Below, piece by piece: positions 1-64,000 of a stretch of DNA of 64,000 nucleotides (within the stretch, counting starts at the first letter, position 1; every line of letters begins with the position of its first letter). Below the pieces are notes generated by a model that saw nothing but the letters and a program-made list of their open reading frames with translations, was not told the origin of the DNA and ran no database searches. The position numbers and the translations under genes were made by a program. The stretch lies in contig MWCT01000001.1 of NCBI GenBank assembly GCA_002070185.1, positions 267,110 to 331,109 of the forward strand, read 5' to 3'. Source of the DNA: a candidate division BRC1 bacterium ADurb.Bin183 (GTDB lineage: Bacteria; Sumerlaeota; Sumerlaeia; MWCT01).

Positions 1-72
1 AAAAGGTCCGACCGTCACATCGGAATCAATCTGTGCCTCAGGTGAAATGAGCGCCGTTTGATGTTGTTTCAT
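1..72 (-). CDS. Partial CDS (N-terminal 24 codons; continues beyond the window start): hexapeptide-repeat acyltransferase, LpxA-like
   Basis: Reverse complement of 1..72 reads MKQHQTALISPEAQIDSDVTVGPF with no stop, resembling the N-terminal left-handed beta-helix start of LpxA/LpxD-type acyltransferases. Too short for a firm call. Confidence 0.3.
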   Translation of the reverse strand, partial: MKQHQTALISPEAQIDSDVTVGPF

Positions 73-299
73 AAATCGCTCCAAAAACAAAACAAATCGA
101 ATCTCGCGGTTGTGCATTCAAAAAGATGAGAAATCATAAACAAGCCCTTTCATGGCGTAAAGATTTTTTTCAAAAAATCGCTTCATTTGCAGCTATGAGA
201 TTTCCAGCTGGTCAAAAGGGCAAGCCGTAAAAAAAAGTTGACGAATGGCGGAAGCGGATAAATCTTTTCCTAATTTAATTTTTGCAAAGGTTTTATGAA

Positions 300-2219
300 A
301 TGGAAATAAAAATTACCTTTCCGGATGGAAAGGAACAATCATACCCTGCCGGCGTTACACCCCGCCAGATTGCCGAAGGCATCGGTCCAGGTCTTGCGAA
401 AGCCGCGCTGGCTGCGCAGGTGGACGGACTGAATGTGGATTTGGATGTCCCCATTAACAAGGACGCCGCTTTAAGACTGCTCACCTTCAAAGACCCCGAA
501 GGGCGCGATATTTACCGACACTCCAGCTCGCACATCATGGCGCAGGCGGTGCTGCGGCTCTATCCGAAGGCGCTTCTTGCCATCGGTCCCGCCATTGAGG
601 ACGGTTTTTATTATGACATCGAATTCCCCGAACCTATCACGCCGGAGGCGCTGCCCGCTATCGAAAAGGAGATGGAAAAGATAATCAAGGAGGATATCGT
701 ATTTAAGCGGCGCGAGCTGCCCCGCGATGAGGCAATACGATTTTTTGCAGATGCGGGCAATAAGTTCAAAGTTGAACTTATCCGCGAACTTCCCGACGAC
801 GCCGTTGTCTCCATCTATCATCAGGGCGAATTTGCCGACCTCTGCCGCGGTCCCCACATCCCCAGCACAAAACATCTCAAGGCGTTCAAACTGACCGGGC
901 TGGCGGGCGCATATTGGCGAGGCGATGAAAAACGCGAGATGCTCACGCGCATCTACGGCACATCCTTTGCCGACCCAAAGGAGCTCAAGGAGCATCTTGC
1001 CCTTATTGAAGAAGCCAAAAAACGCGATCATCGCGCGCTGGGCAAAGAACTGGACCTCTTCAGCTTTCACGGCGAAGGTCCGGGTTTTCCTTTTTTCCAT
1101 CACAATGGTCTTGTGCTTTACAACCAGCTCATCTCCTTTTGCCGCGCCGAGCTTTATAAACGCGGTTACATGGAAATCAAAACGCCCATCATCCTGAACG
1201 AGGAACTCTGGCATCGCAGCGGGCACTGGGACCACTATCGCGATAACATGTATTTCACCGATATTGATGAAAAGGCTTATGCCGTCAAACCGATGAACTG
1301 TCCGGGCGGGTTGCTGATTTATCGAAGCCGTCTCCATAGCTACCGCGAGTTTCCCATCAAAGTTGCCGAATTCGGGCAAGTGCATCGCCACGAAAAAAGC
1401 GGCGTCCTGCACGGACTTTTCCGCGTCCGCACCTTCACTCAGGATGATGCCCACGTCTTTTGCCTGCCCGAGCAGCTGGAAGATGAAATCGGCAAACTTG
1501 TGGAATTAATCCTTTATTTTTACAAAGTGTTTGGATTTGAAGATGTGCGGATTGAACTCAGCACCCGCCCCGAATCCTCCATCGGCTCCGATGAGATGTG
1601 GGACAGGGCGACCAGAGCGCTCCAGAACACGCTCGAAAAAATGAAAATTGCGCATAAAATAAATCCGGGCGATGGGGCGTTTTACGGTCCGAAGATAGAC
1701 TTCCATATCCGAGACTGTCTGAAACGCACATGGCAATGCGCCACAATACAGGTGGACTTTTCCATGCCTGAACGTTTTGACCTCACCTATGTGGGCGAGG
1801 ATGGAAAAGAGCATCGCCCTGTGATGATTCACCGCGCTATCTTCGGCTCATTGGAGCGATTTCTCGGCATCCTGATTGAGCATTACGCCGGAAATTTCCC
1901 GCTGTGGCTTGCGCCGGTTCAGGCGGCGGTTCTGCCCATTTCAGAAAAACATTTCGGTTGGGCGGAGGAGGTTCGGAAAAAATTGGAAGAGGCGGGCATC
2001 CGCGCCGCAACGAATCTCTCCGATGAAAAAATCACACGCAAGGTGCGCACGGCGGAGATGCAGAAAATCCCCGCGATGCTGATTGTGGGCGATAAAGAGA
2101 TGGAAAGCCGAAGCGCCGCCGTTCGCCGACACGGCGCCGGCGACTTGGGCGCAAAACCGCTTGAGCAGATTATCTCCGATATGTTGAAGGAAATCGCCGA
2201 AAAGCGCATCAAGCCCTGA
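300..2219 (+). CDS. thrS: Threonine--tRNA ligase (ThrRS)
   Basis: Track ORF 282..2219 begins at TTG; the in-frame ATG at 300 gives MEIKITFPDG, a typical ThrRS TGS-domain start. Class II aaRS core and C-terminal anticodon-binding region are recognisable (e.g. FYYDIEF, MNCPGG, HRA..GS.ERF). Confidence 0.9.
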   Translation: MEIKITFPDGKEQSYPAGVTPRQIAEGIGPGLAKAALAAQVDGLNVDLDVPINKDAALRLLTFKDPEGRDIYRHSSSHIMAQAVLRLYPKALLAIGPAIEDGFYYDIEFPEPITPEALPAIEKEMEKIIKEDIVFKRRELPRDEAIRFFADAGNKFKVELIRELPDDAVVSIYHQGEFADLCRGPHIPSTKHLKAFKLTGLAGAYWRGDEKREMLTRIYGTSFADPKELKEHLALIEEAKKRDHRALGKELDLFSFHGEGPGFPFFHHNGLVLYNQLISFCRAELYKRGYMEIKTPIILNEELWHRSGHWDHYRDNMYFTDIDEKAYAVKPMNCPGGLLIYRSRLHSYREFPIKVAEFGQVHRHEKSGVLHGLFRVRTFTQDDAHVFCLPEQLEDEIGKLVELILYFYKVFGFEDVRIELSTRPESSIGSDEMWDRATRALQNTLEKMKIAHKINPGDGAFYGPKIDFHIRDCLKRTWQCATIQVDFSMPERFDLTYVGEDGKEHRPVMIHRAIFGSLERFLGILIEHYAGNFPLWLAPVQAAVLPISEKHFGWAEEVRKKLEEAGIRAATNLSDEKITRKVRTAEMQKIPAMLIVGDKEMESRSAAVRRHGAGDLGAKPLEQIISDMLKEIAEKRIKP

Positions 2220-2375
2220 AAGGAGGGCGCGCCCATGAAGGAGATGAAATGCGCTCAGACTATCATCGGCGCCGCCTCCCCGAAATCGTTGAGCAAGTTT
2301 TTCGCGCCCTCCGAATTTGGAGGCAGGCGCAATCAGGATATTTCGCTCAATACCTTTTGACGGAGAAAAACAAGG

Positions 2376-3221
2376 ATGATAAAAGGCATTTCCTACTGGG
2401 CGTTTGCGCCGGAGACGGACGGCTCTCCCTGCGATATAACAAAAGCCATGCGCAGGGCAAAGACTCTCGGCTTTGACGCCATTGAATTGACGATTGACAA
2501 CGGGGGGCGTCTTTCCCTTTCGACCACGCAAAAGGAGGCGGAAGCCATCCGCCAAGCCGCCGATGAAATCGGCATCGCCCTCAAGACCGTATGCTCGGGC
2601 ATCGCGTGGGAATGCTCGCCCACACATCCGGATGCCGCCGTTCGAGCGCAGGCTGTGAAGAATGCAAAAAAGATGATTCAGATTGCATCATGGCTCGGCG
2701 CTGAGACGCTGCTCTACATTCCGGGCATGGTGTCTGCGCCGTTTGTGGCGGATTTTATTCCGCAACCTTATGATGCGGTGGACGCCCGCGCCCGCAAGGC
2801 GCTCAGGCAAATCCTTCCCCTTGCCGAAAAATGCGGCGTCCGCCTCGGCGTGGAAAATGTCTGGAACCGCTACCTGCTTACCCCGCTCGAAATGCGCGAT
2901 TTTATTGACTCTTTCGATTCGCCCTTTGTGGGCTCCTATTTCGATGTTGCCAACATTATGCTTTATGGACATCCCGAGCACTGGATTAAAATTCTCGGCA
3001 GGCGCATCTTTGCCGTTCATATCAAAGACTTCAAGGTTGAGGTCGGCAATCTAAACGGATTTGTTGATATTTTAACCGGCGACGTGTATTATCCGGCGGT
3101 TATGCAAATGTTCAAAAAGACTGGATATAAGGGAGCTTTCACAGCGGAAGTTTTCGCCTCCCCAAAGCGCGACATGCCCGCCATAGCCATTCAAGCGCTT
3201 AAAAAAATCGAAGAAATGTAA
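2376..3221 (+). CDS. Sugar phosphate isomerase/epimerase (xylose isomerase-like TIM barrel)
   Basis: 281-aa ORF; GFDAIEL, LGVENVWNRYL and HIKD-type segments match AP endonuclease 2 / xylose isomerase-like TIM-barrel proteins. ATG at 2376. Confidence 0.65.
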   Translation: MIKGISYWAFAPETDGSPCDITKAMRRAKTLGFDAIELTIDNGGRLSLSTTQKEAEAIRQAADEIGIALKTVCSGIAWECSPTHPDAAVRAQAVKNAKKMIQIASWLGAETLLYIPGMVSAPFVADFIPQPYDAVDARARKALRQILPLAEKCGVRLGVENVWNRYLLTPLEMRDFIDSFDSPFVGSYFDVANIMLYGHPEHWIKILGRRIFAVHIKDFKVEVGNLNGFVDILTGDVYYPAVMQMFKKTGYKGAFTAEVFASPKRDMPAIAIQALKKIEEM

Positions 3222-3229
3222 TTAGATTA

Positions 3230-4744
3230 TTATAGCACCTTCAGGACAAGAAGCGTTAAATCATCGGGCTGGGGGCTGTCGCCGATGAAGAGGCGGACTT
3301 CCGATTGAATTTTTTCGAGAAGCGCCTGCGCGCTGAGGGCGTGATTCTCGCGGATAACTTTTACCAGCCGCTCCATCCCGAACATCTCCAGCGCCTTTCC
3401 ATGGCGCGCGCCGCCGTCCGGCGCTTCCGGCGCCGCTTCCGTCACGCCGTCCGTATAGAGCACAAGAACATCGCCCGGCTCAAGTTCCGTCTCGTCCTCT
3501 TTCAAGCGAAATCCGAAATCCCCATTTTCCAAAACTCCCAGAACCGGTCCAAGCGGGTTAAGGTATTTGATGGCGGATTGGGAATGTTGGTAAAGTATGG
3601 GGGGATTATGCCCTGCGTTGGTATAGCGCAGCCATCTTTTTTTCGGGTCAAGCACGCCATAAAAAAGTGTGACAAACATACCCGATGAATTATCCGCCAG
3701 CATCTTTTGATTCACATCCTCCATCACCTCGGCAATGTGCCATGGGCGGGCGCATGCCTTGACGAGGGTGCGGGACATCGCCATGAATATAGCCGCGGGA
3801 ATCCCTTTGCCGGAGACGTCCGCTATAACGATTCCCAACCGCGGGTCAACGATAGGGTTATCAGGAGCGGGAGGGGAATCGCCGGCAATAGCATGCTCCC
3901 GATAGCCGTCCGGCGGTGGCGGATTTTCACTCAACGGGATGAAATCATAAAAATCGCCGCCGATTTCCTTTGCGGGCCACATGTCCGCCGCCATGTCGTA
4001 ACCCGGCAAGGCGGGAGGCGAGGCGGGGAGGATGCTCCGCTGAATTTCGCGGGCGATGAGCAGTTCATGGGATTTGACCTCCAATTCAATTCGCAACGCA
4101 TCTTTTTCAGATTCTATCTCCTTTTCTCTGATAAGGTTGCGAATAATGAAGGCGAAGACGCACATGCCCATTGTGTTGACCACTATCATGGGCGGACCCA
4201 CATTGCTGGCGATTTCAAGGGCGTGGTCAAAGGGTTTGAGGATAATGAGCGCCAGTCCGACATGTCCGATTTCCATAACGGCGGCAAAGACAACAGCCCA
4301 AAAAAAACCGATGAATTTTCCCTTATTCAGTTTATAGACCAGACCGGAGATTAACCCGATAAGGATTGTGGCAAGGGCGCAGTTTAGGCGGGTTTCGCCG
4401 CCCAGAAAATAGCGATGGATTCCGCCCACAAGCCCTGCGCCAAAACCAACAATGGGACCCGCGATAAGTCCGGCGATCATAGGTCCCAAATCCCGAAAGT
4501 TCACAATCGCTTTGTTGGGCATGACGATGCCGGTGTATGTGCCGAAGATGGAAAAGAGTCCGAAAATGATGACGGGGATGATATAGGTTTTCCATGTTGG
4601 ACGGCGTTCCCAGATTTCCGGGATGTGGCGGGTGTGCATGGCAAGGTAGCCCACCAAAGAGATGACAAATATTTTCTGGATTAGGTCAGCCAGAAGTTTG
4701 AAAAGAGCCATGCCTGCATTTTGATCACGGAAAATCTCATCCAT
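3230..4744 (-). CDS. Membrane-anchored PP2C-type serine phosphatase (RsbU/SpoIIE-like) with N-terminal 5TM LytS-type domain
   Basis: N-terminal ~190 aa contain several hydrophobic helices (5TMR-LYT-like). C-terminal half carries PP2C motifs GGDFYDF, IADVSGKGIPAA and LYTDGVTEA. Confidence 0.75.
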   Translation of the reverse strand: MDEIFRDQNAGMALFKLLADLIQKIFVISLVGYLAMHTRHIPEIWERRPTWKTYIIPVIIFGLFSIFGTYTGIVMPNKAIVNFRDLGPMIAGLIAGPIVGFGAGLVGGIHRYFLGGETRLNCALATILIGLISGLVYKLNKGKFIGFFWAVVFAAVMEIGHVGLALIILKPFDHALEIASNVGPPMIVVNTMGMCVFAFIIRNLIREKEIESEKDALRIELEVKSHELLIAREIQRSILPASPPALPGYDMAADMWPAKEIGGDFYDFIPLSENPPPPDGYREHAIAGDSPPAPDNPIVDPRLGIVIADVSGKGIPAAIFMAMSRTLVKACARPWHIAEVMEDVNQKMLADNSSGMFVTLFYGVLDPKKRWLRYTNAGHNPPILYQHSQSAIKYLNPLGPVLGVLENGDFGFRLKEDETELEPGDVLVLYTDGVTEAAPEAPDGGARHGKALEMFGMERLVKVIRENHALSAQALLEKIQSEVRLFIGDSPQPDDLTLLVLKVL

Positions 4745-4776
4745 GATGGCGCCTCTTCAATCTTGGCTTCCTCGTT

Positions 4777-5646
4777 TTAGAACGAGGTTTTGAGGTTGGA
4801 AAGGTGCTTCTGGGCGCGGTCAATGTGTTTCTGGTCGCCCACCGACTGGCTGAGCTCAAGAACCTTTTCCCATGTTTCAATCGCTTTTGAGCGCCAAGAG
4901 GGGCGTTTTTCATAAACAATTGCCAGATTGTTATAGGCTGGGAGAAATTCGGGGTCAATCTTGATGGCGTCCAGATAATGCTCCACCGCCTTTTCGTAAT
5001 CGCCCTGCCGCATTAACTCCACCGCTTTGCGGCATAATTCATCCACCAAGTCTTTGGTGGAGCGTCCGGGAACGGCTGAGGGCGCGCCTGAAGCGGGCGG
5101 GGGAGATGGCTCCGCTTTTGGCGGATAGGACGGAGCGACGGCGGTGGGGGACATAGAGTCGGGAGTTAAGACGATTGGCGGCGTGGCGGAGGCGGGTTTT
5201 TTGGGGAGCACCTCCTCTGTAGGTCCCGCTATTTTTACCGGTGTTTTGCGAGTGACGGCGGGTTCATCTTCGCCGAGGTGCTTGATTAAATACTCTTTCA
5301 CCACCAGCGTTCGCCGGAGCAATTCCGCCTCAGAGCCGGTTAGGATGTCAAAAATGCTTTGCAGTTTGGATACAAAAAGGATATCGCTGACGCTGTTGGA
5401 TGGGGAAATGAGAACCACGCGCGCCTTGTTTTTGTTGGCGGTCATCTTGAGCCCGACGAGCACGCCCAGTCCGGCGCTGTCAATGAAGTCCACGTTTGAA
5501 AGGTCAACATAAACCTGATTAATCCCTTTATCAATAAGGGAAACAGCGGCGTTTTTGAGCTGCTCACAATAATCAAGAACCACACGCCCTTGAATATCAA
5601 TATACAGGTTATTGTTGGTTCTATAGATATTGATGTCCATGCGCAC
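4777..5646 (-). CDS. STAS-domain anti-sigma-factor antagonist fused to a C-terminal TPR domain
   Basis: N-terminus has the STAS signature VDLSNVDFIDSAGLGVLVGL, followed by a Pro/Ala-rich linker and a TPR-like C-terminus (YEKAVEHYLDAIKIDPEFLPAYNNLAIVY). Ends 32 nt upstream of the PP2C gene on the same strand. Confidence 0.7.
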   Translation of the reverse strand: MRMDINIYRTNNNLYIDIQGRVVLDYCEQLKNAAVSLIDKGINQVYVDLSNVDFIDSAGLGVLVGLKMTANKNKARVVLISPSNSVSDILFVSKLQSIFDILTGSEAELLRRTLVVKEYLIKHLGEDEPAVTRKTPVKIAGPTEEVLPKKPASATPPIVLTPDSMSPTAVAPSYPPKAEPSPPPASGAPSAVPGRSTKDLVDELCRKAVELMRQGDYEKAVEHYLDAIKIDPEFLPAYNNLAIVYEKRPSWRSKAIETWEKVLELSQSVGDQKHIDRAQKHLSNLKTSF

Positions 5647-5674
5647 CTGCCCTTTCCTTCCCCGAGGGGATGCG

Positions 5675-5848
5675 TCAATCTTTTGCTATGGGCTTTGCCC
5701 GCTCAATAAGAAGTTCTGGAATTCCGTCAGTTATCGGGTATTCCAGCCGGCATGAACCGCACGCAAGGGCATCGTTTTCTTTTTTCCATTCGAGCCGTCC
5801 CTTGCATTTGGGACATGCCAATATTTCCAATAATTCTTTAGAAATCAT
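5675..5848 (-). CDS. Trm112-like small protein (UPF0434/YcaR family), 57 aa
   Basis: Not in the supplied track (under 60 aa). My hand translation of the reverse strand gives MISKELLEILACPKCKGRLEWKKENDALACGSCRLEYPITDGIPELLIERAKPIAKD, with the CPxC...PI.DGIP pattern of Trm112/YcaR proteins. Confidence 0.6.
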   Translation of the reverse strand: MISKELLEILACPKCKGRLEWKKENDALACGSCRLEYPITDGIPELLIERAKPIAKD

Positions 5849-5883
5849 TCAACCCTCCGTTTCAAGACCTTTGCCCGCTCTGA

Positions 5884-7284
5884 CTAAATCCCTTCCTCCC
5901 TTTGCATGTGCATAACGCCCGGGGGAATGGCTCCAGGGGGCGGCGGCGCCGCCTCGCCAAGTCCGGGCGGCGGAGGAACGGGCGCTGCCGCCACGCCGCT
6001 TTCGCTTGGTTTTTCTTCCCAGATGGTATCCAGATCCACGACCACACCCTCAACCATGCGGAGGACGTTGAGAAAGGCGTAGGCGTCCAGAACGCCTTCC
6101 CGTTCTTTTATGGTGTTGATAATCAGCGAATCGAGCTCGTAAGAACGGGAGACGTGGGAGACGTTGTAAAGGAAGTGGGTGATGTTGAAGTTTGAGCCGG
6201 TGAATCTCATTAGGATTGGAATTCCTGTGGCGATGATGTTTTGCGGAGGGGGCGCCTGCGCTCCGAGAGAAGCGGGGCGCGGTCGTCCAATCATGCCGAC
6301 TCTGCCGCCTTCGCCCATTTCGCCGTGCATCATCATCAAGTATTCGGGGTCTTCCGCCATCGCGAAAGGCATCGCTTCCGGCATAGGCGCGTTTTGTTCG
6401 CCCGGTTCAGGTGTTTCGCCGGGTTTGGGCGGTTCTTTGATAATATTCATTTCCTTCAGTTGCACTTCTGTTATGTCCTCAATCTTGTTAGTTTCCGCCA
6501 TTTGGATAATATCGTTGAGGGCGAAGAGTTGTTTATTGAGAGCCAGAAGGTCGTCATTGGGATAGGAAAGACGGAGAAATTCCTGAATCTGTTCGTCGGT
6601 GAATTTAATATCTTTAGGTTTGGCGCTGATGATGAGTTTGTAATGGCATTCGCGATTAATCAAAGGAACAAATTTGCCGTATTTATTGAGCCCCTCAATG
6701 GCGGGTTCATCAATGCCGATTTCCTCAAGGAGTTTGCTATACTGGCGCAAATTCTGGTCGCGGACGTTGGGGTTGTCCACGACCTTCAAAATGGCGCTGA
6801 TACCGCTGAGCGAACTCATAACGTCCCAAAGACGTTCGGGGCGTTTTCGGATATTTTCCGGCAGCTCGCGCGGGAGGTTCCATCCTTTTTCGCCGATAAA
6901 GCTGAGTTTTGTATTTTTTAAAGAATCCTGAAACCCGAGAAGAGTATCAATGCATTTTGTAAATTCCTCTTGGCGTTTTTTGATGGCTTCCGGGCTGGGG
7001 TCAATATAAGTTTTGGGAAGGTCTATTCTTAATTGTTCAATGACATCCTCGAATTCTTTTTTGTTCGTATCAACGCGGGCTTCGACCTTTTTTAATTCCT
7101 CAGGATTTTTTACCTTCGGGATAACCTGCTCATAGTTATCGCGGGAAGATTTCCAGTCATTCATGACAAGGGTGTATTCTGTGGCTTTGCGGGAAAAGAC
7201 CATGAAATGAAGACCGGCAAGAAAAAGAATTGTGGCAATTAAGCCAAACACCTTTTTCTCTCGATTGCGTAATACCATCTTCAT
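5884..7284 (-). CDS. Hypothetical membrane-anchored protein with Pro-rich C-terminus
   Basis: Track ORF starts at TTG 7305; the ATG at 7284 (MKMVLRN...) has an AGGAG upstream. One N-terminal hydrophobic helix, a coiled-coil-like middle and a PPPPG-rich tail. No family recognised. Confidence 0.45.
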   Translation of the reverse strand: MKMVLRNREKKVFGLIATILFLAGLHFMVFSRKATEYTLVMNDWKSSRDNYEQVIPKVKNPEELKKVEARVDTNKKEFEDVIEQLRIDLPKTYIDPSPEAIKKRQEEFTKCIDTLLGFQDSLKNTKLSFIGEKGWNLPRELPENIRKRPERLWDVMSSLSGISAILKVVDNPNVRDQNLRQYSKLLEEIGIDEPAIEGLNKYGKFVPLINRECHYKLIISAKPKDIKFTDEQIQEFLRLSYPNDDLLALNKQLFALNDIIQMAETNKIEDITEVQLKEMNIIKEPPKPGETPEPGEQNAPMPEAMPFAMAEDPEYLMMMHGEMGEGGRVGMIGRPRPASLGAQAPPPQNIIATGIPILMRFTGSNFNITHFLYNVSHVSRSYELDSLIINTIKEREGVLDAYAFLNVLRMVEGVVVDLDTIWEEKPSESGVAAAPVPPPPGLGEAAPPPPGAIPPGVMHMQREEGI

Positions 7285-7495
7285 GGGATGACATCTCCTT
7301 ATCAAAAACCGTCTTTTCTGCGGCGGTTTTCAAAAGTGCAAATATTTTGGCAAACTTCATTCACATATACCAGACGATTGTAAACGCGTTGCCTGCTCCG
7401 TTGTCAATAAAATATTGTTGGGTTCTTGGGTCACCTTGATTTTTCAAAAAAATAGATGTGTCCGTTGGAAGATGAAAAATGGGAGAAGGCGGAGG

Positions 7496-7530
7496 AATCT
7501 GGGCATGGCATGCCGCACGCGCCGACAGCG
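7496..7530. repeat. 35-nt motif, copy A of an imperfect direct repeat (31/35 identical to 11954..11988)
   Basis: aatctgggcatggcatgccgcacgcgccgacagcg versus aatccgggcatggcttgccgcatgcgccggcagcg. Both copies are intergenic and in the same orientation. Confidence 0.6.
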
Positions 7531-7617
7531 TGAATAAAAGCCCCGCCGATGTTTTGTTTGGCTCATCATCGGAGACTCTTTCTTTAAATGGTTTGTTGAT
7601 TTACTCCATGTATTTTA

Positions 7618-8886
7618 TTAATTATTTTGAGACGGTTTTGCGGAGGAAATAAGGAACAGTCTGCCGGTGCCGGCGGGTATAAATAACTGCACGCCCGGAA
7701 GTTTGGGGCTGCTGTCCCGAACGGTGATTTCCTCGCCAGATATCTTATCAATCTCACAAACTTGAGACATGTCGGATCTAAATTCCACTGTGGGCCAGGC
7801 GTTGTAAGCAATATGATAATTGTTTATCAAAACGGCTTGCCTACCGTCGGCATGTTTAAAAACGCCAACAAGATAATCCATATCAGGGTCTTCCTTGGAC
7901 TTTGATATTCGTTTTAAAGGCGTGCTGGTTAGGATGTCTTCAGAATTGCAGCCGGGAGGGATTCGATAGACGTCTGTGCTTGTGAGCTGCATGATGACGG
8001 CGCCGAGGTTTTTCAACTCTCCATTAATTCGCAATGCCTCATCATAGTGGTGAGTCTGGGTTCCATCAATAGCGATAATGGCGCCGCCTTTTGGAAATTC
8101 ATCCCCCGTGGGAGTGAAGTAACAAAAATAAAGAACGCCCTTTGCGCCATAAGCTAAAGAGGTGTATATCTGCCATCTAATTTGCGCTTCTGTGGGGTCG
8201 GTATGAGATCCGTAGGGCATAACGTTGAAAAAATTCCAAAAAGGGATGTTAAACTTAAGAGAGTATTTTCGCATTGTTTCAAGGTTGCTACAATAAAGAT
8301 CCCTGCCATCGCCATCAGGTCTGAAAATGGGGTAATGATCCATGCAAAGGACATCGGGATTCACAATTTTCATAAAATCAGATATATATTTCTCATAGGT
8401 ATTTTTTCCGAGCATACCAGAATTGGCGTAATTCGGATAGAGATTGATGAAGGATAGCTTGCCCGGATAACGTTCCCTATTTTTCTCAACCTTGCGAGCC
8501 AGATTTTTAAAATCAGCAGCAGAAGGCTCGTCTTTCAACAAATACCCCCAACAAGCAGAAGAAGAAGTTGGATAGTCTTCGGCATTTAAACCCCGCGTTC
8601 TAACAAGGGTTTTTAAATTATATTTTTCACAAAGTTCAAGTTGTTTATAGATTTCCTTAGGTGTTCTTGCTTTGACGCCAACCACCAGTGTAAAATTGGC
8701 ATCGGCAATTTCCTTATAACGCACGTCCGCTTTTTCGTCTAAGGGCGGATCTACCCAGAAACCGATTGCAAACCGATCCTGATGAAATCGGGCAATTTCC
8801 TCAGCAAGGGCGGGGTTTAAGAAATTGCAAATATACAGGAAGCATAGTGCAAATGCGATGGCTAATAAAAATAAATTTTTAGTCAA
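7618..8886 (-). CDS. Secreted glycoside hydrolase-like protein (TIM-barrel type, family uncertain)
   Basis: 422-aa ORF with an N-terminal signal peptide (MTKNLFLLAIAFALCFLY...ALA). Composition and motifs (GFWVDPP, LCMDHYP) suggest a GH-like TIM barrel. Visibly more AT-rich than flanking genes. Confidence 0.4.
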   Translation of the reverse strand: MTKNLFLLAIAFALCFLYICNFLNPALAEEIARFHQDRFAIGFWVDPPLDEKADVRYKEIADANFTLVVGVKARTPKEIYKQLELCEKYNLKTLVRTRGLNAEDYPTSSSACWGYLLKDEPSAADFKNLARKVEKNRERYPGKLSFINLYPNYANSGMLGKNTYEKYISDFMKIVNPDVLCMDHYPIFRPDGDGRDLYCSNLETMRKYSLKFNIPFWNFFNVMPYGSHTDPTEAQIRWQIYTSLAYGAKGVLYFCYFTPTGDEFPKGGAIIAIDGTQTHHYDEALRINGELKNLGAVIMQLTSTDVYRIPPGCNSEDILTSTPLKRISKSKEDPDMDYLVGVFKHADGRQAVLINNYHIAYNAWPTVEFRSDMSQVCEIDKISGEEITVRDSSPKLPGVQLFIPAGTGRLFLISSAKPSQNN

Positions 8887-9034
8887 TGGACTTCTCTTTC
8901 ATTTTAGAATTCGACTCATATATTGATCATTTCGTTTGGAAGAGTGAAAGTATGGGGAGCAGATTTAAATTTTCCTAGATTCTGCAAAATAGCGATAAAA
9001 ATAAAAACTTCCAATCGCTCTGAGAATCGCCGGG

Positions 9035-11875
9035 CTATTTCTGTTTCATAATATGAATGATATCCGCAACGTCTATGATATTGTCCTTGTTATCATCGGC
9101 GGCATTTTTTTCTTCAGGTGTGAACGGTTTTTTGCCCAGAATATGCGAAATAATTGCGGGGATTGACGGAATATATTCGTATGCTCCCATATCATAACCA
9201 GAGCCCTGAGGACGCTTTACGCCGAGAATATCATAATCCGGCGCGCCTTCGGATGTCCCCTTGTCAATACAGGGGGAATTCGGCTGAAGCCGCAAATCCC
9301 ATTTTGTTGGGTCATCGCCGGATACATTGACAAACATAGGATTATCAGAAATATTGCCCCCGCCTGATATCCCACCGCTGAAACAACTGTACTTCACCAC
9401 ACCGCCGGAAAATTTAAAGTCTTCAGTATAATTATCCCATACTATACAGTTGGTCACTGTGCCTTTGTTATAAATCCCGCCGCCGTCTATTGCTCTGTTA
9501 TTATAGACTGTGCAATTGGTCACTGCGCCTTTGTTATAAATCCCGCCGCCGCGAGTTTTTGCGTTGTTTCCATAGACTGTGCAGTTGATCACCGTGCCGG
9601 AGTCGTAGTTATAAATCCCGCCGCCGCTATATTTTGCGCTGTTTCCATATATTGTGCAGTTGGTCACCGTGCCGTAGTTAGAAATCCCTCCGCCGTCATC
9701 TGCGTTGTTATTATAGACTATGCAATTGGTCACTGTGCCTTTGTTATAAATCCCGCCGCCGCAGAAGTCTTTGGCTATGACGTGTGTGCTTGATCTATTT
9801 CCATAGATTGTGCAGTTGGTCACCGTGCCTTTTTCGTAGTTATAAATCCCGCCGCCGTAATCTGCTTTGTTTTCATAGACGGTGCAGTTGGTCACCGTGC
9901 CGGAGTCGTAGTTATAAATTCCGCCGCCGCTATATTTTGCGCTGTTTCCATAGACTGTGCAGTCGGTCACCGTGCCTTTTTCGTCGTTATAAATCCCGCC
10001 GCCGATGTCTGTTGAGGTGTTATTATAGACTGTGCAGTTGGTCATCGTGCCGGAGTTATCTATCCCGCCGCCGTTTTTGGTTGCACTGTTTTCATAGACT
10101 GTGCAGTTGGTTACCGTGCCGTAGTTATAAATCCCACCGCCATCAGATACTGCGCTGTTTCCATAGACTGTACAGTTGGTCACCGTGCCTTGCCAGCTAT
10201 CAATCCCGCCGCCAACGTCTGCGTTATTTCCATAGACTGTGCAGTTGGTTACCGTGCCGTATTTGTTACTAATCCCGCCGCCGCTGCCAAATTGGCTTAA
10301 TACTTTGTTTCCATAGATTGTGCAGTTGGTCACTGTGCCAGTATTGTAAATCCCGCCGCCGTAATTTTCAGTTTTGCCTCTTGTAATATGAAAGCCGTCC
10401 AAAAATCCTGAGTTTTGGACGCAACGGCAAGCATCCTCTCCATCTATGATTGTGGGATGCGAGGAAATGTTCCGTTGTGAAAGTTGTGATTCCGTTCCCG
10501 CAAAGCCGCCATAAAGTGTAACGCGAATAGGAATTATTAATGTCTGCCCCTCAGCGTATGTTCCTTCCGCAACCCAGATTTGATAAATATCATCAGAATC
10601 CGCAATCTTATTCAAGGCGGCATTGATGGTTTTCAAAGCCGTCTTCCACGAGAGCCCATTATTGGCGTCGTTTCCGGATTTAGAAACATAAAGAGGACCC
10701 AAAGCTCGAGGCGGTTGAGGCTCATATTCATTGGGAGATTCATAGGCTCCCATGCAGACTTTGCCATCGGCGCCCGGTCGAGGATTGCCCATAATGTCTG
10801 TCTCCGGTGCGTCCTTCGTGCTCCCCGTATCCACACAAGGAGAGCCATTTTGCAATCGAAAATCCCATGTTGATAAATCGCCTGATGTGTTGACGAAAAG
10901 GGGATTCCCCCGTATATTTCCGTCATTTCCATCAGCCTCTTCGAAACAGCTATATTTCACAGATACTCTATTCCAAATATCTCCAAGCGAGTTTTTCCAT
11001 GAGATACAGTTGGTCACCGTGCCTTTGTTATAAATCCCGCCGACGATGTCCGTTGCGCTGTTATTATAGACTGTGCAGTTGGTCACCGTGCCTTTGTTAT
11101 AAATCCCGCCGCCGCCATATTTTGCGTTGTTGCTATAGACTGTGCAGTTAGTCACTGTGCCTTTTTCGTCGTTATGAATCCCGCCACCGTAATTTGCTTT
11201 GTTTTCATAGACTGTGCAATTGGTCAGCGCGCCGGAGTCGTAGTTATAAATCCCGCCGCCGTAACTTGTTGCGCTGTTATTATAGACGGTGCAGTTGGTC
11301 ACCGTGCCGGAAGAATCGTTATAAATCCCGCCGCCGTAACTTGTTGCGCTGTTATTATAGACTGTGCAGTTGGTCACCGTGCCGGAAGAGTTATAAATCC
11401 CGCCGCCGTAACTTGTTGCGCTGTTATTATAGACTGTGCAATTGGTCACCCTGCCGTAATTGTTATAAATCCCGCCGCCTAAGCCATATATCCCTCTTGT
11501 AATATGAAAGCCGTCCAAAACTCCTGAGTTATGGACGCATTGACGGGCATCCTCTCCATCTATGATTGTAGGATGTGCGGAAATGTTCCGTTCTGAAAGT
11601 TGTGATTCCGTTCCCGCAAAGCCGCCATAGAGCGCAACATCTTCACGATTACTAACGGTTTTAGATTCTGCATAGGTCCCTTTTGCGACCCAAACCTCAT
11701 CGCCTTCTTGTGCCTTTTCTGTTGCCTTTACAATTGTTTTTAAGGCGGCATCCCATGAAACTCCCGAATTAGTATCCTTGCCGGTGGTTTTCACATAATA
11801 CCGCGCCGCAAAGGTGGAAGTTGACATAATCACCCAAAATGCAATTACCGGGAAGATGCCTCGAGTAGATTTCAT
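9035..11875 (-). CDS. Secreted right-handed parallel beta-helix repeat protein, internally duplicated, with a dockerin-like C-terminal tail
   Basis: Track ORF 9035..11905; the ATG at 11875 (MKSTRG...) has a GGAG-type RBS. Two homologous ~450-aa modules, each with many GTVTNCTVYNNSA..GGGIYN rungs. C-terminus DDNKDNIIDVADIIHI resembles one dockerin/EF-hand-like Ca-binding loop. Confidence 0.7.
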   Translation of the reverse strand: MKSTRGIFPVIAFWVIMSTSTFAARYYVKTTGKDTNSGVSWDAALKTIVKATEKAQEGDEVWVAKGTYAESKTVSNREDVALYGGFAGTESQLSERNISAHPTIIDGEDARQCVHNSGVLDGFHITRGIYGLGGGIYNNYGRVTNCTVYNNSATSYGGGIYNSSGTVTNCTVYNNSATSYGGGIYNDSSGTVTNCTVYNNSATSYGGGIYNYDSGALTNCTVYENKANYGGGIHNDEKGTVTNCTVYSNNAKYGGGGIYNKGTVTNCTVYNNSATDIVGGIYNKGTVTNCISWKNSLGDIWNRVSVKYSCFEEADGNDGNIRGNPLFVNTSGDLSTWDFRLQNGSPCVDTGSTKDAPETDIMGNPRPGADGKVCMGAYESPNEYEPQPPRALGPLYVSKSGNDANNGLSWKTALKTINAALNKIADSDDIYQIWVAEGTYAEGQTLIIPIRVTLYGGFAGTESQLSQRNISSHPTIIDGEDACRCVQNSGFLDGFHITRGKTENYGGGIYNTGTVTNCTIYGNKVLSQFGSGGGISNKYGTVTNCTVYGNNADVGGGIDSWQGTVTNCTVYGNSAVSDGGGIYNYGTVTNCTVYENSATKNGGGIDNSGTMTNCTVYNNTSTDIGGGIYNDEKGTVTDCTVYGNSAKYSGGGIYNYDSGTVTNCTVYENKADYGGGIYNYEKGTVTNCTIYGNRSSTHVIAKDFCGGGIYNKGTVTNCIVYNNNADDGGGISNYGTVTNCTIYGNSAKYSGGGIYNYDSGTVINCTVYGNNAKTRGGGIYNKGAVTNCTVYNNRAIDGGGIYNKGTVTNCIVWDNYTEDFKFSGGVVKYSCFSGGISGGGNISDNPMFVNVSGDDPTKWDLRLQPNSPCIDKGTSEGAPDYDILGVKRPQGSGYDMGAYEYIPSIPAIISHILGKKPFTPEEKNAADDNKDNIIDVADIIHIMKQK
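9400..10350 (-). repeat. Degenerate tandem coding repeats (~70-75 nt period) encoding beta-helix rungs, C-terminal module
   Basis: Recurring near-identical stretches such as tgtgcagttggtcaccgtgcc...tataaatcccgccgcc appear roughly every 70-80 nt. Confidence 0.7.
10990..11480 (-). repeat. Degenerate tandem coding repeats encoding beta-helix rungs, N-terminal module
   Basis: Same repeat family as 9400..10350; several units are near-identical at the DNA level (e.g. gctgttattatagactgtgcagttggtcaccgtgccggaag). Confidence 0.7.
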
Positions 11876-11953
11876 TTTTATCCCCTCTCCAAATGTTCGA
11901 TACATTCAAATTCTCGACAAATAGAGAAACCAATTGCAATAAATATTTAGGGA

Positions 11954-11988
11954 AATCCGGGCATGGCTTGCCGCATGCGCCGGCAGCG
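11954..11988. repeat. 35-nt motif, copy B of an imperfect direct repeat (see 7496..7530)
   Basis: 31/35 identity to copy A, same orientation, intergenic between the stop of the GT39-like gene and the start of the beta-helix gene. Confidence 0.6.
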
Positions 11989-12107
11989 CCGATTATTCTC
12001 TTTTATAAATCTCAACAATTTTGAGGAATCAGGGTAGGGCGAGAGGGCTTGGGGTTTTAAGACGCTCTGGACACGATGACTTATCTGCCGTTGGCAAAGG
12101 CAAAAGT

Positions 12108-14078
12108 TTACTCCATTGTTTTCATTTCTATTTGTTCAACCCATATGGAAAGTTCGCGGGTATCCGCATCAAGAGGGTCGAGGCGCTGGGGCGATTGGGT
12201 GCGGCTGGAAAGGATGCGCGCCTCATTGACTCCGCTGAAAAGGGCTTCCGGCTCGATTTCCCATGCGATGTCCTGCCAACCTTGATGAAGCGTTCGGGAT
12301 GTGAGCAGGGTATCATTCACCATCAGATTCAGTTGGAGGGCGGGGTTCATTGCCTGATTGTAAGGGAAAACGCGGACGGACACCGCGAGCGGCTGCGCGT
12401 TTTCCAGAGTAAAAAAGAAAAAGCCTTCTTTGCCGTCCATGGCTCGGAGGGCTTTCCCCTCCCAGATTTCGCGCCCGCTCCAGCCCATGCCAAGATAGGG
12501 GCATTTTTCCTTTCCGGGAAAGATGATAAGATGGGGATTCGAATTGCCCAGAGGCGCGGTTTCAATGCGGGCGGAGTGTTTCTGCCAGATGGAGAGTCCC
12601 CAGAATTGAGGCGCTTCTTTATGCATGCCATTTTCTAAAATCTGCCGGTATCGAAGATTCGGGATATGCGCCGTTTCGATATAGGAGGGCAGAACAATTA
12701 AATGATTTCCGCGGCTGCGCAAAATATTCTCGAGCGTTTTTGTATCATCAAAATCAGTTTTTATGACCGTGTTTGTGCCGCAAAAAATGTTTTGATAGTA
12801 AGGAGCGACAAGAAAGTCTGCCTCCGTTCCCACAACCACAATTTTGTTTTTATGCTCCTCGCGGGCAAGTCTTTGGAAAAACCCGCGCCAGTCTGCGCGG
12901 TTGACGGGATACGCAAGGATATAGTAAAGCCCCGCCCCGAGACATAATGCGCCCAAAAATAAAGCCGCCGATGTCGCGGCGGCGGGCGCTGGCTTTTTGA
13001 AAAAGCGCCGAACAATGACTCCTGTAATCCACCCAAGCGTTTCGATTCCCATAGCGGCAAGCGCAAGAGCCGCCGGCAACGCCGCAAGGACATATCGCAC
13101 CTCCATCCAGTGATTGATGGCGTAATAAAACCCGAACATCCCTGCGAAAAAAACCGTGAATAAAAAAAAGCAAAAAAGGGCGGCGGGTCTTTTGTCGCGT
13201 CTGATAATCCAGCCTGCCAGACCAATCGCCATCAATGCCAAAAGCGCCCAGCCGCTCCCCGCAACGTATTGCCACCAATCATAGCCCAGCGCAAAAATAT
13301 CCAGATAAAGGCGCGCCCGTTCCCATGAGGCGGCGTCAAAGGGGGCGTAGTATTGAGTCTGAATGGCGCCGGCGCCCCGCTGCATGAGCGGAATCATGCT
13401 TAAAAGCGTCAAGAGAAGGAGGGCGGCGGGAAAAAGCCATTGCCGTTTTTGGGCGAACATCTCCCGCGGTTTATAAGGATGTTCTTTTTTCATAAGAAAC
13501 CAGCCCGCGCCAAAAAGAAGAGCCGCAAAGCAGACCAGCCCTGTCCAGTAAAGCGACCAGAGGCAAATCGCCATCGTGAAAATCAAAAAAGACATCTGGC
13601 GCGGACGGGGCGGCGCTGGCGATTTTGCCACACTCCAGAATGCGCCAAGGAACAGGCTTTCGGAAAAAAGCATCAAGGCATAGGGGCGCCCCTCTTGAGA
13701 ATATCGCGCCATCAAAGGGTTGCCAAGCGCCAGAATCAAGACGATAAGCCCGAGGGCGCTTCCGCCCATTTTCCATGCCCACCACCCCAGCGCCGCAACC
13801 GCCGCCGAACCGATGATGCAGGCATGCAAACGCGCGCGCGCCTCCGATGTTGGGGCATCCTTTTTCATAAAAAACCACTGAATGTAATAATCCAGCGGAG
13901 GTTTGTCGCTTGGGGATTGAGACCATATTTTGCCAAACCGCCCGCTTGTTGTCCGCATTTGAAGAATCTCATCCTGCCAAAAGGAGGCGCGGTCAATATG
14001 GGGCAAACGCGTAAAAAACGCTGCGATAAAACCGAGCAGAAGATAAACTATGAAAACCGGTTTTTTAACGGGAAACAT
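12108..14078 (-). CDS. Membrane glycosyltransferase, GT39/GT83-like (ArnT/PMT family) with C-terminal extracytoplasmic domain
   Basis: 656 aa, many TM helices in the first ~450 aa, an early DE motif in the first loop (FWQDEIL) and a soluble C-terminal domain. Typical of ArnT/PMT-type glycosyltransferases. Confidence 0.55.
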   Translation of the reverse strand: MFPVKKPVFIVYLLLGFIAAFFTRLPHIDRASFWQDEILQMRTTSGRFGKIWSQSPSDKPPLDYYIQWFFMKKDAPTSEARARLHACIIGSAAVAALGWWAWKMGGSALGLIVLILALGNPLMARYSQEGRPYALMLFSESLFLGAFWSVAKSPAPPRPRQMSFLIFTMAICLWSLYWTGLVCFAALLFGAGWFLMKKEHPYKPREMFAQKRQWLFPAALLLLTLLSMIPLMQRGAGAIQTQYYAPFDAASWERARLYLDIFALGYDWWQYVAGSGWALLALMAIGLAGWIIRRDKRPAALFCFFLFTVFFAGMFGFYYAINHWMEVRYVLAALPAALALAAMGIETLGWITGVIVRRFFKKPAPAAATSAALFLGALCLGAGLYYILAYPVNRADWRGFFQRLAREEHKNKIVVVGTEADFLVAPYYQNIFCGTNTVIKTDFDDTKTLENILRSRGNHLIVLPSYIETAHIPNLRYRQILENGMHKEAPQFWGLSIWQKHSARIETAPLGNSNPHLIIFPGKEKCPYLGMGWSGREIWEGKALRAMDGKEGFFFFTLENAQPLAVSVRVFPYNQAMNPALQLNLMVNDTLLTSRTLHQGWQDIAWEIEPEALFSGVNEARILSSRTQSPQRLDPLDADTRELSIWVEQIEMKTME

Positions 14079-14243
14079 ATTTTTTAATTCCTGTTAACAC
14101 TTATGGTTCAAACGAAAAATATAGTTGCAGCGGCGTCCGGCAATATACAAGAATTTTTGCAATTCGTGACGCCGATATTTTATCGGCATATTTTTTGCCT
14201 TGATATATCGCAGTTATATTTCACGGGCGGAGAAAGGCGTTTG

Positions 14244-15185
14244 GCGATGTCTCTTTGGACAAAGAGGAACAAAGGCTGGCTGATAATTGTTCCATTTGGG
14301 ACACTTTTTATCTTTGCCCTGATGCTTTCCCGTCCGATTTTATCCGACGAATCTACAACAGGCGTGAAAACCGTCCAAATACAGGATAAATCCGCGCCCT
14401 CGTCTCCGCAGCCCGAGAAAATCCGCGCCACTATCCGCCGTCTTGGAGATGTGGGAATGCGGCGCTCCATGCTTCATAAACGCCGCAATTCCCTGATGAA
14501 GGAAATGGGAAAAGCCAGAAGAGGCGCTAACTTTGACAAGCCCGGTCTTCGGCAATTCTTTTTCAAAAGAGGGTTCGAAAAAAAGGCGTCAGATTTGCAT
14601 CTTGTCCTCGAAGAAGAGCGGGAACTATCCATCGAACAACGCCTCCTCCTTCGAAAACTTCTCGAAAATAAAACCCTGACAAATGATTTAATTAATGAAG
14701 AAATAGCATCTATTGAAAAGGCGGGAAAACCATCGGCGGGCGATAAAAAAACCGCTGCGCAGGATAATAAATTCCGAGCCGCCAGACGCATCGAATCCCT
14801 CAGACAGATTCGCGAAGCCCTTGATTATCTGGAAAAAAATCCGCGCCAGCCCGCGCCGGCGGAAAAAATCTCAAAGACCGAAGAAACGGCGCAGACTGCC
14901 GGCGCCCCTCAGCCGCGTTCGCCGCGTCCCCGCAGCCGTATGAGGGCGCGCCCTGAAACCGGCGATGAAAAGGAATGGGCGCAAAATTTTGTCGGACAAA
15001 AAATGCGGCGTCTCCAAAATCAGATGCAGGAGCTCCGCATCAATTTGGAACGCTCCCAACGGGAAATGGAAGACCTGAAACGAATCATCAAAACGCTTCG
15101 CGAGCGCCGTCCGGAAATCTTTGAGGAGATTGAAAAAGAGGGACGGGAGCAAAAAATAAATCCCGAAAGCGAAAAGAAGAATTAA
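14244..15185 (+). CDS. Hypothetical membrane-anchored coiled-coil protein
   Basis: Track ORF starts at 14103, only 25 nt from the divergent gene start. The internal ATG at 14244 (MSLWTKRNKGWLIIVPFGTLFIFALML) gives one TM helix followed by a charged, coiled-coil-like sequence. Confidence 0.4.
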   Translation, partial: AMSLWTKRNKGWLIIVPFGTLFIFALMLSRPILSDESTTGVKTVQIQDKSAPSSPQPEKIRATIRRLGDVGMRRSMLHKRRNSLMKEMGKARRGANFDKPGLRQFFFKRGFEKKASDLHLVLEEERELSIEQRLLLRKLLENKTLTNDLINEEIASIEKAGKPSAGDKKTAAQDNKFRAARRIESLRQIREALDYLEKNPRQPAPAEKISKTEETAQTAGAPQPRSPRPRSRMRARPETGDEKEWAQNFVGQKMRRLQNQMQELRINLERSQREMEDLKRIIKTLRERRPEIFEEIEKEGREQKINPESEKKN

Positions 15186-17785
15186 CGTCCGCGAATTTTT
15201 TTCCCATAGGGCGTGACTGTCATGCCCAAATTCTCAATCTTTTCGATGCGCGCGACCACATCTTTAAAACCGGCGTCCACACGGAAAATCTGCTTGTATA
15301 GTTTGAGCGCTTTTTGGTGCTCCAGTTCCTTTTCGAATTGAATGGCGGTGTCCAGAAAATAGGACTTAATCTCTTCCTGATGGGGGTTATCCGATAAAGA
15401 GAGTTTGATTTCGCCCAGCGTCTCCTCGGCAAGGTCGAGCATCCCGCGCCGGGCAAGACAGTAAGCGAGTTTCGCCTTGCAGATATCGGGCTGAGGGGCG
15501 AGCTGCGCGGCTCGCTGGTAATGTTTGACCGCTTCCGTAAAATCCTCAAAAAAGCAAAGCAAGTCGCCCGCCTCCTCGCGGAGTTCGGAATTGTCCGGTT
15601 CGGCTTCGAGCCTTTGAATCGCTTCGTCCAACTTGCGCTTTTTTTCGCTGCTGAGGGCTTTTTCGAGGAGTTTGGTATTATCTTTGTCGGCGGGCGCCAG
15701 CGCCTTTGCCTTGTCGAAAAGCTCCATAGCATCGGGGAAGCGTTTGCAATCCAGATAAAGTTTGCCGAGCTTAGTCAGGAGTTTTGGATTTTCCGGAGAA
15801 CGTGCAATCATGCGCTGTCCGGCGATAAGCGCCTCCGCCTGATTGCCGACGGCGCAAAGGGCGTCAAAGAAGATGTCCAATCGGTCGGCAATCAATTCCT
15901 CGTTGCGCTCAAAACATATGCGCCAGTGGCGGACGAGCGTCTCCCAGTCTTTTTCTTCCAACGCAAGTTCGCCGAATTTTTTATGGGCGGGGAGGTAGTC
16001 GGGGTCAATGCGGAAGATTTTTTCGCAGCAGGATTTCATAACCGACCGCGGTTCGAGGACGCGGGAAGAGGCGCGTTCATAGATGGCAAGCGCCTTGTCC
16101 AATTCTTTATCCTTCAAGCACATATCGGCAAGGTAATCAAGGAGCAAAAAGTTTTGCTCATACTTTGATGCCAGATTTTCGATGAATGCTCGGATCTCCT
16201 CCTTCATCTCCGGATGGAAATAAAGGAAGGTGTCAATCTCGCTTGTCACGCGTTCAAAATAGGAATTGACCATGAGACGCTCAATCAGGTCGTAACGGAG
16301 TTTTGTGTTTTTAGGGTCGGCGTCAATTTTATCGCGCAGGTCTTTTATCTGGGCGTTCACGATAGCGCCCTCAATCTTGCGTGCAAGAATCTGCAGCTCG
16401 TCCTTTTTTTCCTGCGGGGCGATTTTAATAGCCTCGGCGAGTTCCTCCCGCGCGCGGTCATATTCCTTGTGGTCATAGTAGAGCTGGGCGAGCAGCTGCG
16501 GGAACTGGTATTCTTCCGGATAGCGTTCCCGCGCCTTGTTGAGATGCTCGATGGCGCCCTCGTAATTTTCTTTCTGGATGAGCAGCTGTGCGTATTCCTT
16601 GAGGATGAGGGGGGACATTTCGCCCTGCCGCAGCAGGTGTTCGATGTGTTTTTCGACCATGGCAACGTTCAACGTTTCAAGGTGATACTGGAGGAGCATA
16701 CGGCGCAGGTCTTTGTTATCGGATTCAAGGGAAAGCAGCCGTTCGTAATATTCCGCGCCTTCGCCTTTTTTGCCGAGTTCCCAGCAAAGGTCGCCGATAT
16801 CGCGGAGGAGTTGGGTATCGTCGGGCGATGCTTGCAGGATGCGGCGATACTCAAAGAGCGTTTTGGCGCAGGGCGCTTCCTCCACGCGGGCGGCTTGGGC
16901 GAGGAGTTCGCGCACGCGGCTGGTGTTTCCCACTTTCAGATAAAGGCGCTCGAGCCGGAGAATCTCATCCAGCGAGTTGAAGTCTGTGCGCGCCTCAATC
17001 AGCGGGATGGCAAGATCCACCTGCTCTGTTTTAAGGTAAAGGTCAGAAAGGCGCAAGGAAAGCGACAGGTCATCCGGATGGCGCGTCTGCAGGTCTTGAT
17101 AAAATGAAATAGCCTCCTCGGGTCTGCCGCTTTTTTCAAACCCTTCGGCAAGAAGATAAAGCGAATCATCGGAAAGGGGGATCGCCTTCATCAACGGAAT
17201 CAAAACGGCGCGGGCGGAGGAGAGGCGTCCGCTTCTGTGGAGGCATTGCCCTTGCGCCTCAATGAGTTGCGGGTCAGCCGGTTTTAAGAGCAGCGCCTTG
17301 TGAATAAAAAAAGAGGCGGCGCGATACCATTTCATACGCATGCCAAAAAAGCCCAGCCCGCCGAAAATTTTGAACAGCAGCGCCTCAAAAGAAAAGATTA
17401 AAAAAGGAGACGCAAAGGCGATAATCAGCGCGACCGGGATGGAGATAACCGCCGTGACCGCGTTTTCCAGCAGGGCGCCCGCCAGCGCCGCCGCTTGAAT
17501 CGAAAGGTTCAAAAAACACAGATACAAAAGCGTTGAGGGGCGTTTGGCGCGTTTGGAATCCATCGTGAGCAGATAGGCAATAATAGAAAAAAATGCCGTG
17601 GCTCCAAAGCCGATAAAAGTATACAGACCGATGACATCCGTCTCCAAATCTCCGATATATTCCCTGATGATGGACAGATGGTCGTATGAGTTCCAATAGG
17701 CGAAATAAAAAAGCGCGAGCGCAACTCCGAGAACAAGAAGCAGCGCCGCAAGCATAATGCTGAAAAAATTCCGCGTTCGATTCAT
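15182..17785 (-). CDS. TPR-repeat protein with N-terminal multi-TM domain
   Basis: 867 aa; N-terminal ~140 aa hydrophobic, the remainder built from many TPR-like helical repeats. Its stop overlaps the stop of the convergent upstream gene by 4 nt. Confidence 0.6.
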   Translation of the reverse strand: MNRTRNFFSIMLAALLLVLGVALALFYFAYWNSYDHLSIIREYIGDLETDVIGLYTFIGFGATAFFSIIAYLLTMDSKRAKRPSTLLYLCFLNLSIQAAALAGALLENAVTAVISIPVALIIAFASPFLIFSFEALLFKIFGGLGFFGMRMKWYRAASFFIHKALLLKPADPQLIEAQGQCLHRSGRLSSARAVLIPLMKAIPLSDDSLYLLAEGFEKSGRPEEAISFYQDLQTRHPDDLSLSLRLSDLYLKTEQVDLAIPLIEARTDFNSLDEILRLERLYLKVGNTSRVRELLAQAARVEEAPCAKTLFEYRRILQASPDDTQLLRDIGDLCWELGKKGEGAEYYERLLSLESDNKDLRRMLLQYHLETLNVAMVEKHIEHLLRQGEMSPLILKEYAQLLIQKENYEGAIEHLNKARERYPEEYQFPQLLAQLYYDHKEYDRAREELAEAIKIAPQEKKDELQILARKIEGAIVNAQIKDLRDKIDADPKNTKLRYDLIERLMVNSYFERVTSEIDTFLYFHPEMKEEIRAFIENLASKYEQNFLLLDYLADMCLKDKELDKALAIYERASSRVLEPRSVMKSCCEKIFRIDPDYLPAHKKFGELALEEKDWETLVRHWRICFERNEELIADRLDIFFDALCAVGNQAEALIAGQRMIARSPENPKLLTKLGKLYLDCKRFPDAMELFDKAKALAPADKDNTKLLEKALSSEKKRKLDEAIQRLEAEPDNSELREEAGDLLCFFEDFTEAVKHYQRAAQLAPQPDICKAKLAYCLARRGMLDLAEETLGEIKLSLSDNPHQEEIKSYFLDTAIQFEKELEHQKALKLYKQIFRVDAGFKDVVARIEKIENLGMTVTPYGKKIRGR

Positions 17786-17862
17786 ATTCTCATTCAGTTA
17801 TTCACATAATATAAAATAATGAATCAGAAGCGCGGATTAAAAATCAACATGAATTCAAAAGT

Positions 17863-18678
17863 TTATTTGATGTGCGGGGCGATCATCTCGTCAACGCGGA
17901 TGAAACTATAGCCGCGTTTTTCGAGTTCCTTGAGCAGCGCATCAAGCCGCACAAAGAATTTATCCTTGCGCCCCGGTCCCGCCCCGATGTGAATCAGCAG
18001 GAAAAATCCGTTCAGTCCGTTCGGGTCTTTTTCCTCCTTTTCCAGAATCTTTCCGTAAATGAAATCGGAAGAGCGGAAGTTGCTGTCCTCCTCCCCCGTG
18101 TAGTCTGCATTTGAATAGGAGCCGGGGGAATAGTTGAAAAGCACCAGCCCCATCTCATTGCTCCAGCGGGAGATGTCTTCGTTATACCATTCATAGGGCG
18201 GAATCCAATATTTATTGACCTTTGGGTTTACGCCGTATTTTTCCAGATATTTAAAGCTGGATTTGACGTCTTCGGTGAATTCCTCTTTGGTGACGAGCGT
18301 TTTATTGACGTCCTCCCATGGGCAATATAGCGGGTGCTTATCCGAGTGCGTGCCGAGGTAATGCCCCTCGTTCACGATGCGGCGGATGATGGGGTCAAAT
18401 TCACGCATGCGGAAAAAGTCTCCCGTAAAAAAGAAAGAGCCTTTGATGCCGTGTTTTTTGAGCACATTGAGGATGTGCTCGCCGCCTTCGCCGAATGAGC
18501 CGCCTGTGAAAACAAGGGAGATTTTCTTTTCATCTGTTGGACCGCGCTCAATGCCGCCGCGCACCCATGTCAGTTTGCCGCCGCCCAAAAGGGAGGCGCA
18601 TCCTGTTTCGGAGAATAAAAGCCCCAGCGCCATCAGTTTAATCATAATCCCGTCGCCTTCCAAAATGGAATAAAGCAT
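17863..18678 (-). CDS. Polysaccharide deacetylase-like (CE4/NodB-homology) lipoprotein
   Basis: Lipoprotein-like signal (LLFSETGCAS). NodB-type motifs HSDKH and PPYEWY are present, but motif 1 is divergent (SLVFTGGS rather than TFDDG). Confidence 0.5.
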   Translation of the reverse strand: MLYSILEGDGIMIKLMALGLLFSETGCASLLGGGKLTWVRGGIERGPTDEKKISLVFTGGSFGEGGEHILNVLKKHGIKGSFFFTGDFFRMREFDPIIRRIVNEGHYLGTHSDKHPLYCPWEDVNKTLVTKEEFTEDVKSSFKYLEKYGVNPKVNKYWIPPYEWYNEDISRWSNEMGLVLFNYSPGSYSNADYTGEEDSNFRSSDFIYGKILEKEEKDPNGLNGFFLLIHIGAGPGRKDKFFVRLDALLKELEKRGYSFIRVDEMIAPHIK

Positions 18679-18745
18679 GTTAGTGTCTCTCCAGTATATT
18701 GAATGTTTAAATAAACCCAGCTCGCAGCGGATTCAAGAAAAATTT

Positions 18746-20794
18746 TTATTCCGCAACGCCCTGCCAGTCATCCGTTCGGAAAGGCGATGCGGGCAGTCCG
18801 GCTCCGTTATAAAGATTGCATGATGGATTGCCAGCCCAGCCGAATCGGACGGCGGCTGGATGGGCGACTTTTTCGCTGCGGACAAAAACGCTTTCGCCCT
18901 CTATGCGCGCATCAGCCCAGTAGAATTTTTTATCCGCGCCCGCGATGGCAAAGCCGGTGAGAGGTTCGCCGTTTTTTGAGACCAAGCCGCCATCGGCATA
19001 GTCAAAAAAAACACGCGCGCCGCCGTTTTCAATTTTTAGAGAGTCTTTTTTGTAAATCGGACCCGAATGCGTTATCTTTTCGCCGTAGGCGATTTTTCGC
19101 GCGGCAAGGGCAAGGCGGCGCCCCACCTCTTGCTTGTTGCGGGGATGGATGTCCGCCGCATCGCCGATATCAATCGCCACCGCCATGCCTGTGTTCGGTT
19201 CCGCAAGCGCCATCGTCTGCGCCTCGCGCAGCTCAGCCCAAGCGTCCTCCGCCGGTTCGGGCAGCGCCGCGCCGAAATTGGCAAGCTGCACGAAAAGGAA
19301 AGGGAAATCGCCCGCGCCCCACTTTCCCCGCCAGTCGCGGATGAGGAGCGGAAAGAGCGTGCGATATTGGCGCGCGCGCCCCGCATTGCTTTCGCCCTGA
19401 TACCAGATGACGCCCCTTATCCCATAGGGAAGAATCGGAGAAATCATGCCGTTGAAAAGAACGGCTGGATGCCCGCTATAATTTGGCGGGAGCGGGCGGG
19501 GCGGAAGAACTTTCAAATCCAGCGAAGGTTTGTAATGCCACTCGCCCGCAAGCGATATGCGCGCATTTCCGCCCGCTGTTGGACAATGGATATGCAAATC
19601 TTCCGGCTTGGCGGTAAAACCGCCCGGTCCGCCTGTATCAAGGACGCGGATGGCGATGGTGTTTTCGCCCTCGCGCGCAAGAGCGGCTGGGATTTCATAT
19701 CTTCTATTTTCAAAAAAGATTTCTTTTGCGCCGACCAATTCGCCGTTGAAATATGTTTTATCCTCATCGTCAATCGCGCCGAGGTTGATGACGAGGTGTT
19801 TGCCCGCCCATTCGCGCGGGAGGCTGACCTTTTTATAGAACCAGACCACGCCGTCAAAATTCGGCAGACCGGCGGGTTCCCATTGCGAAGGCAGTTGCAT
19901 AGTCTGCCAATCGGAAACATCCAGTGTTGGTTTTGCCCATACAGGGACGCCGCTGCTCATGCCCGCATCGCACTTTTCAATCTCATCCTTCCATGCCGCC
20001 ATATTTGTTTCGTAAACCCTTTTTGCCGTTTCCATGTCCGGCGGCAACCCGCCGATTTTTTCCAAATCAGATGCAAATTCGGGAATAACGCGGAGGGAAT
20101 CGGCGCTAATCCATGATTCAATCGGCGTTCCGCCAAAGGAGCTGTGGATGAGCCCCACCGGCACGCCGTATCGTTTGTGAATCTCGCGCCCAAAAAAATA
20201 TGCGGCGGCGGAAAATGACGGCGATGTTTTGGGGCTGCATTCGACCCACCCGTCGGTGTTTGCATCCGGCTGCGGCGTGAAACTTATTTGATGAGGGATG
20301 GTAATCAATCGAATTTGCGGATAGTCGGACTCGGCGATTTCGCGCTCATAATCGAGAACCTTCCCCCACTCGTCTCCGATATGCATCTCCATATTGGATT
20401 GACCCGAGCAAGCCCAGACCTCGCCCGCGAGCACGTTTTTGAATGCGATGATTTTGATGCTGTCCGAGATATTCAAAGTCCACGGACCGCCTGCGCTTAA
20501 CGGACCGATGGCGACGCTCCATCTGCCGTCGCTTCCCGCCTTGCCCGACCAAGTTTTCCCATCCAGAATAATTACAACCTTTTCCCCCGGCGCGTCCCAT
20601 CCCCAGATTTGGATTATTTTATCCCGCTGAAGAACCATGTTGTCGCTGAAGATGGCGGGCAGGCGTAGTTCGCCGGCTGCGGGCGTCTCGCGAACGGTTT
20701 TGATTCTGCCGCATTGGAAAAAAAGAAAACAGCAAACCGGAATCATTAACATTCGCGCAAGGCAGGTCAGCGTGTTGAAAAGTGTGCGATTCAT
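18746..20794 (-). CDS. Sialate O-acetylesterase family protein (SASA-like)
   Basis: Hallmark segments DNMVLQRD and GEVWACSGQSNME of sialic acid-specific 9-O-acetylesterases; N-terminal signal sequence. Confidence 0.7.
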   Translation of the reverse strand: MNRTLFNTLTCLARMLMIPVCCFLFFQCGRIKTVRETPAAGELRLPAIFSDNMVLQRDKIIQIWGWDAPGEKVVIILDGKTWSGKAGSDGRWSVAIGPLSAGGPWTLNISDSIKIIAFKNVLAGEVWACSGQSNMEMHIGDEWGKVLDYEREIAESDYPQIRLITIPHQISFTPQPDANTDGWVECSPKTSPSFSAAAYFFGREIHKRYGVPVGLIHSSFGGTPIESWISADSLRVIPEFASDLEKIGGLPPDMETAKRVYETNMAAWKDEIEKCDAGMSSGVPVWAKPTLDVSDWQTMQLPSQWEPAGLPNFDGVVWFYKKVSLPREWAGKHLVINLGAIDDEDKTYFNGELVGAKEIFFENRRYEIPAALAREGENTIAIRVLDTGGPGGFTAKPEDLHIHCPTAGGNARISLAGEWHYKPSLDLKVLPPRPLPPNYSGHPAVLFNGMISPILPYGIRGVIWYQGESNAGRARQYRTLFPLLIRDWRGKWGAGDFPFLFVQLANFGAALPEPAEDAWAELREAQTMALAEPNTGMAVAIDIGDAADIHPRNKQEVGRRLALAARKIAYGEKITHSGPIYKKDSLKIENGGARVFFDYADGGLVSKNGEPLTGFAIAGADKKFYWADARIEGESVFVRSEKVAHPAAVRFGWAGNPSCNLYNGAGLPASPFRTDDWQGVAE

Positions 20795-20809
20795 AAAAGT
20801 TCCTTTCGA

Positions 20810-22813
20810 TTATTCAATAAGCCCTTCCGATTTATGCCTGAGCAGCCGAAGCCGCCGACAGGCAAGGATATCGGCGGGCTCAATTGCGAGAATCTTCCGC
20901 AATGTTTGGTAACACTCGTCGTAGCGTCCCATGAATGCGTAAGCGGAGGCGGCGCCGTTCATGGCGATAAGCAGCTGCCTGCCTTTCAGCCGATTGGCGG
21001 ATTTGTGGAAAAAATCGAGGGCGGTTTCCAATCGCGGCGGCACGCGTTTCAGATTAATTAGTCCGATATAGTAATACATGACATAACGGACTTCGCCTAA
21101 TGTTCCGCTATATCGCAGCCCCTCCATAAGAAATTCTTCCGCGCGGTCAAGGTCGGGCTCCAACATCTCCACGCAAAGCCCGCTGTAGTTGTAATAATTC
21201 TGAAGAGTTTGCGGGTCCTCTTTCATGGCAAGTTCAAGGGTTTTAATCGCCTGCGCCTCATAATAGCGCGCCAGTTCAAGATAATGAGCCGCCTTTTTGA
21301 AATCGCCCCGTTCGCGCCAGATGTTTCCATTCACAATATTCTCCCGCCGCGCTAAGCTATATTCGGCGCCCAAGGCGGAATAGCGCCCCGCGCTGCGCGG
21401 GTTCAGCCGCAACTCCGCCTCCCAGAGGGCAACGCCGGAACGCCAATTCAAATTTCTCATATAAGTTCTAATGGAATAAAATATCATGAGAAAACAAAAA
21501 ACGCCGAACGCCCATTTCCGCCATTTCATTTTTTGATGGGCGCGGGCATAGAAAATACCCGCTGCCAAAGAAACCGAAACCGATGGAAGGTAAAGGAATC
21601 GCTCGGCGATGAAGTCCCCAAATGGCATAATATTGGAAAATGGAAACATGACAATGGGGAAAAATATCAAGGGATAGGCGAGCGCGCTTTTGTTTTTAAC
21701 GGCGCGGTATGCCAGCGCCGCGTAGAGGAAGCCCACGGCGACGCCGGCAAGCGCCCAGCCGTTCAAAAAACCGCCCGGCTGCTGCGCCCAGAACGGACCC
21801 CAAATGCGAACCGGAAAATTGTAATCTGGGCTCATAGCCACAGGCAGCGTTAAAAGACGCCAGTATGCCAGCGACCCCGCGCTCATCGCCGCCAGACGCT
21901 GCGCCGTTGTCTCTTTCCAGAAATACCACCCATCCGGATTAATGCCGATGACGCCCAAAACTTTGAGGCGTATGATGAGATACAGGATAAATACTGCGGT
22001 AAAGGGGAGAAGGCGGATGATGGCGTTTTTTGCGAACAAAAGGAAATTTTCCCTCTCCCCGCCATCATCTTTTTGGCGCAACCAAAAAAACCAATCCGTT
22101 AAAAGAATCGCCGGCGGGAGCGTGACTGCGGTTTCTTTGGACATTAAGGAAGCCGCAAAAAAAAACCAAGATAGAATGCGCAAAGGCGCAAACAGCCGTT
22201 TTTCCTTTCGCGCCCCGATATGCGCAACCAGCGAGAGTAAAAAGAAAAAGGCGCAAAGCGATTCGGCGCGTCCCACCAGCGAGGCAACCGCCTCCACATG
22301 AACAGGATGCGCCGAAAAAATCAACGCCGCGGCAAAGGCGGCTCGCTCGCTTCCTAAAAGCCGCCGCGCCAGAAACAAAAGCGCCAGAACAGTCCCGATA
22401 TGGATTAAGATGTTGGTGAGGTGAAAGAAGGGCGTTTCCGCGCGGTCGTTGAAATTCATATCCGCAAATTCACTCGGGCGCAGGCTGCGGCACCAATCAA
22501 GAAGATAGGTCAGGGACACAATCGGACGATATAGCGAAAGATTCGGGCGATGCGGCGGATAAGGCTCGGCAAAAAGTTTTAAAATCTTTGCCGGATTCTG
22601 AATGGAGGCGTTGCCGACAATATATTCCATATCGTCATATGTGAAACGATTGGGCAATGTATTGATGAAGAGAAGGAGGTTGAAAATGATGAGGGCGTAA
22701 ATCTGCCGGCGCGTTGTTTTGAAAAAATAAAGCGGCGCCTCGCCTTCTTGCGGAGTTTGAGACGGCTTGGAAGGCGCGTTCGGCTGGATTATTACTTTGC
22801 CGGAAGGCTTCAT
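20810..22813 (-). CDS. TMTC-like membrane glycosyltransferase (GT39-related, DUF1736-type) with C-terminal TPR repeats
   Basis: N-terminal multi-TM domain with the FTYDDMEYIVGN motif typical of TMTC/PMT_2-like O-mannosyltransferase-type proteins; TPR repeats in the C-terminal ~250 aa. Confidence 0.6.
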   Translation of the reverse strand: MKPSGKVIIQPNAPSKPSQTPQEGEAPLYFFKTTRRQIYALIIFNLLLFINTLPNRFTYDDMEYIVGNASIQNPAKILKLFAEPYPPHRPNLSLYRPIVSLTYLLDWCRSLRPSEFADMNFNDRAETPFFHLTNILIHIGTVLALLFLARRLLGSERAAFAAALIFSAHPVHVEAVASLVGRAESLCAFFFLLSLVAHIGARKEKRLFAPLRILSWFFFAASLMSKETAVTLPPAILLTDWFFWLRQKDDGGERENFLLFAKNAIIRLLPFTAVFILYLIIRLKVLGVIGINPDGWYFWKETTAQRLAAMSAGSLAYWRLLTLPVAMSPDYNFPVRIWGPFWAQQPGGFLNGWALAGVAVGFLYAALAYRAVKNKSALAYPLIFFPIVMFPFSNIMPFGDFIAERFLYLPSVSVSLAAGIFYARAHQKMKWRKWAFGVFCFLMIFYSIRTYMRNLNWRSGVALWEAELRLNPRSAGRYSALGAEYSLARRENIVNGNIWRERGDFKKAAHYLELARYYEAQAIKTLELAMKEDPQTLQNYYNYSGLCVEMLEPDLDRAEEFLMEGLRYSGTLGEVRYVMYYYIGLINLKRVPPRLETALDFFHKSANRLKGRQLLIAMNGAASAYAFMGRYDECYQTLRKILAIEPADILACRRLRLLRHKSEGLIE

Positions 22814-22900
22814 ATTAAAAAATTCCCATTGCGCGGGATTCGGGCGTTTATTAAGAAAATTTTTCCAATATCATTTTGACGCATTACAAAGAGAATTAAA

Positions 22901-23299
22901 TTGAATTTTGGCAAAAGAAATCAAGAAGAAACAAAAAGGCGGGCAATCCTCCCGGCAATCATCTTGGCTGCGCTGTGCGGTTTTTTGCTCTGGAGAGGCA
23001 ATAACTATTTTATCATCCCTTTATTTTTGTGCCTTTATTTTTTGGCGGGAATCGCCATTCATCCCGCGCTTCTGAAGCCGGCTGATGCCCTTGCGCGCAG
23101 AGTATCAAACGCGCTTCTTTGGCTTGCCACGCGGTTGGTTCTTATTTTAATTTATTATCTTATTATCACGCCGATTGCCCTCTGGTTCCGCCTCCGCGGA
23201 CGAGACCGATTGCGGCTGAAATTTCCATCGGGCGAAGCCTCCTTCTGGCGAAGGCGTCCGCCGGAGGAACAGGAGCCGAAGCTGGAAAAGCAGTATTGA
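22901..23299 (+). CDS. Small membrane protein, SxtJ-like family (hypothetical)
   Basis: 132 aa with two hydrophobic helices; LLWRG...PALLKP...LWLATRLVLILIYYLIITPIALWFRLRGRD resembles the SxtJ-type small membrane protein pattern. Called from memory only. Confidence 0.4.
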   Translation: MNFGKRNQEETKRRAILPAIILAALCGFLLWRGNNYFIIPLFLCLYFLAGIAIHPALLKPADALARRVSNALLWLATRLVLILIYYLIITPIALWFRLRGRDRLRLKFPSGEASFWRRRPPEEQEPKLEKQY

Positions 23300-23353
23300 A
23301 ATCGGGGGAAAAAAGAAAAATGTATAAGGATAAAAGACGGGAAGAGCGGGTGA

Positions 23354-24379
<1,026 letters not shown>

Positions 24380-24507
24380 AATAAATTTTTCCCGCCCGCA
24401 AAGAGTCCATCGTTTTTGCCTTTAATATTCCGGTGCAGACGGGGGGCACAGGCGGCAGATGAACGGCGATTCGGAGCGCGATGCAACGTCCGCATCAAAT
24501 CGGCGGG

Positions 24508-25785
24508 TCATCCCTTCCTGATGTTCTTTATATGATAACGCAATGAATCAAACGATAGCGCGCCTTCGCGCAGGATGGTATAGGGTTCTTTGATGACGGA
24601 AAGGACTGTGGAGACTAGCTCGCAACGCATCTCTCCAGCATCAAGGATGATGTCCACTTTTCCGCCAAAGTATTCCTTCACCTGTTCGGCGGTGCGGGCG
24701 GGCGGTTGACCTGATGGATTGGCGCTGGTGACTGCGAGCGGGCGCGCCGCCATGTTAATGACGCCCAGCGCAACTGTGCAATCGGGGATGCGGATGCCGA
24801 TAGTATCGCCGTTGGAAACGGCGGAAAGCATAGTCTCAGGTTTGGAGAAGATGACCGTCAGCGCTCCAGGCCAGAGTTCATCCAGCATTTCTTCCACATC
24901 TTTTGGAATTTTGCGGACAAGGCGGCTGAGCGTTTTCATGCTGTCAATCAGCAAGGGGATGGGCTTGCTCTCTTTGCGCCCCTTGATGTCGTAAAGTTTA
25001 TGAACGGCTTTTTCGTTGGTTGAATCGCAGGCAAGACCATAGACGGTGTCTGTGGGGATGGCGACAATCTTTCCTTCCAAAATGGCATCCGCCACGCGTT
25101 CGATTGCCTCAAAGGAGGGGTTATCGGGATCAACGCGGAGGATTTGTCTGCTTTTAGGCGCGGGCGATGCGGCGGGGATATTGGGTCTTTTTGAGATAAT
25201 AGACGCAGGCGCGGGCTTTGGCTGCGGCGCAACTGGAGCGGCTTTGGGTTTCTCTTGCACTTTTGCGGGCGCGGGATTCAGCGCCAGATGAGGGAAACGG
25301 CTCATCAACTCCTGCTGATCCGTCTCGATTTTATCCATGCGGTTTTTGCGGAACGCCACCAGACGCTTGCGGAGTTCGCAATCATGGAGGGCAATAATCT
25401 CCGCCGCCAAAAGCAACGCATTTTGGACGCTATTGATTCCCACGGCGGCGACCGGGATGCCGGGCGGCATCTGCACGATGGAATAAAGGGCGTCCTGTCC
25501 GCGCAATGCGTCCGCCTCGACGGGAACGCCAATGACGGGCAGAAGCGTCTGCGCCGACACAACGCCGGGCAAGGCGGCAGCCATTCCGGCGACGGCGACA
25601 AATACCTGAACGCCCGCCTCTTCCGCTTCCTTTATCCAGCGCATGACGGCTTCCGGCGTTCGATGCGCCGATGCGATGCGCGCGGCACAGCGCAGATTCA
25701 ATTCCGCAACAGCCTCCAGCGCTTTTTCCACCAGATGCCAGTCCGATTTGCTCCCAATGATAATACCGATAGCAGGCTCGCCCAT
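24508..25785 (-). CDS. Fusion protein: N-terminal PurE-like (N5-CAIR mutase family) domain and C-terminal YrdC/TsaC-like (threonylcarbamoyl-AMP synthase family) domain
   Basis: Residues ~1-160 carry PurE signatures (IGIIIGSKSDW, SAHRTPE, AGMAAALPGV). A Pro/Ala-rich linker follows, then a YrdC domain (IVAIPTDTVYGLACD...RIPDCTVALGVINMAARPLAVTSANPSGQP). Confidence 0.75.
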   Translation of the reverse strand: MGEPAIGIIIGSKSDWHLVEKALEAVAELNLRCAARIASAHRTPEAVMRWIKEAEEAGVQVFVAVAGMAAALPGVVSAQTLLPVIGVPVEADALRGQDALYSIVQMPPGIPVAAVGINSVQNALLLAAEIIALHDCELRKRLVAFRKNRMDKIETDQQELMSRFPHLALNPAPAKVQEKPKAAPVAPQPKPAPASIISKRPNIPAASPAPKSRQILRVDPDNPSFEAIERVADAILEGKIVAIPTDTVYGLACDSTNEKAVHKLYDIKGRKESKPIPLLIDSMKTLSRLVRKIPKDVEEMLDELWPGALTVIFSKPETMLSAVSNGDTIGIRIPDCTVALGVINMAARPLAVTSANPSGQPPARTAEQVKEYFGGKVDIILDAGEMRCELVSTVLSVIKEPYTILREGALSFDSLRYHIKNIRKG

Positions 25786-26140
25786 TGTTTCCCCTCATTA
25801 AATAAAGATGGCAGTTAATCAATACTCAAATAACTGCGGACGTGTTTATGAAATTTTTTAAAAGAGCATCGTTGAAAACGCGGAAGAAATCTACCATGGA
25901 ATCGTGCAAAATTTTATATGTATCCGCGCATGTCAAAATATACCCTTATTCTTCAAAGTTATATTTTTTCTTATATTGGCTTCAACGGCGGATGCAAGGA
26001 TATTCTAAATTCATCCCACCCCAAAATTTTTTGAAGATGTTAAAGCAACTGATTCTGAATTAAGAATCTGTTTGACGATGATTGCCCCGCCAAAGTAAGT
26101 GGAATCCTCTTATGTTTTTTGATTAAAAAGGAGTCCCGAC

Positions 26141-27544
26141 GTGCAAAATAAAAACCTTGTTCTGGGTCCGACTTTTGAGGAGATGCTCAATCCTTCGAAG
26201 ATAGAACCGGATATACGCAAACGGGCGCTCAAGGCGCTGACGGAAGACCCGCTCGACCCGATAAATCTTTTCAATATCACATGGAAAAATGCGGAGAATC
26301 AGATTAATTATCAGGTTCTGCCAAAGGAACTCACCGGCGTGGAGGCGCCCATCGTGGTTCTTTATGCGAAGGATTTTCCTACCGGCAGCCATAAGGTCGG
26401 CGCGGCGTATTCCGTTTTGGTGGACCTGGAGCTCCTGGGCGAGGTTGACCCGGCGCGCCACACGCTTGTTTGGCCCAGCACGGGCAATTATGGCATCGGC
26501 GGGGCATGGGTTGGCTGCCGCATGAAGTTCGACTCCATCGTCATCCTGCCTTTGGGCATGAGCGCCGAGCGTTTTGAGAAGATAAAATGTTACGGCGCAA
26601 GGTTGATTCAGACGCCCGGCTGCGAGTCCAACGTCAAAGAGATTTACGATAAATGCCACGAGTTGCGGCGCAGCAGCCCCAATATCCGCATTCTGAATCA
26701 GTTTGAGGTTTGGGGAAATTACCGCTTTCACTATTATGTTACAGGCAATACAATTGTTGAGCTTGCCGATGAGCTGAAAAAGCGGGGCATCGGAAACGGG
26801 CGTATCGCCGCCTTTTGCTCCGCTATGGGCTCCGCCGGCACCATCGCCGCGGGCGACCGTCTGAAACAGGTCTGGCAAGACCACAAGATTGTGGGGTTGG
26901 AACCGATTCAATGCCCAACGCTATTTAATAACGGTTACGGCGCGCATGATATTCAGGGAATCGGCGACAAACATGTCACGTGGATTCACAACGTCAAGAA
27001 CATGGACGCCATCATGTGCCTTGATGATGTCGAGTGCAAAAAGGGTTTGCAGCTTCTCACAGAAGAGGCGGGCTTGAACGCTTTAACGCGCCGCTTTGGC
27101 GTCGGCAGCGAGGACGCCTGCATGATGTCCCAAATCTTCGGCATCAGCGGCGTTTGCAATGTGCTGGGCGCCATCAAGACGGCAAAATTCTACGGGCTCG
27201 GAAAGAACGACCCCATCGTCACCATCTGCACGGATTCGTTGGATCGCTACCATTCCGTCATGGAGCAGATGACCGAGCAATACGGCAAAATGGATGAGGC
27301 GGAAGCCGCCACGCGCGTTGTCTCGATTTTTCATGGACAAAAAACCGACTGGATTTCCGAAGGCACCCGCGACGCGCGCGAACGCTGGCATAATCTCAAA
27401 TATTACACATGGGTGGAGCAGCAGGGGAAAACGGTTGAGGAACTCAACGCCCAGCGCACGGCTGAATACTGGATAGAAAAACAGCGGCATATTGCAAAAG
27501 ACGATAAGATGATTTTAGAAGCAAGAAAAAATAGTAGGGAGTAA
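26141..27544 (+). CDS. PLP-dependent enzyme, tryptophan synthase beta-like fold type II (function unknown)
   Basis: GTG start with AAGGAG RBS. The segment PTGSHKVGAAYS resembles the PLP-lysine region of the TrpB/threonine synthase/cysteine synthase superfamily. 467 aa; ends 3 nt before argC. Confidence 0.55.
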   Translation: MQNKNLVLGPTFEEMLNPSKIEPDIRKRALKALTEDPLDPINLFNITWKNAENQINYQVLPKELTGVEAPIVVLYAKDFPTGSHKVGAAYSVLVDLELLGEVDPARHTLVWPSTGNYGIGGAWVGCRMKFDSIVILPLGMSAERFEKIKCYGARLIQTPGCESNVKEIYDKCHELRRSSPNIRILNQFEVWGNYRFHYYVTGNTIVELADELKKRGIGNGRIAAFCSAMGSAGTIAAGDRLKQVWQDHKIVGLEPIQCPTLFNNGYGAHDIQGIGDKHVTWIHNVKNMDAIMCLDDVECKKGLQLLTEEAGLNALTRRFGVGSEDACMMSQIFGISGVCNVLGAIKTAKFYGLGKNDPIVTICTDSLDRYHSVMEQMTEQYGKMDEAEAATRVVSIFHGQKTDWISEGTRDARERWHNLKYYTWVEQQGKTVEELNAQRTAEYWIEKQRHIAKDDKMILEARKNSRE

Positions 27545-27547
27545 AAT

Positions 27548-28579
27548 ATGAGCGCATTGAAAGTTGCCATCATTGGAGCAAAAGGATACGCCGCCCGCGA
27601 ATTGATTGCCATTCTTTTGCGGCATCCCAAAGTCGAACTTGTGGCGTTGGCGGATAAATTGGATCAACCGGAGCCGCTTCTGGATTGTTTCCCCGAATTT
27701 CGAGGGCGCACCAATCTGAATTTCACGCCGGCGGACATCCCGAGTCTTATCAGCGGCGCGGAGACGTTTTTCCTCGCCTTGCCGCACAAGGCGGCGCAGG
27801 ATTATGCCGTTCCATTATGCGCCGCGGGCAAGACGGTCATTGACCTGAGCGCCGATTTCCGTTTTGAGGATTTGAGCGTTTATGAAAAAACCTACGCCAT
27901 CAAACACATCGCCGCCGAGCTCAATAAACAGGCGGTTTATGGGATGCCGGAGCTCAACCGAGAAAAAATCAAAAAAGGGCGCATCATCGGCAACCCCGGC
28001 TGCTATCCCACCAGCGTCATCCTTGCATGCGCGCCGCTCATGCAAACTGACTGGATTGACCGCGCCTCCATCATCGCAGATTCCAAATCGGGCGTTTCCG
28101 GAGCGGGCAGAGCCGCAACGCCGGTCACGCATTACGTCTCCTGCAACGAAAGCATCCGCGCCTATTCCATCGCCGCCCACCGCCACACGCCGGAAATCGA
28201 AGAGAAACTCTCGCTTTTAGCGGGCGAGCCGATTGCCGTCCAATTCACTCCTCATCTGACTCCGATGGACAGAGGCATCCTCAGCACGATTTACATCAAT
28301 ATGAAAAAGGATGTCGGCGAGCCGGAGATTCGCTCCCTTTATGAAAAATTTTACCGCGGCGAACCGTTCACGCGCGTCCTGCCTGAAGGGCAGACTCCCG
28401 CCACTAAAACAGTCGCCTGCACCAATTATTGCGACATCGGTATGAAACTGGATAAGCGCACGGGACGCCTCATCCTTGTAAGCGCCATTGACAATCTTTT
28501 AAAAGGCGCATCCGGTCAAGCCGTCCAATGTTTGAACATCCTTTATGATTTTGAAGAAACCGCGGGTCTTTTGGTGTAG
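27548..28579 (+). CDS. argC: N-acetyl-gamma-glutamyl-phosphate reductase
   Basis: N-terminal Rossmann motif VAIIGAKGYAAREL and catalytic-cysteine region GNPGCYPTSVILA; typical ArgC length of 343 aa. Confidence 0.85.
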   Translation: MSALKVAIIGAKGYAARELIAILLRHPKVELVALADKLDQPEPLLDCFPEFRGRTNLNFTPADIPSLISGAETFFLALPHKAAQDYAVPLCAAGKTVIDLSADFRFEDLSVYEKTYAIKHIAAELNKQAVYGMPELNREKIKKGRIIGNPGCYPTSVILACAPLMQTDWIDRASIIADSKSGVSGAGRAATPVTHYVSCNESIRAYSIAAHRHTPEIEEKLSLLAGEPIAVQFTPHLTPMDRGILSTIYINMKKDVGEPEIRSLYEKFYRGEPFTRVLPEGQTPATKTVACTNYCDIGMKLDKRTGRLILVSAIDNLLKGASGQAVQCLNILYDFEETAGLLV

Positions 28580-28594
28580 AAAGGAAAAGATTCG

Positions 28595-29788
28595 ATGGAA
28601 GAGATAAAAGTTCCAAAGGGGTTTTCCGCCGCGGGCGCTATCTGCGGCATCAAAAAAAGCGGCAAAAAAGATTTTGCCCTTATCGTTTCAGATTCGCCCT
28701 GTCAGGCGGCGGGGTTTTTCACGCAGAATGCCTTTGCCGCCGCGCCGGTTGAACTCTGCCGACAGCATCTGAAAAAATCCTCCGGCATCCGCGCCATCGC
28801 AATCAATAGCGGATGCGCCAATGCCTGCACGGGAAAAAAGGGGCTTGCCGACGCCCGCGAAATGGCGCGCCTTGTTTCAAAAGCTGTGGGGTGCAAAACA
28901 GAAAATGTTCTCGTTGCCTCCACCGGCGTCATCGGTCCCTATCTGCCTATGGAAAAAATCTCCGCAGGCGTCAACATGACAGCGCAAGGGCTTAGCCCAA
29001 ATGGATTTCGAGACGCCGCCGAGTCTATCATGACCACCGACACAAAGATGAAAATCGCCTCGCTTGACCTTGAAATCGGCGGGCGCACCATCGCTTTTTT
29101 AGGCATAGCAAAAGGCTCGGGCATGATTCATCCGCAAATGGCGACCATGCTCGCTTTTATCACAACGGACGCCGCCATCTCCGGCGCGGCTCTCCGCAAG
29201 GCGGGCAAGCGCGCTGTCGCCCTCTCTTTCAATTGCGTGACTGTGGATGGCGACACCAGCACGAACGACACTCTTCTTATTCTTGCCAACGGACGGGCGG
29301 GCAACAAAACCATCGCCTCATCGGGCAGGGATTATGAAATTTTCCAATCTGCTTTGACGGATATTTGTCAGGCGCTCGCCCGCATGATTGCCGAAGATGG
29401 CGAAGGCGCCACTCGAGTTATCCGCATCAACGTAGCCGGCGCCCGCAACGAAAAAGATGCCCAACGCGCCGCTAAAGCTGTGGCAACTTCCAATCTGGTC
29501 AAGACCGCCATCTTTGGGCGTGACGCAAACTGGGGGCGAATCATCTGCGCCGTCGGCAACTCTGGCGCGGCTTTTATTCCCGATAAAATAACCGTTCACA
29601 TGGGCGACGTGCTTCTTTTTGCCAAAGGCGCGCCGCAGGTCAAATCGGAAGAAGATTTGCGCCGCGTTATGGAAAATAGGGAAGTGCCAATTGCCATTGA
29701 CCTCAAAAACGGCGCGGCTTCCGCCATGTGCTGGACGTGCGACCTCACCTATGATTATATTAAAATCAACGCCGATTATCGGACGTGA
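28595..29788 (+). CDS. argJ: Bifunctional glutamate N-acetyltransferase / amino-acid acetyltransferase
   Basis: ArgJ-like N-terminus (VPKGFSAAGAICGIKKSGKKDFALI) and a C-terminal region with the self-cleavage-site type sequence (ATMLAFITTDA); 397 aa. Confidence 0.85.
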   Translation: MEEIKVPKGFSAAGAICGIKKSGKKDFALIVSDSPCQAAGFFTQNAFAAAPVELCRQHLKKSSGIRAIAINSGCANACTGKKGLADAREMARLVSKAVGCKTENVLVASTGVIGPYLPMEKISAGVNMTAQGLSPNGFRDAAESIMTTDTKMKIASLDLEIGGRTIAFLGIAKGSGMIHPQMATMLAFITTDAAISGAALRKAGKRAVALSFNCVTVDGDTSTNDTLLILANGRAGNKTIASSGRDYEIFQSALTDICQALARMIAEDGEGATRVIRINVAGARNEKDAQRAAKAVATSNLVKTAIFGRDANWGRIICAVGNSGAAFIPDKITVHMGDVLLFAKGAPQVKSEEDLRRVMENREVPIAIDLKNGAASAMCWTCDLTYDYIKINADYRT

Positions 29789-29996
29789 TGAACGTTTATT
29801 AGGTCTTATTCATGCGGCGACAATTTGGCTTTAATGCAGCTGTCCTGATTTTGGGATGCGCGTTTTGCGCCTCCTGATAACTGGGCATCTGCTGATGCGA
29901 AAATAAAGCGGCTTGCCGAATACGGCAACTTATATTTTTGAATCATTCCTTTGTTGTCTTGACTCCCATCGGGCGTTGTTTTATCACCTTTTCATC

Positions 29997-31283
29997 ATGG
30001 TGGATAACGTTCAAAGAGACCGCGCCGAGCGCAAGAATTCGTGGCTTTATGGACTCATGGTGTTGATTTTGGTGTTTGGTCTTGCCGTGCTTATATATCT
30101 TGAACGGCAGATAGTTTCCGACCGCCGCATCGCCTTTGAAAATGCCGCCACTCTTTTAAGTCGGGAACTCGTGCTGAAAAATCCGGATAATGTCCGCATC
30201 TCTTCCGACGGGCTTAAAACGCTTGCGGCAACAATCCGCAAAAATCCTTTCATCAAAGATATCTATGTTTCAAAAATAATTGCCGGACGCGGCGAGCATA
30301 TCGTTTTCCCCTTTCATTACGAAACGCTTCTGCCGCCTCGGAAAAAAAACTTAAAACGCCTCATTCGGGCGCCGCTTGAGGAAAATGGAAATGTTTGGGG
30401 CTATCTTTATATTGAACCGAATAATAACATCATTGTAAGCGTGCGGGCGGCAGCGGCGGCTTTTTCCCTGCTGCTAATACTCTCGCTTGTCTCCTTTTAC
30501 AGGCGCGTCCACACGCAGGAGCGGGTCATCACGGAAACCTCATTCGCCCTTGATGAACGCCGGCGCGAATTAATCCGTCTGGAACGCCTTGCCCTTGCAG
30601 GAATGCTCACTGCCAACATCCTCCACGATATTAAAAAACCTGTTTTGAACATCAAGCAGGAGGCGCAGGACATGGAGCGCCAGCCCGATGAAAAAACGGC
30701 GCGGGCGGCGGCGCGAAGCATTCAGGAACAGGTGGAACTTTTTTTCAACATCCTGCGGGATTTGGGGTTGGAACGGTTTGTGAAGGCGCGCGAGGGCGGC
30801 GAGGAGTTTGTGGATGTGAATGAAATTTTGGAACGCGCCTGCCGCCTTGTGCGCTATGAATGCGGAAGCTCGGAAGTGGTTTTTGATTTGGCGGAAAAAC
30901 TACCCGCCCTGTTAGCCCGCCCGACCAGACTGATTCAACTATTTTCCAATTTGATTCTGAATGCATTTCAGGCGATGAAAGGAAGCGGGAAACTCGCCAT
31001 ACGCACAGCATTTCAAGACGGCGCGATTCATGTTGAAATAACCGACACGGGTCCCGGCATTCCGCCCGAGTTGATAAAAAAGATTTTCAATCCGTTTTTC
31101 AGCACGCGGGGCGGAGAAACCGGCGGAGAGGAAGGCTCCGGACTCGGGCTCTTTATCTCCAAAAATATTGTGGATGACATGAAGGGCGAATTGCGCGTTG
31201 AAAGCGCTCCCGGCAAAGGCGCAAAGTTTGCGGTTGTTCTGCCCGTTCATTCTCAAAACGAAAAGGAAGCGCAAAAAATATAA
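29997..31283 (+). CDS. Sensor histidine kinase
   Basis: Track ORF starts at TTG 29913; ATG at 29997. N-terminal TM helix, H-box (LAGMLTANILHDIKKP) and HATPase_c motifs (ITDTGPGIPPELIKKIFNPFFSTR, GSGLGLFISKNIV). Confidence 0.75.
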   Translation: MVDNVQRDRAERKNSWLYGLMVLILVFGLAVLIYLERQIVSDRRIAFENAATLLSRELVLKNPDNVRISSDGLKTLAATIRKNPFIKDIYVSKIIAGRGEHIVFPFHYETLLPPRKKNLKRLIRAPLEENGNVWGYLYIEPNNNIIVSVRAAAAAFSLLLILSLVSFYRRVHTQERVITETSFALDERRRELIRLERLALAGMLTANILHDIKKPVLNIKQEAQDMERQPDEKTARAAARSIQEQVELFFNILRDLGLERFVKAREGGEEFVDVNEILERACRLVRYECGSSEVVFDLAEKLPALLARPTRLIQLFSNLILNAFQAMKGSGKLAIRTAFQDGAIHVEITDTGPGIPPELIKKIFNPFFSTRGGETGGEEGSGLGLFISKNIVDDMKGELRVESAPGKGAKFAVVLPVHSQNEKEAQKI

Positions 31284-31285
31284 AT

Positions 31286-32704
31286 ATGAAAGACAAACCC
31301 GCCATATTGCTTGTTGAGGATGATGAAGCGTATGCTCGCCGGCTTGGGCGGAATCTTGAAATGGACGGCTTTGAGGTGGAGATTGCCTTTGGCGGTAAAG
31401 CCGCGCTCGAAACCCTTGCCCGCGCCTCTTTTGACCTTATCATCACCGACGTCAAAATGCCCGACCTCAACGGTATGGATTTGATCGAGATTATCCGCCG
31501 CGAAGGTCATCCCGGCGTGGAGCCGGACGTCCCCATCGTGGCGTTATCCTCAGTCAATTCTGTGGATACCGCAGTCGCCTGCATGAAACTCGGCGCCGCC
31601 GATTACATCACAAAGGAATCGGAACGTCCGGAAATAGTCCTTCGTCTGAAAAAGGCGCTCGAACAGGAACGTCTGCGGACGGAAAACCGATACCTGCGCG
31701 ACCAGCTGGCGCAGTCCAATGAGTTCAACGAATTTATCGGCGAGAGCGAAGCCATCCAGCGCATCAAACAGGAGATTGCCGACCTATCGCGTCAGGCGGT
31801 CTCGGTGATTCTTATGGGCGAAACGGGCGTGGGCAAGGAGCTCGTGGCGCGGGCGCTGCACCATTTGCGTGGCGCACACGCCGGTCCGTTTGTGGATGTG
31901 AACTGCGCCGCTCTGCCGGATGACAGCTTGATTCAATCTGAATTATTCGGGCACGAAAAAGGGGCGTTCACGGGAGCGGACGCCATGCGCAAAGGCAAAT
32001 TTGAATTGGCGGAAAACGGCAGTCTTTTTCTGGATGAAATCTCCGAACTGTCGCGCAACTCTCAAGGCAAACTCTTAAAGGTTTTAGAAAATCGGACATT
32101 CACCCGCCTTGGCGGCACAAGGGAAATCAAAGTCAATTGCCGGTTCCTCTTTGCCACAAACAAGGATTTATTTCAGGAAACGCGCTCGGGTCGTTTTCGA
32201 GAAGACCTTTATTATCGTGTGAATATTTATCCTATTGTCATCCCTCCGCTTCGGGAACGCCGCGAAGATATCGCCCCGCTGGCGCGGTTTTTCCTCTCGT
32301 TTTTTTGCCGCCGTTATAATAAGCCCGTCAAAAAATTGGAGCCGCGCGCCTTCGACCGGCTCATGTCCCATCCTTGGCTCGGCAACGTGCGCGAATTGCG
32401 AAATATCATAGAGCGGCTTGTGATTCGCGCGCCGGGGGAGGAAATCACGGCGGCGGATCTGGTTTCTTGCGGATTGGCGCTCGAGCCCGGGCGCAGCGGA
32501 ACGGTCATCTTGCCGCCGCAGGGCGTGCACTTAGACCAGCTGGAGGAGGACTTGACTCGTCAGGCGCTGGAGCGCGCCGGATGGAATCAGAAAAAAGCCG
32601 CCGACCTGCTCGGCATCTCCGTTGACCGCATGAACAGCCGCGTCCGCAAATACGGACTCACTCATCCCTCATGGCTGAAACACAAACCGTCTTTGAATGA
32701 TTGA
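31286..32704 (+). CDS. Sigma-54-dependent response regulator (NtrC/AtoC family)
   Basis: REC domain (ILLVEDDE...[14 protein letters not shown]), AAA+ sigma-54 activator motifs ([30 protein letters not shown]) and a C-terminal Fis-type HTH. Starts 3 nt after the kinase stop. Confidence 0.85.
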
Positions 32705-32712
32705 TATATCCT

Positions 32713-34020
32713 TTATCCGCCCAGCAGCGGAGAGTATTTGGCGGAGAGGCACAAGCCCGCAACAGCGGCTGTTTGGAAACAGGCAAGGTTCGCCGCCAAA
32801 AGCGCGCGCGGTCCCAACGCCACCAAATCCTTCCGCCGCTCCGGCGCCAGCGCCGCCGTCCCGCCCACGAATATCGCCATCGCCGCCACGTGCGCAAATC
32901 CGCATAATCCATAAGCGGCAATCACCGCAGCGCGCCGGCTTAAGCCCGCCTTTATAGCATCGCCCAGTTGAATATAGGCGGGCACCTCTGTTGCGACGGC
33001 GCGCAAACCCCAGAGGCGCGCCACAGTTTCCGATTCCGCCGCGTTCAACCCGCACATCCGCACAATCGGATAACATAACCAGCTCAACATCCGTTCAATC
33101 GAAAGCCCCTGCACGCCCAGACGCGTCCCGCCATAACCGATAACGGCGTTGACAAGCGAGAGAATGCCGAGGAACGCAATCAAAAGCCCGCAGATGCCGA
33201 TGATTAATTTCACGCCTTCCATAGCCCCTTGAAGCGCGGCGTCCATGATGCTTGCCGGCGGCGCGCCCTCCGATGTGAAAATATCGCGCCCGACGCGGAC
33301 GCTTTTGCCCAGCGTCAGCGGTTGTTCCTCCTCTGGATATAGCACCTTTGCCATCACAGCCGCCGCCGGCGCGGAGAGCAGCGAGGCGGAAATAAGATGC
33401 GCCGCAATGTTGGGCATCTGTTCCTTGAGTATCAGCGTATAAAATCCCAGCACAGACGAAGCCAGCGTCGCCATTCCCGCCGTCAAAAGCAGATGCAGCT
33501 CGGACATGGTCATCTTTTGCAAATAGGGGCGAACGCCAAAAACTGATTCAATCCCCGTAAAAATATTATTTGCCGTGACCAGCGATTCCGCGCCGGATGT
33601 TTTTAACAAACGGCTGAAAACCCATGCGAAGAATCCCACCACCCGAGGCATAATGCCCACATAATATAGAATGGACATCACCGAAGCCACAAAGATGATA
33701 ATCGGAAATCCCTGAAAAAAAAGGAAAAAGCCGAGCGATTGCTCGCCGCTGCTGCCGGTCTGTCCGGGCGGCACGGCAAGAGCGCCGAAAATCAGCTCCG
33801 CCCCTTTTCGCCCATGCGAAAGCGTCTTATCCACAAGGATGTTGATTTTTTGAAAAGCAAAACTTCCCGCGCTCGACTGCAGAAAAAAGGAGGCGATGAC
33901 AATCTGCAACGCAATGCCCATCAGCGCCGTTCTCCATGGAAACTTCCGACGATTGCGCGAAAATACCCACGCCAGCCCAACCAAGAAAATGACGCCCCAC
34001 AAACTTGCCAGACGCTCCAT
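32713..34020 (-). CDS. Nucleoside transporter, NupC/CNT family
   Basis: 435-aa polytopic membrane protein whose length and hydrophobicity pattern resemble concentrative nucleoside transporters. Confidence 0.55.
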   Translation of the reverse strand: MERLASLWGVIFLVGLAWVFSRNRRKFPWRTALMGIALQIVIASFFLQSSAGSFAFQKINILVDKTLSHGRKGAELIFGALAVPPGQTGSSGEQSLGFFLFFQGFPIIIFVASVMSILYYVGIMPRVVGFFAWVFSRLLKTSGAESLVTANNIFTGIESVFGVRPYLQKMTMSELHLLLTAGMATLASSVLGFYTLILKEQMPNIAAHLISASLLSAPAAAVMAKVLYPEEEQPLTLGKSVRVGRDIFTSEGAPPASIMDAALQGAMEGVKLIIGICGLLIAFLGILSLVNAVIGYGGTRLGVQGLSIERMLSWLCYPIVRMCGLNAAESETVARLWGLRAVATEVPAYIQLGDAIKAGLSRRAAVIAAYGLCGFAHVAAMAIFVGGTAALAPERRKDLVALGPRALLAANLACFQTAAVAGLCLSAKYSPLLGG

Positions 34021-34138
34021 GCGGATACCTCCACGAAAAGGTTTTTATGAAACAGTTTTTTTCCAGATTCAGTTAATAACGCAATCAGATATGTCCGTAG
34101 AAAATCAAGAACGTTATGAGCGGCAGACTCAAAAAGAA

Positions 34139-34174
34139 ATCGCGGCGTGCCGGGTGGAAGAGCGTCGCCGCGAT
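34139..34174 (+). promoter_or_regulatory. Perfect 9-bp inverted repeat with 18-nt loop in a divergent intergenic region (candidate operator or RNA hairpin)
   Basis: atcgcggcg (34139..34147) pairs with cgccgcgat (34166..34174). Lies between the divergent NupC-like gene start (34020) and the phosphoesterase gene start (34458). Confidence 0.2.
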
Positions 34175-34457
34175 TCGGGAAAAGAAAGGGTTGAGCCTTG
34201 CTTTTTTTGGCGAAAGAAAGAGTGCGGCATCGCTGATATTTCCCGCGCCCCCTCTTATAATCTCAGATTAACTCCTGATATGTTTGTCGAGAAAAATCAA
34301 AAAAGGTTTACTTAATCGAAAAAATTATTCGGCTTCTTTGGGGAAACATGTTGAATTGTAATTTTTCGCAGTTGTAGAAGAATAATAAATTCTGGATATT
34401 CCGTTTTAAGCATGCAAACCCACCGCCAAACCGAGTGCATGCGGAAAGGATCAAACA

Positions 34458-36638
34458 ATGAAGGAAAAATTGAACATCAGACTCATTATCATTGCCGCTT
34501 ATTTCATCGCCGCGGCTCTTATGCTGCCGGCGCAGCCGCCCGTCGGGGAGTTTTCGTTTCTCCATGTGAGCGACTCGCATATTTCTTATAGCTTTGAAAT
34601 GCCGCAACAATGGGACAACCTGCGCAGCTATGCCTGCATCAGCACCATCAAAAACCTTGGCAACGTTGAAATGCCCGCTTATAAAACGACCGCCCCCGCG
34701 CCTTCTTTCATCATCCATACCGGAGATGTGTCCGAGTTCGGTTTTGCGGGCGTAACGCAGCAAATTGTGAAAGAATATTTCAAGGGGTTCAAAGGCGAGT
34801 TTTATTACGTTCCGGGCAATCATGACAACACGTGGGTCAGCGATATGGCGTATATGCGCAAAAAATACGGCGGAATGAATTATTCCTTTGATTACGGCGG
34901 TTGCCATTTTATCGGACTTTCCAGCGCCACATTGCAAGACCCGGTTCCCTCCTTCGGCAGAGAGGTTATCCTTTTTGTGCAAAACGATTTAAAAAAAGTG
35001 AATCCTCAAACGCCTGTGTTTGTCTATTTTCATCATCCGTTGGATAGCAACGAATTTTGTTCTCCTTACGATCCCGCCCGCCTTGTAGATTGCCTGCGCG
35101 GACACAATATCGCATTGATTCTGGACGGGCACGGACATCAGGCTGTGAAGCATAATTTCTGGGGACTGGACGGCATAGAGGGCGGCTCCCCCTTTGCCGC
35201 CGGCAAGGCGCGGACGGAAGGCTTTAATATTGTGTATGTGAAAAACAACGAACTTTATGCGGCTTATAAATTATGCTCGGAAACAAGCGCTACAAAGGCG
35301 CTTGTTCAGAAAAAAATCTTTCCCTCTGAGCCATATCCGGAGATAATTGTCCGCTCCCCTTCCGAAGATTTGATAGTCGGCGATGGATATCTGCCCCTTG
35401 ATATCGAATATCATGCCCATGCCGCGCCCGCCGTTAAAGCCTCCTTCATTTTGGATGACGATACAACCGGAGAGCTGAACATAAAAAATTCCCGCATCCA
35501 CGGCAATGTCGCCGTCGGTTCTTTATGCAACGGCGTTCACAATATGCGGGTTAATATTACGGATGCCGCCGAAAAAAAGTTTGAGAAGAGTCTGCAGTTT
35601 ATTGTTGATAAACCGCTCGCGCCAAAAATGGGGCAGGGGAAATGGCGTTTTCGGATGAACGGGGCGTCAAAAGCCGCGCCGCTTCTTCTTGGCGGCGTGG
35701 TTTATGCCGGCTCGAATGACGGCTTTTTTTACGCGGTGAACGCCGAAACGGGTGAATTGAAATGGTCGTTTGATGCCGGCGCGGAAATCCTTGCCTCCGC
35801 CGCCGCATGGCAGAATCTGATTCTCTTCGGCGCGGGCGATGGAAAGTTCTATGCCCTTACCCCCGCAAAAGAAGTGAAATGGACTTATGATGTCGGTGTC
35901 GCCATTTATTCATCCCCGGTTGTGGATGAAAACGGTACGGTTTATTTTGGAACAAACGACGCCCGTCTTATCGCCCTTGATGCCGCATCGGGAAAACCTG
36001 TCTGGACTAACAGCGACGCTCGGCTATGCGTGGAATCCCAACCCTTTGTTCGGGGCGACCGCGTATATTTCGGCGCGTGGGATGGTTACCTTTATTGCCT
36101 GAACCGCAAGGACGGCAAGATGATTTGGAAAAAGCCGGGACCCAAAAACCAAAGCCGCGTCAACACCTACTACGCCCCTGCCGATAACGGTCCCGCCGCG
36201 ACCGATGCCGCAATATATCTGACAGACCGCGGTTATATTGCCGGACAATACGCGCTTGACGGTTCATACGTCAAAACTCTGGACGAAAAATGCTCCGCGC
36301 TTGCGCTTTCGGCTGATGGAAAAGCCCTTTATCTGCGCAGACTGAGCGAGCCAGTCAAAAAAATCAATGCCGACACAGGCGCCGATATCTGGGAATCTAA
36401 AGTTACCGCCGGGCGCATCCCCGTCTCGCCGATGGAAAAGGACGGCGTCCTTTATGTGTGCACCAATTCCGGACGCCTTTATGCCCTTGACGCACAATCC
36501 GGCGCGGTGCGATGGGAATATCAGGTAACGCCCAAGTTGTATGTTATGTCCGGAGTTGCCGTTGCCGGCGATAAAATCGTCTATACCACAGACATGGATG
36601 GCGTGATAACCGCCATCGAGCCTTGGCGCGAGAAATAA
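34458..36638 (+). CDS. Secreted metallophosphoesterase fused to a PQQ-like beta-propeller domain
   Basis: Signal peptide; calcineurin-like phosphoesterase motifs (LHVSDSH, HTGDVSE, GNHDNTW, GHGH); C-terminal repeated PQQ/BamB-like blades (e.g. VVYAGSNDGFFYAVNAETGELKW). Confidence 0.65.
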   Translation: MKEKLNIRLIIIAAYFIAAALMLPAQPPVGEFSFLHVSDSHISYSFEMPQQWDNLRSYACISTIKNLGNVEMPAYKTTAPAPSFIIHTGDVSEFGFAGVTQQIVKEYFKGFKGEFYYVPGNHDNTWVSDMAYMRKKYGGMNYSFDYGGCHFIGLSSATLQDPVPSFGREVILFVQNDLKKVNPQTPVFVYFHHPLDSNEFCSPYDPARLVDCLRGHNIALILDGHGHQAVKHNFWGLDGIEGGSPFAAGKARTEGFNIVYVKNNELYAAYKLCSETSATKALVQKKIFPSEPYPEIIVRSPSEDLIVGDGYLPLDIEYHAHAAPAVKASFILDDDTTGELNIKNSRIHGNVAVGSLCNGVHNMRVNITDAAEKKFEKSLQFIVDKPLAPKMGQGKWRFRMNGASKAAPLLLGGVVYAGSNDGFFYAVNAETGELKWSFDAGAEILASAAAWQNLILFGAGDGKFYALTPAKEVKWTYDVGVAIYSSPVVDENGTVYFGTNDARLIALDAASGKPVWTNSDARLCVESQPFVRGDRVYFGAWDGYLYCLNRKDGKMIWKKPGPKNQSRVNTYYAPADNGPAATDAAIYLTDRGYIAGQYALDGSYVKTLDEKCSALALSADGKALYLRRLSEPVKKINADTGADIWESKVTAGRIPVSPMEKDGVLYVCTNSGRLYALDAQSGAVRWEYQVTPKLYVMSGVAVAGDKIVYTTDMDGVITAIEPWREK

Positions 36639-36649
36639 GGAGAAAAACC

Positions 36650-37969
36650 ATGAGCCAGCCACAAACGCCCGGCTTGCTTGCGCAACCCAAAAAGCGCATC
36701 GAGTCCATAGACGCCTTTCGCGGTTTTACTATCCTTGCCATGTTATTCGTCATTCAGGTAGCGGGATACCGCAACCTCCCTCTCACCTTTCCGCATTTCA
36801 ATAGCGCACCTGTCTCCACATTCAAACATGCGGGGGAAGATGGCGACGCGCGGGAGTGGGCATTCTGGGAGGGCAAAAAACACTCCGCCATTTATCGCAA
36901 TGCAAAAATCGAATCTAAGATTTCCAATACCGTTTATAACGTTGCCCTTTTGGATGAAAAAGGCAATATTGAAAAAACATACGAAAAAGCAAAAGTTGTC
37001 CACGCCAAACCCCTTGCCAAAGGCGACGCCATCATCGCGATAAATCGCCCCGGCGCGGCGCAGCCGGAGTTCCGCGGCATAGGCAACGGCTGCACATTCA
37101 CAGACCTTGTCGCCCCGTTTTTTGTTTTTATTGTGGGGCTGTGCATCCCTTTGAGCAAACAGCGGCGCGGGATGGCTTGGTGGAAACATGTGGGGACGCG
37201 CACGCTGCTTTTGATTCTTGCGGGCGTTATCTATATCTCGCTCATCTTAAAAACCTCCTACTGGTGGGGCATTCTGCAAGCCATCGGTGTCTCCTATTTC
37301 ATGGGCGCGGCATTTATGCGTTTGCCTGCAAAGGGGCGTTGGGTTGCCATCGCCGCCATCGCCGCCTTCCATGCCTTTATGTCATGGAAATTTAATTGGT
37401 GGCTGGAACTGGGCGACAAGAGCCGTCCTTTTTTAACCATCGGCAACCTTTCGGGCGATCCGCTCCGTCCGCTGACCGTCCACTGCACGCCGTGGGCTTC
37501 CATCTCTTACGGACTTTGCACTATAGCAGGCACGCTTCTGGGCGATGCCATCGTCACACGCGACCGGAGAAAAATCATTCGGCAGAGCCTGATTGTGGGA
37601 ATTGTTTTTTCCGCGGCGGGCTATCTGCTTCATCTTTATCAAGCGCCGATGAACAAGGATTATGTCTCGCCTTCCTATTCCATTTTCACCTCCGGCATCG
37701 GCGCGCTCACGTTTTTGCTTTTTTACGCAATCATAGACATTGGCGGGTTCAAGGCGTGGGCGTTTCCGCTGAATGTGTTCGGCGCGAACGCCCTCCTTGC
37801 ATACTTCATGCAGCCGGTGGTGCGGATATTTATCCGCGCGCTGGGCTTCCTTGAATTCTTCGGCAATCAAGCCGGATGGAGCGGCGTCTATGCCGGACTC
37901 CTCTGGACGGCTCTCCTTTGGTGTGTTGTCCTTTGGTGCAACAAAAAAGAAATTTATTGGAAATTATGA
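36650..37969 (+). CDS. Membrane acyltransferase-like protein, HGSNAT/DUF1624-like
   Basis: ATG at 36650 with AGGAG RBS. IESIDAFRGFTILAMLFV is typical of the heparan-alpha-glucosaminide N-acetyltransferase catalytic (DUF1624) family. There is an unusual ~110-aa hydrophilic insertion between TM1 and TM2, then ~9 TM helices. Confidence 0.5.
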   Translation: MSQPQTPGLLAQPKKRIESIDAFRGFTILAMLFVIQVAGYRNLPLTFPHFNSAPVSTFKHAGEDGDAREWAFWEGKKHSAIYRNAKIESKISNTVYNVALLDEKGNIEKTYEKAKVVHAKPLAKGDAIIAINRPGAAQPEFRGIGNGCTFTDLVAPFFVFIVGLCIPLSKQRRGMAWWKHVGTRTLLLILAGVIYISLILKTSYWWGILQAIGVSYFMGAAFMRLPAKGRWVAIAAIAAFHAFMSWKFNWWLELGDKSRPFLTIGNLSGDPLRPLTVHCTPWASISYGLCTIAGTLLGDAIVTRDRRKIIRQSLIVGIVFSAAGYLLHLYQAPMNKDYVSPSYSIFTSGIGALTFLLFYAIIDIGGFKAWAFPLNVFGANALLAYFMQPVVRIFIRALGFLEFFGNQAGWSGVYAGLLWTALLWCVVLWCNKKEIYWKL

Positions 37970-40900
37970 ACAAGCCGCTTATCCATTTTTTGTTGGCAAC
38001 CAATTTTCTTTTATTGCTTTTTTTTGAATCGAATGCGGCGGTGCTGGTTAAACTGGAGCCGGCGGGAGAAGGCAAAGGCGCGGAGGCGCGCACCCTGCTC
38101 ATGCGCAAGGGGGCGGCGCATGTTCGCTCTTTTTCGCATATTGGCTGGGAATCGTGGTCGCCGCCAAAGGGGATGTCCGATGAAACCTTCGCGGATGCCA
38201 TCGCCCATCTTCCCGGTGTAAAAAAAGTTCAAAAGCCCGTTCGCATTCAATTATTTGATGTGTTCCCCAACGACCCGGCATTTTTCAAATGGCAGTGGGC
38301 GCTCTATAACGAGAACAAGCCGGAATACGATTTAGATGCTCCCGCCGCATGGGACATCGCAACCGGCTCGCCGGATATTGTTGTCGCCGTTATTGACACC
38401 GGCATTGACCCCACCCACCCCGACCTCATCCCCAACATCTGGACGAACCCGCTTGAAATTCCGAATAACGATACGGATGACGACGGCAACGGTTTTATAG
38501 ATGACGACATGGGTTGGGATTTTGCCAACAACAACAATCTCCCTTATGACAATCTGGGGCATGGGACGCACGTCTCCGGCATCATCGGCGCGGCGGGAAA
38601 TAATGGCATCGGAATTTGCGGCGTCAACTGGAACGTCTCGCTCCTCACAATCAAGACGTTCGAAGGGCGCGAGGCGACCGATGAACAGATTTTGCCCGCT
38701 TTTGATTACATCCTTGGTCTGGGTCAAAAGGTTCATGTGATTAACGCCAGCTGGGGCGGTTCAACTCCTTCGCTGGCGATGCGCGACGCCATCGCCGAAT
38801 GCGGCAGACGCGGCATCCTTTTAATTGCGGCGGCGGGCAACGAAAAGGTCAATACGACGGAAAATCCAATGTATCCCGGTGCCTTTGACCTCCCCAACAT
38901 AATCACAGTCGGAGGCTCCACAAAGGATGGATTCAAATATACAAACACAAATTTTGGACCTTTTGTGCATATATGCGCGCCCGGTGATATGATTTACAGC
39001 GCCTATCCCCAGCCCACGCTTTATGGGACTCTCAGCGGCACGTCAATGGCGGCGCCCCATGCGGCAGGCGCTGCGGCGCTTCTCCTTTCCGAACGCGGCA
39101 GCCTTTCCCCTGAATATATACGAAATCTTTTCATCGGCAGCGCAAAGCCGGTTGCGTATCTTTCGGATATTTCCCTCTCGCAGGGTTTGCTCAATCTCCC
39201 CGCCCTGTTTGCGGAAGATGGCTCTCCGCCGCAGCCGGCGGCAAACGCCCGCATAGACGGAGTCGGGCTGACAACGGCAACGTTCTCTTTTGAGCTGCCC
39301 CTTGATGACGCTCCGGAGGAACTGGCGCGCATTGTGGAGTGGCGATACTCGACCGCGCCCATCAGCGAAGAAAATTGGTGGAACGCCGTCCGCATCCCCG
39401 CCATTCTCCCGCAGGGGGCGCCGCAGGGAAGATGGCAAACGATTAACGCGGACAGACTCGAGCCGGATACCCTTTATTATTTTGCCGCGCGCAGTCTTGA
39501 TGAAGGCGGGAATGTTTCGCCTGTTTCCATCCCTTTGACCGCGCGCACCGCGCCCGCTGAGCTTATTTGGCTGGAGGATTTTGAAAACGGCGCGCCCGAT
39601 TGGCAATTGATGCCGGGATTTTGGGATGTTGCCACATCGCCCAGCCTTGCCGCCAACGGCAGCAGATTTTTGTTTCATCCTGAACGAATGGGCGAATATC
39701 CGCTGATTGATGACGCTGTTTCGCCGCTGATTGATCTGACCGTTTGCGCGGCTCCCTATCTTTTTTTCCGGCATCAAAATGAATTTTTTGGTTTTCAACG
39801 TTTGACCAATGAAGGCTTGGTTGAAGTTCGAGCGGAGGGGGCTGCCAACTGGGAGAGTATTGCATCGTATAAAATGTTTTATTATCCGTGGCGGACGGAC
39901 TGCCTTTCTCTGGGCAAATGGCGCGGACGGCGCATTCATGTGCGGTTTCGTTTCAGACATGTTTTTTCCTCCGGCGATTTGAATGATGAAATTGGATGGT
40001 GGATTGACGACGTCCGCATCCTTGACGCCCGCCCCTCAATTTTTGCGGATTGGAAAAGCGCGGGAGAGATACCGCCTTTTGAGCCGCCCGATTATTGCGC
40101 CGCGGGCGGATGTCTTGAAATGCAGGTCAACTCATCGAACACATACGGGTTTTGGTATAAGGAAGGCGCAATTGAGTATGCCGAGCCCAACACCCTTTAC
40201 CGCGCGCGGTTCGGCATTCGCAGCGACCAGCCCGACCCCGCGCGCACGCCCACATTCCGCATCCGCCACAACGCTTCCAACTTTATGCAGGGCGACTCCC
40301 TTACCATTAACAGCAACGATGCAGGCGAATCTTCCTGCGGCGCCGCCTTCAAGGATTACGACCTTTATTTTCAACCGCAGGGCGATGCCCTTGCGCCCGG
40401 CGTTAACGGCGCGCTCTCCTTTGATGTGATGAACGTTGCCAATCTGACGGACGCCGAATCGGCAAAACTTGTTTTAGGTTATGTTGAAGTCGAGCGATTC
40501 CCCATAGAATCTTTGGGTGAGCCGCTGAGCCGCCATCTTTACACATTTGATAGCGGGCATGAAATGTGGACGCCTTCGCCGGCGCTCGGCGCTTTTGACG
40601 CCCCTGATTTCAGCTGGGAAGAGAGCGGCGGATTTTTAATAATGCGCAGCGCGGGCAATACCAATTGCTACGGTTTTTGGCAAAATAGCCAAACCGAATT
40701 GAGCCTGCGGCGGGATGCGCTATATCAATTGCGCGCGCGAGCCGGCGGAGCGGGCGATCCCGCAAAAGCCGTAGCGGCGCCGACCATGCGGATTCGCGCG
40801 TATGACCATCCGAATAATCACGCCGTCGCCGTGTTTCAATCGCCCGTCTGGCGAAAATATGAGCAGCCGAGTTCGGAGGGAACCGCCGTTTATGTCTTGA

Positions 40901-41049
40901 ATGATTATTACGCTTTTTTCCACAACCGGCAGGGCGCAGGCGAGCATCTGGGGATAGCCGTTGAACTCATCAACCTTGACGCGCTTGCGCCATCGGATGC
41001 CGCTATCGGCGTTGATGAAGTTGAAATAATCGCCTTTCCGCTTCCCTAA
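37966..41049 (+). CDS. Secreted subtilisin-like serine protease (peptidase S8) with large C-terminal extension
   Basis: ATG at 37966 overlaps the upstream stop (ATGA). Signal peptide MNKPLIHFLLATNFLLLLFF; catalytic triad motifs VAVIDTGID, HGTHVSGIIG and GTSMAAPHAAG. About 650 aa of extra C-terminal beta-rich domains. Confidence 0.85.
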   Translation: MNKPLIHFLLATNFLLLLFFESNAAVLVKLEPAGEGKGAEARTLLMRKGAAHVRSFSHIGWESWSPPKGMSDETFADAIAHLPGVKKVQKPVRIQLFDVFPNDPAFFKWQWALYNENKPEYDLDAPAAWDIATGSPDIVVAVIDTGIDPTHPDLIPNIWTNPLEIPNNDTDDDGNGFIDDDMGWDFANNNNLPYDNLGHGTHVSGIIGAAGNNGIGICGVNWNVSLLTIKTFEGREATDEQILPAFDYILGLGQKVHVINASWGGSTPSLAMRDAIAECGRRGILLIAAAGNEKVNTTENPMYPGAFDLPNIITVGGSTKDGFKYTNTNFGPFVHICAPGDMIYSAYPQPTLYGTLSGTSMAAPHAAGAAALLLSERGSLSPEYIRNLFIGSAKPVAYLSDISLSQGLLNLPALFAEDGSPPQPAANARIDGVGLTTATFSFELPLDDAPEELARIVEWRYSTAPISEENWWNAVRIPAILPQGAPQGRWQTINADRLEPDTLYYFAARSLDEGGNVSPVSIPLTARTAPAELIWLEDFENGAPDWQLMPGFWDVATSPSLAANGSRFLFHPERMGEYPLIDDAVSPLIDLTVCAAPYLFFRHQNEFFGFQRLTNEGLVEVRAEGAANWESIASYKMFYYPWRTDCLSLGKWRGRRIHVRFRFRHVFSSGDLNDEIGWWIDDVRILDARPSIFADWKSAGEIPPFEPPDYCAAGGCLEMQVNSSNTYGFWYKEGAIEYAEPNTLYRARFGIRSDQPDPARTPTFRIRHNASNFMQGDSLTINSNDAGESSCGAAFKDYDLYFQPQGDALAPGVNGALSFDVMNVANLTDAESAKLVLGYVEVERFPIESLGEPLSRHLYTFDSGHEMWTPSPALGAFDAPDFSWEESGGFLIMRSAGNTNCYGFWQNSQTELSLRRDALYQLRARAGGAGDPAKAVAAPTMRIRAYDHPNNHAVAVFQSPVWRKYEQPSSEGTAVYVLNDYYAFFHNRQGAGEHLGIAVELINLDALAPSDAAIGVDEVEIIAFPLP

Positions 41050-41100
41050 TAAACCGCGTTATTTGGCGCCAATCTATTAAAAATTCTTTAAAATGTTTTT

Positions 41101-44100
41101 TTATTTTTTTGCGCCGGCAAGGGAAAGAGCCATCGCTTTTATGGCGCGCAGGTCGAGTTTGCCCGTTCCTAAAATCGGCAGGGCTTCCACGCGGAAAAAG
41201 TCGCTCCATTTGGGAATCCAGAGCGGCGGCAGCCCCATATTCTGAATCTCCTCCGCTGCCCGCCGCGCTTTCTCCTCCCGTGCGGCATATAAAACAACGA
41301 GCCGTTCGCCTTTTTTTTCATCGGGAACACCGGTTACCGCAAAAATCATGTCGGTTGCGCCGATGGCGTTGTGGAGCGTCTCTTCGATCCGAATGTGCGG
41401 CGCCATCTCGCCGCCAATCTTGGAAAATCGCGAAAGCCTGTCTGTGATGGTGATGAACCCTTCTTCGTCAATCTGCGCAATATCCCCTGTAACATACCAC
41501 CCATCTTTCATAACCTCTGCGGTTTTTTCCGGCAGATGGTAATATCCGTGCATGATATTATGCCCGCGAACATGCAGCATTCCGGGTTCATTGACGCCGA
41601 GCGGCGCGCCGGTTTCCGGGTCAACAACGCGCACCGTCACGCCGGGTGCGGGATGCCCGACCGTTCCATATTTCACGCCTTTTTGATAAAAGGACGGTTG
41701 GCGGAAATCGGGTGTGTTGAGGCAGACGATGGGGGAGCATTCCGTTGCGCCGTAGCCTTCTATCGGGCGGATGCCGAATCGTTTTTCAAACGCCTCTGAG
41801 ACGTTGGCGCGCAGCTTTTCCGCGCCGGTCAGCGCCATGCGGAGCGAACCGAATTGCTCCGGCTGGACGCGCCGCGTGTATATGTTCAAAATGGTGGGCG
41901 TTGCGAAAAGATGCGTGATTTTATGTTTCTGCACAAGCTCTCCTATCTCGCGCCCATGAAGCGGGTTCGGGTGGTATATCACCCGAAACCCTGTCAGCAT
42001 CGGCAGCCAGAGCGCCACTGTGTTTCCGAACGAGTGGAAAAATGGAAGAATGCCCAGCAGGCATCCATCAGGCGGAAAATCCACCATGTGATAAGCCGAT
42101 GCGACATTTGCCCAGATGTTCCAATGCGTGAGTTCCACGCCTTTGGGCGCGCCGGTGCTGCCGCTGGAAAAAATAATCGTGGCAACATCGTCCATTGATG
42201 CGGATTTTTTTCTGCCAAGCAGTTTATCAAACGAGTTGGTTTTTTGCCGGATAAAAATATGAAAAAAGGCTTTGGATGTATCCCAGAATGAGATTTCGTT
42301 TCGAATATCTTCAAGGTAAACAATATCGCATTTTGCGGGGAGGGCGATTTTGATTTTTTTCATGAACAAACGCGATGTGATAATAAGGCGGATGCCCGCA
42401 TTGGCGCAGATTTCCTCGATAACGGCAGCGGCGGCGGTGTAGTTCAGATTGATGGGGATGCGCCCCGACCATGTTGCGGCAAGATTCGTTGCTGCCGCGC
42501 CTGCGGACGGCGGAAGCAAGATGCCGATATTTTCATCGTCCTGCCATTTGCGGCGGAGTTTCCTCCCCAGTGCAATCGTCCCCGCCAGCATCTTATACTG
42601 GGCAAACGAACCATTGCGCAGAGTGTTGACCGCTTCCAGATGCAAAGGCAGCGCGCGCTCTTTACGTATGGCAAAGGCGTCCACCATCAAATCCATAATC
42701 GCGACGCGCAATTGCGGATGTTTTGTATCGGCGGGCATCGGCTTTCCGAAGACAACGCACAAAACCGGCTTTTTTGCCCGAGGATTAAAAAAGATGGGTT
42801 TTCGGCGACCGCCCGGCAGCGCAAAGATTGTTTCATAAGCGCCGTCAATCGCCGCAGGGATAATCGGCTCTTGGATTCCCCGCATGATATGCTCAAAACC
42901 GCGGCGGAATGGCAGCATCATTCCCAACCGCGTCATCTGACCTTCTGGGAAGATGCAGACCAGCCCGCCTTGGCGGATCTCCTCGCGAGCCTCCCGCAGC
43001 GCCTTTATCAAATCCCTAACGGAGCCCAGCCCTTTTATGGGAATTGTGTTCGTTATTCGGGCAAAGGGATAGATAAACCATTTGCGGTATAGGTCTTCCG
43101 TCATAATAAAACGTACAGGGCGCTCGATGACGACGCTTAATAAGAGGGCGTCTATATAGGACTGATGATTCGATGTTATGAGCGCGCCGCCTTTGGCGGG
43201 GATATTCTCCGCGCCCTTCACGTTCACACGGTAAATCATTTTGAAAAGAACAACCGCAAGGAAACGCAAAGGGATGCGCGGGAATTTGACGCAAATGACA
43301 ATCCCTGTCAAAAGCATGAGAACCCCGCCCGCAAAAAACACATCCCCCGGAGAAGCGGTCGCCTGAACTATTAACCCCCTTGCGCCCGCCCCCGCCATCA
43401 TCCCAATGGAGGTGAACACATTAGAAACCGACCAGACGCCGCCGCGTTTATCGGGGCGAGTTTCCTGAATCACAAACGCCTGCAGAGGCACAATGAAAAA
43501 ACCGCAGACCAGACCGACAAGCCCCATCATCGCAGGGACAATGTATCGAATATGCTGCAACTGTTCCGAGCTCATGCGGCTCAATTCCGCAAAATTTGGC
43601 GTCAGCCGCCACACCAGCATCGAGGCGGAAAACATCGCCAGCGCGCCGAACGGCACAAGTCCCAACTCGATCCGATTCTTTGAAACCATCCCGGCAAGAA
43701 CGCACCCCGCCCCCATGCCCACCACAATCGGAAGCAACGCCAGCCCTGTCTGAGACGGAGATAAACCCAACACCTGCACCGCAATCAGCAACGCCGCTCC
43801 CTGCATCATCACGCCCGCCATCCACCAGACGCTCATGCCCACCACGCCCCACAAAATTCCCGTGTTGGAAAGAATTTCACGTCCATATAGGGAGACCATC
43901 GGAACGGGATTGATTTCGAATCGCTGCGCGGGATTGCCGACCGGCGTGGGCGCCATTTGAAGGGCAAGCAAAGCTCCCCCTCCCGCAAGCCCAACAAGAA
44001 TCAATCCATTAATCCAAAGCGATTGATTAAAACATTGAAAAAGCGACGGTCCAAGAATCGTACCCAAAATGATGGCAAGAAACGTCCCGCCCTGAAGGAT

Positions 44101-44574
44101 GCCATTCCCCCATGCCGTTTGCTCCTCCGGCAGAATCTCCGGCAGGATGCCGTATTTGGACGGGCTGAAAAGAGCGGATTGGAATCCCATGAAAAAGAGA
44201 ACAATAATAGCTCCGGAAATATAACCCAGCGCAAACATCGCCATCCCCGCCGCCATCACAATAATTTCCAGAATCTTTGTCCATAGGGTTACGCGGCTTT
44301 TGGCAAAACGATCGGAAAGCCAACCGGCAATGGTTGCGCTTACAATAAAAGGCAGAATAAACGCACCCTCCGCGATGGATGTCCATGTATTTCCCAGCGC
44401 GGTGGCATCTGATGGCGATTGCGGAAACCGCTCGTTGGCGTGTTTCAGAATCAGCATCATCACAATAAATTTGAAAATGTTGTCGCTCAGCGCGCCTTGA
44501 AACATCACGCCAATGAGCGCCCAGAAGGAGCGCAGGCTTCTTGGTTGAGGGAAGGGTTGTTTCGCGTCATTCAT
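41101..44574 (-). CDS. Tripartite fusion: MFS lysophospholipid transporter (LplT-like), 1-acyl-glycerol-3-phosphate acyltransferase-like (PlsC-type) domain and acyl-ACP/acyl-CoA synthetase (AMP-binding) domain; Aas-like
   Basis: Track ORF extends to 44715; probable start is ATG at 44574 (MNDAKQPF). N-terminal ~420 aa is a 12-TM MFS domain; the middle has the acyltransferase NHxxxxD motif (SNHQSYIDALL); the C-terminus has the AMP-binding signature IFSSGSTGAPKGV. Confidence 0.75.
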   Translation of the reverse strand: MNDAKQPFPQPRSLRSFWALIGVMFQGALSDNIFKFIVMMLILKHANERFPQSPSDATALGNTWTSIAEGAFILPFIVSATIAGWLSDRFAKSRVTLWTKILEIIVMAAGMAMFALGYISGAIIVLFFMGFQSALFSPSKYGILPEILPEEQTAWGNGILQGGTFLAIILGTILGPSLFQCFNQSLWINGLILVGLAGGGALLALQMAPTPVGNPAQRFEINPVPMVSLYGREILSNTGILWGVVGMSVWWMAGVMMQGAALLIAVQVLGLSPSQTGLALLPIVVGMGAGCVLAGMVSKNRIELGLVPFGALAMFSASMLVWRLTPNFAELSRMSSEQLQHIRYIVPAMMGLVGLVCGFFIVPLQAFVIQETRPDKRGGVWSVSNVFTSIGMMAGAGARGLIVQATASPGDVFFAGGVLMLLTGIVICVKFPRIPLRFLAVVLFKMIYRVNVKGAENIPAKGGALITSNHQSYIDALLLSVVIERPVRFIMTEDLYRKWFIYPFARITNTIPIKGLGSVRDLIKALREAREEIRQGGLVCIFPEGQMTRLGMMLPFRRGFEHIMRGIQEPIIPAAIDGAYETIFALPGGRRKPIFFNPRAKKPVLCVVFGKPMPADTKHPQLRVAIMDLMVDAFAIRKERALPLHLEAVNTLRNGSFAQYKMLAGTIALGRKLRRKWQDDENIGILLPPSAGAAATNLAATWSGRIPINLNYTAAAAVIEEICANAGIRLIITSRLFMKKIKIALPAKCDIVYLEDIRNEISFWDTSKAFFHIFIRQKTNSFDKLLGRKKSASMDDVATIIFSSGSTGAPKGVELTHWNIWANVASAYHMVDFPPDGCLLGILPFFHSFGNTVALWLPMLTGFRVIYHPNPLHGREIGELVQKHKITHLFATPTILNIYTRRVQPEQFGSLRMALTGAEKLRANVSEAFEKRFGIRPIEGYGATECSPIVCLNTPDFRQPSFYQKGVKYGTVGHPAPGVTVRVVDPETGAPLGVNEPGMLHVRGHNIMHGYYHLPEKTAEVMKDGWYVTGDIAQIDEEGFITITDRLSRFSKIGGEMAPHIRIEETLHNAIGATDMIFAVTGVPDEKKGERLVVLYAAREEKARRAAEEIQNMGLPPLWIPKWSDFFRVEALPILGTGKLDLRAIKAMALSLAGAKK

Positions 44575-44608
44575 TGGCGAAAAATCATGCTGAAACAAAC
44601 CTCGCGGT

Positions 44609-47110
44609 TCAAGGAAATATTTCAATCGCCGCAGTTCCCAGAATGTCGTCGCCGTTGAAGCGGAAGAAAATTTCCGATAGCCCCGTTTTTTCTGGCATGG
44701 CGAGCTCGAAATCAAAAAGGGCGCAGTCGCCCGCCCCCACGGTTCGCTCCAGCGGGATATTATGAAGAATGTTCGTCTGATTGTTCCGGCGAATTTCCAA
44801 AATCAATTTCCGCCCGCTGTCCCATGCATCCCAGCCGTCGTTGCGCACGGCAATCTGAACGCGCCTTATCTCTCCTACCTTTGCCCGCGGCGGCAAGGTA
44901 TCAAAGAGGCAGGAGGCAAACCCCTGATTTTTTCCGCCGAGGCGCAGCCGCGTCAAATAAGAGAACATCGCCGCATCGCAAATAACGTAATTAAGGTCCG
45001 GACGTTCTTCAATCAATCGGCGGTTGAGCGCCTGATAATAGGGGATGTCTTTGAGCACGCTGCGGAAAATAAGAAAGCGTGTTTCTCCCGCCTTTGCCCG
45101 CGCGTGAATTTTTACGGCATCCTTCGCCGTATTGCCGGAAAGGTCTTCGCACATCACATAGACCGGCATATTCTCAACAAGATGAAGCGGGGCATATTCA
45201 AATTCCATCTGCTGCACAACGCCCCCGCGTGAAAAGGGGAGGAACATCCGAACCGAATTTGGCGTGATAGTTCCCGCCCTTCCATTAATCAGAAATCCCG
45301 TAAAGTTGTAACCGAATTTTTGATAATAATATCGGCAATGCGATTGCCAAAGAGCGTCCGCGGCGGGCGCGCCGGAGGGCTCCCTTGGCGGCAGCAGCTG
45401 CGTGACATTCACATACCCCGCGCCGGAGTCGCCGGAAATAAAAACGTCCTGCGCTGTGCGTGTGCGATAGGCATATTCAAAAAACTGCCGCGCACGCTCG
45501 GAAAGATTGGGATTGACCGCCCAAGACATTTTCAGACTGCCGCGTTCGGGGGCGTCCCATCGGCTAAAGAGCGAGTTGACCGTCCACGCCGCCGCATCGT
45601 AATCGCCCACATAATGCAATAGATATGTTTTTGCCGCAGGGGCGCCCTTTTCATCAAGGAGACCTTGCCTCCGCAGCTCCTCCTCCATAGGCGGCAGCGG
45701 CTGCGCGTATCGGCTCGGCAGCGGCAGATGCTGGAAGACGGAGGCATTTGCCAGCGCCGAAAGATGCAGCGCATCGGCGTCAATATAGGCATTATAGGCG
45801 GAAAGAATCCGCACCGTTTCCCACTCCGTCTCCACGCCGCCGCGGCGTCCGCCCGCGCCTTTGGAGTCCGTGTATTTGAATGCCCAAGGCGTGAACCCGC
45901 CCACATGAATAAACGCGCGGTGATTGCTCAGACGGAGCGATTCGGCGAGGATTTCTTGCAGGATTTTGAAATCCGACCCAAGAGGTTGGCAGGGATCATC
46001 AATCGGCGTTTCATCCGCCCAGACGGATAAATCCCAGAAGAAGCCTTTATGCGAAATAAAATAATCATGATTCGTCAGCGTGTGATTTTGAAAATCGTGC
46101 CCCGGCGCCGGATTTTTTATCCAGAAAGAGTCAATATAATAGCCCTGATAAAGCGGATTGCACAAACCCGTTTTGAGATATTTTTCCATCGCCCAAATGT
46201 AGGCGTCGCACTTTTTCGACCCGGTGGAAGTGCGGTTTGTGTCCGGAATCATGCTCCTGCCTGTAAATTTGTTGCAAAGGTCGAGCCGCACGGGCAGGTT
46301 TATTTTGCCGGAAATTAACCGCTGATAGAGCGAATCGGGCGAAGGGTTTTTGGGAATGGGCAAGAGATTTTCCGCGCCCGCCGCTGTGGAGGCAACGTTG
46401 GACGTGGCGGGAACATCCGGATCCCAAAGAACAACGCCGTTTATTTCATCGGCAAAAATTTTCACAAGCGACTCAATATCGCCAACCGGTTTCAATGTTA
46501 TTTTTTCCAGCCAGCAGCCGGGCTCCCGCATGCGGCGCAGCCAGTATTCATCCACATTTTCTTTTGCAAGCTCGCTCTGAACAAAATAAACATAAAGGCG
46601 CGGATGGCGCCGGTTCGCGATTCCTTGCAACGCCGCCGCGAGATGCGCGTGTTCAAAAGCCCGCCACGCAGGCAGGGCGCGCGTGTAGCGCAAATCGTAT
46701 GTGTATAAAACACCGGCGGCTTGTTCGATGGGATGAATCCGAAACGGCGCGCGCCGCGCGCTCCACCCGCTCCAGCCCGCTGCAGAGCGCGCCCTTGCCC
46801 ACGTAAAAAGAGTTGTATGCTCGGGAAATTTTTGAGAGGATGTGAAAAAGAATTTTTCGCTTTGCATCTCGCCGGAGTCCCAGATAATTTCCGATTCCGG
46901 ACTCTCGCCGGATGTGATGCGGAGATGAAAAGCCTCGTGCGACTCGCCGCGCCATTCGATGCGCGGGGGATTGGCTGTCGAGATTCCCGCTGGCAACGCC
47001 ACAATGGGAGGCAGCGGTGGCTGAGCAGCGCAAATGGAATTTTCTGCCATAAAAAATCCTTTTCCAAAAAGTATGAGTAGAATTAGTATATACATATCCG
47101 CGCCTGTCAA
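44609..47110 (-). CDS. Hypothetical secreted protein (833 aa), possibly glycoside-hydrolase-like
   Basis: Long ORF with an N-terminal hydrophobic signal-like segment (MYILILLILFGKGFF). No confident family; the YVGDYDAAAW / GDSGAGYVN segments weakly recall GxGYxYP-type putative glycosidases. Confidence 0.4.
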   Translation of the reverse strand: MTGADMYILILLILFGKGFFMAENSICAAQPPLPPIVALPAGISTANPPRIEWRGESHEAFHLRITSGESPESEIIWDSGEMQSEKFFFTSSQKFPEHTTLFTWARARSAAGWSGWSARRAPFRIHPIEQAAGVLYTYDLRYTRALPAWRAFEHAHLAAALQGIANRRHPRLYVYFVQSELAKENVDEYWLRRMREPGCWLEKITLKPVGDIESLVKIFADEINGVVLWDPDVPATSNVASTAAGAENLLPIPKNPSPDSLYQRLISGKINLPVRLDLCNKFTGRSMIPDTNRTSTGSKKCDAYIWAMEKYLKTGLCNPLYQGYYIDSFWIKNPAPGHDFQNHTLTNHDYFISHKGFFWDLSVWADETPIDDPCQPLGSDFKILQEILAESLRLSNHRAFIHVGGFTPWAFKYTDSKGAGGRRGGVETEWETVRILSAYNAYIDADALHLSALANASVFQHLPLPSRYAQPLPPMEEELRRQGLLDEKGAPAAKTYLLHYVGDYDAAAWTVNSLFSRWDAPERGSLKMSWAVNPNLSERARQFFEYAYRTRTAQDVFISGDSGAGYVNVTQLLPPREPSGAPAADALWQSHCRYYYQKFGYNFTGFLINGRAGTITPNSVRMFLPFSRGGVVQQMEFEYAPLHLVENMPVYVMCEDLSGNTAKDAVKIHARAKAGETRFLIFRSVLKDIPYYQALNRRLIEERPDLNYVICDAAMFSYLTRLRLGGKNQGFASCLFDTLPPRAKVGEIRRVQIAVRNDGWDAWDSGRKLILEIRRNNQTNILHNIPLERTVGAGDCALFDFELAMPEKTGLSEIFFRFNGDDILGTAAIEIFP

Positions 47111-47208
47111 TTTTTTTATGCGAACTTTTTAATTTGACACATAACCCAAAATTAAAACATTATATATATTTGTGTATAAAAAGAAGTTTTTTGAAGGGTG
47201 AATTTTTT

Positions 47209-47757
47209 ATGCGCAATCCATTTTGTATAAAAATCGTATTTGTTCTCGCTTTATTGATGTTATTCTCTTTTGGTTTTGCACAGACGGAGTCCGATAAACC
47301 AACGCCTAAAATCTTCAGCACATGGAACGGTTTCATGGAGCCCGACCGCTGCGCCTCCGCATGGGCAATCAAAAAATTTGCCGAAAAGGATGCCGTGTTC
47401 AAAATCTACCCTGTGCAAACGACCGCCATGGATGGTGTCTCTTTTGATGTCCCACTGCCCGGCATCTATGCAAGGCAGCGCAATAAAACCATCATGGAGG
47501 CTATCCTTTCCCATCACAAGGTTGAGGACGCCGCCGCATGGCGCGTCGCCTCCATCATCAGGGACATCGAGCTCAATCGTTGGGATAGCCGCGCCACGCC
47601 GGAAGCCGCGGGAGTTGAAGCCGTTATCAATGGGCTGAATAAAATTTCCCGCGATGAAATGGATTGTCTTGAAAAAAGCATGTTAATATTTGATGCCTTA
47701 TACGCCTCATTCCAAAAGGAGGAAAAACCCGTTTCAGCGGAAAAATCCAAACGATGA
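47209..47757 (+). CDS. Small exported protein, possibly chromate-resistance-exported-protein-like (Chrome_Resist family)
   Basis: ATG at 47209 with RBS GAAGGGTG. Signal peptide; the segment WNGFMEPDRCASAWAIKKFAEKDAVFKIYP resembles the conserved core of that family as I recall it. Confidence 0.35.
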   Translation: MRNPFCIKIVFVLALLMLFSFGFAQTESDKPTPKIFSTWNGFMEPDRCASAWAIKKFAEKDAVFKIYPVQTTAMDGVSFDVPLPGIYARQRNKTIMEAILSHHKVEDAAAWRVASIIRDIELNRWDSRATPEAAGVEAVINGLNKISRDEMDCLEKSMLIFDALYASFQKEEKPVSAEKSKR

Positions 47758-48671
47758 AAATAATTTACCGGTTCATACTCCTTTGCCTTTTTGTTATCAT
47801 AGGCAGCCGCATCCAAGCCGATGAGGTCATCCTTTATTCCTCCTTTGAATCGGGCAATTGGGATATTTGGATGATTCACCCCGATAAAAGCAACGCACGA
47901 ATTTTAATCAATTCGCCGCTGGATGAAAAGGCTCCCGCGCTTTCGCCCGACGGCGCATATATCGCCTATCATGATAACAGAGGGAGCGTTCGTATTGCCG
48001 GTCTTGACGGCTCATCGAGCGATGTCCTTGCGCAGTCGCCGGGGCTGAACAGCTATCCCTGTTGGACGCCCGACGGCGCGGGGATTGTGTATTGTTCCCG
48101 CCCATCGCCGACAAAGGAAGCGGCAGGCATTTTTTATAACAAGATTCAGCCGGTCGCCGCCGCAACTCCTATAACGCTGGTTGAGCCGATGGAATCGAAT
48201 AATTTCCCCGCGCTTTCGCCGGACGGCAAGCGCCTTGTTTTTTCGCGTTTTCTGGCGCAGGAAAAACCGCTGAAGCTCCCGCGCGAGCCTCTTATTGAGG
48301 AACTCTACATCCTTGATATAACCAGCGGCAAAATATCGCAGATAACCAACCTGAAAAAAAATAGCGCGCACCCTCGATGGGCGCCCGACGGCGCAAAAAT
48401 AGTTTTCTCATCAAACGCCGCAGGCAGCTATGACCTGTGGCTTGTTGATATTGGAGAAAAAATATCGGAGCCGCGGCGGCTTACTGAGGATCCGGGATTT
48501 GAAGGCTTTCCCGCATGGTCACCCGACGGGGAGAAAATCGTCTTTATCTCGTCGCGCACTGGAAATATGGAACTGTGGATTCTGGATGTTTCAAGCGGAG
48601 GCTGGACGCAGCTCACTAATTCGGAAAAGAAAAGAGATTCGATGGAGCCCTGCTGGGGCAGGCTCCCTTAA
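47754..48671 (+). CDS. TolB-like WD40 (PD40) beta-propeller protein, secreted
   Basis: Start overlaps the upstream stop (ATGA). Repeated PD40 blades: ALSPDGAYIAY, PCWTPDGAGIVYCS, PALSPDGKRLVFSR, PRWAPDGAKIVFSS, PAWSPDGEKIVFISSR. Confidence 0.7.
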   Translation: MKIIYRFILLCLFVIIGSRIQADEVILYSSFESGNWDIWMIHPDKSNARILINSPLDEKAPALSPDGAYIAYHDNRGSVRIAGLDGSSSDVLAQSPGLNSYPCWTPDGAGIVYCSRPSPTKEAAGIFYNKIQPVAAATPITLVEPMESNNFPALSPDGKRLVFSRFLAQEKPLKLPREPLIEELYILDITSGKISQITNLKKNSAHPRWAPDGAKIVFSSNAAGSYDLWLVDIGEKISEPRRLTEDPGFEGFPAWSPDGEKIVFISSRTGNMELWILDVSSGGWTQLTNSEKKRDSMEPCWGRLP

Positions 48672-48695
48672 ATATAGCGGTTTGGAGGGTTTATC

Positions 48696-49865
48696 ATGAG
48701 GCGGCAAATTATTATTTTTACTCTCATTTTCGCCGCTGCGCTTTTGCAGACGGCGGGCGCTTTGGCGCAAATCGAAGCGGAGCCATCGGGATTTTTATCG
48801 AATGTTCAAGTTAGCTCCGATGAACTAAACATCGCCGCAAATGAAAAAACTCGCATCGAATTCAGATTAACACAATCCGCCAAAGTCACGCTCGTGATTT
48901 ACAACGCCGGACATGTTCCTGTTCGGACGCTGGCAACAGACCTGCCATGCGCGGCGGGAGTGAATGCGCTCGAATGGAACGGACGCGATGACGCCGGCGC
49001 GCCGGTTCCCGATGAGGCGTATTATTTTACCATCTCTGCGGTGGGCTCTCGGCAGCAGGTCGCCTCATTTGATCCCGCGCTCACATCCGGCGGCGAACGC
49101 ATCAAGTTCGGCGACGACAACCTGAAGTTTGACGCCGAGGCAGGCGGGATTGTTTATGAGCTCCCGTATGCCGCGCGAGTTCAAATCCGCATCGGCGTTA
49201 CAAACGGTCCTCTTTTGAAAACCCTTGTGCAATGGGCGCCAAGAAAAAAGGGGCGCCATTGCGAGCCGTGGGATCGCAAAGACGCCAGCGGTAGTATCAC
49301 GTTGACTGAGTTGAAAAATTTACGCATTCTGGGACGCGCCATGGCGCTGCCCGAAAAAAGCATCATCGTCAAAGGCGGCGGCGCGGCAAGCGCATCAACC
49401 GAACCCGTTACGCAGGACACGGCATTGCGCAGAACCGCCGTGGATGCCTCTCTGGCAAAAAGGGCGCGCCCCATCGAACCCGCCGCATGGACGCCTTTCG
49501 GCAAAAACACAGACCCTGTTTTTTCGCTCTCGCTGAAATCGGATAAGAACGCCGTTGATACTAAATCCGCGCCCCCATCATCCGAAAAAGGCGTCGCCGT
49601 TCGCGGAGAAACGGCATTCGAAATCGCCCTTGATGACGCCGCGCGCATGGCTCTTATGGAGCAGCGCTTTGAGATAGTATTTTTCGTTGATTATTCCCTT
49701 ATAGGAGAAGTGGAGCAGGGCTACTCGCCCTATACTTGGGTTTGGGACTCGACATCTGTTGCGGATGGACAGCATGTGATAACATTCAACGTTTCCGGTA
49801 TGAACGATCAGATAGGCGCCCAGTCTCTGATTGTTGATGTGCAAAACGGCATCGCTGAAAAGTGA
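48696..49865 (+). CDS. Secreted protein with FlgD-Ig-like beta-sandwich domain(s)
   Basis: Signal peptide; VTLVIYNAGHVPVRTLA...LEWNGRDDAGAPVPDEAYYFTISA resembles the FlgD immunoglobulin-like domain pattern. Confidence 0.4.
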   Translation: MRRQIIIFTLIFAAALLQTAGALAQIEAEPSGFLSNVQVSSDELNIAANEKTRIEFRLTQSAKVTLVIYNAGHVPVRTLATDLPCAAGVNALEWNGRDDAGAPVPDEAYYFTISAVGSRQQVASFDPALTSGGERIKFGDDNLKFDAEAGGIVYELPYAARVQIRIGVTNGPLLKTLVQWAPRKKGRHCEPWDRKDASGSITLTELKNLRILGRAMALPEKSIIVKGGGAASASTEPVTQDTALRRTAVDASLAKRARPIEPAAWTPFGKNTDPVFSLSLKSDKNAVDTKSAPPSSEKGVAVRGETAFEIALDDAARMALMEQRFEIVFFVDYSLIGEVEQGYSPYTWVWDSTSVADGQHVITFNVSGMNDQIGAQSLIVDVQNGIAEK

Positions 49866-49868
49866 GGT

Positions 49869-50420
49869 TTGGTTATGAAACAAAAACGCATCTTCATTTT
49901 ATGCGCCATGAGTTTGGGAATTCTTGCGCCGCTTTTTGCGGGCGATATCGGACTGCGGGGCGAGCTCAACGGCATCGGCGCAGAGTTTTCGCTGCATGTT
50001 TACCTCCAAAACGTTTATGATATTCATGGGCTTGCCTTTGATTTGGTCTATACCACGACGAGCCTTCAATTGAAAGACAGAGACGGCAATCTCGGCAATG
50101 GGGCGCAGCCTGTTATTCAGGAGTGGGGCGTCTTGAGCGAGGGCAATAAAGCGACCGTTCTTATGGAAGGCGCGCTGGAGATGGAACGCGCCGGACGCCT
50201 TGTTATGGGGGCAACGCGAACAGGCTCTCTTGCCGGCGTGGACATTGCCGGACAGAATTCCATCTTAAGCGTGGCAATGATTCTCTTGAAAAATCCGCCG
50301 ACTGCGCCTGTTCTTCAAAATATATATGCGGAGGATCACTGGGGCAATCCCATAGAGTTGAACATTCTGCCGACAGAACTTTATAATCTGCCGCCTATGA
50401 GCCTTTGGCTTTTGCGATAA
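49869..50420 (+). CDS. Small secreted protein, possible cohesin-like beta-sandwich
   Basis: 183 aa with signal peptide. The segment EFSLHVYLQNVYDIHGLAFDLVYTTTSLQL loosely fits the cohesin-domain pattern (V.V......I....F.L.YD...L). Weak, recognition only. Confidence 0.3.
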   Translation: MVMKQKRIFILCAMSLGILAPLFAGDIGLRGELNGIGAEFSLHVYLQNVYDIHGLAFDLVYTTTSLQLKDRDGNLGNGAQPVIQEWGVLSEGNKATVLMEGALEMERAGRLVMGATRTGSLAGVDIAGQNSILSVAMILLKNPPTAPVLQNIYAEDHWGNPIELNILPTELYNLPPMSLWLLR

Positions 50421-50441
50421 ATCATAAAAGGGTGGTTCGCC

Positions 50442-51449
50442 ATGAAATTGAAAAGTTTTTTATTGTTTCTTGTGTTTTTGCCGCTTGTGGGATGCAAGGA
50501 CGGAGCAAAGGGAAATTATGTTACCGCCTATACCGCCCACGACCAGATTTATTCCGAGCCGGTTTTTCAACTTTTCACGGAAAAGACCGGCATCGAGGTG
50601 CGGGCGGTTTATGACACGGAGGCGGTCAAGACCGCCGGTCTGGTGGCGCGTCTGATGGCGGAGGAAAAATCCCCGCAGTGCGACGTCTTTTGGAATAATG
50701 AAATCATTCGCACCATCGCCCTTAAAAAGAAAGGGATGCTGCAGCGTTACCAATCGCCGGAGGCGGCGATGTATCCGTCCGAATATCGCGACTCGGATGG
50801 TTTTTGGACCGGGTTTGGCGGCAGGGCGCGCGTGTTTATCTACAACAAGAATTTGATTAAGGATACTTCGGAGCTGCCCAATTCTATCTTTGCGCTCAAA
50901 GACCCCGCTTGGAAAGGGAAAACTGCCATCGGCAAGCCGCTCTTCGGCACAACGGCAACACATGCCGCTTTCCTTTTTGCCAAAATGGGTTCCTCCAATG
51001 CGAAACAATTTTTATTGGATATGAAAAAAAATGAAGTCATCGTAACAGCGGGCAACGCTATGGTCAGGGACATGGTCGCGCACGGGCGCGTGCCGTTGGG
51101 GCTGACGGACACCGATGATGTAAACGGCGCCATCGAGGACGGTTTTCCTGTGGATATGATTTACCCCGATTCTGACGCCGATAAAACGCTGGTTATTCCA
51201 AACACCGTTTCGCTTATCAAAGGCGCGCCGCATCCCGAAAACGGCAAACGGCTGATAGATTTTCTCCTCTCCCGAGAGACGGAGGAATTTCTAAATAGAA
51301 ATCGCGCGGCGCAGATTCCGCTTCGCACAGACGCAACATCCAATGCCCGCATTCCGGCGCTTAAAGACATCCCCTATGAGCATGTGGACTGGGAAAAGGT
51401 TGCGGACGCTCTGGATGAAAGCACGGAGTTTATTCAAAAAGAGTTTTAA
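50442..51449 (+). CDS. ABC transporter periplasmic substrate-binding lipoprotein (FbpA/iron(III)-type family)
   Basis: Lipoprotein signal (LVGCKDG); length and pattern typical of a type-2 periplasmic binding protein of the Fe3+/thiamine/polyamine cluster. Confidence 0.6.
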   Translation: MKLKSFLLFLVFLPLVGCKDGAKGNYVTAYTAHDQIYSEPVFQLFTEKTGIEVRAVYDTEAVKTAGLVARLMAEEKSPQCDVFWNNEIIRTIALKKKGMLQRYQSPEAAMYPSEYRDSDGFWTGFGGRARVFIYNKNLIKDTSELPNSIFALKDPAWKGKTAIGKPLFGTTATHAAFLFAKMGSSNAKQFLLDMKKNEVIVTAGNAMVRDMVAHGRVPLGLTDTDDVNGAIEDGFPVDMIYPDSDADKTLVIPNTVSLIKGAPHPENGKRLIDFLLSRETEEFLNRNRAAQIPLRTDATSNARIPALKDIPYEHVDWEKVADALDESTEFIQKEF

Positions 51450-53113
51450 TGAAAGAACAGATTACAATGCCCATGATTAGATGCGGCACAAAATGCGGCA
51501 AAGCCGAAAAAGGTTTTACCCGCTGGCAGCTGCGTGAGGCGGTTTTTCTTATTTTTGCCGTTCCTTTTTTACTGCCGCTTTTTGACCTTTTTATGGCATG
51601 GGGAGATATGGGGGCGCTGTGGAAAAGCCCCGCGGGCGGCGTTCGCCTTTTCAAAATTATGGGAAATAGCGCGCTTTTGAGTCTTTGCTGCGGGTTGGTT
51701 GCGGTGTGTCTGGGATGTCCAGCAGGAATTCTGGCGGCTGTATCGGGAGAAAGAATCCGCCTTGCCATCGGCGCGTCCAGTCTCATGCTCTTTGTCATTC
51801 CGTCCAACGTGCTTGTTGTGGGTCTTCTCACGCTTGCTTATTATATTCCGGCGCTGGATGTGTTTTTATATTCATTTATCGGCGCGGCGTTGATTCAGGG
51901 CTGGGCGCTGAGTCCGCTTGTCTTTTTCCCCGTTTACATGGCAACGCGCTCTTTCCCTCGCGAGTGGAACGATATGGGGCTGCTCGATTCCGGGCGCAGC
52001 GGCTTGATGCTGCGATTATGGTTTCCGCTGGCAGCCGTCCCCGCCTTGATGGGGGGCGGTCTGGCGATTCTTTTGAGTTATGGGGATTTTGTGATACCGG
52101 ATATTTTATTTTCGCGCAATCCACGATTCGGGATGGTTTTTTCAACGGAGATTCAGGCGGCGTTTGCGGGATTTTTTGATCTGGAGCGGGCGCGCAGGTT
52201 GGGCGCGCTTTTTATTCCTTTTCCGATTGCAATTGCCGCAGGGCTCCTTTTTTTGTTGCCCAGATTTCATGAGACGAGGGGGTTGGATGCTCATACGGTC
52301 GCGGAAGCCGCCGCCCCAAAGCCGCATCGGGAACGTTTTGATTTTGTAAAATTTGCCGTTTCGATTTTTCCTTTTATGTCATCTTTGCTGTTGATGATTT
52401 CGCTCGCGGCTCTGGCTTGGATGCTTCTGCGGGATGCCTCCGCATGGAAGGCGGTGTGGCGCTCCGCAAGCGATGAATTGTTTGGGTCGCTGATTGTCTG
52501 CGGGCTTTGCGCCGCGTTCATACTCTTTGCTGGAATTTTGATGAGTTCGCTTTTATTGATGAGACGCAACGGGAGGCGGGGCGCGCCATCGCCCGGTCTT
52601 GCCGTCTTCGGTTTTTCCGCCTTGCTTTCTTATTTTCTACCCGGCTCAATTGCAGGGGTTTTTCTGCTTAGAATCTTCAGCGTCCCGCATTTTGCCGATT
52701 TGAGAAGCACGGTCATTCCGCTTATTGCGCTTTATTTTTTGAGGGGGGCGGGGCTTGCGCTGCCGATTATTTTGATTTCCGCCGCGGCGGTTCCAGAGGA
52801 AAGGATTGCGCTTGCGCAAACGGACGGCTGCAGGTTTTGGGGACGGATTCGCCATGTGCTGGCTCCTTCGTGTTGGCGTTTTTGGCTTGCCGCGTTCATG
52901 TTGGTGTTCCCCGTTCTGATGGGCGAAACCGCAGGCGCCATGATTGTAAGCCCGCCGGGTTACACGCCGCTTTCTGTCCGCATCCAGACGGTGATGCATT
53001 ACGGACCGGGCGCTTATGTTTCAGTTTTGTGTTTGATGAGCGCCGCCTCCGCGCTGTCGGTTGTGGCGGCGGCGGGATATGTTTTTCGTAAAGGATTATT
53101 TATCACCGAATAA
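51449..53113 (+). CDS. ABC transporter permease with two fused permease domains (FbpB-like)
   Basis: 554 aa, ~12 TM helices in two homologous halves, as in iron(III) ABC permeases. Start overlaps the binding-protein stop by 1 nt (TAATG). No ATPase gene is adjacent on either side. Confidence 0.65.
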   Translation: MKEQITMPMIRCGTKCGKAEKGFTRWQLREAVFLIFAVPFLLPLFDLFMAWGDMGALWKSPAGGVRLFKIMGNSALLSLCCGLVAVCLGCPAGILAAVSGERIRLAIGASSLMLFVIPSNVLVVGLLTLAYYIPALDVFLYSFIGAALIQGWALSPLVFFPVYMATRSFPREWNDMGLLDSGRSGLMLRLWFPLAAVPALMGGGLAILLSYGDFVIPDILFSRNPRFGMVFSTEIQAAFAGFFDLERARRLGALFIPFPIAIAAGLLFLLPRFHETRGLDAHTVAEAAAPKPHRERFDFVKFAVSIFPFMSSLLLMISLAALAWMLLRDASAWKAVWRSASDELFGSLIVCGLCAAFILFAGILMSSLLLMRRNGRRGAPSPGLAVFGFSALLSYFLPGSIAGVFLLRIFSVPHFADLRSTVIPLIALYFLRGAGLALPIILISAAAVPEERIALAQTDGCRFWGRIRHVLAPSCWRFWLAAFMLVFPVLMGETAGAMIVSPPGYTPLSVRIQTVMHYGPGAYVSVLCLMSAASALSVVAAAGYVFRKGLFITE

Positions 53114-53132
53114 ACGAATTCGAGGGGAGCTT

Positions 53133-56100
53133 ATGAAAACCAAGTTGTTCCTTTCTGTGTATATGCTTTTTTTCTGCGCTTTGTTCCTGTCGGTTTATGC
53201 GCTGCCGCCGGATATAGACCAAACCGACCGCGTGGACGGCAAGGATTTAATCCGCTTTTCCCGCGCATGGCAGAAAAAAACGGGCGAGGAGGGATGGAAC
53301 GAGCGCGCCGACCTTGATTATTCGGGGCTTATTGACGAGGAGGATTATAAAATTCTCCAGCTTTATTTCGGATTGCAGGGGCGCGTCCGCCGTGTCTGGA
53401 TTTCGCAGGGAACGCCCAACACCATCATGCGTTTTGCCGATGATGGCGAACTCATCGGCAGTTTTAGCGGCGCGGGCAATCCCCGTTTGTTCGCCCTGTT
53501 CCCGGGCGACGGTTCCCTCTGGTCTCTCAATACATCGCAGGGCAAATTGTTTCATTATGATAGCAACGGACGGCTTCTTTCCACCGTGAGCGGCTTCAAT
53601 ACTCCAGCGGCGCTTTCCGTGAATGAAAAAACCGGACAGTGCTGGGTTGCCAACACTGTCAGAAAAAATGTCGTCCTTATTTCGCCGGATGTCCCCGCTG
53701 ACTATAATATCGCTTCGCAAACAGGATTTCATAAAACCATCGGCGGCTTCAATGAGCCCGTCTCCGTTTCTGTGGATTCGACGGACGGTTCCTGCTGGGT
53801 TGCCGACGCCAAAGTAAGCCAAATCATCAAACTGGACGCAAACGGAGATAAAGAGCTTTTGCGGATTGGCGGCTTTCCCAACGCCAGCCTTGTCATCGTA
53901 AATCCCGTTGACGGCGCCGTCTGGGTTGAAACAAATGATTACTTCATTAGACAAACCGTCAAATGTCTTACCAGCGGCGTCAGAATAAAAGCATTCGATT
54001 CAGGGGCGCTTCTTTGCGTCAGCCGCAATGATGGCTCCGTTCTTGTTCAAGGAACAACGTATAGCGAGGTCTGCCGCATCAGCGCAAATGGCGAAGAGAT
54101 TTTCCGCGTTGGAGGCTTCGGCTGGATTATAGCTGCCTTTGCCGATCCGGTCAGCGGCTGCTTCTGGCTGCTGGATCAAGAAAAAAATGAAGTGGTGAAA
54201 CTCTCCGCAGGCGGGGCGACGCTCCTGCGTATAGGCGGCGTTTTTGGGCAGCTTTCATCTGGCGCGATAGATGACGGCGAACCGACTTTTTCATCCTATC
54301 CCCGCGCCGCTGTTCAGGCGTCGCCGCTAAAAGGCGGCGTCCCTCTCAAAGTCTTTTTTGCCGCTCAAATAGAAAATGCGGGCGGCGCGATTTTAAATTA
54401 TCAGTGGGATTTTGACGGCGACGGTCTCTTTGACTGGATGTCTCAGACAACCGGCGATGTTAGCCACACATATGAAACACCGGGCATCTATAATCCCATT
54501 TTCCGCGCGGTGAATGAAAAGGGGCTCGCGGCGGTCAACACGTCCCTCCTCATAACAGCGGGGGAGCCGGAGATTCGCCTGGACGCAAGCCCCGCAAGCG
54601 GCGCGGCGCCTCTAAAGATCGCATTGAATACAATTCTGCTGAACATTCCCAGAACTGCTGTTCATGCCATTTTGTATGATTTGGATGGCGACGGCAATTT
54701 TGATGCGCTTTACGAAGGCAAAGATATATTGAAAGGCTTAAGTGTTTCTCACACATACCGCAAAATTGGCGACTTCTATCCGATGGCTAAAGTTGTCTTG
54801 CAGGAGGGCGGCGAGGTTTGCGCGTCCGCAACCGTGGAGGTTCATTCTCCCGCCCCAACCGTCAAGGCATCCGCCAAACCCGCGCAGGGCTACATGCCGC
54901 TTTCTGTGGAGCTTTCCGCGCAGGCAAAAGATGATGACGGCAGCGTTGTTTTATATGAATGGGATTTTGATAATGACGGCATATTCGACTGGCGCAGCAC
55001 AACGCAATCCAACGTCTTGAATGTGTATCGCCAAAAAGGCAATTTCACGGCATTGGTGCGCGTGACTGATAATGACGGCTTACAGGCGTCCGACGTTGTC
55101 CCGATTCGGGTCTTAAACAAACCGCCGGATGTGACGGCGGATGCCGAACCGCGCAAGGGAAACGTCCCGCTGTTGGTCAATCTCAAGGGACAGGCGACCG
55201 ATGCCGATGGGAGCGTTGTCCTGTATGAATGGTCGCCGAAGGGCGACGGCAATTTCATCTGGCAATCCCCCTCCGCCGGTCTGACCTCATATACCTATAC
55301 TGAGCCGGGGATTTATCATGCAACCTTTCGCGCCACAGATGACGAAGGCTCCAGCGCCACAAAAACCGTTGCCATTGAAGTGCGGAATGCGGGCAAGCCT
55401 TTTGCTTTGCCGGATGCCGCGCCCCGCAGCGGCGCCGCCCCGCTCAATGTCAATTTCACCGCCGCCGGTTCCGATGACGATGGCTCGATTGTCCTTTATG
55501 AATGGTTTTTTGAACTGCCCTACGAGCGCCTTGACCAGTTGTGGAAACGCCCCCTTGCCGATGATTATTCCTCGCCGGATTCTTATTGCGGCATCGCCTA
55601 CAACAAAGCGACCGGACATCTCATCTTTGCCTCTAACGGGGGCAAAAATTTTCCCGCTGGATTTTACATCATTGACCCGGCAACCGGTCGGACCATCGGC
55701 AAACTTTCGGAAAACGGTGTCTCATTTATGTCATTATCCTCTGCGCCGAGACGCAAGGCAATAGGCATTGCGCCCAGCGGGAAGATTTTCCATCAGGACG
55801 GCAACGGCGATATTGTGATGTGGGCGAACGAGGGCGCCAAGCCTGTCGTTGTTTATGACGACACGGAAAATGATGAATTCTCGCACACCATTGATGTTAT
55901 CGAACCGGCGGGCGTCGTGTATGTTTATACCTGCCGGTATGCGACGAAAGAGATAAAGATTTTTCGGCTCGATGGCGCGCTTCTTACGCATGTGAATACC
56001 GTTTCATGCAGCCCCGCCGGAAACACCGTCGGCACCGGCATCGCAGTTTCCGCCGATGGAAAGACTTTATACACCTCGTATAAATCTCTTGTTCTTTCGA

Positions 56101-59100
56101 AATGGGTCAGCCCGACCGGACCTTTGGGAACTTACACCCGCGACGCAACTTTTGCCCCGACTCAAACCGCGCCGGAATCCATCGCGCTGGGTTATGCGGA
56201 GTCTTTTCCGGAAAAGCCGACCGCGCTTCTTGGAACTCTGCATGATTCCCCGGCTGATAAGATATTCTTCTTTGATGCCGCCGGCGTAGAGTCGAGAAGT
56301 CCCGCCTTGATTGAAGGCGCGGGTTACCGTTCTTACGCATCGGATATTGATGTGGATTGGGAGAATCGCCGTATTTTTTACGGTTTTGGTGTGAACGGAA
56401 TCGGCTGCATTCATTTTTCGCCCGGCGCTTACTGGTCGTCTCCAACCCCCGGCACAATCGCGCACCAATATAACGTCTGGGGCGTTTATCATCCCATGCT
56501 CCGCGTGAGGGATAATTCCGGCTTCACGGACGAAACCGCTCTGGAGATTAACGTTCTTTCCCCTCCGTCTGCGAAAATTATTTTCCCTGAAAATAATGTG
56601 ATATCTTATCGCAACAACCTCATATTCCGCGGTTCGGGCGAGGACAAGGACGGACAGATTGTCAAATATGAATGGGACTTTGACGGCGACGGGACTTGGG
56701 ACTGGGCATCGGATAAAGAGGAGAATGCGACGTGGGCGGATGCCGATTTTGCCGAACACAACGCCTTTTTTCGCGTGACCGATTCGGACGGGCTGCAGGA
56801 TACTGTCTCGACTCATTACAAGATTGTTTCCAGCGCGCCAAAAGTTGCCGCTCAGGCGGAGCCCGCCCGAGGCAACGTCCCTGTAACCGTCACGTTCAAT
56901 GGAACCGCAACAGACGCCGATGGATGGATTCTTGATTATATGTGGGACTTTGATGGCGACGGGATTTTTGACTGGTTCAATGGAGAGCCGCGCGGCGCGG
57001 TGATTGCATGCACAAGCGAATCGCCCAATTCAAAGGCGGATAAGCTCATTGACGGCAGCCTTGCCACCAACAACTATTGGTTGAGCGCCGCTAACCCCGC
57101 CTTTCCCATTGATATCACCTTCAAACTCAAAGGCGACACCAGCCAGCAGATAGACCGAATCATACTCAGCACGAAAAACCCCATATCCGCCAACTATCGA
57201 GTAAAGGACTTTGAAGCGCATATAACCGATGAGGAAACCGCTGAAAATTTCGTCCCTTGGATTCGCGGAACAATGAACAGCGTTGCAGAAGAACAGACCT
57301 TTACATCTATCACATTAAGCGCAAAATATGTCAAACTGCGCATCCTTTCCGTCGAGAAAGGAACATCTTATGCGTCGCTGGGCGAATTTGAGGTTTATGC
57401 AGGCAAGAGAAATGTTCTCACCAATCCGGGCGCAAAAGCGACTTACATTTTCAATACACCCGGAATATACAATGCCGAACTTCGCGTCATTGATAACGAC
57501 GGTTTCGCCGGCAGCGATGTGATTCCTATCCAAGTCAATGCCAGCAATTCCCCAGCGGCGTCCATTATCGCCATGGAGCCTTCGCCGGGATGGCGAACCG
57601 AACCCATCCTTTTCATGGGTATCGGCGAGGACGCCAACGGTCAGGTGGTTAAATATGAATGGGATTTGGAGGGCGACGGGACTTACGATTTGGAGCAGAC
57701 CAAATCCGGCAGCGTTGTTTCATGGACAAGCCAATATAACACCACCACCTACGCCGCGAAAAATATTATTGACGGTCTGGCGGAGAATAGCAAGGGCTGG
57801 CGTTCCAACAGCGTCAACTTCCCGCAGGAACTTGTCATGCAGCTTGCCGATGCCGAAGGGGGCTCGCCGGTCAATCTGGCGTGTGTCGCCATCAATGTTG
57901 CGATAGGAAATCCCAATAACAATTGCGCAAAGGATTTCACTGTTTCCGTTTCCTCAACCGCCGCCGACTCCGGCTTTTCAGATGTCGGTTCATTTCAGGC
58001 GATGCGGAGCAAGGGATATCAGATTTTCACTTTTGCGCCCGCGCCGGCTCGCTGGCTGAAAATCTCCGTCACATCAAATTACGGCGGCGGATTCGTGGAG
58101 ATTGCTGAAATCTGCGCAGCGGGCAAGCCGCCTGCGCGCAACCAGCTCGCGCCCGGCGGCGCCTTTGCCCAGTATAATTTCAGCGGAAATTACAAGCCGA
58201 CCTTTCGCGTTACAGATAATGATGGTTTGATGGATTGGGCATCGCAAAAACTCGTCATCAATTCCGAGTCGCAAAAACTCGGCAGCGTCTGGGTGGCGGT
58301 TACAGGGGCGCATACGGTGAAACGGCTATCGCCTATGGGCGATGAACTCTGGTCGTTTGAATCGCTCCGTTTTCCATGGTCTGTCGCCGCCAATGTCAAC
58401 ACAAAGGATTGCTGGATTGCCAATACGCAGGGGCATAATGTTGTTAAACTCGATCCGCAGGGGGCGGAGAAGCTCCGCATTGCCGGATACAACAACCTTA
58501 AAAAAGTCGAGGTGAATCCGGTGAACGGCGTCTGCTGGGTCAGCGACACTTCCAATCATCAAGTGGTGCGATTGAGCGCGGATGGGACTCAGGAGGCGCG
58601 CATCAGCGGGTTTAGCGGTCCCACCGGGCTATCGGTATATCAGGCGGATGGCTCCTGTTGGGTGGCGGATGTGTATAATAATGGGCGCGTTGTCAAACTT
58701 GCGGCGAACACCCCTGATGGGTATGATATCAGCACGCAGACGGGTTTTCATATTTTCCGCACGGGATTCAGGGAGCCGCAAGCCCTCGCGGTCAATCAGA
58801 TGGATGGAACGTGTGTTGTGGCGGATAATAAGAACAATCAGGTCGTCCTTTTAAATGAGGAGGCAAGTGAGGAAATATGGCGCATCAGCGGCATCGGCAG
58901 CCCCATCGGCATCAGCGTCAATCCCCGAGATGGCAATATCTGGGTTGCCGACCAGTCAAGCCACCGCGTTGTGCGGCTTGCTCCCGACGGAAATGAAGTG
59001 TTTCGCGTCAGCGGTTTTAATCATCCAGGCGCTATCAGCGTTAATAACCTTGATGGAACATGCTGGGTGGCGGACACGGATAACAATCGGGTGGTAAAAC

Positions 59101-62100
59101 TTGCGCCTAATGGAAATATCATTTTGACCCAAACCGGAAACACCCAGCCGCGCGGCATTTATGTGGATTCAGGCGAGGGGGCGTTCAACCCCGCGCCGAC
59201 ATTCAAGGCAATTGCCGGAGCCTCCGCGCTGGAAGGAGCCGTGCCTCTTGTCGTCTCGTTCACCGCCGCATCGCAGGGCGGCGGAAATATCATACGTTAC
59301 GAGTGGGATTTTGAAGGCGACGGCGTTTTCGATTACAGCTCCCCAGCCACCGGCGATGTGGAACATGTGTATGAAGATTTCGGCATCTTCAATGCTGTGT
59401 TGAGAATAACCGATGAAAATCATCAGGTGGCTTATGATTATCACTTGATTCTCAAAGCACAGGGCATAAGGGCGACCGCAATCGCCATCCCCACTGAGGG
59501 TTTTGCTCCCCTGAGCGTGGTTTTTTCCCATGCGGGATTTTCGCAAAACCCAATAACAAAATATGAATGGGATTTCAACGGCGATGGAAAAATTGACAGA
59601 CAGACATCCGATGCCGCCGCCAAACTTACATATACCTATAATCGGGCGGGGACATGGACGGCGTTTCTGACTGTGACAGACTCAGCTGGCAAAACCGCCC
59701 AAACTGCCGTTGTGTTGAACATCGCTCCAAACCCGCCTGACGTGCACAATGCGTTGGTGTCAACGCGAATCGTTTTGGGACGGACGCTTGTCAGTTTTGA
59801 CGCCACAAGGGCGTTTGACTATGATGGCAGCATTGTCCTTTATGAATGGGACTATGACGGCGACGGCATTTATGATTGGCATTCAAAAACGCCTCTTATT
59901 GCGGAATATGTTTATCCCGCGCCCGGAATATACCGCCCCATATTCCGCGCCACAGATAATGACGGGTTGTCTTCAACTAAACAATTTGAATTAACCATTC
60001 CTAATTCCGCGCCAGTTGCTAAAGCCAATGCAGAGCCAGCCATCGGACGCGCCCCGCTCACCGTTCAATTCTCCGGCGATTGCGCCGATTATGATGGCAG
60101 CATCGCCCTTTATGAATGGGATTTCAACGGCGACGAGATTTACGATTGGTCGTCCAATCTGACGGCGACAGTCAGCCATTCCTACAACACGCCGGCGGAA
60201 TACACGGCAACGCTTCGCGTCACGGATAATCTGGGCGCGACCGCAACCAGCAGCGTTCCCATTTCTGTCAAGAATACAAACGACCCCATTGTGGCGCTCA
60301 ACGGCGCGCCGCTGGAAGGCGTCTTTCCGCTGCTTGTGAATTTTAACGCCGTTCCCCAAAACCCCGCAAATCCCATCGTGCGCTATGAATGGGATTTCGG
60401 CGAGGCAAAATGGACAGAGGCGGACGGCTATTTGCGACAGATGCTCTGGCTCGGCGCGTTCAAGGCAACAGGCGGCAATGATGTGACAAGCCACATGCCT
60501 GATATTGAAAAAGGCAACCCCTCTGATAAAGACACCTTTGCCGGTCGTGTCTGGTCGAAAACAAATTCATCCTCAAGCGGCATTTTCAATCTTGTGCCAA
60601 AATTCGGCGGCAAAAAGAATTTCGCTTATAGTCTTGTTTATCTTTACTCGAAAGAGGCGCAGCGCGTCCGATTTAGTTACGGCGCCAAAGACTCTGCTCG
60701 ATTCTGGATTAATGAAAGCCTTGTGGAAACAAGGGTTTTTTCCGGCTCATTTGCCTTTGACCAATTTCAGTTTGAGGCGGACCTAAAGGCGGGATGGAAC
60801 AAGGTTCTTGTTGCTGTTTCCCATGAAACGAGTTCATGGGCATTCGCCTGTCGAATCACCGACCTTGCCAACGCGCCGATTCGTTTTTTGCATTCCGTTG
60901 TGGAGCCTTATTCGGCTTCGCCCTTTGTGCAAAACGGCGCCGCCACCGCCTCGTTTGGTTATCGGCATCCGGGGGTGTATAATGTCAAAGTAACAGCTTA
61001 TGATTCTGCGGCAAAGCAGGCTTCCGCTGAACTGTCTGTCAGGGTTTTGAATAACCCCATACCGGTTGCCCTGCCAAGGGTGCATCCCCTGAGCGGACCT
61101 GCCCCTCTTTCGTGCCGATTCGAAACAAATGCAAAGGTTTCGACGGGTGTGATTTACTATTATACATGGGATCTTGGGGACGGTCGAACTTTTGACGACT
61201 GCGGCAATATTCCGCGAAATTTCAGCCATACGTATTATTTCCCCGGAGTTTATCGCGCGACGCTTTTTGTTAAGGATGACGCCGGTATAATCGGGCAGGG
61301 CAGCGTTGATATCACCGTTTTTGATGCCGAAAAAATCACTGCAGAAATAGAGGCGTCGCCTATTTCCGGCAAAGCGCCGCTCGACGTTCAATTCATCGGG
61401 CGAGTCAAAAGCATTTCTGGCATGGTTCGGCTCTTTGAATGGGATTTCAATGGCGATGGTATTTATGACCTTAACGGACCTGACGCCGCTGAACCGCTAT
61501 TCAAATTCACAACACCCGGACAATACACCGTGAAACTGCGCGTTACGGACGACCGCGGCAATAAAGCAACCGCGGAAAAGACGATTTATGCGGGCGTGTC
61601 CGCCGGACCTCAAATTCAAATCACGGCGAATCCCGAAAGCGGCGCCGCCTCGTGTATAATCGCATTTGAGGCGGATGTGAAACCGGGCGATAATTCAGAT
61701 ATTAACATCGAATGGGATTTTGACGGAAATGGAACTTATGATGAAATTACCTCGCTTGGAGCGGACGGAAAATCCGCAACTTCCCATATCTACACGCTGC
61801 CCGGGTTGTATAATGTCCGGGCTCGCGCCAAAGACGGACTGGGGCGCATCGGCGAAACCGCCCTTTCGCTGCCCATCGCCTTTTCTATCAACGCATGGCG
61901 CAGCGCCGAGGTTTTGTCCCCGCTTCTCAATCAGACTATGAGCGTGCAGTCTGTCATCGGCTCGCCTGCGCGGATAACGGTCTGGATTGAAAATGCAAAA
62001 GGCGAGGTTGTGAAATATCTGGCGCAGGATGCAGATCGCGCCGCCGGATACTACTCCGATGTCTGGGACGGATGCGACAGCGGCGGGAATTATGCGCCTC

Positions 62101-62831
62101 ATGGGACGTATTATTTTTATCTGCGTTATTCCGCGGGCGATATAACGGGGCTCATTGACCACGAAAAACCCATGACTCCGATAAAAGGTTATGAGTATGG
62201 CGACAACCCCACATTCACCTATCCCTCGCGCTTCCATGCTCTTGAAGACCGCCCCTTCTATCTTTCATACACCATGAATGAGTTTTCCGATGTGTTCTCC
62301 TTTATCAGCGATGTAGGCGCACGCAATCCCATTGACCCGTGGGTTGCGCCGCTTTCCATAAAGGAGGCGCGCCCTGCCGGTAATTATATTGATATCTGGG
62401 ACGGCACAAACGGACGAAAAAGATTCATTCCGACCCTATCTGAAGCAGCCGTTATCGGCGTCTGGTCATGGAAGCTTCCGGATAATGCCGTCCTTCTTTC
62501 GATGCGCCCGCAAATCTCCGGCGTCACCAAAGACCCCGATTATCTTTACCCTCTGCCCAGCCCCTATAAAGATACGGATGGATTGACCATACAATATACA
62601 ATCTCGTGCCCTGCGTATGTCCAGATTGATATCGAGTCGGATGACGGCGCGCTTGTGAAACGCATAGAGCAGACGCACGATACCGCCGGAGCAAAAAGCG
62701 CATTTTGGGACGGGTTTAATACAGATGGGACGCCGCCATTGCCCGGTGTCTATAAAATTCATTTATCAGCGCTCGATAGCTACGGCAATGAGTCGCTGCA
62801 TGTTTATGATCTCTTCAGGATTCAGTATTAG
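53133..62831 (+). CDS. Giant secreted multidomain surface protein (3232 aa): dockerin-like N-terminus, NHL-type beta-propellers, ~13 PKD domains, two discoidin (F5/8 type C)-like domains, a lectin-like domain and C-terminal FlgD-Ig-like domains
   Basis: ATG at 53133 with GAGGGGA RBS and signal peptide MKTKLFLSVYMLFFCALFLSVYA. Ca-binding-loop-like DIDQTDRVDGKD...DLDYSGLIDEEDY; NHL blades (DGSCWVAD..N.VVKL); recurrent YEWDFDGDG PKD cores; KLIDGSLATNNYW and NIIDGLAENSKGWRS discoidin-type starts. Confidence 0.8.
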   Translation: MKTKLFLSVYMLFFCALFLSVYALPPDIDQTDRVDGKDLIRFSRAWQKKTGEEGWNERADLDYSGLIDEEDYKILQLYFGLQGRVRRVWISQGTPNTIMRFADDGELIGSFSGAGNPRLFALFPGDGSLWSLNTSQGKLFHYDSNGRLLSTVSGFNTPAALSVNEKTGQCWVANTVRKNVVLISPDVPADYNIASQTGFHKTIGGFNEPVSVSVDSTDGSCWVADAKVSQIIKLDANGDKELLRIGGFPNASLVIVNPVDGAVWVETNDYFIRQTVKCLTSGVRIKAFDSGALLCVSRNDGSVLVQGTTYSEVCRISANGEEIFRVGGFGWIIAAFADPVSGCFWLLDQEKNEVVKLSAGGATLLRIGGVFGQLSSGAIDDGEPTFSSYPRAAVQASPLKGGVPLKVFFAAQIENAGGAILNYQWDFDGDGLFDWMSQTTGDVSHTYETPGIYNPIFRAVNEKGLAAVNTSLLITAGEPEIRLDASPASGAAPLKIALNTILLNIPRTAVHAILYDLDGDGNFDALYEGKDILKGLSVSHTYRKIGDFYPMAKVVLQEGGEVCASATVEVHSPAPTVKASAKPAQGYMPLSVELSAQAKDDDGSVVLYEWDFDNDGIFDWRSTTQSNVLNVYRQKGNFTALVRVTDNDGLQASDVVPIRVLNKPPDVTADAEPRKGNVPLLVNLKGQATDADGSVVLYEWSPKGDGNFIWQSPSAGLTSYTYTEPGIYHATFRATDDEGSSATKTVAIEVRNAGKPFALPDAAPRSGAAPLNVNFTAAGSDDDGSIVLYEWFFELPYERLDQLWKRPLADDYSSPDSYCGIAYNKATGHLIFASNGGKNFPAGFYIIDPATGRTIGKLSENGVSFMSLSSAPRRKAIGIAPSGKIFHQDGNGDIVMWANEGAKPVVVYDDTENDEFSHTIDVIEPAGVVYVYTCRYATKEIKIFRLDGALLTHVNTVSCSPAGNTVGTGIAVSADGKTLYTSYKSLVLSKWVSPTGPLGTYTRDATFAPTQTAPESIALGYAESFPEKPTALLGTLHDSPADKIFFFDAAGVESRSPALIEGAGYRSYASDIDVDWENRRIFYGFGVNGIGCIHFSPGAYWSSPTPGTIAHQYNVWGVYHPMLRVRDNSGFTDETALEINVLSPPSAKIIFPENNVISYRNNLIFRGSGEDKDGQIVKYEWDFDGDGTWDWASDKEENATWADADFAEHNAFFRVTDSDGLQDTVSTHYKIVSSAPKVAAQAEPARGNVPVTVTFNGTATDADGWILDYMWDFDGDGIFDWFNGEPRGAVIACTSESPNSKADKLIDGSLATNNYWLSAANPAFPIDITFKLKGDTSQQIDRIILSTKNPISANYRVKDFEAHITDEETAENFVPWIRGTMNSVAEEQTFTSITLSAKYVKLRILSVEKGTSYASLGEFEVYAGKRNVLTNPGAKATYIFNTPGIYNAELRVIDNDGFAGSDVIPIQVNASNSPAASIIAMEPSPGWRTEPILFMGIGEDANGQVVKYEWDLEGDGTYDLEQTKSGSVVSWTSQYNTTTYAAKNIIDGLAENSKGWRSNSVNFPQELVMQLADAEGGSPVNLACVAINVAIGNPNNNCAKDFTVSVSSTAADSGFSDVGSFQAMRSKGYQIFTFAPAPARWLKISVTSNYGGGFVEIAEICAAGKPPARNQLAPGGAFAQYNFSGNYKPTFRVTDNDGLMDWASQKLVINSESQKLGSVWVAVTGAHTVKRLSPMGDELWSFESLRFPWSVAANVNTKDCWIANTQGHNVVKLDPQGAEKLRIAGYNNLKKVEVNPVNGVCWVSDTSNHQVVRLSADGTQEARISGFSGPTGLSVYQADGSCWVADVYNNGRVVKLAANTPDGYDISTQTGFHIFRTGFREPQALAVNQMDGTCVVADNKNNQVVLLNEEASEEIWRISGIGSPIGISVNPRDGNIWVADQSSHRVVRLAPDGNEVFRVSGFNHPGAISVNNLDGTCWVADTDNNRVVKLAPNGNIILTQTGNTQPRGIYVDSGEGAFNPAPTFKAIAGASALEGAVPLVVSFTAASQGGGNIIRYEWDFEGDGVFDYSSPATGDVEHVYEDFGIFNAVLRITDENHQVAYDYHLILKAQGIRATAIAIPTEGFAPLSVVFSHAGFSQNPITKYEWDFNGDGKIDRQTSDAAAKLTYTYNRAGTWTAFLTVTDSAGKTAQTAVVLNIAPNPPDVHNALVSTRIVLGRTLVSFDATRAFDYDGSIVLYEWDYDGDGIYDWHSKTPLIAEYVYPAPGIYRPIFRATDNDGLSSTKQFELTIPNSAPVAKANAEPAIGRAPLTVQFSGDCADYDGSIALYEWDFNGDEIYDWSSNLTATVSHSYNTPAEYTATLRVTDNLGATATSSVPISVKNTNDPIVALNGAPLEGVFPLLVNFNAVPQNPANPIVRYEWDFGEAKWTEADGYLRQMLWLGAFKATGGNDVTSHMPDIEKGNPSDKDTFAGRVWSKTNSSSSGIFNLVPKFGGKKNFAYSLVYLYSKEAQRVRFSYGAKDSARFWINESLVETRVFSGSFAFDQFQFEADLKAGWNKVLVAVSHETSSWAFACRITDLANAPIRFLHSVVEPYSASPFVQNGAATASFGYRHPGVYNVKVTAYDSAAKQASAELSVRVLNNPIPVALPRVHPLSGPAPLSCRFETNAKVSTGVIYYYTWDLGDGRTFDDCGNIPRNFSHTYYFPGVYRATLFVKDDAGIIGQGSVDITVFDAEKITAEIEASPISGKAPLDVQFIGRVKSISGMVRLFEWDFNGDGIYDLNGPDAAEPLFKFTTPGQYTVKLRVTDDRGNKATAEKTIYAGVSAGPQIQITANPESGAASCIIAFEADVKPGDNSDINIEWDFDGNGTYDEITSLGADGKSATSHIYTLPGLYNVRARAKDGLGRIGETALSLPIAFSINAWRSAEVLSPLLNQTMSVQSVIGSPARITVWIENAKGEVVKYLAQDADRAAGYYSDVWDGCDSGGNYAPHGTYYFYLRYSAGDITGLIDHEKPMTPIKGYEYGDNPTFTYPSRFHALEDRPFYLSYTMNEFSDVFSFISDVGARNPIDPWVAPLSIKEARPAGNYIDIWDGTNGRKRFIPTLSEAAVIGVWSWKLPDNAVLLSMRPQISGVTKDPDYLYPLPSPYKDTDGLTIQYTISCPAYVQIDIESDDGALVKRIEQTHDTAGAKSAFWDGFNTDGTPPLPGVYKIHLSALDSYGNESLHVYDLFRIQY

Positions 62832-62858
62832 GAGAAACCGCCTAAAAGGAGGCATTCG

Positions 62859-64000
62859 ATGATTCGTTGGAGTTTTTATCAAGCGCTATGTGCGGCGATG
62901 GCGGTCTTGTTGTTGCTTGCCATCGCGCCGCGCGCATTTTCCGTGGACCATCCGTGGGACACTTGGCATGTCTATTTCCCGAGCGTACCGGATATTCCCG
63001 AGCCGGATAACGACAGGGATGATGACAAGCAAGAGGATGCCGACCCTATTCTTTCGGCGGAGGGCAATTATGTTTATCCCCACACAGATTTGTGGATAAA
63101 AGGACGCAATCCCGCGCTCAAAATTCGCCGTGTCTATGACTCTATGTATGCCTGGTATTTGGGACCCTTTGGCTATGGATGGAGTTTTATCTACGACATC
63201 ACATTCACCAAAGTTTACCGACCTATGATGGCGGGCGGCGGCAGAGCGGCAGAGGAGTCGGATAAACAGCCGGATACAAAAACAGCCTCTTTCTGGGGCG
63301 GGCTGGGCGGTGTCATCATACGTATGCCGGAGGGCAAATCTATCTTTTTCAAATGGAATGGCGGCGTCTTCGAACCTCCTGCGGGCTCCAAATACACCCT
63401 CGACAACGAACTGGTTCTTAAACACAAGGATGGAATTTATTACAAATTTCAGGGCAGCGATGATGTTCGCAAGGTCAGCTTCATCGGCAACGCCTATGGC
63501 GAGGCTTTGACGCTCACCTATGACAACAGCGGAAAACTGATAAAAGTTGCCGACCGTTTCAACCGCTTTATCAACATCTCCTATAATCTGAATAATAAAA
63601 TTTCCTCCGTCACGGATTTCACCGGACGCTCCTGCTCTTATGACTATGATGATGAGGGCAACCTTATCGCCTACACCAATCCCTGCGGCTATAAAACGTT
63701 CTATGCCTATAACGCCGAGCATAGAATAATCAGCGTCTCCAACCAATCCGGACAGGTCTGGCTCTCCAATACATACAATCAGTGGGGCAAGGTCATCCAG
63801 CAAATCCACCTCGGCGGTGTTTACACCTTTGAATATGATACCATGAACAAACGGACAACCGTCACGTATCCCAACGGCGGACAGTGGATAAAAAAATGGG
63901 ATGATTCCCGGCGCAATGTGGAAAGCACAGACCCGTATGGTTTCAAGACAATTCGGGAGTGGGATGATTTTTCCAATGCCGCAATTATCACAAATAAAAG
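62859..64000 (+). CDS. RHS/YD-repeat protein, 5' part (runs off the window end)
   Basis: Not in the supplied track because it has no stop in the window. ATG at 62859 follows AAAGGAGG. Hand translation gives MIRWSFYQALCAAMAVLLLLAIAPRAFS then YD-repeat units (YDYDDEGNLIAYTNPCGYKTFYAYNAEHRIISV, YTFEYDTMNKRTTVTYPNGG), open to nt 64000. Confidence 0.65.
   Translation, partial: MIRWSFYQALCAAMAVLLLLAIAPRAFSVDHPWDTWHVYFPSVPDIPEPDNDRDDDKQEDADPILSAEGNYVYPHTDLWIKGRNPALKIRRVYDSMYAWYLGPFGYGWSFIYDITFTKVYRPMMAGGGRAAEESDKQPDTKTASFWGGLGGVIIRMPEGKSIFFKWNGGVFEPPAGSKYTLDNELVLKHKDGIYYKFQGSDDVRKVSFIGNAYGEALTLTYDNSGKLIKVADRFNRFINISYNLNNKISSVTDFTGRSCSYDYDDEGNLIAYTNPCGYKTFYAYNAEHRIISVSNQSGQVWLSNTYNQWGKVIQQIHLGGVYTFEYDTMNKRTTVTYPNGGQWIKKWDDSRRNVESTDPYGFKTIREWDDFSNAAIITNK

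Follow-up and report, generated by a model that had tools for sequence, protein, structure and literature searches.

Structure of the locus

The window, i.e. the whole stretch of 64,000 nucleotides analysed here, derives from a member of Candidatus Sumerlaeota. Positions 3230 to 7284 of its minus strand are filled by four ORFs, which encode, in this order, a membrane protein (gene A), a Trm112-like protein, a protein joining a STAS domain to TPR repeats (STAS-TPR) and a phosphatase (Table 1). The intergenic gaps measure 35, 28-34 and 32 nt, each gene is preceded by a purine-rich motif resembling a ribosome binding site, and inspection of the three gap sequences revealed no terminator-like hairpin. 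The untranslated region upstream of gene A is probably the position of the operon promoter and leader; within it, neither a sigma-70-like consensus above chance level nor an Rfam family was detected. Gene A begins with ATG at 7284, with AAGGAG located 8 nt upstream, and public gene calls use the same start. For STAS-TPR the start at 5640 is favoured, because its orthologs begin with MEINIYR.

The four-gene block and its domain calls, first proposed from the bare sequence in a first-pass annotation, were correct as judged from the ORFs and their Pfam and NCBIfam matches. Since the identical block is present in independent assemblies and its A/STAS-TPR core was found again in ~50 diverged loci, the arrangement is far beyond chance.

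Table 1. Coordinates of the genes and features of the locus (positions in the window).
Feature	Position	Strand	Description
Gene A	5884..7284	-	466 aa, bitopic membrane protein
Cytoplasmic tail and TM helix of A	7189..7284	-	tail motif G-N/K-R-E-K; invariant His26
Periplasmic Amuc_1100/PilO-like domain of A	6052..6987	-	residues ~100-283 and 350-411
Trm112/YcaR-type Cys4 zinc knuckle	5675..5848	-	57 aa
STAS-linker-TPR protein	4777..5640	-	287 aa; alternative GTG start at 5646
Ser55 codon (DSAG motif)	5476..5478	-	putative phospho-acceptor of the STAS domain
C-terminal TPR-like domain	4786..5058	-	aa 195-285; five helices forming ~2 TPR repeats and a capping helix
5TMR-LYT/PP2C (SpoIIE/RsbU-type) Ser/Thr phosphatase	3230..4744	-	504 aa
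UTR upstream of gene A	7285..7617	-	333 nt; sole long gap in the block

The STAS-TPR protein

The STAS domain occupies residues 5-101 (E 1.4e-13), and the protein exceeds the cut-off of the anti-sigma-factor antagonist family TIGR00377 (60.3 bits, cut-off 53.45). Matches to TPR_1/TPR_11 cover residues 202-247, in agreement with the fusion recognised at first pass. In a single-sequence AF2 model the pLDDT is above 90 throughout the C-terminal TPR-like domain, which is preceded by a variable, disordered linker (residues ~120-194). Orthologs of the close group share 63-73% identity and those of the distant group 31-49%, and both groups have kept the two end domains; the TPR signature RQGDYxKA...NNLxIVYEK...GDxKH..RAxKHL is retained down to 31-40% overall identity.

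The alignment that had been suggested for locating a phosphorylatable serine places Ser55, within FIDSAGLGV, opposite S58 of SpoIIAA and S56 of RsbV, the acceptor residues of these proteins; the same DS(S/T/A)GLG motif occurs in TM1442. Among the orthologs Ser55 is found in 48 of 49 sequences and Asp54 in all 49, the whole DSAGLG loop being nearly invariant, and an optional second STAS domain likewise keeps acceptor serine and loop. Judged from the sequence, Ser55 would be the phospho-acceptor, while a conserved DSxG loop can alternatively be structural.

The membrane protein A

The product of gene A has a single N-terminal TM helix, and neither a Pfam nor an NCBIfam family was assigned to it. 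Eighteen close homologs were found, and a profile search retrieved 196 cluster representatives; all named members belong to Candidatus Sumerlaeota or Sumerlaeia, and gene A is the founding member of a Sumerlaeota-restricted family whose divergence reaches ~21-25% identity. Its best-conserved segment is the cytoplasmic tail together with the TM helix (2.2-2.65 bits per column as against 0.85-2.06 elsewhere, 159 family members), with His26 present in 154 of 154 sequences. As this segment is the sole part of A within cytoplasmic reach, we propose it as a candidate docking or signalling site.

Two independent methods agree that A has the fold of Amuc_1100 and PilO, and a variable Pro/Gly-rich linker (residues ~284-349) splits the periplasmic domain. 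The matches ranked after Amuc_1100 are the periplasmic domains of PilO, GspL and GspM/PulM, Amuc_1100 is itself encoded within a type IV pilus cluster (PMC10688800), type IV pilus genes have been reported in all Sumerlaeota MAGs (PMC8092238), and Pfam PilO gives a faint match to A (E 0.043). A might consequently be taken for the PilO (or a GspM/GspL-type) part of a Sumerlaeota type IV pilus or type II secretion system, with STAS-TPR regulating pilus assembly or twitching. We regard this as quite improbable, as the PilO match reaches only 14.4 bits against a cut-off of 22, proteins of the A family measure 430-600 aa, i.e. two to three times the length of PilO (~200 aa), no pilM, pilN, pilP, pilQ or ATPase genes lie beside the module in the sampled loci, and pilus genes are not among the recurring neighbours, which comprise a lipid A acyltransferase gene and housekeeping genes. 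Compared with Amuc_1100 of Akkermansia muciniphila and with PilO of the type IVa pilus alignment subcomplex, to which its identity is just 9-18%, A is much longer, has a Pro/Gly-rich insert and tail, possesses the distinctive conserved tail motif and the invariant TM histidine, and lies outside any pilMNOPQ-type cluster.

Conservation of the gene neighbourhood

An A-family gene is located immediately 5' of STAS-TPR, on the same strand, in all 40 non-redundant loci whose sequence extends 400 nt or more upstream of STAS-TPR, and this adjacency persists down to the lowest identities within the A family (~21-25%); several junctions within the module overlap by 1-4 nt (L058, L070, L015, L050). Sampling in the reverse direction, with contexts retrieved via A-family proteins from eight relatives and the window, gave STAS-TPR next to A in eight of nine lineages (seven of the eight relatives, and the window). 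The remaining A-family gene, L021, stands without STAS-TPR and adjoins a convergent sigma-70-family gene.

The Trm112-like protein matches PF03966 well above threshold (E 2.9e-15, 56 bits, cut-off 22), and its CPxC...CxxC signature is intact. It shares with the bacterial Trm112/YcaR proteins, a family whose function is not known (PMC5372719), the ~60-residue zinc knuckle, this signature and the DGIPxLL motif; it differs in remaining under the NCBIfam cut-offs for YcaR and for the archaeal Trm112 equivalog, in having no adjoining methyltransferase gene within the window, and in being embedded between the genes for the membrane protein and STAS-TPR. This position had initially been called unexpected. 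The gene occurs, however, between A and STAS-TPR in 24 of 43 loci, diverged subgroups included, so it is no odd bystander: it is a frequent yet optional middle gene and a recurrent third member of the module.

The evolutionarily conserved unit is therefore A plus STAS-TPR, often with Trm112 between them, and not STAS plus phosphatase, and protein A is the best candidate for the output partner. Among flanking ORFs, the recurrent neighbours are the lipid A acyltransferase and housekeeping genes. An LpxL-type Lip_A_acyltrans gene follows directly downstream in 13 of 22 distant-group loci and in none of the eight loci of the close group, which includes the window; this neighbourhood may partly be inherited synteny. 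MlaE is found near the module in L022 and L103.

Phosphatase, kinase and sigma factor

The phosphatase combines a 5TM-5TMR_LYT domain (residues 44-203, E 1.2e-45) with a SpoIIE/PP2C domain (residues 302-503, E 2.3e-51), as the first-pass reading of a PP2C enzyme with a LytS-type 5TM sensor had it. Its metal-binding motifs (GGDFYD, ADVSGKG, YTDG, PDD) are intact, and its closest solved relatives are the PP2C domains of Rv1364c and RssB. Outside Sumerlaeota, the nearest relatives of this PP2C sit in STAS-PP2C-HATPase_c_2 triads, which shows STAS proteins to be targets of this phosphatase family. Dephosphorylation of STAS proteins by PPM phosphatases is an established paradigm (PMC11418112). At the window locus the kinase position of the triad is empty. 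A PP2C gene directly follows the module in one of 25 non-redundant lineages, that of the window; as only this lineage is concerned, the association may be a coincidence of position.

That the window holds no RsbW/SpoIIAB-type (HATPase_c_2) kinase and no sigma factor, as stated at first pass, was borne out both by Pfam searches with every plausible gene and by purpose-built HMMs run on all six frames. The sole HATPase_c protein in the window is a sensor kinase (29913-31283). A sigma-54-dependent response regulator (31286-32704) adjoins it. In the Pfam-annotated lineages with flanking sequence, the ~6-11 kb around the module contained neither such a kinase nor a sigma factor, and no kinase family was represented at least twice among 96 flanking ORFs.

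The locus resembles RsbU/RsbV/RsbW and SpoIIE/SpoIIAA/SpoIIAB in its single-domain-type STAS fold, in the acceptor serine of the DSxGLG loop and in the adjoining phosphatase, a PP2C/SpoIIE-family enzyme whose N-terminal domain is sensory. STAS-TPR could be a classical anti-anti-sigma factor that is dephosphorylated by the PP2C and binds an RsbW/SpoIIAB-type kinase; this kinase, and the sigma factor held by it, would be encoded elsewhere, and A and Trm112 would be functionally unrelated neighbours. The TIGR00377 score, the retained serine, the adjacent PP2C with intact motifs, the triads of its relatives and the sigma-70-family gene beside the lone L021 are in line with this scheme. It nevertheless appears unlikely to us: adjacency of A and STAS-TPR in 40 of 40 loci over such deep divergence is unexpected for bystanders, the classical scheme offers no role for the conserved TPR domain at the C terminus, and the Sumerlaeota loci examined differ from these systems in lacking a GHKL serine kinase/anti-sigma factor and a sigma factor and in having a PilO-fold membrane protein as conserved genomic partner. 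Of the partner-switching operon originally proposed, the acceptor serine and the phosphatase with its STAS-linked relatives stand; given the invariable A/STAS-TPR pair, the lack of a recurrent kinase and the single-lineage PP2C, a classical sigma-factor operon is not what has been conserved.

Possible function of the module

Our preferred explanation, held tentatively and with somewhat less than even confidence, is a Sumerlaeota-specific, envelope-associated module in which STAS-TPR would act with protein A, here under a membrane-sensing phosphatase. Its conserved core consists of the bitopic inner-membrane protein A, with its large periplasmic domain of Amuc_1100/PilO fold, and the cytoplasmic STAS-linker-TPR protein, the Trm112-type zinc knuckle presumably serving as a small adaptor often inserted between them. 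By analogy with pilus machines, in which PilM binds PilN at its N-terminal tail, STAS-TPR may be the cytoplasmic partner of A and dock on its conserved tail/TM segment. The phosphorylation state of Ser55 would switch this association on or off, an opposing serine kinase would be encoded elsewhere in the genome, and in the lineage of the window a triggered 5TMR-LYT sensor would reset the switch through dephosphorylation by the PP2C. The output would probably lie at the cell envelope (trans-envelope assembly, or lipid A/outer-membrane biogenesis) and not a sigma factor. This envelope link is suggested by the LpxL-type and MlaE neighbours, and by the Trm112-like gene ycaR of E. coli, which shares an operon with the LPS gene kdsB (PMC5954155).

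The same neighbours, together with the lack of a kinase near the module, the restriction of adjacent PP2C to one lineage and the location of the PP2C homolog of a related Sumerlaeota genome (L018) apart from the module, beside URO-D and PilZ genes, are compatible with a STAS-TPR that is never phosphorylated. It would then be a scaffold comparable to MlaB of the MlaFEDB lipid transporter, i.e. a subunit with a constitutive structural or regulatory role in an A-based envelope machine, perhaps for lipid A acylation or lipid transport, and the PP2C would be coincidental and have other substrates. MlaB is indeed a STAS subunit or regulator of an envelope-lipid machine and not of a sigma factor; yet STAS-TPR matches it below threshold only (NF033618, E 1.2e-4, 22 bits against a cut-off of 90), the module has no adjoining MlaF or MlaD, and MlaB has no TPR domain. 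We consider a pure scaffold somewhat unlikely, as acceptor serine and loop are nearly invariant even in the optional second STAS domain, the PP2C gene of the window has the same orientation as STAS-TPR, is separated from it by only 32 nt without a terminator and has an RBS-like motif of its own, and its family is wired to STAS proteins elsewhere.

For the switchable module that we favour, Bordetella BtrU/V/W and Pseudomonas HsbR/HsbA provide precedents of partner switching that does not act on sigma factors. Vibrio fischeri SypA/SypE is a further such system (PMC10120452). In these systems the kinase is encoded beside the STAS gene and is often fused to the phosphatase, whereas the Sumerlaeota module has no linked kinase, joins its STAS domain to TPR repeats and pairs it with a membrane protein; common to all would be that the phosphorylation state of the STAS protein, putative here, controls a non-transcriptional or unknown cell-surface-related target.

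The four-gene block

The first-pass annotation had described a membrane protein, a Trm112-like protein, a STAS-TPR fusion and a PP2C phosphatase with a LytS-type sensor, and this description is accurate: four consecutive minus-strand genes encode proteins with these domains (see table). The ATG of gene A, whose bitopic membrane product (protein A) possesses a single N-terminal transmembrane (TM) helix and was assigned to no family in Pfam and NCBIfam scans, is preceded by AAGGAG and is likewise the start in public gene calls. Gaps of 35, 28-34 and 32 nt separate the genes of the block (3230-7284); an RBS-like motif occurs in each gap and a terminator-like hairpin in none. Upstream of gene A lie 333 untranslated nt, and the phosphatase gene is followed, after 8 nt, by the end of a convergent TIM-barrel gene. 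Promoter and terminator scans of positions 2900-7900 gave consensus matches at chance level only, and Rfam gave none. Judged by its spacing, the block would be compatible with co-transcription of the four genes.

Features of the window and of comparison loci (window positions unless a locus is named)
Feature	Position	Strand	Remarks
LpxA-like acyltransferase gene	1-72	-	Hexapep + Acetyltransf_11; seen at L001:14673-15479
5TMR-LYT + SpoIIE/PP2C phosphatase	3230-4744	-	PF07694 E 1.2e-45, PF07228 E 2.3e-51
Pro-rich insertion in phosphatase	3841-3930	-	PP2C residues about 272-301
STAS-TPR	4777-5640	-	STAS aa 5-101, ~75-aa variable Pro-rich linker, short TPR domain
Trm112p-type zinc knuckle	5675-5848	-	57 aa; PF03966, E 2.9e-15
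Gene A	5884-7284	-	466 aa from ATG at 7284
Cytoplasmic tail and sole TM helix of A, with His26	7189-7284	-	
Beta-helix protein	9035-11905	-	956 aa; Pel9A-like/Chlam_PMP-like
PurE + Sua5/YciO/YrdC ORF	24508-25785	-	425 aa; AIR carboxylase (PurE) aa 6-149, Sua5/YciO/YrdC aa 234-408
Metallophosphoesterase/beta-propeller protein	34458-36638	+	726 aa; calcineurin-like, PQQ/BamB-like
MFS transporter/acyltransferase/AMP-binding enzyme	41101-44715	-	1,204 aa; LplT/Aas-like
GxGYxYP-family ORF	44609-47110	-	
Giant PKD-repeat protein	53061-62831	+	3,256 aa
STAS/PP2C/kinase cluster	L020:4008-9581		unrelated metagenome contig
A-family gene without STAS-TPR	L021:7001-9353		
Second stand-alone STAS	L022:9492-9932		

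Gene order in Sumerlaeota

The exact proteins of the window also occur on long digester-metagenome contigs and in two MAGs; all named homologs belong to Candidatus Sumerlaeota or Sumerlaeia, the A/STAS-TPR family being confined to one candidate phylum. Genomic contexts were gathered in two independent ways, via A-family proteins (the homologs of protein A) and via a metagenome scan with the STAS-TPR alignment, which was chosen as probe because the broad A-family alignment is too divergent for patterns. Loci were annotated with purpose-built HMMs, and counts refer to non-redundant loci. A scan of genome contigs with patterns specific to the close group, i.e. the loci nearest to the lineage of the window, found three loci and says little on distant lineages.

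An A-family gene lies immediately upstream of STAS-TPR on the same strand at every locus with enough upstream sequence (40/40), and several gene junctions of the module overlap by 1-4 nt. When lineages were reached from A, STAS-TPR was the next gene in eight out of nine (eight relatives and the window), L021 being the exception. A Trm112-like gene is inserted between A and STAS-TPR at 24 of 43 loci. The conserved unit is a core of two proteins, the PilO-fold membrane protein A and the cytoplasmic STAS-TPR, with an optional zinc-knuckle adaptor, and protein A is the only recurrent partner of STAS-TPR.

Two variants were observed beside this arrangement. At L021, the sole A-family gene without STAS-TPR has a convergent sigma-70-family gene (280 aa; regions r2, r3, r4) behind it and a sigma-54 gene ~4 kb upstream. 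In six lineages (L022, L062, L063, L065, L067, L072) a small, stand-alone second STAS of about 115-145 aa with a DSAG/DSSG motif follows STAS-TPR; Trm112 is absent from these distant loci, which may have two STAS partners.

Protein A

Gene A has 18 close homologs, and searching 1.84 billion proteins with a profile yielded 196 cluster representatives. From the 18-sequence alignment, AF2 modelled residues about 100-283 and 350-411 with confidence, and Foldseek, run independently with protein A, returned ten Amuc_1100 chains on top with PilO next. Protein A has the Amuc_1100 fold, and it resembles PilO in its bitopic topology, its coiled-coil helices and its ferredoxin-like periplasmic domain. 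That A is simply the pilus PilO would accord with this architecture, with the Amuc_1100 gene being part of a type IV pilus cluster that includes the PilQ secretin (PMC10688800), and with the pilus genes carried by Sumerlaeota MAGs (PMC8092238). However, PilO has only a half to a third of the length of A, the match of A to the PilO family PF04350 (E 0.043) stays at 14.4 bits, below the cut-off of 22, and no pilus genes or pilMNOPQ-type cluster stand beside the module in any sampled locus. A canonical PilO was rejected on the Pfam cut-off and the cluster test, and we regard the identity of A with the pilus protein as very unlikely.

Across 159 members, conservation in A is highest over the first 30 residues, which comprise a tail with the motif G-(N/K)-R-E-K and the TM helix. 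No position is more strongly conserved than His26, which lies inside this helix and is present in 154/154 members; F30 is 93% conserved. His26 may serve in oligomerisation, in metal or haem ligation or in proton sensing. The segment of tail and TM helix is the only portion of A accessible from the cytoplasm.

STAS-TPR and the Trm112-like protein

The STAS part of STAS-TPR scores 60.3 bits with the anti-sigma-antagonist model TIGR00377 (cut-off 53.45). Its Ser55 (FIDSAGLGV) is aligned to the DS(S/T/A)GLG motif of SpoIIAA, RsbV and TM1442, in which S58 of SpoIIAA and S56 of RsbV are the acceptor residues. Asp54 is kept in 49/49 orthologs and Ser55 in 48/49; the STAS domain retains the conserved Ser, the lack of which would have counted against the first-pass annotation. 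STAS-TPR is also the best-conserved member of the module (63-73% identity to relatives vs 40-58% for A), with both the STAS loop and the C-terminal TPR signature surviving down to 31-40% identity; a single-sequence structure model is confident for the TPR part only. Because neither STAS-TPR nor the Trm112-like protein has a signal peptide or a TM segment, both must be cytoplasmic.

The Trm112-like protein matches PF03966 with 56.3 bits (cut-off 22), and its ACPKCKG...CGSC fits the [C/D]PxC...CxxC signature. It stays below the equivalog cut-offs of NF008806 YcaR (45.5 vs 126 bits) and NF038101 (46.4 vs 77), and no methyltransferase gene adjoins it in the window. In E. coli, the Trm112-like ycaR and the LPS gene kdsB share an operon (PMC5954155); beyond this, bacterial Trm112 proteins have no assigned function in the literature (PMC5372719).

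Two known STAS systems were compared and rejected. The stressosome (RsbR/RsbS/RsbT) combines two STAS proteins with the RsbT kinase, whereas the block of the window holds a single STAS gene, and no RsbT-like kinase was found at any annotated locus or among the recurrent Pfam families of the flanking ORFs. Membership in MlaB fails on the score of STAS-TPR, only 22.4 bits against the NF033618 cut-off of 90, and on its neighbours, MlaF and MlaD being absent near the module and MlaE lying nearby in L022 and L103 only.

The phosphatase

The phosphatase displays the 5TMR-LYT architecture, an N-terminal five-TM PF07694 domain fused to a PF07228 PP2C domain, which is very common (>7,600 proteins at E <= 1e-20); among the 120 matches listed, PF07694 was found in 120 and PF07228 in 119, the remaining one being a truncated fragment. 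Its PP2C metal-binding motifs are intact, and the closest solved relatives are the PP2C domains of Rv1364c and RssB. Two relatives with at most 49% identity, at L019 and L020, lie inside a canonical STAS - PP2C - HATPase_c_2 triad, and therefore this phosphatase family works on STAS proteins; the kinase slot of such a triad is empty in the window. The L020 cluster, the canonical context of the family, consists of a STAS gene, a 492-aa HATPase_c_2 protein, the 5TMR-LYT PP2C, a 145-aa RsbW-like kinase and a second membrane PP2C (ECF-ribofla_trS/HAMP/SpoIIE).

The PP2C gene adjoins STAS-TPR, directly downstream, in the window, but this holds for only 1 of 25 non-redundant lineages, that of the window itself. 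Such rarity would suit a non-phosphorylated, MlaB-like scaffold with the phosphatase next door by coincidence; with the near-invariant Ser55 standing against it, we consider this explanation unlikely.

Among the matches listed, one homolog is 88% identical and the others at most 49%, many of them from ANME-1 archaea and Chloroflexi, with ANME-1 proteins next-best at 47-49%. These matches prompted the idea of a horizontal acquisition from archaea, against which a 46% homolog (P0021) speaks: it is the best non-self match by HMMER score, BLAST in the reverse direction gives the window phosphatase as its best hit, and the two are grouped in a neighbour-joining tree, although the long branches make this a weak argument. 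Its contig clearly comes from a related member of Sumerlaeota, with an HK 57% identical to that of the window and the same adjoining regulator, and P0021 is flanked there by URO-D and PilZ genes, away from the module. Given the score, reciprocity and grouping of P0021, the phosphatase is probably a vertically inherited Sumerlaeota gene that stands behind the module only in the lineage of the window.

A Pro-rich insertion, SENPPPPDGYREHAIAGDSPPAPDNPIVDPR, separates the GGDFYD and DVSGKG motifs of the 504-aa window phosphatase; typical relatives, with 454-455 aa, are too short for it.

Search for a kinase and a sigma factor

A Pfam census of all plausible genes and purpose-built HMMs revealed no HATPase_c_2 RsbW-type kinase in the 64-kb window, and the census no sigma-70-family gene, which agrees with the first reading that the window lacks both partners. 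The sole find of this sort in the census, at 29.9-32.7 kb, was a sensor kinase of the classical type together with a sigma-54-dependent response regulator. No HATPase_c_2 kinase occurs within about 6-11 kb of the module in the other Pfam-annotated lineages with flanks, and the count of RsbW-like kinases at module loci is 0. An RsbW-like HMM matched nothing outside L019 and L020; since this model, made from two sequences only, is a weak test, 96 flanking ORFs from 26 loci were also compared with Pfam, and the 25 families with at least two members (of 90 in total) included no kinase or phosphatase.

These data bear on the proposed partner-switching set in two ways. A STAS domain with its Ser and a PP2C phosphatase are indeed present, but the unit that is conserved is A/STAS-TPR and not a STAS/phosphatase/kinase/sigma set. 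A classical partner-switching pathway with dispersed genes would account for the former and leave the constant pairing with A aside, and appears rather improbable to us.

Envelope genes and a proposed mechanism

In 13 of the 22 distant-group loci (the more diverged ones) with sufficient downstream sequence, STAS-TPR or the second STAS is immediately followed by a same-strand gene for an LpxL-type lipid A acyltransferase; this is so in none of the eight close-group loci, the window among them. This recurrence, together with the ycaR-kdsB operon of E. coli, is a circumstantial hint of a link to LPS or outer-membrane biogenesis. Loci with an LpxL-type/MlaE neighbourhood are L022, L043, L049, L053-L058, L063, L067, L069, L070 and L103. 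At the left edge of the window, an LpxA-like acyltransferase gene is divergent from thrS, ~3.2 kb from the phosphatase gene; its presence indicates lipid A synthesis in this organism.

What we observe is the linkage of the genes, the folds, the conserved motifs and the lack of a linked kinase; protein contacts, phosphorylation and output are inferred. In the best-supported, though tentative, mechanism, STAS-TPR would be the cytoplasmic partner of A, docked on its conserved tail and TM segment, and the state of Ser55, putatively set by phosphorylation, would gate this association. In the lineage of the window, a membrane-sensing PP2C may have been recruited into the operon to reset the Ser55 switch, with a kinase presumably coded elsewhere in the genome and an output at the envelope. 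Taken as a whole, we hold this mechanism to be possible, at somewhat less than an even chance. More specifically, the cassette could be an undescribed trans-envelope signalling device of Sumerlaeota, in which a phosphorylation-gated STAS-TPR on the PilO-fold protein A exerts control over lipid A/outer-membrane biogenesis or over an envelope assembly related to it; this further step is speculative and, in our estimate, doubtful.

Each single domain and the STAS/PP2C logic are already known. In the literature we found no description of the STAS-TPR fusion, of its obligate pairing with an Amuc_1100/PilO-fold protein, of the recurrent Trm112 insert or of the kinase-less, sigma-less context, and Sumerlaeota genome papers make no mention of STAS, RsbU/W, anti-sigma factors or LPS. 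The usual reading of STAS/PP2C partner switching is control of a sigma factor, whereas the comparative data here favour a membrane partner with PilO/Amuc_1100 fold, which would widen the outputs of this logic towards envelope machines. If the reading as a trans-envelope signalling device is true, it would provide a new output class for STAS partner switching and the first functional context for bacterial Trm112/YcaR zinc knuckles. Bacterial Trm112/YcaR and Amuc_1100-like proteins, both poorly understood, in any case gain a reproducible and testable genomic context. With practically no cultured members in the phylum, testing will depend on heterologous or computational approaches.

Other genes of the window

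The PurE-Sua5/YciO/YrdC ORF joins purine-biosynthesis and t6A-related domains in an unusual fusion, and another protein joins a metallophosphoesterase to a beta-propeller. The triple fusion suggestive of lysophospholipid recycling overlaps the upstream GxGYxYP-family ORF by ~100 nt as listed, so that the start codon of one of the two is probably further downstream. The beta-helix protein consists of two similar halves with many 'GGGIYN...GTVTNCTVY' repeats and varies between 946 and 956 aa across same-lineage assemblies. The giant protein, in which about nine PKD domains are combined with NHL, F5/8 type C, SGL and FlgD-Ig domains, probably acts at the cell surface or as an adhesin.

Follow-up and report, generated by a model that had tools for sequence, protein, structure and literature searches.

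A 35-nt sequence occurs twice, in direct orientation and with sharply defined ends, in the 64-kb stretch of DNA analysed here (the window). The source is the candidate division BRC1/Candidatus Sumerlaeota bacterium ADurb.Bin183, an uncultured organism represented by an anaerobic-digester MAG. The pair is genuine and, within the sequence examined, is made up of two copies. Between them the repeats enclose exactly two genes, encoding proteins of 946 and 422 aa, and at the distances sampled both the genes and the motif appear to be specific to the arrangement found in this lineage. The reading put forward here, tentatively, is that an old two-gene insertion, now immobile, has left the repeats at its junctions as a degenerate attL/attR-like pair. 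Though genuine, the pair is a minor feature, and probably an ordinary one of a known general kind. The positions of the repeats, of the genes around them and of a candidate promoter are collected in Table 1.

Table 1. Features of the repeat locus, numbered from the first letter of the window
Feature	Position	Strand	Description
466-aa membrane-anchored protein (right flank)	5884..7284	-	First gene of a conserved unit
Candidate sigma-70-type promoter of the 466-aa unit	7377..7407	-	TTGACA-N19-TACAAT, read from sequence
Repeat copy 1	7496..7530	+	AATCTGGGCATGGCATGCCGCACGCGCCGACAGCG; after the 422-aa gene stop, before the 466-aa gene ATG; 43.7 bits
422-aa signal-peptide protein (enclosed gene 2)	7618..8886	-	Remotely GH42-like, from homologues and profile search
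946-aa protein (enclosed gene 1)	9035..11875	-	Secreted right-handed beta-helix/PMP-repeat protein, from domain matches
Repeat copy 2	11954..11988	+	AATCCGGGCATGGCTTGCCGCATGCGCCGGCAGCG; after the 656-aa gene stop, before the 946-aa gene ATG; 44.0 bits
656-aa polytopic membrane protein (left flank)	12108..14078	-	Distant PMT_2/ArnT-like relatives

A two-copy repeat among co-directional genes

The two copies are identical at 31 of their 35 positions and start 4458 nt apart; the coordinates, orientation and match count of the original prediction proved exact. A weak extension of the similarity can be followed to 7492-7535 and 11950-11993, by way of purine-rich sequence on the left side and an 'AT' on the right. 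Outside these short extensions the edges are sharp, the flanks on both sides aligning like shuffled sequence (gapped alignment, p = 0.23 and 0.12), and a larger hidden duplication around the repeats was rejected on this ground.

Several lines of evidence indicate that the resemblance is real. No other non-coding pair of 35-mers in the window reaches 29/35 matches, and a degenerate version of the repeat pattern had 0 matches in 100 shuffles. An analytic estimate places the chance expectation for such a pair at about 1e-5 to 1e-3 per window. In 64-kb sequences simulated with an order-1 Markov model, the best pairs (self-palindromes excluded) reached 26-28/35, to be compared with the 31/35 observed. 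Chance similarity of two GC-rich intergenic stretches, for which the small copy number is the one point that speaks, is effectively refuted by these simulations.

All four neighbouring genes lie on the minus strand, and in the direction of transcription the order is 656-aa gene, copy 2, 946-aa gene, 422-aa gene, copy 1, 466-aa gene; in the ADurb.Bin183 assembly the locus is marked by proteins OQB23048-OQB23051. Copy 2 is situated 119 nt past the stop codon of the 656-aa gene and 78 nt ahead of the ATG of the 946-aa gene, and copy 1 is 87 nt past the 422-aa gene stop and 211 nt ahead of the 466-aa gene ATG. These distances confirm the earlier description of both copies as intergenic. The further claim that there is no third copy is upheld within the window by a profile search: a sequence-only covariance model built from both copies assigned 7.9 bits to the next match in the 64 kb, as against 44.0 and 43.7 bits for the copies themselves. 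The best other ungapped match in the window is only 23/35.

The original prediction had also called for a search for the motif beyond the window. No further copy came to light there, but the genome and JGI scans demanded an exact 21-nt core and were run without a positive control, so that they count as weak negatives. Among species-representative genomes the exact core had only four matches, all of them chance matches in unrelated high-GC genomes, and the source species itself was not returned. The JGI metagenomes were scanned with the core plus an exclusion base at +10, which leaves out both known copies and halves the sensitivity; three contigs matched, all unrelated and of 58-67% GC. A virus-borne attP was sought in IMG/VR, where the first core pattern had 0 matches and the second had 4 chance matches, in viruses of 62-67% GC. 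Considered as copy number of the REP/MITE type, the motif amounts to two copies in 64 kb of a 3.4-Mb genome, the scans without positive control having given no others.

A strict scan at the copies reported no sigma-70 promoter and no intrinsic terminator, and the candidate TTGACA promoter of Table 1 likewise went unreported. A sigma-54 promoter was considered as an identity for the motif and rejected. On the plus strand the copies contain TGGCAT-N6-CGC and TGGCTT-N6-TGC, and only 4/8 further consensus positions agree. Moreover, 90 sites in the window score equal to or better than the GG-N10-GC site of the motif, which lies antisense to the neighbouring genes. As a separate observation, a sigma-54 enhancer-binding protein is encoded in the window.

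The enclosed genes and their neighbourhood

The enclosed genes had been described as GH-like and beta-helix/dockerin-like. Domain and profile matches support the first two of these terms and leave the third weak. The 946-aa protein matches Beta_helix, Chlam_PMP and choice-of-anchor Q, the last as two modules that constitute an internal duplication, and its C-terminus has a sub-threshold match to Dockerin_1 (E = 0.009). More than 1300 homologues make up the family of the 422-aa protein, and some of them carry PF02449 or are named beta-galactosidase. When compared with structures, the profile of this family matched the GH42 entries 3tts (E = 6e-4) and 5xb7 (E = 4e-3).

Composition sets the segment apart locally, as had been predicted from its AT-rich appearance. 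GC content between the repeats (7531-11953) is 0.450, against 0.518 for the whole window (45.0% vs 51.8%), and among the 34 large genes of the window the enclosed pair ranks last in both GC and GC3. The 422-aa gene has a GC of 0.429 and a GC3 of 0.433, and the 946-aa gene 0.470 and 0.506, respectively, where the mean GC3 of all 34 is 0.586 +/- 0.045; the codon-usage distance of both is high for their length. On the scale of the genome the deficit is a modest one of about 4 points, because the published genome GC of ADurb.Bin183 is 48.83% (PMC8092238), and it is thus the window that is GC-rich. Low GC is found outside the repeats as well, in the 5' portion of the 466-aa gene. In addition, two of three relatives have GH42-like orthologues that are poorer in GC than the genes next to them, and the low GC may therefore belong to the gene family as such.

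Within the species the arrangement is uniform. About 46 conspecific contigs, from many digesters, all include the segment with the same gene order and at 99.95-99.98% identity, and the motif copies are identical in every one examined. Neither an empty site nor a presence/absence polymorphism was found among these near-identical contigs, and with so little divergence they carry no information on constraint acting on the motif. A further lineage exists at about 96% aa identity.

On both sides the segment adjoins genes that are kept together in relatives. The 656-aa gene is the last of a conserved block that consists of a deacetylase gene, a TPR protein gene, an opposite-strand gene and the 656-aa gene itself. 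Its last three genes are found together in the sister locus L031 (75% aa identity) and in L032 and L033 (40%), and in the latter two a P-type ATPase gene follows the block. On the other side, the 466-aa gene forms a unit with a Trm112-like gene and a STAS/TPR gene, followed here by a SpoIIE/5TM-LYT phosphatase gene. The three genes of the unit are kept in L009, L011, L014 and L034, where the 466-aa orthologues are distant (48-58% aa identity) and the upstream neighbours vary. Neither enclosed gene occurs in any of the sampled loci that have one of the conserved flanks (L009, L011, L014 and L031-L034). The synteny comparison suggested in the original prediction thus indicates that, at the distances sampled, relatives do not keep them at this locus. 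Homologues of the GH42-like gene (64-75% identity) occur in three unrelated contexts, all of them motif-free, and nothing comparable in the way of cassette-like repeats surrounds the orthologues in L024, L025 and L026.

The motif has a similarly narrow distribution. It was not found above shuffle level upstream of the 466-aa orthologues in the four loci that keep them, nor downstream of the 656-aa orthologues, nor anywhere in about 190 kb of relatives' loci searched by match counts, gapped local alignment and profile. Since it is absent beside both sets of orthologues, the motif appears together with the juxtaposition seen in this lineage. The ancestral 'empty' order, with the two conserved blocks adjacent, was present in no sampled relative; in the sister locus L031, the contig breaks off 6 nt past the 656-aa orthologue. 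The idea that the 656-aa gene has a beta-helix gene as a conserved neighbour was also considered and discarded. The Beta_helix/PMT_2 pair in L011 has no detectable homology to the genes studied here, and the neighbours in L032 and L035 are different ones.

How the repeats may have arisen

The case for junction repeats is built on the finding that the repeats, with their sharp edges, fit exactly around the genes that are lineage-specific, with a conserved block to either side. The failure to find a third copy, the unrelated contexts of the GH42-like homologues, the absence of the motif beside the orthologues of the flanking genes and the local deviation in GC, GC3 and codon usage speak for it as well. 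An abrupt end of similarity is expected for a crossover core and is unexpected for a decayed larger duplication. We infer that the repeats originated in an integration event, the mechanism of which might be pictured as follows. The segment with the 946-aa and 422-aa genes would have been placed between two older gene blocks, and a short target or core sequence would have been duplicated in direct orientation as circular or incoming DNA integrated. Integration could have proceeded via a recombinase encoded elsewhere, or one crossover within a short patch of homology could have sufficed. Afterwards, no recombination gene would have been left in the segment, the copies would have drifted apart at four positions, and the insert would have become fixed in the population. 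Given that there is no recombination gene, that the copies have drifted and that the insert is fixed, the repeats are probably without a present mobility function.

A number of findings weigh against this reading. The conspecific contigs showed no empty site and no polymorphism, and no sampled relative has the two blocks side by side. Pfam and NCBIfam searches identified no integrase, transposase or resolvase among all 34 large ORFs of the window, so that the earlier statement that no integrase lies between the repeats can be widened to the whole 64 kb. ARAGORN found 0 tRNA or tmRNA genes in the 64 kb. Instead of marking an insertion into the 3' end of a conserved gene, the copies are separated from the nearest stop codons by 87-119 nt. 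They are also imperfect (4/35 positions differ), and the GC deficit of the segment is small when measured against the genome. Moreover, the coincidence of repeats and synteny breakpoints is weaker than it appears, because such breakpoints are necessarily intergenic. One structural detail points slightly the other way. Read directly from the letters, copy 2 contains the dyad TGCCG-N7-CGGCA, whose 5-bp arms and 7-bp spacer give it a layout like that of a tyrosine-recombinase core, at a chance expectation of about 10%. The dyad is imperfect in copy 1, and one of the four differences between the copies falls inside the putative spacer.

Other explanations have to be weighed against junction repeats, and the one that deserves most attention is regulatory. 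It is conceivable, if somewhat doubtful, that the motif serves cis-regulation at the DNA level, as an operator or upstream activating sequence that two successive minus-strand units share and through which one DNA-binding protein would act on both. With the same degree of doubt, the units co-regulated would be the 946-aa and 422-aa gene pair and the 466-aa/Trm112-like/STAS-TPR/SpoIIE partner-switching operon. Each copy does stand upstream of a start codon (by 78 and 211 nt) and in equal orientation to transcription, though the latter is automatic for direct repeats among co-directional genes, and the two ATG distances are inconsistent. The internal repeats and dyads of the motif (GGCAT-GGCAT, GGCATGCC and the TGCCG dyad) are short and of the kind bound by dimeric regulators, and the genes are not separated by an intrinsic terminator. 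An AT-rich -35-like box follows each copy: read along the minus strand, the candidate TTGACA box begins 88 nt past copy 1, and an analogous TTGCAA box (11930-11935) lies 18 nt after copy 2. Their spacing, however, differs by 70 nt, and the local alignment of the downstream boxes (AATATTTTATTGACAA and AATATTTATTGCAA) is not significant (p about 0.12). The contiguous identity of 31/35 is far above what is usual for independent sites and points to common descent. Nor is there an adjacent regulator gene or a third site in the 64 kb, and the motif is not kept upstream of the 466-aa orthologues, distant as these are. The pair might, on the other hand, be without function and left over from another local event that had nothing to do with the arrival of the genes, such as short-patch gene conversion, templated repair or the remnant of an older duplication. 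This is unlikely. The motif is species-specific, has two close copies only and includes no recognised feature associated with function, and the recent internal duplications in the 946-aa gene suggest a locus prone to recombination. Neutral decay of a larger duplication, however, predicts graded similarity in the flanks, of which none was seen, and the exact bracketing of two lineage-specific genes would have to be a coincidence.

A transcribed element, whether a structured RNA or UTR motif or a small ORF, is very improbable. In copy 1 a GGAGG lies 9 nt ahead of an ATG inside the motif, and the candidate plus-strand ORFs over the motif read MACR(T/M)RRQR after GGAGG-N9 and SGHG(M/L)PHAP(T/A)A in the other frame. 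In one plus-strand frame all four differences between the copies are synonymous or conservative, but one such 'good' frame in six has to be expected in about 30% of cases when there are only four substitutions. The ORFs have unequal lengths (10 vs 24 aa) and different ends and run antisense to the flanking genes, and the annotated 57-aa ORF over copy 1 (OQB23049.1) is a single-member cluster. When all six frames were checked, no small ORF or leader peptide proved consistent, four substitutions being too few for a coding test. As for RNA structure, the copies fold no better than shuffled sequence (z-scores -0.38 to +0.16), and their minimum-free-energy structures differ from one another. Rfam had no match for the motif, whether at the gathering threshold or with E relaxed to 10, and a covariation analysis would take more than two copies. 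The Rfam and folding results together speak against a known RNA family or a stable fold as the identity of the motif. None of the outcomes named beforehand as refuting was obtained, although two of the checks were weak ones. Of the choice originally offered between an att-like boundary and a shared regulatory or RNA element, the boundary and the DNA-level regulatory site still stand, and the structured RNA finds no support. There is, finally, a slim chance that the repeats are functional. They would then be either recombination sites at which a recombinase encoded elsewhere in the genome switches a cassette of surface beta-helix adhesin and glycosidase genes in and out, by site-specific deletion or re-integration, or sites bound by an undescribed regulator linked to the adjacent STAS/SpoIIE partner-switching module.

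Comparison with known systems

If the repeats are indeed junctions, surface- and glycan-active genes would have been shuffled into conserved neighbourhoods of an uncultured phylum without a resident integrase. Such a finding would be of help in the annotation of islands in MAGs and would not be surprising. If the motif is regulatory instead, it would give a first handle on transcriptional control in Sumerlaeota, possibly tied to the partner-switching module; to our knowledge, no promoter or operator is known from this group.

The pair shares some features with the duplicated operators or promoters of co-regulated operons, being intergenic, placed upstream of co-directional genes, and endowed with dyads and direct sub-repeats. 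It departs from them in its higher contiguous identity and its variable distance to the start codon and the -35-like box, and neither a cognate regulator nor further members of a regulon were seen. REP and MITE repeats, like this motif, are short, GC-rich, partly palindromic and intergenic. Unlike them, the motif was seen just twice in 64 kb and nowhere else in the scans, and it lacks terminal inverted repeats and a stable hairpin.

Integron attC sites and the dif sites used by XerCD and IMEX elements are of interest since those recombination sites can flank cassettes that are devoid of an integrase. An attC site has a GTTRRRY/RYYYAAC core and an extended imperfect palindrome, and dif is an AT-rich 28-bp sequence. 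By inspection against these consensus sequences, the motif has neither the core nor the extended imperfect palindrome, nor does it contain an AT-rich 28-bp dif-like sequence, and identity with attC or dif was rejected.

The closest parallels are with islands bounded by att sites. Integrase-less derivatives of such islands that retain attL and attR, the cis-mobilizable elements or CIMEs, have been described in streptococci. The present locus differs from att-bounded islands in having no nearby integrase and no tRNA or conserved-gene target, and its repeats share only 89% identity. Neither an excised form nor an empty site was found, nor a related element with the same core. We claim no family membership, because the integrase and the tRNA target of a classical island are missing here. 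With that reservation, it is possible, and suggested with caution, that the pair works like an integration scar akin to an integrase-less remnant of the CIME type. What the locus has in common with CIMEs and att-bounded islands is an interior free of recombination genes, a pair of sharp, short direct repeats, and between them a small set of lineage-specific genes that deviates locally in composition.

Reading frames and signals near the first repeat copy

Public annotations place a short reading frame over the first copy of the 35-nt direct repeat. This frame, OQB23049.1, traverses the repeat and overlaps the opposite-strand 422-aa gene, which encodes the GH42-like protein, at its 3' end. Its protein cluster consists of a single member without variants, and the frame is probably a spurious call. 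On the other side of the repeat, upstream of the 466-aa membrane-anchored protein gene, visual inspection picked out a hairpin followed by a T-run, lying between a candidate TTGACA-N19-TACAAT promoter and an AAGGAG ribosome-binding site. The hairpin and T-run may constitute a 5'-UTR attenuator.

Features discussed in the text, with positions in the window
Feature	Position	Strand	Remark
Hairpin, then T-run (AAACCGCCGCAGAAAAGACGGTTTTT)	7300-7345	-	Upstream of the 466-aa gene; by eye only
57-aa ORF OQB23049.1	7479-7652	+	Called in public annotations
946-aa beta-helix gene	9035-11875	-	
Histidine kinase, then NtrC-type sigma-54 enhancer-binding response regulator	29997-32704	+	
-24/-12-like site (TGGCAGGTCTGTTGCC)	48947	-	Score 6/8
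Giant secreted protein, 3250 aa	53079-62831	+	

Internal repeats and sigma-54

The 946-aa beta-helix gene is built from a module of about 470 aa that is internally duplicated in tandem, each module being closed by a choice-of-anchor Q domain; as an example of the pairing, 10377-10522 and 11493-11638 are 90% identical. Within the same gene lie about 18 copies of a PMP-like coding repeat of 66-75 nt. Members of its protein cluster range from 910 to 956 aa, which suggests that either the length or the start codon of the protein varies. The second large coding-repeat family of the window falls within the gene for the giant secreted protein, whose domains include at least nine PKD domains together with NHL, F5/8 type C, FlgD-Ig and SGL-like regions.

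The pairing of a histidine kinase with an NtrC-type enhancer-binding regulator implies that sigma-54 is used by this Sumerlaeota genome. The top score among -24/-12-like sites in the window was 6/8, as at the tabulated example.

Comparison with relatives

When genome_contigs, a collection of species-representative genomes, was scanned with the exact 21-nt motif core, unrestricted, the source species was not among the matches, though MAGs of the same species are publicly available. Hence the collection either lacks this species or masks it, and negatives from that collection are thus little informative on this genome.

Another lineage of the ADurb.Bin183 species was observed in public metagenomes, on short contigs of at most 8.7 kb (proteins P0023, P0027, P0028 and P0057). 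Its proteins are about 96-97% identical to those encoded in 5884-14078, with mismatches at 17/466, 13/422 and 24/656 residues.

More distant relatives are represented by loci L024 and L031, both on contigs from run ERR14964780. In this sample the orthologue of the 656-aa membrane protein is 75% identical and its upstream synteny is kept; the GH42-like gene, also 75% identical, adjoins clpX-lon and not the operon of the 466-aa gene. If a single sister species is the source of both L024 and L031, the GH42-like gene changed position after the split.

Follow-up and report, generated by a model that had tools for sequence, protein, structure and literature searches.

Among the genes in the analyzed window (the whole 64,000-nt stretch of DNA under study), one on the minus strand carries arrays of repeats that resemble each other at the DNA level. 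It raises two connected questions, namely what its product does and whether its repeats vary in number so as to switch or remodel a surface structure, as the initial annotation had considered. The overall reading that we regard as probable is a two-module secreted beta-helix protein that recombines in whole rungs and has a non-catalytic surface or adhesive role.

Gene, modules and fold

The list of open reading frames (ORFs) gave a minus-strand frame of 956 aa (9035..11905). The true start is likely the ATG at 11875, which is preceded ~7 nt upstream by GGAGAGGGG and yields a 946-aa product; the features of this shorter form are collected in Table 1. The product is identical to NCBI OQB23051.1 from ADurb.Bin183 (candidate division BRC1/Sumerlaeota), and its relatives carry the name Candidatus Sumerlaeota. 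The source is an uncultured Candidatus Sumerlaeota (BRC1) bacterium, and the protein, already deposited, is an ordinary beta-helix repeat protein. Elsewhere in the window, tblastn found no further copies of the gene. Its neighbors are glycan-related and encode a SASA esterase, a polysaccharide deacetylase, a PMT_2 glycosyltransferase and a GxGYxYP hydrolase. At the N terminus, a basic n-region, a 17-aa hydrophobic core and a TFA|A cleavage motif can be read from the sequence, a layout that suggests a Sec-type signal peptide and hence a secreted protein; AlphaFold2 places a helix at residues 7-19 of this region at low pLDDT, and the peptide is kept in all paralogs.

Table 1. Features of the repeat-bearing gene and its surroundings, in window coordinates
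Feature	Position	Strand	Description
Upstream region, presumed promoter and 5' UTR	11876..12050	-	Kept among all paralogs; two units of a 9-nt tandem, TCGGCGCTG
Complete CDS	9035..11875	-	946 aa plus stop codon (9035-9037); putatively secreted two-module right-handed beta-helix with two choice-of-anchor Q domains
Signal peptide (predicted)	11804..11875	-	MKSTRGIFPVIAFWVIMSTSTFA(A); without lipobox cysteine
Module 1 N-cap	11495..11803	-	RYYVKTTGKD...LDGFHITR; 65% amino acid identity with module 2 N-cap
Module 1 rung array	11012..11494	-	Six rungs, each 23-25 aa, and a partial one; NCTVYxNxAxxGGGIYNxxGTVT
Module 1 last rung and C-cap	10730..11011	-	First choice-of-anchor Q domain (NF041518); 51% amino acid identity with module 2 C-cap
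Pro-rich inter-module linker	10694..10729	-	EYEPQPPRALGP
Module 2 N-cap	10379..10693	-	LYVSKSGNDANNGLSW...LDGFHITR
Module 2 rung array	9452..10378	-	Twelve rungs, each 22-30 aa, and a partial one
138-nt segment, two rungs (R8 and R9)	10124..10261	-	Lies between 31-nt exact direct repeats; lost in frame from one metagenome contig
Module 2 last rung and C-cap	9167..9451	-	Second choice-of-anchor Q domain; best NF041518 stretch at residues 868-911
C-terminal tail	9038..9166	-	One dockerin-like calcium-loop-and-helix, DDNKDNIIDVADIIHIM; kept in all paralogs
Opposite-strand Cys/Arg/Ser-rich ORF	9784..10272	+	162 aa, wholly within the minus-strand CDS
Opposite-strand Cys/Arg/Ser-rich ORF	11174..11482	+	Wholly within the minus-strand CDS
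Opposite-strand Cys/Arg/Ser-rich ORF	11194..11502	+	Wholly within the minus-strand CDS

Sequence profiles, structure prediction and structural searches gave the same fold. Beta_helix (PF13229, 86.2 bits versus a cut-off of 25.9) and Chlam_PMP repeat (PF02415, 65.6 bits versus 20.6) were the only families listed in a Pfam scan at E<=0.01. With NCBIfam, choice-of-anchor Q (NF041518) reached 91.9 bits (cut-off 25) over two stretches, each module having one, and para_beta_helix (TIGR03804) 43.9 bits versus 19.45. The AlphaFold2 model (pLDDT 92.4, pTM 0.83) has short strands at the rung period and capped ends, with residues 541-559, inside the 138-nt segment, as its sole low-confidence stretch. All top Foldseek matches were right-handed beta-helices, comprising Pel9A, Rhombotarget A, PL6 lyases, Ag43 and TibA. 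As modeled, a right-handed beta-helix with ~22-25 residues per turn is confirmed. PDB sequence searches matched only designed or natural leucine-rich-repeat proteins (E 9e-6 to 0.4); with the Pfam profiles, AlphaFold2 and Foldseek all pointing to a beta-helix, a leucine-rich-repeat solenoid was rejected, and these matches were put down to a repeat period and composition in common.

The architecture consists of two tandem right-handed parallel beta-helix modules with a short Pro-rich linker between them. Each module has a DUF1565/Pel9A-type N-cap, stacked minimal rungs of 22-25 aa that are nearly free of loop insertions, and a choice-of-anchor Q C-cap. The beta-helix protein of two duplicated modules that had been read from the DNA is, therefore, upheld, the homology of the modules being evident from the identities of their caps; at the DNA level, the 3' 146 nt of the module 1 N-cap are 90% identical to the module 2 copy. 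The halves had been put at ~450 aa each, but they are unequal in size, with ~358 aa (~7 rungs) in module 1 and ~509 aa (~13 rungs) in module 2. Multi-module design is common in the family, which has >5,000 relatives at E<=1e-10: among the best 120 matches, 36 contain 2-4 copies of the C-cap motif. The tail of 43 aa, modeled by AlphaFold2 as three helices, matches Dockerin_1 (PF00404) at 17.9 bits (E=0.0037), short of the 22.9 cut-off. The match spans only positions 17-53 of the 57 in the profile, corresponding to one loop-helix, so that by this Pfam profile the tail has neither the two calcium-binding loop-helix repeats nor the score of a type I dockerin.

Structural or catalytic role

For such a protein, we propose a non-catalytic role as a surface or extracellular structural or adhesive protein, a proposal for and against which the scales are about level. 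The tail would tether the protein to the cell surface or to a partner protein by a dockerin-like contact that depends on calcium, and the regular faces would bear the outward-facing Thr and Tyr of the rung motif; strand alternation suggests that these residues form ladders pointing outward.

The strongest competitor, which we consider unlikely, is that the secreted protein acts on an extracellular glycan as a polysaccharide lyase or glycoside hydrolase (Pel9A/PL9-like or PL6-like), each module being a catalytic domain. Structural similarity points in this direction: the best single-domain Foldseek match is Pel9A (1ru4; TM-score over target (TMt) 0.57, probability 1.0), two-domain PL6 alginate lyases come top by E-value, and genuine enzymes (PL9, PL6, GH55 and lacto-N-biosidase) are among the matches. 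The glycan-active genes in the neighborhood would also fit, but the paralogs of the gene sit in unrelated genomic contexts. PF22842 (Pel9A-like_beta_helix) is precomputed for a form of the 946-aa protein from another assembly with two substitutions, but was not listed in our Pfam scan (E<=0.01). The positions that hardly vary in the family are G/N/C/W/F/P and cap residues, and the number of conserved acidic or basic rung positions across 55 homologs is zero. The rungs are minimal and regular, without the long loops that would build a cleft, and PDB searches with the single sequence and with the family profile returned no lyase and no significant sequence relation to solved lyases. No characterized homolog was found by sequence. 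We disfavor an enzyme role because of the missing charged conserved positions, the scarcity of loop insertions and the lack of a sequence relation to solved enzymes. The pectate-lyase-like fold anticipated in the initial annotation, thus, holds at the level of the fold and does not extend to sequence kinship with solved lyases.

Rung repeats, paralogs and rung number

Tandem Repeats Finder reported arrays of period 66-75 nt with scores of 308-546, and a repeat search of the gene gave a repeat family of 71 nt with 18 copies. The rungs had been described as near-identical in DNA. Repeats are indeed present, but near-identity is confined to a few pairs, the most alike being R1/R2 (95%), R12/R16 (93%), R5/R17 (90%) and R4/R13 (89%), and pairwise identity averages 77% (range 63-95%); the longest exact repeat among rungs is 51 nt. 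Rung DNA is more similar than protein conservation requires, because identical rung-core residues use the same codon in 81-88% of pairs, where the codon usage of the gene itself would predict 44-46%. On the opposite strand, the Cys/Arg/Ser-rich ORFs previously dismissed as artifacts do exist (Table 1), and plus-strand ORFs of a similar kind occur inside the rung arrays of the paralogs; their placement is consistent with artifacts, and they are probably non-coding.

The gene is part of a family that counts at least four paralogs, one of them pseudogenized, with a common upstream region. Nucleotide identity of rungs is 0.71-0.76 between paralogs versus 0.71-0.77 within genes, and in every comparison between modules a 141-nt block of the N-cap shows 84-94% identity, with slightly higher values within a gene. 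Paralog B holds a patch identical to the 946-aa gene, and all four combinations of the patch and a rung indel occur. Duplication of rungs and modules, with later recombination or gene conversion both inside paralogs and from one to another, would account for this pattern because position-specific codons are shared and rung DNA is about equally alike within and between at least four paralogs. Gene conversion is suggested by these patterns, and a recent duplication burst with slow divergence would look alike. The upstream region showed no strain variation among the assemblies compared. As candidates for its role, a structured RNA or riboswitch was rejected (no Rfam match, fold z-score -0.61, unfavorable covariation term), as was a phase-variation tract formed by the 9-nt tandem, the copy number of which is fixed per paralog in every assembly seen. 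Two genome-collection scans returned no match to the upstream element, while a metagenome scan returned seven loci, all from the same paralogs.

The rung count was constant in nearly all independent assemblies examined, although short-read assemblies may conceal or create variation in repeat number. Across five independent assemblies, the 3.2-kb gene region differed by ~6 SNPs. The full-length form was called as 946 aa on 16 contigs and, for the same allele, as 956 aa on 11 (the counts may overlap), and the 946-aa sequence was recovered from NCBI, JGI and ENA contigs. Length variants were drawn from a 90% cluster, and several proved not to be variants of the gene: the pairs 956 and 946 aa and, for paralog B, 735 and 687 aa are start-codon calls, the 529- and 879-aa calls of paralog A have identical DNA, and a 916-aa form (P0130 / L008) is a chimera at the end of a contig, its C terminus being paralog-like. 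Rung number did differ in two cases, one in this gene and one in a paralog. The first is the loss of the 138-nt segment (L006 / P0132), which falls exactly between the two 31-nt repeat copies and is known from a single 17-kb MEGAHIT contig, where assembly collapse is possible. The second concerns paralog B, in which one 72-nt rung next to a 19-nt exact repeat on either side is present in some alleles and missing from others, each allele occurring in several assemblies. The suggestion that the array is prone to expansion and contraction is weakly favored by these alleles and opposed by the near-constant count. Recombination between exact repeats of 19-31 nt would occasionally remove or add whole rungs in frame. 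All rung units are multiples of 3 nt (66-90 nt), and in-register recombination would therefore alter length and not frame or expression, with rare length alleles as the outcome and no on/off switching.

We consider it highly improbable that the gene is a contingency locus, in which repeats would often expand and contract and thereby switch a surface antigen or make it more diverse by phase or size variation. The alikeness of the tandem units with their long exact repeats, the two-rung deletion allele, the one-rung dimorphism of a paralog in many assemblies and the multigene family with a pseudogenized member would agree with such a locus. Against it stand the unit lengths, which leave no frameshift-based switch, the stable rung count and the invariant upstream tandem. 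The disruptions observed are also point events outside the repeats: in one assembly, G>T at window position 10723 converts GAA to TAA in the linker and splits the gene there, and one paralog carries a +1 A frameshift. No homopolymer or short contingency repeat varied between strains in the assemblies compared, and no repeat change altering frame or promoter was found among close strains; the phase-variable surface structure raised at the outset is not supported. That assembly of the metagenome-assembled genome (MAG) collapsed repeats or made them chimeric, so that the repeat structure or its length is an artifact, has a negligible chance of being true, since the contig-end chimera and the single short contig with the deletion would fit but the same sequence recurs on many contigs from NCBI, JGI and ENA, the ORF is intact and the model is confident throughout save 19 residues.

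A secreted beta-helix protein with occasional whole-rung recombination is, thus, our preferred reading of the locus. The data indicate that a repeat-rich gene in a MAG can be assembled consistently, document the loss of whole rungs between short exact repeats and caution that repeat likeness at the DNA level does not by itself imply phase variation.

Comparison with known systems

Chlamydial polymorphic membrane proteins (Pmp proteins), which are autotransporter adhesins with GGA(I,L,V)/FxxN coils, share several features with the 946-aa protein, including a PF02415 score above cut-off and a multigene family with pseudogenes; the MAG annotation was originally 'pmp20'. In the 946-aa protein, the GGGI motif occurs once per beta-helix coil, a spacing that has been described for Pmp proteins (PMC11166332), in which the repeat motifs mediate adhesion (PMC2997323). 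PF02415 is not specific to Chlamydia, which accounts for less than a third of matches (PMC11166332). Unlike in Pmp proteins, the host is not chlamydial and the modules end in choice-of-anchor Q caps, and the Pfam scan at E<=0.01 detected neither an autotransporter beta-barrel nor a Pmp middle domain. It seems distinctly improbable that the at least four paralogs, which share a leader and appear to swap rungs and patches, act together as a Pmp-like system through which an exposed protein varies in length and surface. If they did, Pmp-like diversification would extend to an uncultured phylum of free-living bacteria, the flat Thr/Tyr ladders would provide a binding face, for instance for crystalline polysaccharide or other cells, and rung number would tune reach or avidity.

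Pel9A (PL9, 1ru4) and DUF1565 proteins have an N-cap motif of the same type, and relatives of the 946-aa protein carry PF07602 or PF22842. In the cleft of Pel9A lie a cluster of calcium-binding Asp residues and the catalytic Lys. The 946-aa protein differs from it in sequence (15% identity in the structural alignment) and in its rungs, which do not bear the loops that typically decorate a lyase cleft. Rhombotarget A from Acinetobacter (9cdv/9cdu) is similar in structure (TMt 0.53-0.57) and, like the 946-aa protein, is a secreted beta-helix protein without an assigned function. It differs in having a single module and 14-15% identity, and in its C-terminal sorting tag, which we take to be GlyGly-CTERM and distinct from the C-terminal signal of the 946-aa protein.

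The closest known system is that of the choice-of-anchor Q or right-handed parallel beta-helix repeat proteins (NF041518, TIGR03804 and PF13229), for which all three cut-offs are passed and after which NCBI names the same protein from other assemblies. The name 'choice-of-anchor Q' was not found in the literature searched; an anaerobic-digester paper there concerns choice-of-anchor F. A biochemical function for any member would be useful, although this copy offers no special entry point and has little import beyond annotation. N-cap, rungs and C-cap are the same, tandem multi-module forms are common, and the C-terminal anchors of relatives vary, comprising dockerin, PKD and T9SS tails. Nothing essential sets the 946-aa protein apart from these relatives; its own traits are the very regular rungs of 22-25 aa and a tail that is only half dockerin-like.

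Architecture, fold and family of the beta-helix protein

A single minus-strand ORF (9035..11905, 956 aa) carries the whole two-module protein. An ATG at 11875, ~7 nt 3' of GGAGAGGGG, gives a 946-aa product, the form delimited in the initial annotation. Read from this Met, the protein is identical to the database entry OQB23051.1 (P0122), which has as its source 'candidate division BRC1 bacterium ADurb.Bin183' and is annotated there as 'putative outer membrane protein pmp20 precursor'; for other assemblies, NCBI lists it under 'choice-of-anchor Q domain-containing protein [Candidatus Sumerlaeota bacterium]'. Databases already contain this exact protein as a named entry.

The encoded protein has a signal peptide and two beta-helix modules. 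Both cap types are homologous from one module to the other (N-caps 65% identical, C-caps 51%). The two halves had been described as homologous and ~450 aa each; the homology holds, but the modules differ in size (about 358 versus 509 aa). Their rungs follow the consensus NCTVYxNxAxxGGGIYNxxGTVT. The tail aligned with the second half of the Dockerin_1 profile (17.9 bits, below the 22.9 cut-off), and its loop DDNKDNIIDVAD fits, as judged by eye, the dockerin calcium-loop pattern.

Parts of the protein (residues in 956-aa ORF numbering) and copies of the conserved upstream region (nucleotides)
Feature	Position	Strand	Remarks
Signal peptide	11-34		
Module 1 N-cap	35-137		
Module 1 rungs	ending at 298		one partial and six of 23-25 aa
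Module 1 last rung and C-cap	299-392		
Inter-module linker	393-404		Pro-rich
Module 2 N-cap	405-509		
Module 2 rungs	ending at 818		one partial and twelve of 22-30 aa
Module 2 C-cap	819-913		
C-terminal tail	after module 2 C-cap		43 aa
Conserved upstream region	window 11876-12050	minus	~170 nt, common to all paralogues
Other copies of this region	L003 5290-5439 and 7990-8147; L005 7530-7678; L015 7414-7570		contigs from other assemblies

The proposed beta-helix fold was borne out by profiles, modeling and structural comparison. Curated cut-offs were passed for Beta_helix (86.2 versus 25.9 bits), Chlam_PMP (65.6 versus 20.6) and para_beta_helix (43.9 versus 19.45), and choice_anch_Q scored 91.9 bits over two stretches (cut-off 25). 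The AlphaFold2 model, computed from a 55-sequence alignment, reached a pLDDT of 92.4 and a pTM of 0.83, with short strands repeating at the rung period and three helices in the C-terminal tail. Its sole low-confidence stretch (pLDDT below 50) is rung R8 (window 10208-10264; residues 541-559 in 946-aa and 551-569 in 956-aa numbering). Foldseek against the PDB returned right-handed beta-helices exclusively. The best single-domain matches had TM-scores over the target (TMt) of 0.57 (Pel9A, 1ru4) and 0.53-0.57 (Rhombotarget A, 9cdv/9cdu); PL6 alginate lyases with two domains were also among the hits, as were the adhesins Ag43 and TibA. The suggested pectate-lyase-like fold is, thus, supported by the fold matches but not by PDB sequence searches, which, with the single protein and with a family profile, yielded nothing meaningful; they returned only a weak N-cap match and matches to LRR proteins that reflected periodicity.

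All tested features of the choice-of-anchor Q/right-handed beta-helix repeat family were present, and the protein is an ordinary member of that family, real as the initial observation is. Tandem modules are habitual there, with two to four C-cap motifs in 36 of the top 120 homologues. The C-cap domain (choice-of-anchor Q) was not mentioned in the literature searched.

The gene lies in a stretch of lower G+C (window 6000-12000; 43-47% versus 50-55% in the remaining window), together with a secreted 422-aa protein (7618-8886) that had no family match and a Pro-rich 473-aa protein (5884-7305); amino-acid composition and foreign origin are candidate causes. Elsewhere in the window, a 3256-aa plus-strand ORF (53061-62831) with nine PKD as well as NHL/Vgb_lyase-like, F5/8 type C and FlgD-Ig domains looks like a giant surface protein. 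A minus-strand 1204-aa fusion (41101-44715) joins MFS transporter, acyltransferase and AMP-binding domains, resembling fusions of lysophospholipid transporters with acyltransferase/acyl-ACP synthetases.

Rung repeats and their stability

Tandem Repeats Finder identified arrays with a period of 66-75 nt (scores 308-546), and a repeat search found a 71-nt unit in 18 copies. Rung-versus-rung DNA identity averaged 77% (range 63-95%), with a longest exact repeat of 51 nt; the rungs are, hence, similar as initially reported, while near-identity applies to a few pairs only. GTVTNCTVY is almost always encoded as GGC-ACG-GTG-ACC-AAC-TGC-ACA-GTC-TAT, where three different Thr codons are each fixed to their own position, indicating position-specific codon choice. 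In the rung core, identical-residue pairs used the same codon in 81-88% of cases, where the codon usage of the gene itself predicts 44-46%. Given this identity and codon excess, the DNA likeness is real and exceeds protein constraint. Cys/Arg/Ser-rich opposite-strand ORFs occur as described, on the plus strand and wholly within the CDS; similar ones lie within the rung arrays of the paralogues.

The 90% cluster of the protein comprised 18 sequences. The full-length form recurred widely: 16 contigs carried the 946-aa call, and 11 had this allele called at 956 aa, counts that may overlap. Across a 3.2-kb region, five independent assemblies differed by about 6 SNPs. One 17-kb ENA contig (L006) showed an in-frame loss of 138 nt (window 10124..10261), equivalent to two rungs, with the junction exactly within a 31-nt exact repeat whose copies lie 138 nt apart; this could be real recombination or assembly collapse. 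The low-confidence rung R8 falls within the missing segment, and its low pLDDT may be an alignment-depth effect or mark a truly dispensable rung. In another assembly, G>T at window 10723 converts GAA to TAA in the inter-module linker, cleanly splitting the gene into a 384-aa module 1 product and a 555-aa module 2 product without signal peptide. A 916-aa variant was rejected as a length allele, being a contig-end chimera. Overall, the rung count of this gene is nearly invariant, and the postulated proneness to expansion and contraction is weakly supported. Phase variation, also raised initially, is not supported: each unit has a length divisible by 3, the short tracts do not vary, and the disruptions seen are point mutations.

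Paralogues and their shared leader

Members of the multigene family to which the gene belongs share a leader, and its species has at least three further genes built in this way. Of these, paralogues A and B are adjacent in tandem (contigs L002-L004 and L012). Rungs are lost in frame between short exact repeats: paralogue B (L003 8145-10208 versus the second match in L012) occurs in two allelic forms that differ by the presence of a single 72-nt rung, which a 19-nt exact repeat flanks; each form was found in several assemblies from different pipelines. Remaining length differences in its cluster were start-codon calls. Paralogue B is also polymorphic in a four-residue patch, TSAFKTIEKAT or GAALKTIVKAT. 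As the latter is the sequence of the window gene and all four combinations of patch and indel occur, the alleles suggest recombination or conversion between paralogues. Between metagenomes, paralogue A shows dozens of clustered substitutions in its 5' end and upstream region (L002 5100-5640 versus L003 and L004), with the remainder of the gene identical; such a mosaic allele fits a recombination tract. Paralogue C, a three-module gene (L005 7676-11207, L015 3881-7544; also L011 and L014), looks like a decaying pseudogene, with four independent assemblies sharing a +1 A frameshift at LDGF|HITRG, a second break ahead of module 3 and, in L015 (one assembly), ATG>ATA at the start codon.

Rung DNA identity was about the same between paralogues (0.71-0.76) and within genes (0.71-0.77). 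A 141-nt N-cap block was 84-94% identical in all modules compared, slightly more within a gene. The rungs may, in our model, undergo concerted evolution through unequal recombination and gene conversion. Neighborhoods of the paralogues are unrelated to each other; therefore, the paralogues appear to be stand-alone units.

The upstream region contains the invariant blocks TGCGGCAAGCCATGCCC and TTTGTCGAGAATTTGAATGTATCG and a 9-nt tandem, TCGGCGCTG, with two units ahead of the window gene and paralogue C and four ahead of A and B. Unit number is fixed per paralogue, and the region lacks strain variation. It gave no Rfam match, fold signal or covariation and presumably represents promoter plus 5' UTR.

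Putative function and relation to known systems

The Foldseek matches and glycan-related neighbor genes would suit a PL9- or PL6-like enzyme. We consider this unlikely, since the protein has no sequence link to enzymes, its rungs are minimal and the positions conserved in the family alignment (G/N/C plus caps) are structural. From the same features, we infer a non-catalytic surface or adhesive role, in which the C-terminal tail might mediate calcium-dependent docking.

Adhesion is mediated by Pmp motifs (PMC2997323), and PF02415 is known as non-specific (PMC11166332). The Pfam scan of the window protein listed no autotransporter barrel. Without the defining autotransporter features, the protein is not a Pmp, although it shares with chlamydial Pmps the coil motif and membership in a multigene family.

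Follow-up and report, generated by a model that had tools for sequence, protein, structure and literature searches.

Whether two membrane-bound glycosyltransferases and the enzymes between them make up a protein O-glycosylation pathway is the question raised by the region 12108-22813 of a Sumerlaeota (BRC1) bacterium, for which the initial annotation had proposed an O-glycosylation or glycan-remodelling locus. We analysed the region within its window, the whole stretch of 64,000 nucleotides (64 kb), and found it to be filled exactly by six long ORFs, given here with their next two neighbours:

12108-14078, minus strand: predicted divergent PMT_2-clan GT-C glycosyltransferase (656 aa)
14103-15185, plus strand: Lys/Glu-rich coiled-coil protein with one membrane helix (360 aa)
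15182-17785, minus strand: membrane-anchored TPR protein (867 aa)
17863-18678, minus strand: CE4/NodB-fold protein without the canonical Asp-Asp motif (271 aa)
18746-20794, minus strand: CE20-family carbohydrate O-acetylesterase (682 aa)
20810-22813, minus strand: predicted TMTC/TfpW-type GT-C glycosyltransferase with C-terminal TPR-like hairpins (667 aa)
22901-23299, plus strand: small membrane protein with four hydrophobic helices
23360-24379: obg

All six ORFs are genuine, with many homologues each and a chance pattern excluded. Two glycosyltransferases flank the other genes, as the initial annotation had it, and its placement of the reading frames was correct. The four minus-strand genes of 15182-22813 are co-directional and separated by gaps of 15, 67 and 77 bp, the CE20 gene lying 15 bp from its upstream gene 20810-22813; no terminator-like site was found in any of the gaps, and the four genes may be co-transcribed. 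Packing this tight would speak for a degree of functional coupling, even though the arrangement is poorly conserved. The second glycosyltransferase gene, 12108-14078, is set apart from this group by the opposite-strand gene 14103-15185. The remainder of the window brings together unrelated functions, namely a tRNA synthetase, ArgJ, a two-component system, transporters and a GxGYxYP putative glycoside hydrolase, and it encodes two large exported repeat proteins, 9035-11905 with PMP and beta-helix repeats and 53061-62831 with 13 PKD domains. A scan of large ORFs across the 64-kb window revealed neither a GT2 donor-synthesis gene nor a recognisable flippase. The window also yielded no prepilin-type gene, and 20810-22813 had no other genetically linked substrate candidate.

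The two GT-C glycosyltransferases

The protein encoded by 20810-22813 has 11 membrane helices followed by about five C-terminal TPR-like hairpins, predicted to lie on the periplasmic side (AlphaFold model, pLDDT 90). Among the Pfam families that the initial annotation had listed for checking, PMT_2 (28.4 bits, cut-off 26.1) and, weakly, C-terminal TPRs were matched; DUF1736 (PF08409) was not, even at E ≤ 10. The whole protein matched eukaryotic TMTC2 at 1e-18 (phmmer). With the TPRs removed, the membrane domain alone matched frog TMTC2 at E 2e-20 (BLASTP; the TMTC values of this domain were 2e-20 and 8e-8), and a TPR-free bacterial family profile aligned to TMTC2 over 428 columns with an hhalign probability of 100% and E 1e-42. 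The homology to vertebrate TMTC2 spans the whole catalytic domain and bears out the description of the protein as a TMTC-like glycosyltransferase with fused TPRs. A clustering with ArnT, named in the initial annotation as evidence to the contrary, was not seen: the TPR-free profile retrieved no ArnT, PMT or STT3 chain from the PDB sequences and sides with the protein mannosyltransferases.

Using the TMTC motif definitions M1-M7 of PMC7801869, we located D60-D61, Y95-R96-P97, R182-x-E184, K226-E-T-A-V-T231, D330-Y331 and E404-R-F-L-Y408. The match is exact in motifs M1, M4 and M7, whereas M2, M3, M5 and M6 are kept in part. Deviations from the animal TMTCs affect M2 (its SHKS part), M5 (W to Y) and M6, and the sugar and donor may therefore differ from theirs. 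Judged by sequence, 20810-22813 is a bona fide TMTC-type enzyme, of the family that transfers O-mannose to proteins in animals.

Full-length prokaryotic TMTC homologues had already been noted as existing but uncharacterised (PMC7801869), and 20810-22813 joins this known bacterial family. We found no experimental work on bacterial TMTC homologues besides that on TfpW, for which a role in pilin O-glycosylation has been shown experimentally and the architecture described (bioRxiv 10.1101/2020.04.19.049825); in both TMTC and TfpW the TPR domain serves protein recognition (PMC7801869; bioRxiv 10.1101/2020.04.19.049825). In Gemmatimonadota, TMTC-like genes form co-directional cassettes with GT2 and type IV pilin genes, a pilin cluster being present at 32 and a GT2 cluster at 36 of 80 loci. 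The pilin cassettes support a protein acceptor for the bacterial TMTC-like family.

In the product of 12108-14078, about 11 membrane helices precede a periplasmic part made up of an alpha/beta domain and then a CBM6/35-like beta-sandwich (AlphaFold model, pLDDT 89). It had no family match in Pfam or NCBIfam; its earlier description as GT39-related was not confirmed by HMMs and holds only at the level of fold and remote homology. Foldseek placed ArnT (5f15, E 2e-8) on top, followed by STT3, PglB, Emb and Pmt4, and gave local matches of the C-terminal domain to CBM6, CBM35 and CBM16. Pmt4 and Pmt2 were among the structural matches of both glycosyltransferases. GT39 was ruled out for either enzyme, as both lack a PMT/PF02366 match and a MIR domain.

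The family of 12108-14078 comprises 595 clusters at E ≤ 1e-30, and its invariant residues include D36-E37, K59-P-P-L62 and R131-P-Y133. Among distant members, 27 of 46 matched PMT_2 and 12 of 46 matched PMT, and the best PDB matches of the family profile were ArnT (E 0.013) and Pmt4 (E 0.037). The protein belongs to a separate, sizeable PMT_2-clan family that is neither GT39 nor TMTC, with ArnT marginally the best solved relative. TMTCs, too, have ArnT as their best template (PMC7801869), so an ArnT top match does not discriminate between acceptors; for the predicted enzyme 12108-14078, no choice can be made among a protein, a lipid and a glycan acceptor.

The intervening and adjacent genes

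The CE4-like deacetylase of the initial annotation, 17863-18678, matched Polysacc_deac_1 at 62.4 bits but has its TFDD motif replaced: in alignments to PgdA and PdaA, FTGG stands opposite TFDD/TFDN. The stretch FTGGSF(A/G)EGG is conserved across 22 aligned homologues, and H111-S-D-K-H115 is retained. With 3713 homologues found, the protein belongs to a large CE4 subfamily with FTGG in the place of the usual TFDD.

Described earlier as a sialate O-acetylesterase, 18746-20794 is retained as a SASA-matching esterase (65.7 bits), of the CE20 family (described in PMC12313940); the 'sialate' label derives from the Pfam family name only. Its SGNH/SASA domain is interrupted by a beta-sandwich, matched as an inserted GH2_N-like domain (Glyco_hydro_2_N), and an N-terminal signal-like segment has its hydrophobic stretch at residues 8-26. 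The sequence shows a GQSN block (ACSGQSNME) as well as a D-x-x-H-P segment, and the protein matched solved CE20 esterases over its full length (9h4u, Fl8CE20_II, E 4e-156; 9ega, E 2e-153; 7kmm, XacXaeA, E 8e-130). Of its characterised relatives, the nearest have been connected with the breakdown of xylan or xyloglucan.

The large TPR membrane protein reported between the glycosyltransferases is indeed present: 15182-17785 matched TPR_19 (117 bits) and many other TPR families, reached no specific NCBIfam equivalog, and carries four membrane helices at its N-terminus, ahead of TPR repeats that extend over about 730 aa. Hydropathy and charge bias (the positive-inside rule) place the repeats probably in the cytoplasm, making the protein an unlikely periplasmic acceptor-binding partner. 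Orthologues with 59-60% identity lie just upstream of those of 12108-14078 (contexts L001/L091, L092/L093 and L094).

The gene 14103-15185, absent from the description in the initial annotation, encodes a single hydrophobic helix (residues 58-76) and may truly start at Met49 (position 14247). It has no family in Pfam or NCBIfam and was seen only in L089, a contig of the same species, and in L126, a relative at the genus level with 71% identity; more distant relatives have an M48 peptidase gene in its place. The small membrane protein 22901-23299, divergent from the TMTC-like gene and upstream of obg, had only a sub-threshold SxtJ match (21.5 bits, cut-off 24.4). Every orthologous context (L004-L010, L125) has it between obg and the TMTC-like gene, and it is a conserved neighbour of the latter.

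Gene order and the origin of the neighbourhood

We built a synteny table by tblastn and added the gene contexts of relatives. Only relatives with protein identities of 71-89% retain the full gene order, among them a genus-level relative that preserves it whole. At 40-60% identity just two blocks remain, one running from Obg through the small membrane protein to the TMTC-like gene, the other from the TPR protein across one variable gene to the second GT-C, and a cytoplasmic GH38 alpha-mannosidase gene comes after the TMTC-like gene. In other Sumerlaeota, the CE4 orthologue is found within a polysaccharide biosynthesis cluster with a Wzt ABC transporter, GT4 and epimerase, which fits an envelope-glycan role better than an unrelated one. 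The neighbourhood is thus no conserved functional unit; its genes came to lie together recently and probably do not form a dedicated glycosylation pathway. Of the proposed O-glycosylation or glycan-remodelling locus, one TMTC-type gene stands; the limited retention of the order, the failure to find donor-synthesis or recognisable flippase genes among the large ORFs scanned and the xylan- or xyloglucan-linked relatives of the CE20 esterase speak against the rest.

A single pathway, as the initial annotation would have it, in which the six genes would carry out protein O-glycosylation and glycan editing, with both GT-Cs adding sugars to giant secreted proteins, the TPR protein aiding substrate recognition and the two esterases trimming acetyl groups from protein-linked glycans, could draw on the four co-directional genes with gaps of 15-77 bp and no terminator-like sites found between them, the whole order in the relative with 71-89% identical proteins, the TMTC-type GT-C and the exported repeat proteins nearby. 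The loss of the order in all relatives at 40-60% identity makes it improbable, however, as do the opposite-strand gene before the second GT-C, the probably cytoplasmic TPR repeats, the link of CE20's closest characterised relatives to plant or algal hemicellulose breakdown and the lack of a donor synthase or recognisable flippase nearby. Many bacterial PMT_2-type enzymes modify glycans or lipids, and both GT-Cs might instead add single sugars from polyprenyl-phosphate donors to non-protein envelope molecules (LPS/lipid A or surface polysaccharide), in the manner of ArnT, GtrC or GacL-type enzymes, while the CE4-like and CE20 enzymes adjust N- or O-acetylation of the same polymer. Such surface-glycan remodelling agrees with ArnT ranking first, in fold and in profile, among the solved structures matched by 12108-14078, with the likeness of its C-terminal domain to carbohydrate-binding modules and with the biosynthetic clusters around CE4 orthologues of other Sumerlaeota. 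We nevertheless consider it unlikely: the ArnT match does not discriminate acceptors, and the TMTC-like gene has protein O-mannosyltransferases, not ArnT, as its specific homologues, carries a TPR domain of the kind used for protein recognition, and has Gemmatimonadota relatives linked to pilin genes.

Possible, if doubtful, is that the adjacency means nothing and the CE20 and CE4 proteins are catabolic enzymes for acetylated dietary polysaccharides that landed between two unrelated housekeeping-type envelope genes. The association of CE20 relatives with xylan or xyloglucan utilisation, the mosaic nature of the rest of the window and the presence in relatives of a different carbohydrate-active enzyme, GH38, after the TMTC-like gene are consistent with this. 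On the other hand, the tight spacing is compatible with one transcript, CE4 orthologues elsewhere sit in biosynthetic and not catabolic clusters, and no sugar transporter, glycoside hydrolase or regulator of a utilisation locus was found beside the CE20 and CE4 genes.

The reading that we favour, with a probability of roughly 0.55, is a lineage-specific juxtaposition of cell-envelope carbohydrate genes with no self-contained pathway, as judged from folds, homologies, motifs and synteny. In this juxtaposition, 20810-22813 would work at the periplasmic face, taking a single sugar (which, to go by TMTC, may be mannose) from a polyprenyl-phosphate-sugar donor, with KETxxT and ERxxY holding the phosphate and metal ion, and transferring it to Ser/Thr of exported proteins recruited by the TPR domain. 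The second GT-C would act independently with a DE catalytic loop, its CBM-like periplasmic domain suggesting a glycan and not a protein acceptor, and 15182-17785 is its conserved neighbour. The CE20 esterase and the CE4-like protein would be exported de-acetylases, placed between the conserved blocks only recently, at the genus level; their probable substrates are acetylated glycans of the envelope or the diet, on which they would act separately from both transferases.

Comparison with known systems

The fungal and actinobacterial PMTs (GT39) belong to the same GT-C superfamily as both transferases, but their PF02366 match and MIR domain are missing in both, and the 20810-22813 family profile did not find PMT chains by sequence. 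ArnT (GT83) and bacterial PMT_2-type enzymes share with 12108-14078 the GT-C fold, DE in loop 1, a KPPL stretch and a C-terminal periplasmic domain, whereas identity to ArnT is 12-13%, no Pfam threshold is reached by the protein itself and arn genes are not nearby. With the CE20 esterases Fl8CE20_II, PpCE20_II and XacXaeA, 18746-20794 is homologous over its full length, including the beta-sandwich within the SGNH domain, although it has no neighbouring xylan/xyloglucan utilisation gene.

The Pseudomonas aeruginosa pilin D-arabinofuranosyl transferase TfpW (646 aa against 667 aa) resembles 20810-22813 in its described architecture: the N-terminus is cytoplasmic, 11 membrane helices are predicted, the C-terminal TPR domain is periplasmic and, likewise at the level of architecture, a DDx/DD catalytic motif lies in periplasmic loop 1; ArnT is the best structural template for both. 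Unlike 20810-22813, tfpW directly adjoins pilA, and TfpW also polymerises arabinofuranose, an activity that nothing suggests for 20810-22813.

From the animal protein O-mannosyltransferases TMTC1-4 of the GT-C/PMT clan, which we take to be CAZy family GT105, 20810-22813 differs in having only about five divergent TPR-like hairpins where the eukaryotic TMTC sequences compared match far more Pfam TPR families, in lacking the SHKS part of M2 and a DUF1736 match, in Tyr for the Trp of the DW motif and in lineage-specific insertions in loops 1 and 4; its donor lipid would have to be a bacterial polyprenol. The likeness is otherwise extensive: in both, an 11-helix GT-C core precedes TPR repeats on the catalytic side, the membrane domain is homologous over its full length, and DD, YRP, GRxE/D, KETxxT, D(W/Y), ERxxY and an HP(V/I)H(V/T)EAV stretch are held in common.

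Gene layout and conservation of the neighbourhood

We found six long open reading frames (ORFs) within 12108-22813, five on the minus strand and one on the plus strand.

Long ORFs within 12108-22813
20810-22813, minus strand, 667 aa: TMTC-like GT-C glycosyltransferase with TPR repeats
18746-20794, minus strand, 682 aa: CE20 esterase
17863-18678, minus strand, 271 aa: CE4-like protein
15182-17785, minus strand, 867 aa: TPR protein
14103-15185, plus strand, 360 aa: Lys/Glu-rich coiled coil, membrane-anchored, no family matched
12108-14078, minus strand, 656 aa: second GT-C glycosyltransferase

Between the first four minus-strand genes, from 22813 to 15182, lie gaps of 15, 67 and 77 bp. A promoter and terminator scan, otherwise uninformative, placed no terminator-like site inside these three gaps. 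Because the gaps are short and free of such sites, the four genes could form one transcript. The fifth (12108-14078) is cut off from the others by the plus-strand gene 14103-15185. The nearest named homologues of the window proteins were from Sumerlaeota, and Rfam and tRNA scans of the window returned no RNA genes. The genes listed in the initial annotation and most of their domains are real, although one gene (14103-15185) was left out, the DUF1736 domain is absent and the term "sialate" is a family label.

The same annotation proposed that the genes form a protein O-glycosylation or cell-surface glycan-remodelling locus. To assess synteny, we compared the window proteins by tblastn against all fetched genome contexts of relatives and consulted the gene tables. 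A metagenome contig of 906,613 bp contains the same genes at 94-100% protein identity, and in same-species and near-identical contigs (94-100%) the order is kept as far as the contigs reach; a genus-level relative (71-89% protein identity) keeps the whole order. In relatives at 40-60% identity, two blocks persist and no more. The first consists of obg, a small four-helix membrane protein and the TMTC-like gene, and was present in all six further contexts. A GH38 alpha-mannosidase gene follows the TMTC-like gene in four of five independent contexts (relatives at 47-56% identity), directly in three (14-193 bp; contexts L004, L005/L006 and L007) and at a distance of about 2.7 kb in the remaining one (L009). 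The GH38 proteins are 931-934 aa long (L004 11994-14798; L005 12164-14959; L007 7213-10014), and L007 also carries a GH116 gene at 10031-12673. In the window, the position held by GH38 in the relatives is occupied by the CE20 esterase. The GH38 proteins of the relatives lack a signal peptide and, judged by this, are probably cytoplasmic, which weakens them as an argument for periplasmic mannose.

In the second block, one opposite-strand gene, which in the relatives encodes an M48 peptidase, stands between the TPR protein (59-60% identity) and the second GT-C (40% identity); this block was seen in three further species and not in four other contexts. Orthologues of the CE4-like gene (70-73% identity) lie in other Sumerlaeota within a polysaccharide cluster that also encodes Wzt, GT4 enzymes, epimerases and a methyltransferase (contexts L123, 8001-8813, and L124, 8001-8810). 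The large ORFs scanned in the remaining window form an unrelated mosaic, and among those ORFs we found no GT2 donor synthase and no recognisable flippase. From the conservation pattern and the unrelated surroundings, we conclude that 12108-22813 is a recent juxtaposition rather than a conserved pathway. A coherent glycosylation or remodelling locus is not established.

Several other genes of the window were recorded in passing.

Other genes observed in the window
22901-23299, plus strand: four-helix membrane protein, 132 aa
24508-25785, minus strand: 425-aa ORF fusing PurE (AIR carboxylase) and Sua5/YciO/YrdC (185 and 183 bits)
41101-44715, minus strand: 1204-aa ORF with MFS transporter, acyltransferase and AMP-binding domain
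48696-49865, plus strand: 389 aa, with FlgD_ig
53061-62831, plus strand: 3256 aa, with 13 PKD domains, F5/8 type C, NHL/SGL-like beta-propeller parts and a FlgD_ig/CHU_C-like C-terminus
9035-11905, minus strand: 956 aa, with Chlamydia PMP repeats and a right-handed beta-helix

In all Sumerlaeota contexts that we examined, the four-helix protein is encoded between obg and the TMTC-like gene. We checked it for flippase families of the GtrA or SMR type and detected none; SxtJ alone appeared, below threshold. The fusion at 24508-25785 is unusual in joining purine synthesis to a domain of the tRNA t6A-synthesis family, and the domains of 41101-44715 look like an LplT-Aas-type fusion for lysophospholipid recycling. 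The products of 53061-62831 and its neighbour 48696-49865 are possible exported substrates or adhesins. The beta-helix gene 9035-11905 is on the same strand as the second GT-C gene and 202 bp downstream of it, an adjacency not conserved in relatives.

Homology of the TMTC-like enzyme

The protein of 20810-22813 scored 28.4 bits against the Pfam model PMT_2 (cut-off 26.1), with weak C-terminal TPR matches, and combines 11 predicted membrane helices with TPR repeats placed after them, on the side of the catalytic loop. The Pfam model TMTC_DUF1736 (PF08409) was absent from it even at E <= 10; the model is present in some more distant bacterial homologues (P0030, P0031, P0059, P0066 and P0073). 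The whole protein matched an amphibian TMTC2 at E 1e-18, and residues 1-460 alone matched frog TMTC2 with BLASTP at E 2e-20 and 8e-8. A TPR-free family profile, built from 18 bacterial membrane domains, aligned to TMTC2 with hhalign over 428 columns at a probability of 100% and E 1e-42. At the sequence level, the homology to TMTC, the animal protein O-mannosyltransferases, is specific and holds without the TPR repeats.

Seven motifs, M1 to M7, have been defined for TMTCs by Eisenhaber and co-workers (PMC7801869). Three of them are identical in 20810-22813: M1 (DD) as D60-D61, M4 (KE[T/Q]xxT) as K226-E-T-A-V-T231 and M7 (ERxxY) as E404-R-F-L-Y408. The residues of these three motifs are column-aligned with TMTC2 and an insect TMTC and are invariant across 18 orthologues; in wider homologues, too, D60, K226, E227 and R405 vary little or not at all. 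The remaining motifs are partially retained: M2 (SHKSYRP) keeps YRP alone, M3 (RxD) reads R182-A-E184, that is, RxE, M5 (DW) is D330-Y331, that is, DY, and in M6 (PxxP) the second proline alone is aligned. The TMTC-like designation proposed earlier holds for the membrane-domain homology, the TPR repeats and motifs M1, M4 and M7, whereas the DUF1736 model that was to support it found no match.

Clustering with ArnT rather than with protein mannosyltransferases was the outcome named in advance as contrary to the original proposal. Searches of PDB sequences, with single sequences and profiles, gave no useful result for either GT-C: the full-length TMTC-like profile was swamped by TPR matches, and the TPR-free profile retrieved no ArnT, PMT, STT3 or other GT-C chain. 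The profile reaches TMTC2 and not ArnT or PMT, and by this comparison the bacterial family is specifically TMTC-like, neither ArnT- nor PMT-like. The hallmarks of GT39 PMTs (the PF02366 N-terminal domain, MIR and PMT_4TMC) were missing from the model matches of both GT-C proteins, and the GT39 label given to the pair is dropped; the second GT-C approaches such enzymes by fold alone. The window enzyme is a new addition to an already known, uncharacterised bacterial family, to which it contributes a motif-complete (M1/M4/M7) example from a candidate phylum. Besides its orthologue of 20810-22813, one Sumerlaeota relative (context L010) carries a second TMTC-like paralogue about 2 kb further downstream (10625-12736, 703 aa, FLWDDE motif).

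The second GT-C and the intervening proteins

No Pfam or NCBIfam family, PMT_2 (PF13231) included, matched the protein of 12108-14078. Its predicted model contains a GT-C core (pLDDT 89), for which the top Foldseek match was ArnT (E 2e-8), then STT3, PglB, Emb and Pmt4; GT-C enzymes ranked best among the 35 PDB matches at E <= 0.001. The family is large: a threshold of E <= 1e-30 gives at least 595 clusters (50% identity), and one of E <= 1e-10 gives 16,098. Among 46 distant members, PMT_2 matched 27 (best E 5e-16) and PMT 12, and the best PDB sequence matches of the family profile were ArnT (E 0.013) and Pmt4 (E 0.037); the profile showed no relation to TMTC2. An acidic pair, D36-E37, lies in the first periplasmic loop and is invariant in 46 family members, as are R24, W34, R83, R328-Y329 and G532. 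We assign 12108-14078 to the PMT_2-clan GT-Cs, and "GT39-related" holds for it solely at the superfamily level: the GT-C fold, with ArnT ranked first, bears out part of the earlier call, while the PMT and PMT_2 models do not match.

The two GT-C families are not paralogues in any close sense, because narrow alignments gave no significant relation (probability 1%) and wider ones a remote N-terminal relation alone (probability 92%, E 5e-7, 132 columns). The C-terminal 260 residues of 12108-14078 are predicted to form an alpha/beta domain and a beta-sandwich, the latter with local Foldseek matches to CBM6, CBM35 and CBM16 (E 6e-4 to 2e-3, target TM-scores 0.44-0.64). The family conserves this periplasmic domain, which Pfam models miss in the window protein, and its CBM6/35-like sandwich has a GW motif in which G532 is invariant and W533 nearly so (family alignment A6). 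The modelled CBM-like domain is an indirect hint that favours a glycan as the acceptor. A prepilin-type (N-methyl) gene (9287-9907 in context L096) lies directly upstream of a distant relative of the second GT-C (28% identity), and in two TMTC-like contexts (L004 and L010) a prepilin-type gene is 2-5 kb away; as such genes are abundant in these phyla, their proximity may be due to chance.

The esterase 18746-20794 matched CE20 structures, with 9h4u at E 4e-156 over residues 39-677 and also 9ega and 7kmm. Its full-length homologues are the CE20 enzymes Fl8CE20_II, PpCE20_II and XacXaeA (E 4e-156 to 8e-130), which share the inserted beta-sandwich and are linked to the breakdown of xylan or xyloglucan (PMC12313940, PMC8245568). 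In 18746-20794 a beta-sandwich interrupts the SGNH catalytic domain and further beta-sandwich domains flank it; in Pfam, Glyco_hydro_2_N splits the SASA match into two stretches. With mammalian sialic acid esterases the similarity is confined to the C-terminal part (E ~1e-47). In the name "sialate O-acetylesterase" the sialate part is a family label, and the annotation should change to CE20 esterase with the specificity left unassigned.

The CE4-like protein 17863-18678 scored 62.4 bits against Polysacc_deac_1 (cut-off 23.1) and has an invariant H(S/T)xxH metal motif, H111-S-D-K-H115. Motif 1 (TFDD), which holds the catalytic base and the metal-binding Asp, is replaced: FTGG stands opposite TFDD of PgdA and TFDN of PdaA. 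T58-G59 is invariant across 22 CE4-like homologues with the consensus FTGGSF(A/G)EGG (alignment A4), and the subfamily is very large and well conserved, with 3713 homologues found. The domain and the HSDKH motif uphold the CE4-like assignment, and the protein is best annotated as a member of a subfamily that lacks the canonical catalytic Asp pair. The CE20 and CE4-like enzymes probably act on acetylated glycans, independently of the two GT-C transferases.

In the 867-aa TPR protein, four helices occupy the N-terminus, and judged by hydropathy and charge bias the repeats are probably cytoplasmic. The protein is therefore unlikely to be a split "TPR half" of the second GT-C.

Pilin cassettes of Gemmatimonadota and the comparison with TfpW

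Searching with the TMTC-like family profile, we recovered 80 genome loci at 25-34% identity, most of which belong to Gemmatimonadota (Longimicrobiales among them). Many of the loci contain a co-directional cassette that opens with a histidine kinase, a sigma-54 regulator, sometimes a methyltransferase, and a GT2, followed by TMTC-like genes (one to three, in tandem) and sometimes a PMT_2 GT-C lacking TPRs, and continues with one or two genes for type IV pilins, another kinase/regulator pair (PilS/PilR-like) and a pseudopilin. In context L020, TMTC-like genes at 7899-10016 and 10013-11881 have a pilin gene downstream; further examples, within the range L012-L086, are L021, L031, L042, L045 and L064. 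A pilin cluster was present in 32 of the 80 loci and a GT2 cluster in 36, counts that do not represent independent events because the loci are phylogenetically related. The arrangement of TMTC-like and pilin genes mirrors pilA-tfpW of Pseudomonas, which speaks for proteins as the substrates of the bacterial TMTC-like family, and by analogy the cassettes suggest pilin O-glycosylation. The link to GT2 and type IV pilins offers concrete, testable protein substrates, and Gemmatimonadota have cultured members such as Gemmatimonas. We consider the pilin-linked cassettes a more promising lead than the window itself.

On homology and layout, 20810-22813 is plausibly a TMTC-type protein glycosyltransferase. 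Its sugar donor would be a polyprenyl-phosphate sugar at the periplasmic face, its acceptors exported proteins bound by the TPR domain, and the sugar, by analogy with TMTCs, may be mannose. More broadly, the bacterial TMTC-type enzymes may constitute a protein O-glycosylation system that is related to Pseudomonas TfpW, widespread and as yet unexplored by experiment, and in which the GT2/TMTC-like/pilin cassettes of Gemmatimonadota are dedicated to type IV pilins while in Sumerlaeota the enzyme is uncoupled from pilins and modifies other exported proteins, such as the PKD or beta-helix giants; we give this tentative reading roughly three chances in ten. TMTC enzymes are important in animal development because they O-mannosylate cadherins. 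If the reading is true, the animal machinery for cadherin O-mannosylation has a prokaryotic counterpart in the Sumerlaeota enzyme, and the bacterial ancestry of this machinery becomes testable.

Full-length prokaryotic homologues of TMTC are known to exist and are uncharacterised (PMC7801869). Our literature searches for characterised bacterial homologues found nothing beyond that study and TfpW, the sole experimentally supported bacterial enzyme of this layout among their results. TfpW, a protein of 646 aa, O-glycosylates pilin; it combines 11 helices and a periplasmic TPR domain with a DDx motif in periplasmic loop 1, and ArnT is its best template (bioRxiv 10.1101/2020.04.19.049825). Whereas tfpW adjoins the major pilin gene, 20810-22813 has no such neighbour, and a search of the whole 64-kb window for prepilin N-terminal motifs found none. 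Going by the published description, the two enzymes are nevertheless alike in their 11 helices, the DDx of loop 1 and the C-terminal periplasmic TPR domain.
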